Shown: positions 1 to 20,000, counted from the stretch's first letter. The stretch is 20,000 bases of DNA from an uncultured Gemmatimonadota bacterium (GCA_964490075.1 CAZBBK010000018.1:56345-76344); one strand, 5' to 3'. The notes: generated from the sequence alone by a model not told the origin. A program made the numbers and translations.

Positions 1-2
1 AC

Positions 3-2495
3 AACCTGGGCATCCTGGCGGCCAAGGCGGGCGACCCGGCCGGAGCGCGACGCGGCTCGCGGGTCGCGGCCGAGCATTTCCAGGCGCTGGGGATGGTGAG
101 CTCCGCGCTGGCGGCGCGCGCCCACGCCGCCGCCTGTCTGGCCGCGTTGGGGCGGCGCGAGGAGGCGCTTCGGGAGCATCGGCGGGTGCTCGCCGACCGC
201 CGCGGAATCGCCGACTCCCGAGGGATCGTGACCTCGCTCAAGCACCTGGCCGACCTCTACGCCAGCGCCGGGCGACCGCGGCGCAGCGCGAGCCTGTTGT
301 GGCTGGCGAGCGAATCGGTGGGAGAGCATCGGATCCGCGGCGCCGACCTGCTCCTCGACGCCTGCGAACGTGAGCTCGACGCGGGCCGCGACGAGCGCGC
401 GCTGCTGGCGCTGCACCGGCTGCAAGAGCTCAATCCGGATCACCACCAGCGCCTGCGAGCGGAGATCCTGCGTGCGCGGCGGGCGCGAGAGTCGGGCTCG
501 CCCACCGCGATTCGGGACGCCGATGCCTTCGCGACCCGCCTGCGCCGCCACGGCGCCCGGCTGAGCGAGCGCGACCTGCAAGAGGCGGTTCGCTTGCTGG
601 CGGACCACGCGCGACCAGAGCTGGCCCGCTCTCTGCTCGCAGAGCACGGCGCCAGCGGCAGCGAGGCGGCACGGGAGCCGGCCCTTCTCGGGCTGGCGCG
701 GGTCGAGCTGGAGCTGGCGATGGGCAACCGCGAGGCGGCCGCGGAGCACCTGGGAAGCGCCAAGGCGGCTGCGGACCGCCTGGATCTACGCCGGGAGCGG
801 GCGCTGGCGCGCATCCTCGAGGCCGAGCTGCGCCCGGGGAGCCCCTCCGCCCGAAGGGCCTTGCTCGATGCGGCCGCAGCTTGCCTCGGCCCCGGATCGA
901 GCTACCCCGCCCTGCGCGCCCGCATCGACACCCTGCGCGCAAACCCGCCGCGGCGGCCCGGCCTCGCCGCCGACCAGCGCCTCGGCCTGCTGCGGGTCGC
1001 CGAGCTGCTCGGGTCGATCGACGACTCGCGACGGCTCTTGCAGGCCATCCTGGGCGTCGTTCTCGAGACCCTCGGAGCCGAGCGCGGCGTGGTGAGCCTG
1101 CGCAGCGGCACATCCGACGATTTCGAGGTGGCGTTGCAGCGCAACGTGGAGGCCGCCGGCCTGGAGGACGCGCGGCGGATCTCGCGCACGATCCTGCGCC
1201 GCGCCTATCGCGAAGGGCGCGTGCTGCACTCATCCAACGCCTTGGAGGACGAGGATTTCCAGTCTCTGCGCTCGGTTCAGCTCTATCGCATCGTATCGTT
1301 CGCCTGCGCCCCGCTGGTGGTCGCGAAGCGCATCATCGGCACGATCTACGTCGACCGCCGGGTCGACGAGGCGAGCTTCGGCGAAGGGGAGCTCGAGTTC
1401 CTGGGTGGATTCGCCCGCATCGCCGCCGTCGCCATGGAGCGGGCACGGCTCTACGGCCGGCTGAAGCGCCAGGCGGGCACGCTGCGGCGCGAAGTGGAGT
1501 CGATCTACGGCCTGGAATGCCTGGTCCACCGCAGCGCCGAGATGAGGGCGCTGATCGACCAGGCGCGGCGCTTGGCGCAGGTCGACACGCCGCTCCTGGT
1601 GGGGGGCGAGACCGGCACCGGCAAGGGCATGCTGGCACGGGGCATTCACTACTCGGGCAGCCGTGCGGGCGGACCGTACGGGGAGGTGGACTGTGGCGCC
1701 GTCACCGAGGGGCTCGCGGAGAGCTCGCTCTTCGGCCACCTGCGCGGCGCCTTCACCGGTGCCGTGGAGGACCGCCTCGGCGCCTTCCGGGAGGCCGACG
1801 GAGGCACGCTCCTGCTCGACGAGGTGTCGGCCCTGTCCCCCATCATCCAGGCCAAGCTCTTGCGCGTTCTAGAGAACGGCGTGGTGCGGCCGGTGGGAGG
1901 CGACCGGCCGCTCACGGTCGACGTGCGGATCCTCTGCACCACCAACGCCGATCTCGCCGCGGAGGTTCGAGCCGGGCGTTTTCGCGAGGACCTCTACTTC
2001 CGAATCAACGCGGTTACGCTACAGGTACCCGCACTCCGAGAACGGCGCAGCGATGTGCTCCCACTGGCGGAACACTTCTTGCGGCAATTGAGCGAGCGGC
2101 TGGAGCGCAAGGCGCCGGAGCTGGATCGCGAGTTCCGCCGCGCCTTGCGCGCGGCACCCTGGCCGGGGAACGTGAGGCAGCTCGAAAATCTGCTTCACCG
2201 TCTCCTGGTGCTCCACCCCTCCACGACCTGGGGAGCCGAGGTGCTGCCGGCCGACGATCGATCGGCGCCGCGCGCCGGCGCCACGGAGAGAGACGAGATG
2301 GATGCGGTGAGCCGCGCCGAGAAGAGACTCCTGCTGGAAGCCCTGACCACCGAGCACTGGAATCGGCGCCGGGCCTCGGAGCGGCTGGGGCTGACCCACC
2401 GGCAGGTCTGTTACCGGATGGAGAAGTACGGGATCCGAGGGCCGGCCGGTGGTCCGGGACGGCCGCGCAAAGAGCGCGGCGGGAAAGGAGCGTGA
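3..2495 (+). CDS. Sigma54-dependent enhancer-binding protein (TPR-like N-terminus, GAF, AAA+ ATPase, Fis-type HTH); 5' end lies outside the window
   Basis: Frame is open from base 3 (NLGILAAKAGD..., TPR-like) into the 93..2495 ORF. GAF-like region (SFACAPLVVAKRIIGTIYVD), Walker A GETGTGKG, intact GAFTGA loop, Walker B LLLDEV, QAKLLRVL, FREDLYFRIN, WPGNVRQLEN, C-terminal HTH (WNRRRASERLGL). Confidence 0.95.
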   Translation, partial: NLGILAAKAGDPAGARRGSRVAAEHFQALGMVSSALAARAHAAACLAALGRREEALREHRRVLADRRGIADSRGIVTSLKHLADLYASAGRPRRSASLLWLASESVGEHRIRGADLLLDACERELDAGRDERALLALHRLQELNPDHHQRLRAEILRARRARESGSPTAIRDADAFATRLRRHGARLSERDLQEAVRLLADHARPELARSLLAEHGASGSEAAREPALLGLARVELELAMGNREAAAEHLGSAKAAADRLDLRRERALARILEAELRPGSPSARRALLDAAAACLGPGSSYPALRARIDTLRANPPRRPGLAADQRLGLLRVAELLGSIDDSRRLLQAILGVVLETLGAERGVVSLRSGTSDDFEVALQRNVEAAGLEDARRISRTILRRAYREGRVLHSSNALEDEDFQSLRSVQLYRIVSFACAPLVVAKRIIGTIYVDRRVDEASFGEGELEFLGGFARIAAVAMERARLYGRLKRQAGTLRREVESIYGLECLVHRSAEMRALIDQARRLAQVDTPLLVGGETGTGKGMLARGIHYSGSRAGGPYGEVDCGAVTEGLAESSLFGHLRGAFTGAVEDRLGAFREADGGTLLLDEVSALSPIIQAKLLRVLENGVVRPVGGDRPLTVDVRILCTTNADLAAEVRAGRFREDLYFRINAVTLQVPALRERRSDVLPLAEHFLRQLSERLERKAPELDREFRRALRAAPWPGNVRQLENLLHRLLVLHPSTTWGAEVLPADDRSAPRAGATERDEMDAVSRAEKRLLLEALTTEHWNRRRASERLGLTHRQVCYRMEKYGIRGPAGGPGRPRKERGGKGA

Positions 2496-2497
2496 TC

Positions 2498-3469
2498 ATG
2501 ACGCGACTCGACTCGCCGGCCGTGCTGCCGCTCTTGCTCCTGGTCTTGATCGGCGGCGCGCCCGCCGGCGCGATGATGTGCCGTGACCAGGTGGTCATCA
2601 ACGAGATCATGTTCGATCCCGCAGACGTTTTGGGAGACGACGAGGACTACGAGTGGGTGGAGCTGCACAACACCACCGGACACGCCGTCAGCCTCGCCGG
2701 CTGGCGTCTGAACCACGCACCCCTCGACGGCGAGATCCCTCCGCACGACTACGTCCTGGTGGCGCGCCAGGACCGCTCCGATCCCGACGGCGACGGCGAG
2801 TTCTTCTCGGCCTTCTACCACCCCGACAACGGCTATCAGATCAGCGCCCGAATCATCGATCTCGCCGGCCAGACGATGGGGCTCGATGGCGACGACTTCG
2901 AGCTGCGTCTCTTCGACGACCAGGACCAGGTGGTCGACTGGGCCGCGTTCCACCCGGCCCCGGGCGGTGACGGCGACGGCTCGACCCTGGAGCGGCTGGT
3001 CGCCCTGCACGGCGGCAGCGAGGCGGAGTTCCTGCCGAGCGAGCCTCCCGGGCGCCACGGCACACCAGAAGGTCAGAACAGCACCTCTCCCCTGACCGTC
3101 CACGTCTCGCTCCCCGACGCCCCAGTCGCCCCCGGCGACACGCTGCACATCGAGGAGATCATCACCAACCGAGATCGGATGGGGCATCGGGTGCGCATCT
3201 GGCGCGAGATCCTCACCCCCTCTCAGCGGCGCATCCCCTTCGAGCATCCGGATCTGCCCACCGAGGTCCACGTGCCGGGCTGCCACAGCCTGCGCCTCGA
3301 GGCGGACGTGGTGGTTCCGGCGCCCTCACCGCTGGGAGAGTTCGGCTACCACGGAATCATCGGCGACGGCTCGGAGTCGCTGGGATCGGACTGGGACGAG
3401 TTCATCGTGGAGTCGAGCGACCACATCGGCCCGCCGCCCGAAGAATTTCACGCAATCGTGAAATTCTGA
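2498..3469 (+). CDS. Secreted lamin-tail-domain (LTD) protein with C-terminal Ig-like domain, 323 aa
   Basis: Real part of the 881..3469 ORF: ATG at 2498 after AAGGAG and 2 nt after the upstream stop. Signal peptide (LPLLLLVLIGGAPAGA), LTD signature VVINEIMFDP...DYEWVELHNTT...VSLAGWRL and GTPEGQNS end motif. Confidence 0.85.
   Translation: MTRLDSPAVLPLLLLVLIGGAPAGAMMCRDQVVINEIMFDPADVLGDDEDYEWVELHNTTGHAVSLAGWRLNHAPLDGEIPPHDYVLVARQDRSDPDGDGEFFSAFYHPDNGYQISARIIDLAGQTMGLDGDDFELRLFDDQDQVVDWAAFHPAPGGDGDGSTLERLVALHGGSEAEFLPSEPPGRHGTPEGQNSTSPLTVHVSLPDAPVAPGDTLHIEEIITNRDRMGHRVRIWREILTPSQRRIPFEHPDLPTEVHVPGCHSLRLEADVVVPAPSPLGEFGYHGIIGDGSESLGSDWDEFIVESSDHIGPPPEEFHAIVKF
3442..3467. promoter_or_regulatory. 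Perfect 11-bp inverted repeat, candidate upstream activator sequence for an enhancer-binding protein
   Basis: AGAATTTCACG-caat-CGTGAAATTCT, AT-rich in GC-rich DNA, about 115-140 bp upstream of the predicted sigma54 start site. Confidence 0.65.
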
Positions 3470-3555
3470 GTCAAAGGGCGCAGTCACGGGGCGGAATCGG
3501 GCCTCCGCTCTCCGGTGTCTTCTCGGTTGTCGGCGCCCTGGCGCCGGCGCCGGCG

Positions 3556-3570
3556 CGGCACGCTTCGTGC
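3556..3570 (+). promoter_or_regulatory. Sigma54 (RpoN) -24/-12 promoter
   Basis: CGGCACGCTTCGTGC versus consensus TGGCACG-N4-TTGC, with exact GG-N10-GC spacing; intergenic and upstream of the 3754 gene; predicted +1 near 3582. Confidence 0.65.
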
Positions 3571-3753
3571 GCTTGGTTCGGGCATCACGAGCCCCTTCTC
3601 CGGCCGTCCCCGGTCGATCGCCCGCGGGAGCGGGCCGGCGGGAGCGGGCGCAACCGGGGGGCGCTCCGACCGGGTCGCCTTCCATCCCATCCTGCAAAAG
3701 GGCTTCGCGCGGAAACGACTTCCCATTTTGGCGCGAACCCAAAGGAGCCCGAG

Positions 3754-4146
3754 ATGTCCAAGATCCTCCTGGCCGCCGCCTGCGCCGCCGCTTTCCTCCT
3801 GCCCAGCACCGCCGGCGCCATGTGGCTCGATTGCGAGCTCACCGTGGATCCCGAGTGCGTCGCTCCCGGAGACGTGGTTGAGATCGAGGTCTGCGTCGAG
3901 AACCTGACCGACGACGACATGACCGTCGAGGGCACCCTCGAGGTGCACGCGCATCACGGCGACCACTACGAGCTGGCGGCCAAGACCGCCACCATCGCCC
4001 CCGGAGTCACCTGTCTCACCCTGCCCATGGCGGTTCCCGTCGGAACCGACGAGGACAGCTACGTGCTGGGCCTGTGGGTCTGGGAGGAATGGGAGCACAT
4101 GACTCACTGTGCGACCTGGTTAGAGGTTTCTGACGACTGTCTCTAA
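3754..4146 (+). CDS. Small secreted acidic Cys/His-rich protein, probable single Ig-like domain, 130 aa
   Basis: AAAGGAG ribosome-binding site at 3741-3747, signal peptide MSKILLAAACAAAFLLPSTAGA, GC-rich third codon positions, beta-strand pattern VAPGDVVEIEVCVEN, followed by a terminator. Confidence 0.85.
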   Translation: MSKILLAAACAAAFLLPSTAGAMWLDCELTVDPECVAPGDVVEIEVCVENLTDDDMTVEGTLEVHAHHGDHYELAAKTATIAPGVTCLTLPMAVPVGTDEDSYVLGLWVWEEWEHMTHCATWLEVSDDCL

Positions 4147-4173
4147 CCAAGCAGCGTCCGTCCGCGAAGGAGT

Positions 4174-4212
4174 GCCCATGGGCCGCCGCGTCGGTCCGTG
4201 GGCTCTCTTTTT
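4174..4212 (+). terminator. Rho-independent terminator after the 130-aa gene
   Basis: 12-bp stem GCCCATGGGCCG / CGGTCCGTGGGC (two G-U pairs), 6-nt loop, followed by TCTCTTTTT. Confidence 0.8.
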
Positions 4213-4338
4213 GTCGGGCGCCCGACCACGATTCCTGCGCTCCGCGGCGACCGATTGGATTGGAGCCCGCGCTCTCGACCGGAGACCGCTCGACCGCGGA
4301 TCCCAAGCGCCATCGATTCCGCATGAGGAAGCAGGATC

Positions 4339-5748
4339 ATGTCACGACAGCATTTCGTCTGCGCAGTTTCGCTGCTGCTCGCGGCCGTCGGCCGCGCCGA
4401 CACCGTACCCCAATTCACCCTGACCCAGATCGGCAACCTACCCGGTGGCACCAAGAGCTGGGCCTGGGATGTCACCCCCGACGGCGACGTCGTCGGCGAC
4501 GCGTCGACCATCGGCCACACCACACCGCATGCCTTCTACTGGGATGCGCTCACCACCACGCTGACCGATCTGGGAACCCTCACCGGTATTGCCGGCGACG
4601 AGAGCCGCGCCTACGGCGTCAGCTTCGACCAGTACACCGCGGGCAACTCCGACGCTCCCGGCACGACCGAGAAGAACGGCTTCATCTACCCGCCGCCCTT
4701 CGGTCCGCTGACGGCACTGGGGCCGCCTCCGGTAGGCTACCGTGATCCCAACGCCCAGGATGTCGAGCTGCTGGCCGGCGCCGGAGTGCACCGGGCAGTC
4801 GGCTGGGCGCTGGCGACCACTCCGGGATCCGAGCCGCACGCCGCTTACTGGGACTACGAGCTGGGCACCGCTCTCAGCCTTGGCACCCTGACCGGCAGCC
4901 CGGCCGACTGGAGCCGAGCCTTCGGTGTCAACGAGCTGGGCGAAATCGTCGGCTTCTCGACCCGGTCGGCGCAGCCGAGCCACGCCTTTCTCATGCGCGG
5001 CGGACAGATGATCGACATCGACCCGCGGCCGGATCCGAGCGAGAGCTTCGCGTGCGGGATCAACCGGGCGTCGCAGGTCGCGGGCAACCACTACAGCTCC
5101 TTCACCCTGCCGAGCACCGCCTGCCGCTTCGATGAGCGCCGCGGCGGATGGCAGCTCACCGACCTCGGCACCCTCGGCGGGATGGAGCCCCACTACTCCT
5201 ACGCCCACGATCTGAACGACGGCGCCTTGATCGTCGGCTGGTCGAACACCGACGAGAACGGACGAACGGCGACCATGTGGCTGAACGACCAGATCTACGA
5301 TCTGAACACATTGGTGCCGGGCGCCGAGCTCTACCTGAAGGAGGCGACCGGCGTGAATCTGGCCGGACAGATCGTCGGCTACGGAACCACCGGCGCCGGC
5401 TTCGAGCAGGCCTACCGGCTCGACCCGGCGACGCTGATGATGATGCAACCGGTGAGCGGCGATGCGGGCACCTCCAACCAGCTCTACGCGGTCGGTGCCA
5501 CGCCCGGAGTGCCGGTGCACTTCGTCTATGGCTTCACCGCCGGCAGCACGCCGGTGCCGGGTTGCGCAGGACTGGTGGTCGACATCGCCAGCCCGAAGAT
5601 CGTCGGGTCCGCGGTCGCCGATTCCCGCGGCATCGCCAATCTGTCGGCGGCGGTCCCGAGCAACGCCCTCGGGGTGACGGTGCTGATCCAGGCGGTGGAG
5701 CAACCGAGCTGCTTGGTCAGCAACCTGGTGAGCTACACATTTCAGTAG
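4339..5748 (+). CDS. Secreted HAF-repeat extracellular protein with a distinct C-terminal beta domain, 469 aa
   Basis: Signal peptide; repeated motifs HAFYWD...TDLGTLTG, HAAYWD...SLGTLTG, SRAFGVNELGEIVG, HAFLM, TDLGTLGG, AHDLNDGALIVG, YDLNTL, ATGVNLAGQIVGYG. Confidence 0.9.
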   Translation: MSRQHFVCAVSLLLAAVGRADTVPQFTLTQIGNLPGGTKSWAWDVTPDGDVVGDASTIGHTTPHAFYWDALTTTLTDLGTLTGIAGDESRAYGVSFDQYTAGNSDAPGTTEKNGFIYPPPFGPLTALGPPPVGYRDPNAQDVELLAGAGVHRAVGWALATTPGSEPHAAYWDYELGTALSLGTLTGSPADWSRAFGVNELGEIVGFSTRSAQPSHAFLMRGGQMIDIDPRPDPSESFACGINRASQVAGNHYSSFTLPSTACRFDERRGGWQLTDLGTLGGMEPHYSYAHDLNDGALIVGWSNTDENGRTATMWLNDQIYDLNTLVPGAELYLKEATGVNLAGQIVGYGTTGAGFEQAYRLDPATLMMMQPVSGDAGTSNQLYAVGATPGVPVHFVYGFTAGSTPVPGCAGLVVDIASPKIVGSAVADSRGIANLSAAVPSNALGVTVLIQAVEQPSCLVSNLVSYTFQ

Positions 5749-5779
5749 CGGCGCCACCAGAAAACGGAAATATGTGAAG

Positions 5780-5825
5780 CCCGGCGCCCCGGGCGCGGCC
5801 TCACGGGGTCGGCGTCCGGGGTTTT
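5780..5825 (+). terminator. Possible intrinsic terminator after the HAF-repeat gene
   Basis: CCCGG-CGCC (5780-5788) pairs with GGCG-T-CCGGG (5811-5820), followed by GTTTT; the stem is imperfect and the U-tract short. Confidence 0.45.
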
Positions 5826-6018
5826 CTCCATTGGCGGAGCGCCTTCCATGTAATCATCGATGGACAATACTCCCCCCCCGCAACCGCACCTTCCACCTCC
5901 CCGGTCACGACCCGCCATCGAGCTCGTGAATGCAGGGTGCGGATTCCGCTCTTCGACGTTTCAGGCGCCGTCGAGCGCGAGCTCGGTGCTGGGCCGTGGT
6001 CCAGAACTGGAGCTCCCC

Positions 6019-8613
6019 GTGCGCCAGGTCGTCCCCTCCCGCCGTCTTCTGTTCACCCTCGGTCTCGCAATGACGGCGCTCGCCCGGTCCACCGCCGCCG
6101 CCATTCCCGCCAAAGCCCTGGTCGGCTACTGGCATAACTGGGTCGGTCCTCCGGCCGAGATGCCGCTGTCCCAGGTGTCCGCCGACTACGACGTGGTGAA
6201 CATCGCCTTCGCGGAGGCCGGATCGTGGCTGGGCAGCGAAATGGTGTTCCGGCCCCATTCCCAGATCTATCCCGACTCGACCGACTTCATGGCCGACGTC
6301 GCAGCTCTGCAGGCGGCCGGCAAAACAGTGCTGATCTCGGTCGGTGGCGCCGCGTCGCCGGTCTACCTCGATACCAGCGCCGACGCCGACTCCTTCGTCA
6401 CCTCCATGACCGGCATCATCGAAAGTTACGGCTTCGACGGCATGGACATCGACTTCGAAGGACTGTCGCTCCTGCTGATGCCTGGAGACAGCGATTTCCG
6501 TGCTCCGACCAGTCCGCGCATCGTCAACCTCATCGACGCGGTGGGGCGTCTCTTGACTCACTTCGGGCCCGATTTCGTGCTCACCACCGCCCCGGAGACG
6601 ATGTTCGTGCAGGGTGGCTACGGCGCCTACGACAACTCCTGGGGCGCCTACCTGGCGCTGCTCCACGCCTTCCGCGATGACTGGACCTATGTGCACGTGC
6701 AGCACTACAACACCGGGTCGATGTACGGCCGCGACGGCAATATCTACCTGCCGCCGGAAGCAGACTTTCACGTCGCCATGGCCGACATGTTGCTGGCGGG
6801 TTTCGATGTCAACAAGTTCGTCAACCCGATCTTCTTCGAGCCGCTGCGAGCCGACCAGGTGATGATCGGTCTGCCGGCCTGCGCGCCGGCCACCGGCTCC
6901 GGCTACACCGCCCCGGCCGTGGTTCACCAGGCGCTCGACTACCTGGTGAAGGGACAGAGCTTCGGGGGCAGCTACCAGCTCTCCGACCCCGCCGGCTACG
7001 CCGGCTTCCGCGGCCTGATGACCTGGTCGATCAACTGGGATGCCGACTGCGGATTTGAGTTCTCGGGCGCCCACCGGCCCTACCTCGACGCTCTCGGCGG
7101 CGGCGGCTTGGAACTGTCGATCTCCGGCAATTTGAACAGCTACCAGCCGGGCGACACGGCCAGCCTGGCGCTACAGGTGAGCAACACTTCTCCTGATAGC
7201 CTGTCTCTGACCCGGGCGCTCTTCTGGGCCCAGAAGAGCCCCGACGTCGATTTCCAGCGCCTGATCTACGACGGAGCCCCGTACACCATAGCCGGCGGAG
7301 ACTCGGCCGCCGTGCTGCTCGAGCTGATCATTCCCGCGGCCGCTCCGCTCGGCTCCTACACCGCCGGCGCCACGATCTACGACGACGCATCCGAGCTCGA
7401 CAGCGAGAGCTTTCAGTTCCAGATGACCGGCGATCCGCCGGATGAGAAGCGAATCGTCGGCTACTACATCGAATGGGGTATCTACGCCCGCGACTATCAC
7501 CCGCTCGACATCCCGGCCGACAAGATCACCCACATCAACTACGCCTTCGCCAACATCGGAACCGACCTGGAGATCGAGGTCGGAGATGCCTATGCGGCGA
7601 TCGACAAATACTACCCTGGAGACAGTTGGCTAGATCCCTTTCGCGGCACCTACAAGCAGCTCAATATCGTCTTGAAGGAGCAGTACCCGCACCTCAAGAC
7701 CTTCATTTCGGTGGGCGGCTGGACCTGGTCCGGGCGTTTCTCCGACGCCGCCCTCACACCGCTGTCGCGCGCGACCTTCGCCGCCTCTTGCGTCGACTTC
7801 ATCCGTCAGTACAGCTTCGACGGAGTCGACATCGACTGGGAGTACCCGGTCTGTTGCGGCCTCCCGGACAACGTCTATCGCCCGGAGGACAAGCAGAACT
7901 ACACCCTGCTCATGGCCGAGCTCCGCCAACAGCTGGACCAGGCGGCGATCGAGGACGGACGTCCCTACCTGCTCACCATCGCCGGCCCCGCCGGCTACGA
8001 CAAGATGGAGAACTACGAGATGGCCGAGCTGGTCAGCCACCTCGATTGGATAAACCTCATGACCTACGACCTTCACGGGGCCTGGGATCTGTCGCAGACC
8101 AACCATCACTCCAAGCTGAGCCCGAGCCCCGACGACCCCAATCCCGACGAGCTGATCCGCACCCGCTACAACGTCGACTACGCGGTGCAAAGCTGGCTCG
8201 ACGCCGGCGTGCCGGCCGACAAGGTGGTGGTGGGAGTGCCTTTCTACGGGCGCGCCTGGGGCGGCGTTCCCAGCACCGACCTGGGACTCTATCAGCCGGC
8301 CACCGGCGTGCCGCCGGGAACCTGGGACGACTGGGCCTCCGGCGACACCGGCGTCAACGATTTCTTCGAGATCGAGACCTTCGAGCTGATGGGCGACTAC
8401 ACCAAGGGCTGGGACCCGCACTCCTCGGTGCCCTATCTCTACTCCCCCGATCGCCACGGCGGACATTTCATCGGCTACGACGACGCCCAATCGATCGGCA
8501 TCAAGGCCGATATGGTGCTCGACCAGGGCCTGGGCGGCATGATGTTCTGGGAGGTCACGGGGGACCGCAACGAGACCTTGATCGATGTGATCTACGGCAA
8601 ATTGGGGAACTGA
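6019..8613 (+). CDS. Secreted chitinase with two GH18 catalytic domains separated by an Ig-like domain
   Basis: Likely GTG start at 6019 (GGAG at 6009-6012) followed by signal peptide ...SRRLLFTLGLAMTALARSTAAA. Domain 1: LVGYWHNW, ISVGGA, FDGMDIDFE, HVQHYN, GLMTWSINWD. Domain 2: VGYYIEWGIYAR, THINYAF, ISVGGWTWS, FDGVDIDWEYP, MTYD, GMMFWE. The ORF track starts at 5860, but that extension looks non-coding. Confidence 0.95.
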   Translation: MRQVVPSRRLLFTLGLAMTALARSTAAAIPAKALVGYWHNWVGPPAEMPLSQVSADYDVVNIAFAEAGSWLGSEMVFRPHSQIYPDSTDFMADVAALQAAGKTVLISVGGAASPVYLDTSADADSFVTSMTGIIESYGFDGMDIDFEGLSLLLMPGDSDFRAPTSPRIVNLIDAVGRLLTHFGPDFVLTTAPETMFVQGGYGAYDNSWGAYLALLHAFRDDWTYVHVQHYNTGSMYGRDGNIYLPPEADFHVAMADMLLAGFDVNKFVNPIFFEPLRADQVMIGLPACAPATGSGYTAPAVVHQALDYLVKGQSFGGSYQLSDPAGYAGFRGLMTWSINWDADCGFEFSGAHRPYLDALGGGGLELSISGNLNSYQPGDTASLALQVSNTSPDSLSLTRALFWAQKSPDVDFQRLIYDGAPYTIAGGDSAAVLLELIIPAAAPLGSYTAGATIYDDASELDSESFQFQMTGDPPDEKRIVGYYIEWGIYARDYHPLDIPADKITHINYAFANIGTDLEIEVGDAYAAIDKYYPGDSWLDPFRGTYKQLNIVLKEQYPHLKTFISVGGWTWSGRFSDAALTPLSRATFAASCVDFIRQYSFDGVDIDWEYPVCCGLPDNVYRPEDKQNYTLLMAELRQQLDQAAIEDGRPYLLTIAGPAGYDKMENYEMAELVSHLDWINLMTYDLHGAWDLSQTNHHSKLSPSPDDPNPDELIRTRYNVDYAVQSWLDAGVPADKVVVGVPFYGRAWGGVPSTDLGLYQPATGVPPGTWDDWASGDTGVNDFFEIETFELMGDYTKGWDPHSSVPYLYSPDRHGGHFIGYDDAQSIGIKADMVLDQGLGGMMFWEVTGDRNETLIDVIYGKLGN

Positions 8614-8616
8614 GGG

Positions 8617-8724
8617 TCAACGCTCGAACCAGACGACACCGGTGCGCTCGATCTCTTCGATGAGCGCCCGGTCCTCTACGCGATCGAAGAGTACCAGGTC
8701 GACGCGTTGCGGCATCGAGAGTGC
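8617..8724 (-). pseudogene. C-terminal remnant resembling a minimal nucleotidyltransferase (MNT, HEPN/MNT antitoxin-like)
   Basis: ALSMPQRVDLVLFDRVEDRALIEEIERTGVVWFER* follows the typical MNT C-terminal pattern (xVDLV...L..EI.R.G...YE); no upstream GS...DxD catalytic motif in frame. Confidence 0.6.
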
Positions 8725-8750
8725 TGGAGGACGAAGCCCAGCCCCGCCCA

Positions 8751-8759
8751 TGCTAAACT
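8751..8759 (+). promoter_or_regulatory. Possible extended -10 promoter element for the aconitase-family gene
   Basis: TG-C-TAAACT matches TGnTAnnnT about 70 bp upstream of ATG 8826; no convincing -35 element. Confidence 0.35.
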
Positions 8760-8825
8760 CGGCGGTTCGCATCTCCCGCCGCGGCGGCCCGATCCATCGA
8801 AACCCACCAACCACGAGCCAGAGCG

Positions 8826-10823
8826 ATGACCCGGCATCCCATGACCCTGACCCAGAAGATCCTCGCGCACCACGCCATCGGCCTGGAGCGGCCCTGGGTG
8901 CAGGCGGGGGATTTTCTGCGCATTCGGGTCGATTGGACGATCGCCTCGGAGCTGGCCTGGAACGGCATGGATCGCACCTACACGCGGCTCGGGCGGCCGC
9001 CGATTCACAACGCCGAGCGCTTCTACCTGGCGATCGATCACACGGTCGATCCGATCACTCTGGCGGAAGATCCGACCGCCCAGCGACTGACCAAACTGTC
9101 GCGGGAGTTCGCGGCGGAGAGCGGGATTCGCCATTTCTACGACGCCAACCAGACCATCCTGCACACCAAGTTCTATCGCGACCTGCTGCAGCCCGGGGAG
9201 CTGGTGCTGGGGGCCGATTCGCACACCAGCTCGCACGGCGCCCTGGGGGCCTTCGCCATGGGGCTGGGCGGGGCCGACATCGCCGCGGCGATGGTGCTGG
9301 GCGAATCGTGGATCGAGGTGCCCGAGGCGATCGCGGTCGAGTTCAGGGGCACGGTGCCCTTCGGAATCAGCGGCAAGGAGATCATCCTGAAGACCCTCGG
9401 AGAGCTGGGGCGCAACACCCACGCGATGGGGCGCTCGGTGGAGTACCGCGGGGATGCGGCGGCCACCTTCAGCACCGACATGCGCTTCACGATCGCCAAC
9501 ATGACCGCCGAGTTCGGCGGGCTGAACGGCGTTTTCGAGGCCGATGAGCAGGTCGCCGAGTGGCTGGCGCTGCGCCAGGACCACAACTCCGCGGGCCGCT
9601 ACTTCCGCGCCGACGAGGAAGCCCCCTACGTCGAGCGCCATCGCATCGATCTGCACCGAGCCGAGCCGCTGCTGGCGCTGCCCTTCTCTCCCGACAACGT
9701 GGCGCCGGCGGCGGAGCACGCCGGTCGGGCACTGGACGGGGTCTTCATCGGCGCCTGCACCACCACCGAGGAAGAGCTGGTGCTCGGGGCGCTGGTGCTG
9801 GAAGGGCAGCTCGAGAATCGCAGGGCGGAGCCGGTGCCGGGCAAGCGCCTGGTGGTCCCGGGCAGCACCGAGATCGTGGAGCGGATGGAGCGCGGCGGGC
9901 TCCTGGAGATCTACCGCCGGGCCGGGTTCCGGGTCGGCCCGCCGGGCTGCTCGATGTGCCTGGGCGTGGCTTCGGACCGGGCCGAACGCGGCGAAGTCTG
10001 GCTCAGCTCGCAGAACCGCAACTTCCCCAACAGAATGGGGACCGGGTCGGAGGCCTGGCTCGCGTCGGCGGCCACGGTGGCGGCGTCGTCGCTGAAAATG
10101 GAAATCGGCGACCCGCGTCCCTTCCTGGCCGAGATCGACCGGGAGCGCTTCGAAAGGCTGCTCGATCGGCGGCCCTCGGAGCCGGTGAAGGTGTCGCGCT
10201 CCCAACCCGAGATCGACCTGGAGCCGGCGGCACCCGGCGAGAAGGGCGTGGTGCCGGCGCGGCAGACCGGCACATCCGGCGCCGAGACGATCCGCGGCCG
10301 GGTCCAGCGCTTCGGCGATCACGTCGACACCGACGCGATCATTCCGGGGGAATTCTGTCACTTGACCAGCATGGAGGAGCTCGGAGACGCCTGCTTCCGC
10401 CACGTGGCGCCGGGGTTCCGGGAGCGGGTCGAGGCCGGGGCGACGATCGTGGTGGCCGGCGAGGGCTGGGGCTCGGGCAGCTCGCGGGAGCAGGCGGTCT
10501 GGGCCTTGCAAGGGGCCGGGGTGCGGGCGGTGATCGCGCGCTCCTACGCCTTCATCCACCGCCGCAACCTGGTCAACGAGGCGCTGCCGCACCTGGTGCT
10601 GGACGACGAGCGCTTCTACGAGCTGGCCGGCGCGGGCGCGGAGCTGGCCATCGACCCGGAGCAGGGAATCGTCTGGCACCTGGAAAGCGGCGAGCGTTTC
10701 GAGGCGGTGGCTCCGGCGCCGATCGTGCGATCGCTGCGGGTCGCGGGCGGGGTCGTGCCGGCGATTCTGGAGCACGGGTCGCAGGTGTTCGGGGTGCTGC
10801 GAACCCTGGGGGTGGGGGGGTAG
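8826..10823 (+). CDS. Aconitase-superfamily [4Fe-4S] hydro-lyase, fused large and small subunit (isopropylmalate isomerase/homoaconitase-like), 665 aa
   Basis: MTLTQKIL start, DH, GADSHT, GACTT and GCSMCLG (three cluster cysteines), NRNF; C-terminal swivel domain VDTDAIIPG, GSGSSREQA, ARSYAFIHRRNLVN. Confidence 0.92.
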   Translation: MTRHPMTLTQKILAHHAIGLERPWVQAGDFLRIRVDWTIASELAWNGMDRTYTRLGRPPIHNAERFYLAIDHTVDPITLAEDPTAQRLTKLSREFAAESGIRHFYDANQTILHTKFYRDLLQPGELVLGADSHTSSHGALGAFAMGLGGADIAAAMVLGESWIEVPEAIAVEFRGTVPFGISGKEIILKTLGELGRNTHAMGRSVEYRGDAAATFSTDMRFTIANMTAEFGGLNGVFEADEQVAEWLALRQDHNSAGRYFRADEEAPYVERHRIDLHRAEPLLALPFSPDNVAPAAEHAGRALDGVFIGACTTTEEELVLGALVLEGQLENRRAEPVPGKRLVVPGSTEIVERMERGGLLEIYRRAGFRVGPPGCSMCLGVASDRAERGEVWLSSQNRNFPNRMGTGSEAWLASAATVAASSLKMEIGDPRPFLAEIDRERFERLLDRRPSEPVKVSRSQPEIDLEPAAPGEKGVVPARQTGTSGAETIRGRVQRFGDHVDTDAIIPGEFCHLTSMEELGDACFRHVAPGFRERVEAGATIVVAGEGWGSGSSREQAVWALQGAGVRAVIARSYAFIHRRNLVNEALPHLVLDDERFYELAGAGAELAIDPEQGIVWHLESGERFEAVAPAPIVRSLRVAGGVVPAILEHGSQVFGVLRTLGVGG

Positions 10824-10869
10824 GTGAACCGACCTCGCTCGATCCCTCGATGGAAGGCGGCATGTGGGG

Positions 10870-10961
10870 GCCTTCCCCGGTAGCGCCGGTGGACATGTCT
10901 CGCTATTCTGGTCTCGAACGCGCCCGAGGGCTCGCCCTCCCGCGCCTACGAGGATCCTCCA
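10870..10961 (+). repeat. Candidate degenerate CRISPR mini-array (repeat-like, 32 nt, repeat-like) upstream of cas3
   Basis: 10933-10961 CGCCCTCCCGCGCCTACGAGGATCCTCCA matches the array repeat at 19/29 positions ungapped. 10870-10900 GCCTTCCCCGGTAGCGCCGGTGGACATGTCT is a weaker repeat-like hairpin. They are separated by 32 nt. Confidence 0.3.
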
Positions 10962-10989
10962 CGAACAGACACGGCGATCGGGGCTCACC

Positions 10990-13647
10990 TTGAAGGGACA
11001 GCCAGCCACATACTGGGCCAAACTGACGATCAGGGACGGAGCGGTTGCCCGTTGGCATCCTCTGCTGGACCATTCCGCCGATGTGTGTGCGTGCACCGTG
11101 GTGCTGCTCGAGCAAGACGTGATTCGTCACCGACTGGCGCGATTGGGAGGTATCGAGGAACTGACGGGGGCGCAGTGCGCCCGCCTCGGCTGCTTCGCCG
11201 CATTGCACGACGTAGGGAAGTACAACACTGGCTTTCAGAATCGAGCCTGGTCCCACAGGCAGCCCCAGGCCGGGCATGTGAAAGAGGTGCTCGGCCTCTT
11301 TGGCGGAGGTCGGAACGGCCGGCGTCTGGCCGAAGCGCTCGGTTTCGAGGAGCTCTCGTCTTGGGGCAGCGGTGAAACAGCCGGGCGCTGCCTGATCGCC
11401 GCGTTTTCGCATCACGGCTGACCCGGGCTGGCGGGAGAGAGGGTTCAGACGGGGACCTGGAAGCCCGGTCCCTTCGGTGATCCTTTCGCCGGAATTGAGC
11501 AGCTCGGCGCGGCGGTTCGAGAGTGGTTGCCGTTGGCGTTCCAGAGCGATGGCGCACCGCTGCCGACCCGACCGGAGTTTCACCACGCCTTCAGCGGTCT
11601 GGTCATGCTCGCGGACTGGATCGGCTCGGACGAGCGCTTCTTTCCCTATGCCGAGGAGGGTGATTCTCCGCGGTTGCCGTGGGCAATGGTGCGGGGACGG
11701 CGCGCGTGCGAACAAATCGGGATCGGAGCGGGCGGATTTCGTGCCGGGCTGGACGCAGCGCCACCGAGCTTCAATGCCCTCTTCGGCTTTCCGCCGCGCG
11801 GTCCGCAGATCGCCATCGCGCAACTCGCCGTGCCAGGCCGCGGAGGGGTCGTGACCCTCGAGGCTGAGACTGGGGCCGGCAAGACAGAGGCCGCGCTCGA
11901 CCGGTTCGTCAGGCTTTTCCACTCCGGTAGAGTCGACGGAATGTACTTCGCCTTGCCGACCCGAACCGCGGCCACACAGCTCCACGGGCGCGTGGTTCGC
12001 GCGATTGAGCGGGCCTTTCCCGATCCCGAGCGCCGTCCCCCGGTCGTTCTGGCGGTGCCTGGCTACCTGGTCGTCGACGAGACCGAAGGTCGCCACCTGC
12101 CCGGATTCCAGGTGCTCTGGAACGATAGCGAAACCGACCGCTGGCGTTACCGCGGCTGGGCCGCCGAGCATCCCAAGCGCTACCTGGCAGGTACCGTCGT
12201 GGTTGGGACGATCGACCAGGTTCTGTTGTCGGGGTTGCAGGTCAGTCACGCCCACCTCCGTTCCACGGCTCTCAGCCGGCACCTGCTGGTCATCGACGAG
12301 GTCCACGCGTCCGACACGTACATGAACCGTATTCTCGAGCATGTGCTGGAGCGCCACCTCGCCGCCGGGGGACATGCGTTGCTAATGTCGGCAACCCTGG
12401 GCGCGGTGGCCCGCGCGAGATTGACCCAGCCGGGCGTCGCGCCTGGGGCACCCTCACTCGAGCAAGCTCGAGATGCGCCCTTTCCGCTGGTCACCTCGTG
12501 CCCGGCAGGCGGCTCACCGAGCCAGATGGCCGCGACTCCGAGCTCGTTAGCCAAGCGGGTTACCGTGGAGCTCTGCACGCTCGAAGAGCCAGCAGCCGAG
12601 CTGGCGAAGAAAGCGCTCGACGCGGCGCGAGCCGGTGCGCGGGTCCTGATCGTACGCAACACGGTGACTTCTTGCGTTTCCACGCAACAGCACCTGGAGG
12701 CAGCGGCCCGAGACCTGGCGTTGGATGGAGTGTTGTTCCAGTGCAAGGGCGTGGCGGCGCCCCATCACTCACGGTACGCCCGTGAGGATCGAGCGTTGTT
12801 GGACGCTGCCTTGGAGCTCCGATTCGGGTCGAGCACTACCGAAGGACATGGCTGCGTGACCGTCGCCACACAGACCCTCCAGCAAAGCCTCGACATCGAT
12901 GGCGATCTACTCATTACCGATCTCTGCCCGATGGACGTGCTGCTCCAGCGCATCGGGCGGCTGCATCGCCACGGCACACGCATCCGCCCCCGGCGCGTCC
13001 AGAATCCGCGCGTGATCTTGGTGCTTCCTCATGAGCGCAATCTGGGCCTGCTGATCGATCGCTCGGGCGAGGCGCGCGCGCCGCAAGCCGCGCCAAACTC
13101 CGGGCCCGGGATCGGATCCGTGTACGAGGATCTACTGATCCTGGAGGCCACCTGGCGTTGCCTCGAGCAGTACTCGACGATCGAAATCCCGGCAATGAAC
13201 CGGGACCTGGTGGAGCGCACCACACATCCTGAACGCCTCTCCGCTATTGCAGAAGAGCTCGGCGGGAGCTGGGAGGCACACCTCGGTGCCACCCAAGGAA
13301 TCGCCGCCGCTCATCGACGCCACGCCGAGCTGAATCTCGTGCGCTGGGATGAGCCGATCGGCGACCAGGAAGCCACCTTTCCCACCAGGCAGCATCCGCG
13401 CAGAATCCCGACTCGGCTGGGCGAGGCGGATCGCCTGCTCCATTTCGACGCGCCGGCGCCCAGTCCGTTCGGGTGTCCCATCCAGCAACTGACGATTCCG
13501 GCGTTCATGGCACGGGGCATTCCAAACGACCCACCGCCGACGGCGCCGACACGCGCGGCGAACGGCGAGCTCGAGTTCACCTCTGGATCCAATCACTACC
13601 GCTACGACCGATTCGGTCTGCGACTCCGTGATAGCGGCGCCGAGTAA
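10990..13647 (+). pseudogene. cas3: Type I-E Cas3 (HD nuclease plus SF2 helicase) interrupted by an in-frame TGA at 11419-11421
   Basis: ORFs 10864..11421 and 11527..13647 share a frame with a single stop between them. HD motifs YWAK, HSADV, LHDVGK, SHHG*P, then LADWIGS; helicase motifs AETGAGKTE, DEVH, SAT, HHSRY, ATQTLQQSLDID, QRIGRLHRH. Start placed at TTG 10990 (uncertain). Confidence 0.92.
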
Positions 13648-13659
13648 GGAGAACCGCGG

Positions 13660-15228
13660 ATGACTGATTTGCTCCACGACCTTCTGGATGATGAGATCAT
13701 CGGCGTGCGCCCCGCGCCAGACATCCGCAATCGGCTCGCGCTGCCTGGCGTTCTAGAAGCCCTAGGGCGCACTGAGTTGTACGCCTTCACGGCCCTTCAG
13801 GCCCATCAAGAGCACGCTTGGTACACCTTCTTGGTCCAGCTTGCCGCGATCGCATTGGAGAAGAACAAGGAGCCTCTGGGCTCTTGGCCAGATGCTCCGG
13901 CGTGGCGATCGTTGTTGCTGGACTTGGTATGTGGCGACCGAAGGCCTTGGTGTCTGCTGGTGAAGGACCTGTCGCATCCAGCTTTCATGCAGCCAGCAGT
14001 GCCGGAGCGTTCGTTGGACGGCTTCAAGACGGTCAGTTACCCCGATGGGCTCGACGTGCTCATCACGGCGAAGGACCACGACGTGAAGCACAGCCGAATT
14101 GGGAGACCACTCCCAGAGCACTGGATCTACGCCCTGATAACACTGCAGACTACGCAGGGTTTTCTCGGCAAGGGCAACTACGGCATCGCGCGGATGAACG
14201 GCGGCTTCGCCTCACGCCCATGGGTGGGCTACTCACCCGGCGTCGGATGGCCGGAGAGGTTTCAACGCGACGTGAGTGTCCTGCGGCGATCTCGGAGTCA
14301 GTTGCTGCGCGACTACGGCTACGCCGATCGTGATGGCCTCGCTCTGGTGTGGCTGAAACCGTGGGACGGGAGCGACTCGGAACCACTGGAGCGCTGCGAT
14401 CCCTTGTTTGTCGAAATCTGTCGCCGCGTTCGTTTCGAGGGGGGCGAAGAGCGACTCTGGGCGCGCACCCGCGGTACGTCGGGCCAGCGGCTCCTCGCCA
14501 AGGAACGCAAGGGGGATGTAGGCGATCCATGGACCCCGGTCAGCAAGGCCGAGGGCGCGGCTCTGACGGCAGGCTCTGCGGGCTTCTCCTACAAGCTGAC
14601 GCAGGAGCTGCTCTTCTCGGGTGATTGGGCACCAGGGATCTCGCAGCAAATTCAAAGAGACGACCCAGAACGGCTTCTTTTCTGCGCGGCGGTCCTGGTT
14701 CGTGGCCAGGGCAAGACCGACGGCCTTCGGAAACGACTTCTGCCCTTGCCACCCAGAGTCCGGGCGATACTCGGGAGCTCGCAAGACCGCGCGACACTTG
14801 AGACTCGGGCCAAGCGTCGAGTGGACGACTCCGCCATCGCCTGGAGGAGAATCCTGCGCCCGGCACTTCTGGTCCTGCTGCAGGCGGCGCCGGACAAGCT
14901 CGATTTCACCGACGACAGATCCAGGTCCTGGCTCGAGAAGTTCGACACCATGGTGGATCAGATCTTCTTCGATCACCTCTGGAGGACCGTTGAGCGCGTC
15001 GATCCCGACCCTGCATCGGAGGAGGCCGAGGCCCGGGAGGATGAGCACGCTGTTAGTTGGCAACGAGAGCTGGTCGGAATCGCTCAAAGTCTTCTCGAGG
15101 ACGCAATGCAGTCCATTCCCTTGCCGGCGGCACGTCGATACCGAGCCCTCGCGGCCGCCGAACGGGTCTTTCGCGGTAGCGCGATCAAACACTTTCATGA
15201 TGCGATGCAGAAGGAGATGGCGACATGA
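13660..15228 (+). CDS. cas8e: Type I-E Cascade large subunit Cas8e (Cse1/CasA)
   Basis: Position after cas3, AAGGAG ribosome-binding site, 522 aa, motifs AFMQP, GFLGKGNYGIARMNGG, FVEICRRVRF, GDPWTP, RGQGKTDG. Confidence 0.88.
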   Translation: MTDLLHDLLDDEIIGVRPAPDIRNRLALPGVLEALGRTELYAFTALQAHQEHAWYTFLVQLAAIALEKNKEPLGSWPDAPAWRSLLLDLVCGDRRPWCLLVKDLSHPAFMQPAVPERSLDGFKTVSYPDGLDVLITAKDHDVKHSRIGRPLPEHWIYALITLQTTQGFLGKGNYGIARMNGGFASRPWVGYSPGVGWPERFQRDVSVLRRSRSQLLRDYGYADRDGLALVWLKPWDGSDSEPLERCDPLFVEICRRVRFEGGEERLWARTRGTSGQRLLAKERKGDVGDPWTPVSKAEGAALTAGSAGFSYKLTQELLFSGDWAPGISQQIQRDDPERLLFCAAVLVRGQGKTDGLRKRLLPLPPRVRAILGSSQDRATLETRAKRRVDDSAIAWRRILRPALLVLLQAAPDKLDFTDDRSRSWLEKFDTMVDQIFFDHLWRTVERVDPDPASEEAEAREDEHAVSWQRELVGIAQSLLEDAMQSIPLPAARRYRALAAAERVFRGSAIKHFHDAMQKEMAT

Positions 15229-15803
15229 GCGATACGGACACACCGCAGGCGCTCGCGAACGGCAGCGATGCGCGGACGAGCGACTTCCCGAGCCTTGGCA
15301 AGGTCGTGAACAGGCTCGCGGGAGCTCTGGAGCGCGAGACGACACCCGGCGATCTCGCGGCTCTGCGCCGTCTCGATCCGGACGACCCGTCGAATCCGGC
15401 GTTTTGGCGTATAGTTGTTGGCCATCTTGTTCCAGTGGGAGCGCTCTCCGAAGAGCGCCGCGACCGTGATCAGGCGGAGGCATGCTGGGCGGCACTGCTC
15501 TCCGGAATGGCGCAGATGCACGGGCTGCACGTGCCGGGCAGACGACTGGGACGGGCGCTGGCGGCCGCAGGGCTCTCGGAGCTGCGTTTCGTCCGCCTAT
15601 TGCGCGCCCGAGAACGCCAACTACTCTCCGAGGTGAGAACCGCGGCACGTTACCTGGCCGCGAGAGCGGAGCCGGTCGATTGGGTCGATTTCGCTCGACT
15701 CGTACTCAGTCACGACACCAAGCGCGCCGAGTCGGTCCGACGGGGTATCGCTCGTGATTACTACTCGGCTCAGGAAGCCAGTCCAACGAAGGAAAAGTCA
15801 TGA
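15225..15803 (+). CDS. cas11: Type I-E Cascade small subunit Cas11 (Cse2/CasB)
   Basis: ATGA overlap with cas8e; GDLAALRR, LGRAL, SELRFVRLL, VDW, IARDYY motifs; 192 aa. Confidence 0.92.
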   Translation: MSDTDTPQALANGSDARTSDFPSLGKVVNRLAGALERETTPGDLAALRRLDPDDPSNPAFWRIVVGHLVPVGALSEERRDRDQAEACWAALLSGMAQMHGLHVPGRRLGRALAAAGLSELRFVRLLRARERQLLSEVRTAARYLAARAEPVDWVDFARLVLSHDTKRAESVRRGIARDYYSAQEASPTKEKS

Positions 15804-16993
15804 CGAAGTTCATCCAGCTCCACTATTTGACCTCCTATCCCGCCGCCCTGCTGAATCGTGACGATGCGGGTTTCGCCAAGCGCATCCCCTTCGGAGGAGC
15901 GACCCGGACCCGGATCTCGTCCCAGTGCCAGAAGCGACACTGGCGGACATTCGAAGGAGAGCATTCTCTACGCGAGATCAACATTTCGATGTCGATCCGC
16001 TCCCGTCGCACCTTCGAACGATTCGTGCTGGCGCCATTGCTCGAGGACGGGGTGGCGCAGGAGCTGGCCGATGCAGTCACCGAGGGCTTGATGGCCCTGA
16101 CACTGGGGGAATCGGCCAAGGCGAAGAAGAGCAAGGAGGAAAGCGTTGCACCGACCGCAAGGACTGGACAGATCACGGTACTCGGCCGGCCTGAGCTCGA
16201 CTATCTGCTCAGAGAGGCGCGTGAGCTCTGCGCAGCGGTGGATTCTCCAAAGCAGGCGCGGGAGGCTCTCAAGAAATGGCCGAAGGAGAAGAGGGACAAT
16301 CTGAAGACACTGCGAAACGGCGCGGGTCTCGACGCAGCGCTCTTTGGCCGCATGGTGACGAGCGATATTCTCGCCAGAGGAGACGCTGCAATCCACGTCG
16401 CGCATGCCTTCACAGTGCACGCGGAGGCCGCCGAGAGTGACTATTTCTCCGCGGTCGATGACCTTCTGCAAGACAATGCCGAAGAGGAAGCGCTCGGCAG
16501 CGGTCACATCGGCTCGGTGGAGCTGACATCGGGCCTGTTTTATGGCTACACGGTGATCGACGTGCCCCTCCTGGTCTCGAATCTCGAAGGCTGTGCCCGG
16601 GAGGATTGGCGCGATGCCGACCCATCCACCTCAGTCGAAGTGATCGAGCGTCTCGTGCACCTCATTGCCACCGTGTCGCCCGGAGCCAAGTTGGGATCGA
16701 CGGCTCCCTATTCCTATGCCCACTTGGTGTTCGCCGAAGGGGGATCCGCGCAGCCGAGAACGCTCGCCAATGCCTTCATGAACCCGGTCCGCGACCGTAG
16801 CGATCTGCTCAAGAGCACGTACAACGCACTCGGCTCGTATGTCGCTTCGCTGGACCGGATGTATGGTGTTGAGACGCGACGCGTGCTGGCTGCGATCGAT
16901 TCCGGAGCAGATCTAATCGATCGGCTCGACGTCGAGTCGTCAGGTGCACTCGCGGAACTGGCCCGTACCACCGCGGGCTGGGTCAGGGAGTAG
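15800..16993 (+). CDS. cas7: Type I-E Cascade backbone Cas7 (Cse4/CasC)
   Basis: FIQLHYLTSYPAALLNRDDAGFAK, RTRISSQCQKRHWR, ALFGRM, VAHAFTVH, DYFSAVDDL, PRTLANAF. Confidence 0.96.
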   Translation: MTKFIQLHYLTSYPAALLNRDDAGFAKRIPFGGATRTRISSQCQKRHWRTFEGEHSLREINISMSIRSRRTFERFVLAPLLEDGVAQELADAVTEGLMALTLGESAKAKKSKEESVAPTARTGQITVLGRPELDYLLREARELCAAVDSPKQAREALKKWPKEKRDNLKTLRNGAGLDAALFGRMVTSDILARGDAAIHVAHAFTVHAEAAESDYFSAVDDLLQDNAEEEALGSGHIGSVELTSGLFYGYTVIDVPLLVSNLEGCAREDWRDADPSTSVEVIERLVHLIATVSPGAKLGSTAPYSYAHLVFAEGGSAQPRTLANAFMNPVRDRSDLLKSTYNALGSYVASLDRMYGVETRRVLAAIDSGADLIDRLDVESSGALAELARTTAGWVRE

Positions 16994-16997
16994 CGAC

Positions 16998-17735
16998 ATG
17001 GAAGTTCTGCTCCTTCGATTGCAGGCGCCGATGATGAGCTTCGGTGGTCCACTCGTGGACCAGCGAGGCGTGATCCAGGACTACCCGGCCCTTTCGATGC
17101 TCACCGGGCTCTTGGGCAACGCACTTGGCTACCACCACCGCGACGCGGAGAGGTTGAACAGTCTGCAAGATAGAATCCGCTACGCGGCGCGCTGCGATCG
17201 ACCGGGGCGGTGTATCTCGGACTACCAGACCGTCGATCTCGGACAGGACTTCTTGCGCGACAGCGGTTGGACGTCGCGAGGCCGGCCGGAGCCCAGATAC
17301 GGAGACGCCAAGAACAAGGTAGGAACTCACATTCGCCACCGTCAGTACTTGGCCGACGCCGCCTACACACTGGCGCTCGCCCTGAAACCCGCCGATGCGG
17401 ACCCGAGCCTCGATTCTCTGGAAAGCGCGCTGGCGCAACCCGCGCGGCCTTTGTTCCTGGGGAGAAAATGTTGTCTGCCAGCCGCCCCCGTCATTCTGGG
17501 TCGGCGAATCGCGGGATCCTTGCGATCTGTCCTGTCAACGGAACCTCGTTGGTCGGGGACCGAAGTTCCGGGTCCCCTGCGAGCTTGGTGGCCGGGCGAA
17601 GAGGACGAAGCCTCCCAACGGTCGAGCTCGGTTCCCGTCACCGACGAACGCGATTGGCGCAATCAGATCGTTGTGGGTCGTCGTCTCGTTCGCAAAGGGC
17701 TCGTAGATCCGCCGGAGGCCCGAGATGAGCAGTAG
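16998..17735 (+). CDS. cas5: Type I-E Cas5 (CasD)
   Basis: ATG 16998 after GGGAG; LLLRLQAPMMSFG, GLLGNALG, DYQTVDL, RQYLADA, LFLGRKCCLP. Confidence 0.95.
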   Translation: MEVLLLRLQAPMMSFGGPLVDQRGVIQDYPALSMLTGLLGNALGYHHRDAERLNSLQDRIRYAARCDRPGRCISDYQTVDLGQDFLRDSGWTSRGRPEPRYGDAKNKVGTHIRHRQYLADAAYTLALALKPADADPSLDSLESALAQPARPLFLGRKCCLPAAPVILGRRIAGSLRSVLSTEPRWSGTEVPGPLRAWWPGEEDEASQRSSSVPVTDERDWRNQIVVGRRLVRKGLVDPPEARDEQ

Positions 17736-18477
17736 GACAGCTCCACTGTGGATGATCCGTTGCGAGCTGGAGACACCAAGGCTGCTGGCTCTTGCTCGGC
17801 GGCGCAAGCTCCCGCCCAGGCAGGGCGACATGGGGTACGTGGTTCATTGTGCCCTGGGAGAGCTGTTCGGAAGAGACGCCCCTCAGCCCTTCGCCCACAT
17901 CGGCCAAAGGGGGCGGCATTCGTCTGTTCTCGCCTACGCGCAGAAGGAACCCGAGGCGCTGCAAGCGTACGCGGATGCCTTCGCAGATCCCTCACTGCAC
18001 ACCATGGTCGACTGGTCGCGCTTCGATGCCAGGCAGATGCCGGTCTTCTGGCCGGTGGGACATCGCCTCGGATTTCGATTGCGATGCTGCCCGGTCCAAC
18101 GGATGCACGCGAAGGGGGACTACCACCGCAGGGGGGCGGAAGTGGATGTGTTCGTCGCAAGGTGCTGGAAGGCGGGCGACTCGGCCACTGCGGTGAAGCG
18201 CGAGGAACTCTATTGCCAGTGGCTGGCAACTCAGATCAAGCGCTACGGCGGTGCCCGGCTGATCGATGCGGAGCTCGGCGCATTTCAGCGCGAATGTCTT
18301 GTTCGGCGTACCCAGGGCGGCGACAGAAAATCCGCTATCTGCGAACGCCCCGATGCGCTCATGGGCGGCACCCTCGAGGTCACCGATTCGAGTGCCTTCA
18401 CCGCGTTGCTCAGGCGCGGCATCGGGCGCCACCGCGCCTTCGGCTTTGGAATGTTGCTGCTGCGTCCCGCGGACTGA
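17725..18477 (+). CDS. cas6e: Type I-E crRNA-processing endoribonuclease Cas6e (Cse3/CasE)
   Basis: C-terminal glycine-rich loop GIGRHRAFGFGMLLL, GTLEVTD, N-terminal GYVVH; lies between cas5 and cas1. Confidence 0.95.
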   Translation: MSSRTAPLWMIRCELETPRLLALARRRKLPPRQGDMGYVVHCALGELFGRDAPQPFAHIGQRGRHSSVLAYAQKEPEALQAYADAFADPSLHTMVDWSRFDARQMPVFWPVGHRLGFRLRCCPVQRMHAKGDYHRRGAEVDVFVARCWKAGDSATAVKREELYCQWLATQIKRYGGARLIDAELGAFQRECLVRRTQGGDRKSAICERPDALMGGTLEVTDSSAFTALLRRGIGRHRAFGFGMLLLRPAD

Positions 18478-18480
18478 TTC

Positions 18481-19362
18481 ATGTTGCTCGGAAGACTTGG
18501 ACTGGAGACCGCACGCATCCCGCAGGCGGATCGGCACGGGCTGCTGTGGCTCTCACGCGGGAAGCTCTACGTCGAAGACGGGACACTGCGCTTCAAGACC
18601 GCTGGCGGCGAGCTCGAGGCGGGCGACTACGCCATTCCCTTTCAGATGCTCACCAACATCTTGCTCGGCCCAGGAGGATCTGTGACACACGATGCGCTGC
18701 GGCTGTTGGCGCGTCACGGTACCGGATTGATCGCCGTGGGCGAGGGGGGGGGGAAGATGTACGCCTCGATGCCCTTCGGCAAGGACGATTCGGCGCTGGC
18801 GCGCAAACAGGTCCGACTTTGGAGCGACGAGCAAGGGGCCCGAATGGATGTAGCGAGGCGAATGTACGCCTGGCGGTTGGGGGAAATCCTGCCGCAGAGC
18901 GATATCGCGGTGCTGCGAGGCATCGAGGGATCCAGGATGAAGGAGACCTATCGCCTGCTCGCGCAGCAGCATGGGGTTCTCTGGAAGGGGCGGCGCTACG
19001 ATCGCTCCAACCCCAGCGGCGACGACCTTCCCAATCAGGCGATCAACCACTCGGCTGCGGCAGTCCAGGCATCAGCAATGATCGCCGTGGCCGCCACGGG
19101 GACGATTCCGCAGTTGGGCTTCATCCATGAGGACTCTTCGCGCGCGTTCTGTCTCGACGTAGCGGATCTGTTTCGAGACGAGATCACATTGCCAGTGGCC
19201 TTCGCCGCGAGTCGCCTGGCCATGGATGGTCACGAATTGGAGATGGAGAGGCTCGTTCGGCGGACCGCCGCAAAGTCGTTTCGAGAGAAGAAGCTGATTC
19301 CGAACATGATCCGCAGGATCAAGGAGTTGCTCGATGGCGATGACGGTGATCGTGACGCGTGA
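18481..19362 (+). CDS. cas1: Type I-E Cas1 integrase
   Basis: ILLGPGGSVTHDA, LRGIEGSRMK, WKGRRYD, NQAIN, LGFIHE, LDVADLF with the catalytic E/H/D residues present. Confidence 0.97.
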   Translation: MLLGRLGLETARIPQADRHGLLWLSRGKLYVEDGTLRFKTAGGELEAGDYAIPFQMLTNILLGPGGSVTHDALRLLARHGTGLIAVGEGGGKMYASMPFGKDDSALARKQVRLWSDEQGARMDVARRMYAWRLGEILPQSDIAVLRGIEGSRMKETYRLLAQQHGVLWKGRRYDRSNPSGDDLPNQAINHSAAAVQASAMIAVAATGTIPQLGFIHEDSSRAFCLDVADLFRDEITLPVAFAASRLAMDGHELEMERLVRRTAAKSFREKKLIPNMIRRIKELLDGDDGDRDA

Positions 19363-19630
19363 TGTCGCTCCACGGTTCGCGGGCTTTCTGACCTCGTGCA
19401 TGCTGGAGATCGCTCCGGGGGTATTCACCGGCCCGCGCATGACCAATTCGGTGCGAGAGAGGGTCTGGGCGGTGCTGGAGGAATGGTTCGCCACGCTCGG
19501 GGGCGGGAGCATCGTGATGACCTGGCTGGACACGGCCGCCCCCGGGGGCCAGAGCATTCGTGTGCTGGGGTTGCCGCGCAGAGAGCTGCAGGAGATCGAT
19601 GGCATGCTGCTTCTGCGAAAACAAGTTTGA
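19334..19630 (+). CDS. cas2: Type I-E Cas2
   Basis: MTVIVTRDVAPRFAGFL...LEIAPGVF...RERVW...DGMLL; AAGGAG at 19321-19326; overlaps the cas1 end. Alternative start at 19340. Confidence 0.95.
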   Translation: MAMTVIVTRDVAPRFAGFLTSCMLEIAPGVFTGPRMTNSVRERVWAVLEEWFATLGGGSIVMTWLDTAAPGGQSIRVLGLPRRELQEIDGMLLLRKQV

Positions 19631-19727
19631 TCGTCAGTGCCAGCAGCCCGAGACTCGGTCCTCACGCCGCAGACTTGAGCGTTGCCCGGCCCGTTCTCGA
19701 CTGCTACTGTCCCCGTGGGAGGACAGG
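19631..19727 (+). promoter_or_regulatory. Putative CRISPR leader
   Basis: 97-bp non-coding segment between the cas2 stop and the first repeat; assigned by position only. Confidence 0.6.
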
Positions 19728-20000
19728 GGCTCCCCCGCGCACGCGGGGATCGACCTCACGGGGTTCGATCTAGAATGCAGCGTCGCCCGGCTCCCCCGCG
19801 CACGCGGGGATCGACCCATTGCACCGATCAGCGCCCCTCCGATCCCGCCGGCTCCCCCGCGCACGCGGGGATCGACCCGCTACTCCCAGAGATCTCGACC
19901 CATATCTCTTGGCTCCCCCGCGCACGCGGGGATCGACCCTGGTGCCCACGGAAGGAGTCAGAATAGACTCCGGCTCCCCCGCGCACGCGGGGATCGACCC
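19728..20000 (+). CRISPR. Type I-E CRISPR array: 5 repeats and 4 spacers visible, probably continuing beyond the window
   Basis: 29-nt repeat GGCTCCCCCGCGCACGCGGGGATCGACCC at 19728, 19789, 19850, 19911 and 19972 (61-nt period; the first copy ends in T); CCCCGC/GCGGGG hairpin; four unique 32-nt spacers. Confidence 0.99.

Follow-up and report, generated by a model that had tools for sequence, protein, structure and literature searches.

The window is the whole stretch of DNA that was analysed, 20,000 nucleotides corresponding to C18:56345-76344 in the draft genome of an uncultured Gemmatimonadota bacterium (5.7 Mb, 136 contigs, 68% G+C, 95% estimated completeness). It carries a type I-E CRISPR-Cas locus in which the cas3 frame is broken once, by an in-frame TGA, and is followed by the genes for Cascade, Cas1 and Cas2 and a CRISPR array. 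The features of the locus are as follows.

10990-13647, plus strand: type I-E cas3, HD nuclease, SF2 helicase and C-terminal domain, frame broken once
10990-11418, plus strand: N-terminal HD fragment, 143 aa, with the His, HD, His and HH ligand motifs
11419-11421, plus strand: in-frame TGA, codon 144 of about 885 counted from TTG 10990; base 11419 is T/A polymorphic in the sampled population
11422-13647, plus strand: part of cas3 after the stop, with LADW, Walker A GAGKT, DEVH and the C-terminal domain
13660-15228, plus strand: cse1/casA, TIGR02547, 81 bits (cut-off 70.05), profile 1-502 of 504
15225-15803, plus strand: cse2/casB, TIGR02548, 70.2 bits (cut-off 28.5)
15800-16993, plus strand: cas7e/casC, TIGR01869, 277.6 bits, profile 1-325 of 325
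16944-17735, plus strand: cas5e/casD, TIGR01868, 172 bits, match from residue 21
17725-18477, plus strand: cas6e/casE, TIGR01907, 48 bits (cut-off 45.2)
18481-19362, plus strand: cas1e, TIGR03638, 290.4 bits
19334-19630, plus strand: cas2e, TIGR01873, 84.2 bits
19728-20000, plus strand: CRISPR array, 61-nt period, five repeats and four spacers, the contig ending in the fifth repeat

The seven genes from cse1 to cas2e all score above their curated NCBIfam cut-offs with near-complete profile coverage, and the true start of cas5e is probably some 20 codons further in. An earlier note on this DNA had described Cascade, cas1, cas2 and the array as intact in appearance. This description holds for the seven genes and the array, although the array is only partly assembled. 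Three more I-E repeats and two spacers lie at the end of contig C69 (31866-32015, minus strand), indicating that the middle of the array is missing between C18 and C69.

The cas operon (10990-19630) has a G+C content of 64% versus 68% upstream (1-10800). Additionally, an I-E cas3 orthologue was absent from the 40 other genomes searched, three of the same family and one of the same class; four of these 40 gave helicase-motif matches of 17-24 bits only. The lower G+C of the operon, together with the lack of an orthologue in the other genomes, suggests horizontal transfer, and the locus was probably acquired in this way. Upstream of it lie genes for a GAF-domain sigma-54 activator (93-2495), a 917-aa GH18 (chitinase-family) protein (5860-8613) and an aconitase-family protein (8826-10823), all of which appear unrelated to the CRISPR locus. 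A scan of 10700-13800 for sigma-70 promoters returned no sites, and the four terminator-like sites in the same interval were unremarkable.

The cas3 frame and its homologues

The TGA at 11419-11421 lies in the context TCG CAT CAC GGC TGA CCC GGG. Translation of 10864-13647 reads AAFSHHG, the stop, and then PGLAGERVQTGTWKPGPFGDPFAGIEQLGAAVREWLP, and the only further stop in this frame is the TAA at 13645-13647. TTG 10990 is the likely start of the gene because the N-termini of the homologues align there and the 143-aa fragment P0127 begins there. Upstream of the stop are the HD (11206-11211) and HH (11410-11415) motifs, and downstream of it are the Asp codon of LADW (11614-11616), GAGKT (11872-11886) and DEVH (12295-12306).

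For comparison with known families, the cas3 frame was translated with the stop read as X, giving the read-through product P0001. The Pfam profile Cas3_HD matches P0001 once, with 98.5 bits over residues 51-260 (profile 1-207 of 207), and this single match thus crosses the stop. P0001 also matches Pfam DEAD and Cas3-like_C_2 (PF22590, 90.3 bits). Among the NCBIfam profiles, cas3_core scores 153.8 bits (cut-off 102.45), cas3_HD is slightly below its cut-off (42.3 versus 43.45 bits), and PRK09694, the equivalog for the E. coli-type Cas3, reaches 292.8 bits, below its cut-off of 569. Judged by sequence, P0001 is a distant branch of the Cas3 family.

A homologue search returned 5879 proteins at E <= 0.001, of which 120 were listed. 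Among the matches listed, the full-length homologues are 865-1052 aa long and share 48-63% identity over 95% of their length, and the nearest relatives are metagenome proteins labelled Myxococcota and Binatia. The profile matches and these homologues support the identification of the gene as type I-E cas3 in the earlier note, and the translation and the Cas3_HD match likewise support its placement of an in-frame TGA in the HD domain followed by an open frame to 13647.

The comparison with the closest homologues that the note had proposed was made by aligning P0001 with 25 full-length proteins of 49-63% identity (26 rows). In this alignment, the residues invariant upstream of the stop are H70, H115, D116, K119, H138, H183 and H184 (P0001 numbering), and those invariant downstream are D251 of LADW, G337-T341 of GAGKT and D478-H481 of DEVH. 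The HD metal ligands H, HD, H, HH and D are therefore all conserved (H70, H115-D116, H138, H183-H184 and D251). Immediately around the stop, H183, H184, G185 and P187 are invariant, and the stop column itself holds R in 20, K in four and Q in one of the 25 homologues. The motif HHGRP, which the earlier note had given as frequent in Cas3 HD domains, is thus borne out for these relatives. It does not extend to the solved structures, where the residue after HHG is F (4q2c) or T (4qqw and 6c66), indicating that Arg is typical of the clade of P0001 and not of all Cas3 proteins.

A lone stop within a frame that is conserved in homologues is not a chance open-reading-frame artefact. No second lesion was found in cas3; 11422-13647 is open and all the helicase motifs are invariant. 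Moreover, the stop interrupts the HD fold itself and leaves the final metal ligand, D251, on its far side, so that the arrangement is not a cas3''/cas3' split, as the earlier note had argued from the position of LADW.

Two alleles at base 11419

Positions 10400-14000 of the window were compared with four runs, X1 to X4, of one marine-metagenome study. The comparison used assembled contigs, which carry no allele frequencies. Over these 3.6 kb, the only difference in the four runs is base 11419.

Run X1 (possibly the source of the window): T at 11419, depth 9.59, 9815-nt contig with no differences
Run X2: A at 11419, depth 5.56, 650-nt contig covering 11363-12012
Run X3: T at 11419, depth 5.3, a neighbouring contig stopping exactly at 11418
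Run X4: site 11419 outside its contigs

The A of run X2 turns the codon into AGA, which encodes Arg, the commonest residue among the homologues. The sense frame of one polypeptide is broken by TGA in the window, and the intact allele is seen in run X2 only, on one short contig whose depth of 5.56 is just above the value of 5 below which error is possible. The end of the X3 contig at 11418 is what a branch in the assembly graph would give, which is no more than a hint. Support for the two alleles is not fully independent, since a single study supplied all four runs and the window itself may derive from X1. Nevertheless, the chance that a random error would hit just this base and restore the consensus residue is very small, so that both alleles are read as real. 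A single differing base, T in X1 and X3 versus A in X2, indicates a segregating nonsense allele. The earlier note had considered the event recent, and the lack of any further difference in 3.6 kb across the runs fits this view.

The stop allele also recurs in protein collections. N-terminal fragments ending in SHHG (P0127, P0155 and P0156) have lengths of 143 aa (ENA), 107 aa (four JGI/IMG contigs) and 185 aa (one Logan/ENA contig). C-terminal pieces of 100% identity from JGI/IMG, NCBI/ENA and Logan/ENA all start past the stop (706, 704, 680 and 706 aa, plus two fragments cut by contig ends). No full-length protein of 100% identity was found among the 5879 homologue matches, the best full-length one listed having 63%. 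Nor was there a protein fragment with Arg at the site among 28 matches at E <= 1e-20, of which the sole one with 100% identity was the truncated P0127. An exact 29-mer scan of metagenome_contigs, a collection that may lack near-identical records, gave no matches.

In X2, X3 and X4, but not in X1, there are contigs that follow the window as far as 11397 and continue in one shared, unrelated sequence; one X4 contig joins the window at 11450. These contigs may reflect another organism that shares a short stretch with the window, or a structural variant lying 22 nt before the stop.

Probable loss of interference and competing readings

Based on the current evidence, the TGA is most likely a genuine, young and still segregating nonsense mutation in the I-E cas3 by which interference has been lost, a reading to which we assign a probability of about 80%. 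A stop of this sort is a loss of function of an already known kind. Some cells of the population would carry TGA at this codon and others AGA. Translation in the TGA carriers would end after 143 residues, leaving little or no helicase. The fragment would retain four of the five HD metal-ligand motifs but neither the last Asp nor any of the helicase, and a Cas3 capable of nicking and unwinding targets would therefore not be made. Both I-E interference, that is, the degradation of targets, and primed adaptation would then be lost in these cells. Cascade, Cas1-Cas2 and the array are still encoded and, from what is known of I-E systems, targets could still be bound through the crRNA without being cut, and spacers could still be taken up by naive adaptation. 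The gap between cas3 and cse1 is just 12 nt, so failure to translate 2.2 kb of cas3 may also reduce the expression of Cascade by transcriptional polarity.

The earlier note had proposed that an intact second cas3 would speak for normal interference. Two other intact cas3 genes do exist in the genome. They belong, however, to I-B and I-G loci, and the objection therefore applies only formally. Over the whole genome, cas3_core gives 10 matches, two of them above its cut-off. The type I-B locus on contig C78 encodes cas8b, cas7b, cas5b, an intact cas3 (784 aa), cas1, cas2 and cas4, and its array of 37-nt repeats is broken by the contig end with one spacer assembled. This locus (L009, G000:C78:8000-23408, at 6304-15409) looks complete. 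The type I-G locus on contig C37 encodes cas7g, csb2 and an intact cas3g (1055 aa, 567.7 bits; cut-off 400), and its cas8g/csx17 lies in two frames, with profile positions 111-186 in one and 216-700 in another. The cas8g gene is at about 9011-11090 of L010 (G000:C37:36000-53456), and the shift falls between about 9467 and 9570; the split reflects either an indel in the consensus or damage to a second cas gene of this genome. Since the contacts with the large Cascade subunit by which Cas3 is recruited are specific to each subtype, the I-B and I-G Cas3 proteins would not be expected to stand in for the I-E one. The two additional loci may nonetheless lower the cost of losing I-E interference.

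Selection might keep the TGA if it allowed cells to tolerate a spacer that targets the host or a prophage, or if Cascade repressed genes without cutting in the manner of CRISPRi. The intactness of Cascade, cas1-cas2 and the array is in keeping with such a role, and variation over the 3.6 kb is confined to the very base that turns Cas3 off. Inactivation of cas genes as a consequence of self-targeting spacers has been proposed in print (PMC7708048, citing Stern et al. 2010). When the spacers were searched against the host genome, as the earlier note had suggested, however, the six assembled I-E spacers and the one I-B spacer had no match outside the arrays. The longest off-array matches were 16 nt when exact and 21 nt with two mismatches. 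The arrays are incomplete at contig ends, the middle of the I-E array being unassembled, so the search covered only part of the spacers. In addition, the coupling of the stop to cse1 at 12 nt might reduce the expression of Cascade, and one polymorphic site cannot part selection from drift. Maintenance of the TGA by selection is thus unlikely.

It is quite doubtful that selection maintains the T/A site as an on/off switch, as opposed to a passing lesion, with a Cas3-off TGA and a Cas3-on AGA both kept in the population. If this were true, Cascade in TGA cells would bind without cutting, and these cells would tolerate spacers matching the host or a prophage, or take up mobile DNA. The earlier note had derived the stop from a CGA by a single transition, and this derivation is not supported, since the sole intact allele seen is AGA, which requires an A/T transversion. 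Of the 293 Arg codons in the cas operon, 21 are AGA and 50 are CGA, and a crude set of long open frames from the whole genome has 1074 AGA and 5205 CGA among 67240. Because AGA is rare among Arg codons, it could be either ancestral or a pseudo-revertant, and it might have arisen in the latter way from an earlier CGA>TGA mutation.

With respect to how the TGA is read, an alternative genetic code was ruled out because TGA is the stop of seven neighbouring genes (cse1, cse2, cas6e, cas1, cas2, the GH18 gene and the sigma-54 activator gene). Selenocysteine at the stop was rejected as well. No SECIS-like fold was seen, the 62 nt from the stop having z = +0.75 with 153 of 200 shuffles folding at least as well; Rfam gave no match in 10700-11900 at E <= 1; and Cys occurs at the stop column in none of the 25 homologues. 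A tRNA-SeC(tca) gene is present at G000:C3:54953-55049, so selenocysteine is probably used by this organism at some site other than the stop in cas3.

Decoding of the UGA as Sec or, by a near-cognate tRNA, as Trp, whether programmed or as tolerated readthrough, often enough to give a working full-length Cas3, has the tRNA-SeC gene in its favour but is very improbable. UGA followed by C is a weak terminator context in E. coli, by common account the weakest. In the same organism, Trp-tRNATrp competes with RF2 during UGA readthrough, as described in PMC10570021. Given this competition and the UGA-C context, a trace of full-length Cas3 with Trp at the site might arise from low-level readthrough. 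Against a working level of such product, the tRNA-Trp anticodon stem is ordinary (5 bp), TGA terminates the neighbouring genes and does so before C in cse2, the homologues have R, K or Q and never Cys at the site, the fold and Rfam results offer no recoding signal, and a sense Arg codon is also present in the population.

A functional split Cas3 would need reinitiation at TTG 11527 or ATG 11605, yielding a helicase protein that acts alone or with the 143-aa fragment. The frame after the stop is fully open and has every helicase motif, and gene callers predict proteins of 706, 704 and 680 aa from it. These three callers, however, choose three different starts, and reading of the sequence reveals no convincing ribosome-binding site, that is, no Shine-Dalgarno-like sequence at a usable distance, before either codon. 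The break also separates HH from the last Asp ligand within the HD fold, whereas known split forms part a complete HD protein from the helicase. It is therefore hardly credible that a functional split Cas3 is made in this way.

Finally, the suggestion in the earlier note of a sequencing or assembly error, with Arg as the true codon and T as a mistake of the consensus, draws on the draft state of the genome, the A of run X2 and the apparent frameshift in the I-G cas8g, which could hint at consensus errors, but it has very little probability because T recurs in several assemblies, namely in contigs of X1 (depth 9.59) and X3 (depth 5.3) and in stop-ending fragments on four JGI/IMG, one Logan/ENA and one ENA contigs, and because an identical full-length protein is lacking among the 5879 matches, where the next best listed has 63%.

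The nonsense mutation in cas3 therefore remains the preferred reading. Type I CRISPR systems are known to lose interference through point mutations that inactivate cas3, and the stop described here reveals no new mechanism. Its added value is modest and lies in the presence of both codons, stop and intact, in samples from a single marine population, in a host that has two more type I loci, one with a frameshifted cas8g. The two codons form a natural allele pair with which the frequency and the causes of interference loss could be studied.

Comparison with known systems

The read-through product resembles the type I-E Cas3 proteins of Thermobaculum terrenum (4q2c) and Thermobifida fusca (4qqw and 6c66), which likewise combine HD, SF2 helicase and C-terminal domains in one frame. 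P0001 matches 4q2c with 207.5 bits over residues 46-815 and 4qqw with 111 bits. The operon order cse1-cse2-cas7-cas5-cas6e-cas1-cas2 and the array with a 61-nt period are also those of type I-E systems, whose arrays have repeats of about 29 nt. In contrast to the solved I-E Cas3 proteins, the codon after HHG is TGA in the window, where those proteins have F or T and the clade of the window has R or K.

As in split cas3''/cas3' genes, two consecutive open frames together cover the HD and helicase domains. Unlike in these genes, the break lies inside the HD domain, the last Asp is on the helicase side, and the second frame has no start signal of its own. A parallel can also be drawn to Cas3-less or nuclease-dead Cascade, as in CRISPR-associated transposons and engineered CRISPRi, because the Cascade of TGA carriers could bind targets without cutting them. 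No transposon genes were seen adjoining the I-E locus. It differs from Cas3-less Cascade in that cas1-cas2 are present and in that the loss is one polymorphic point mutation, not a fixed architecture.

The closest parallel in kind is found in Salmonella, where PMC7712790 describes an I-E cas3 with a premature stop and contiguous cas genes in serovar Montevideo-STM and subsp. arizonae. The type of inactivation is the same as in these degenerate cas3 genes, while the phylum and the habitat differ. Unlike in the Salmonella case, the stop and sense alleles here both occur in environmental samples of one population.
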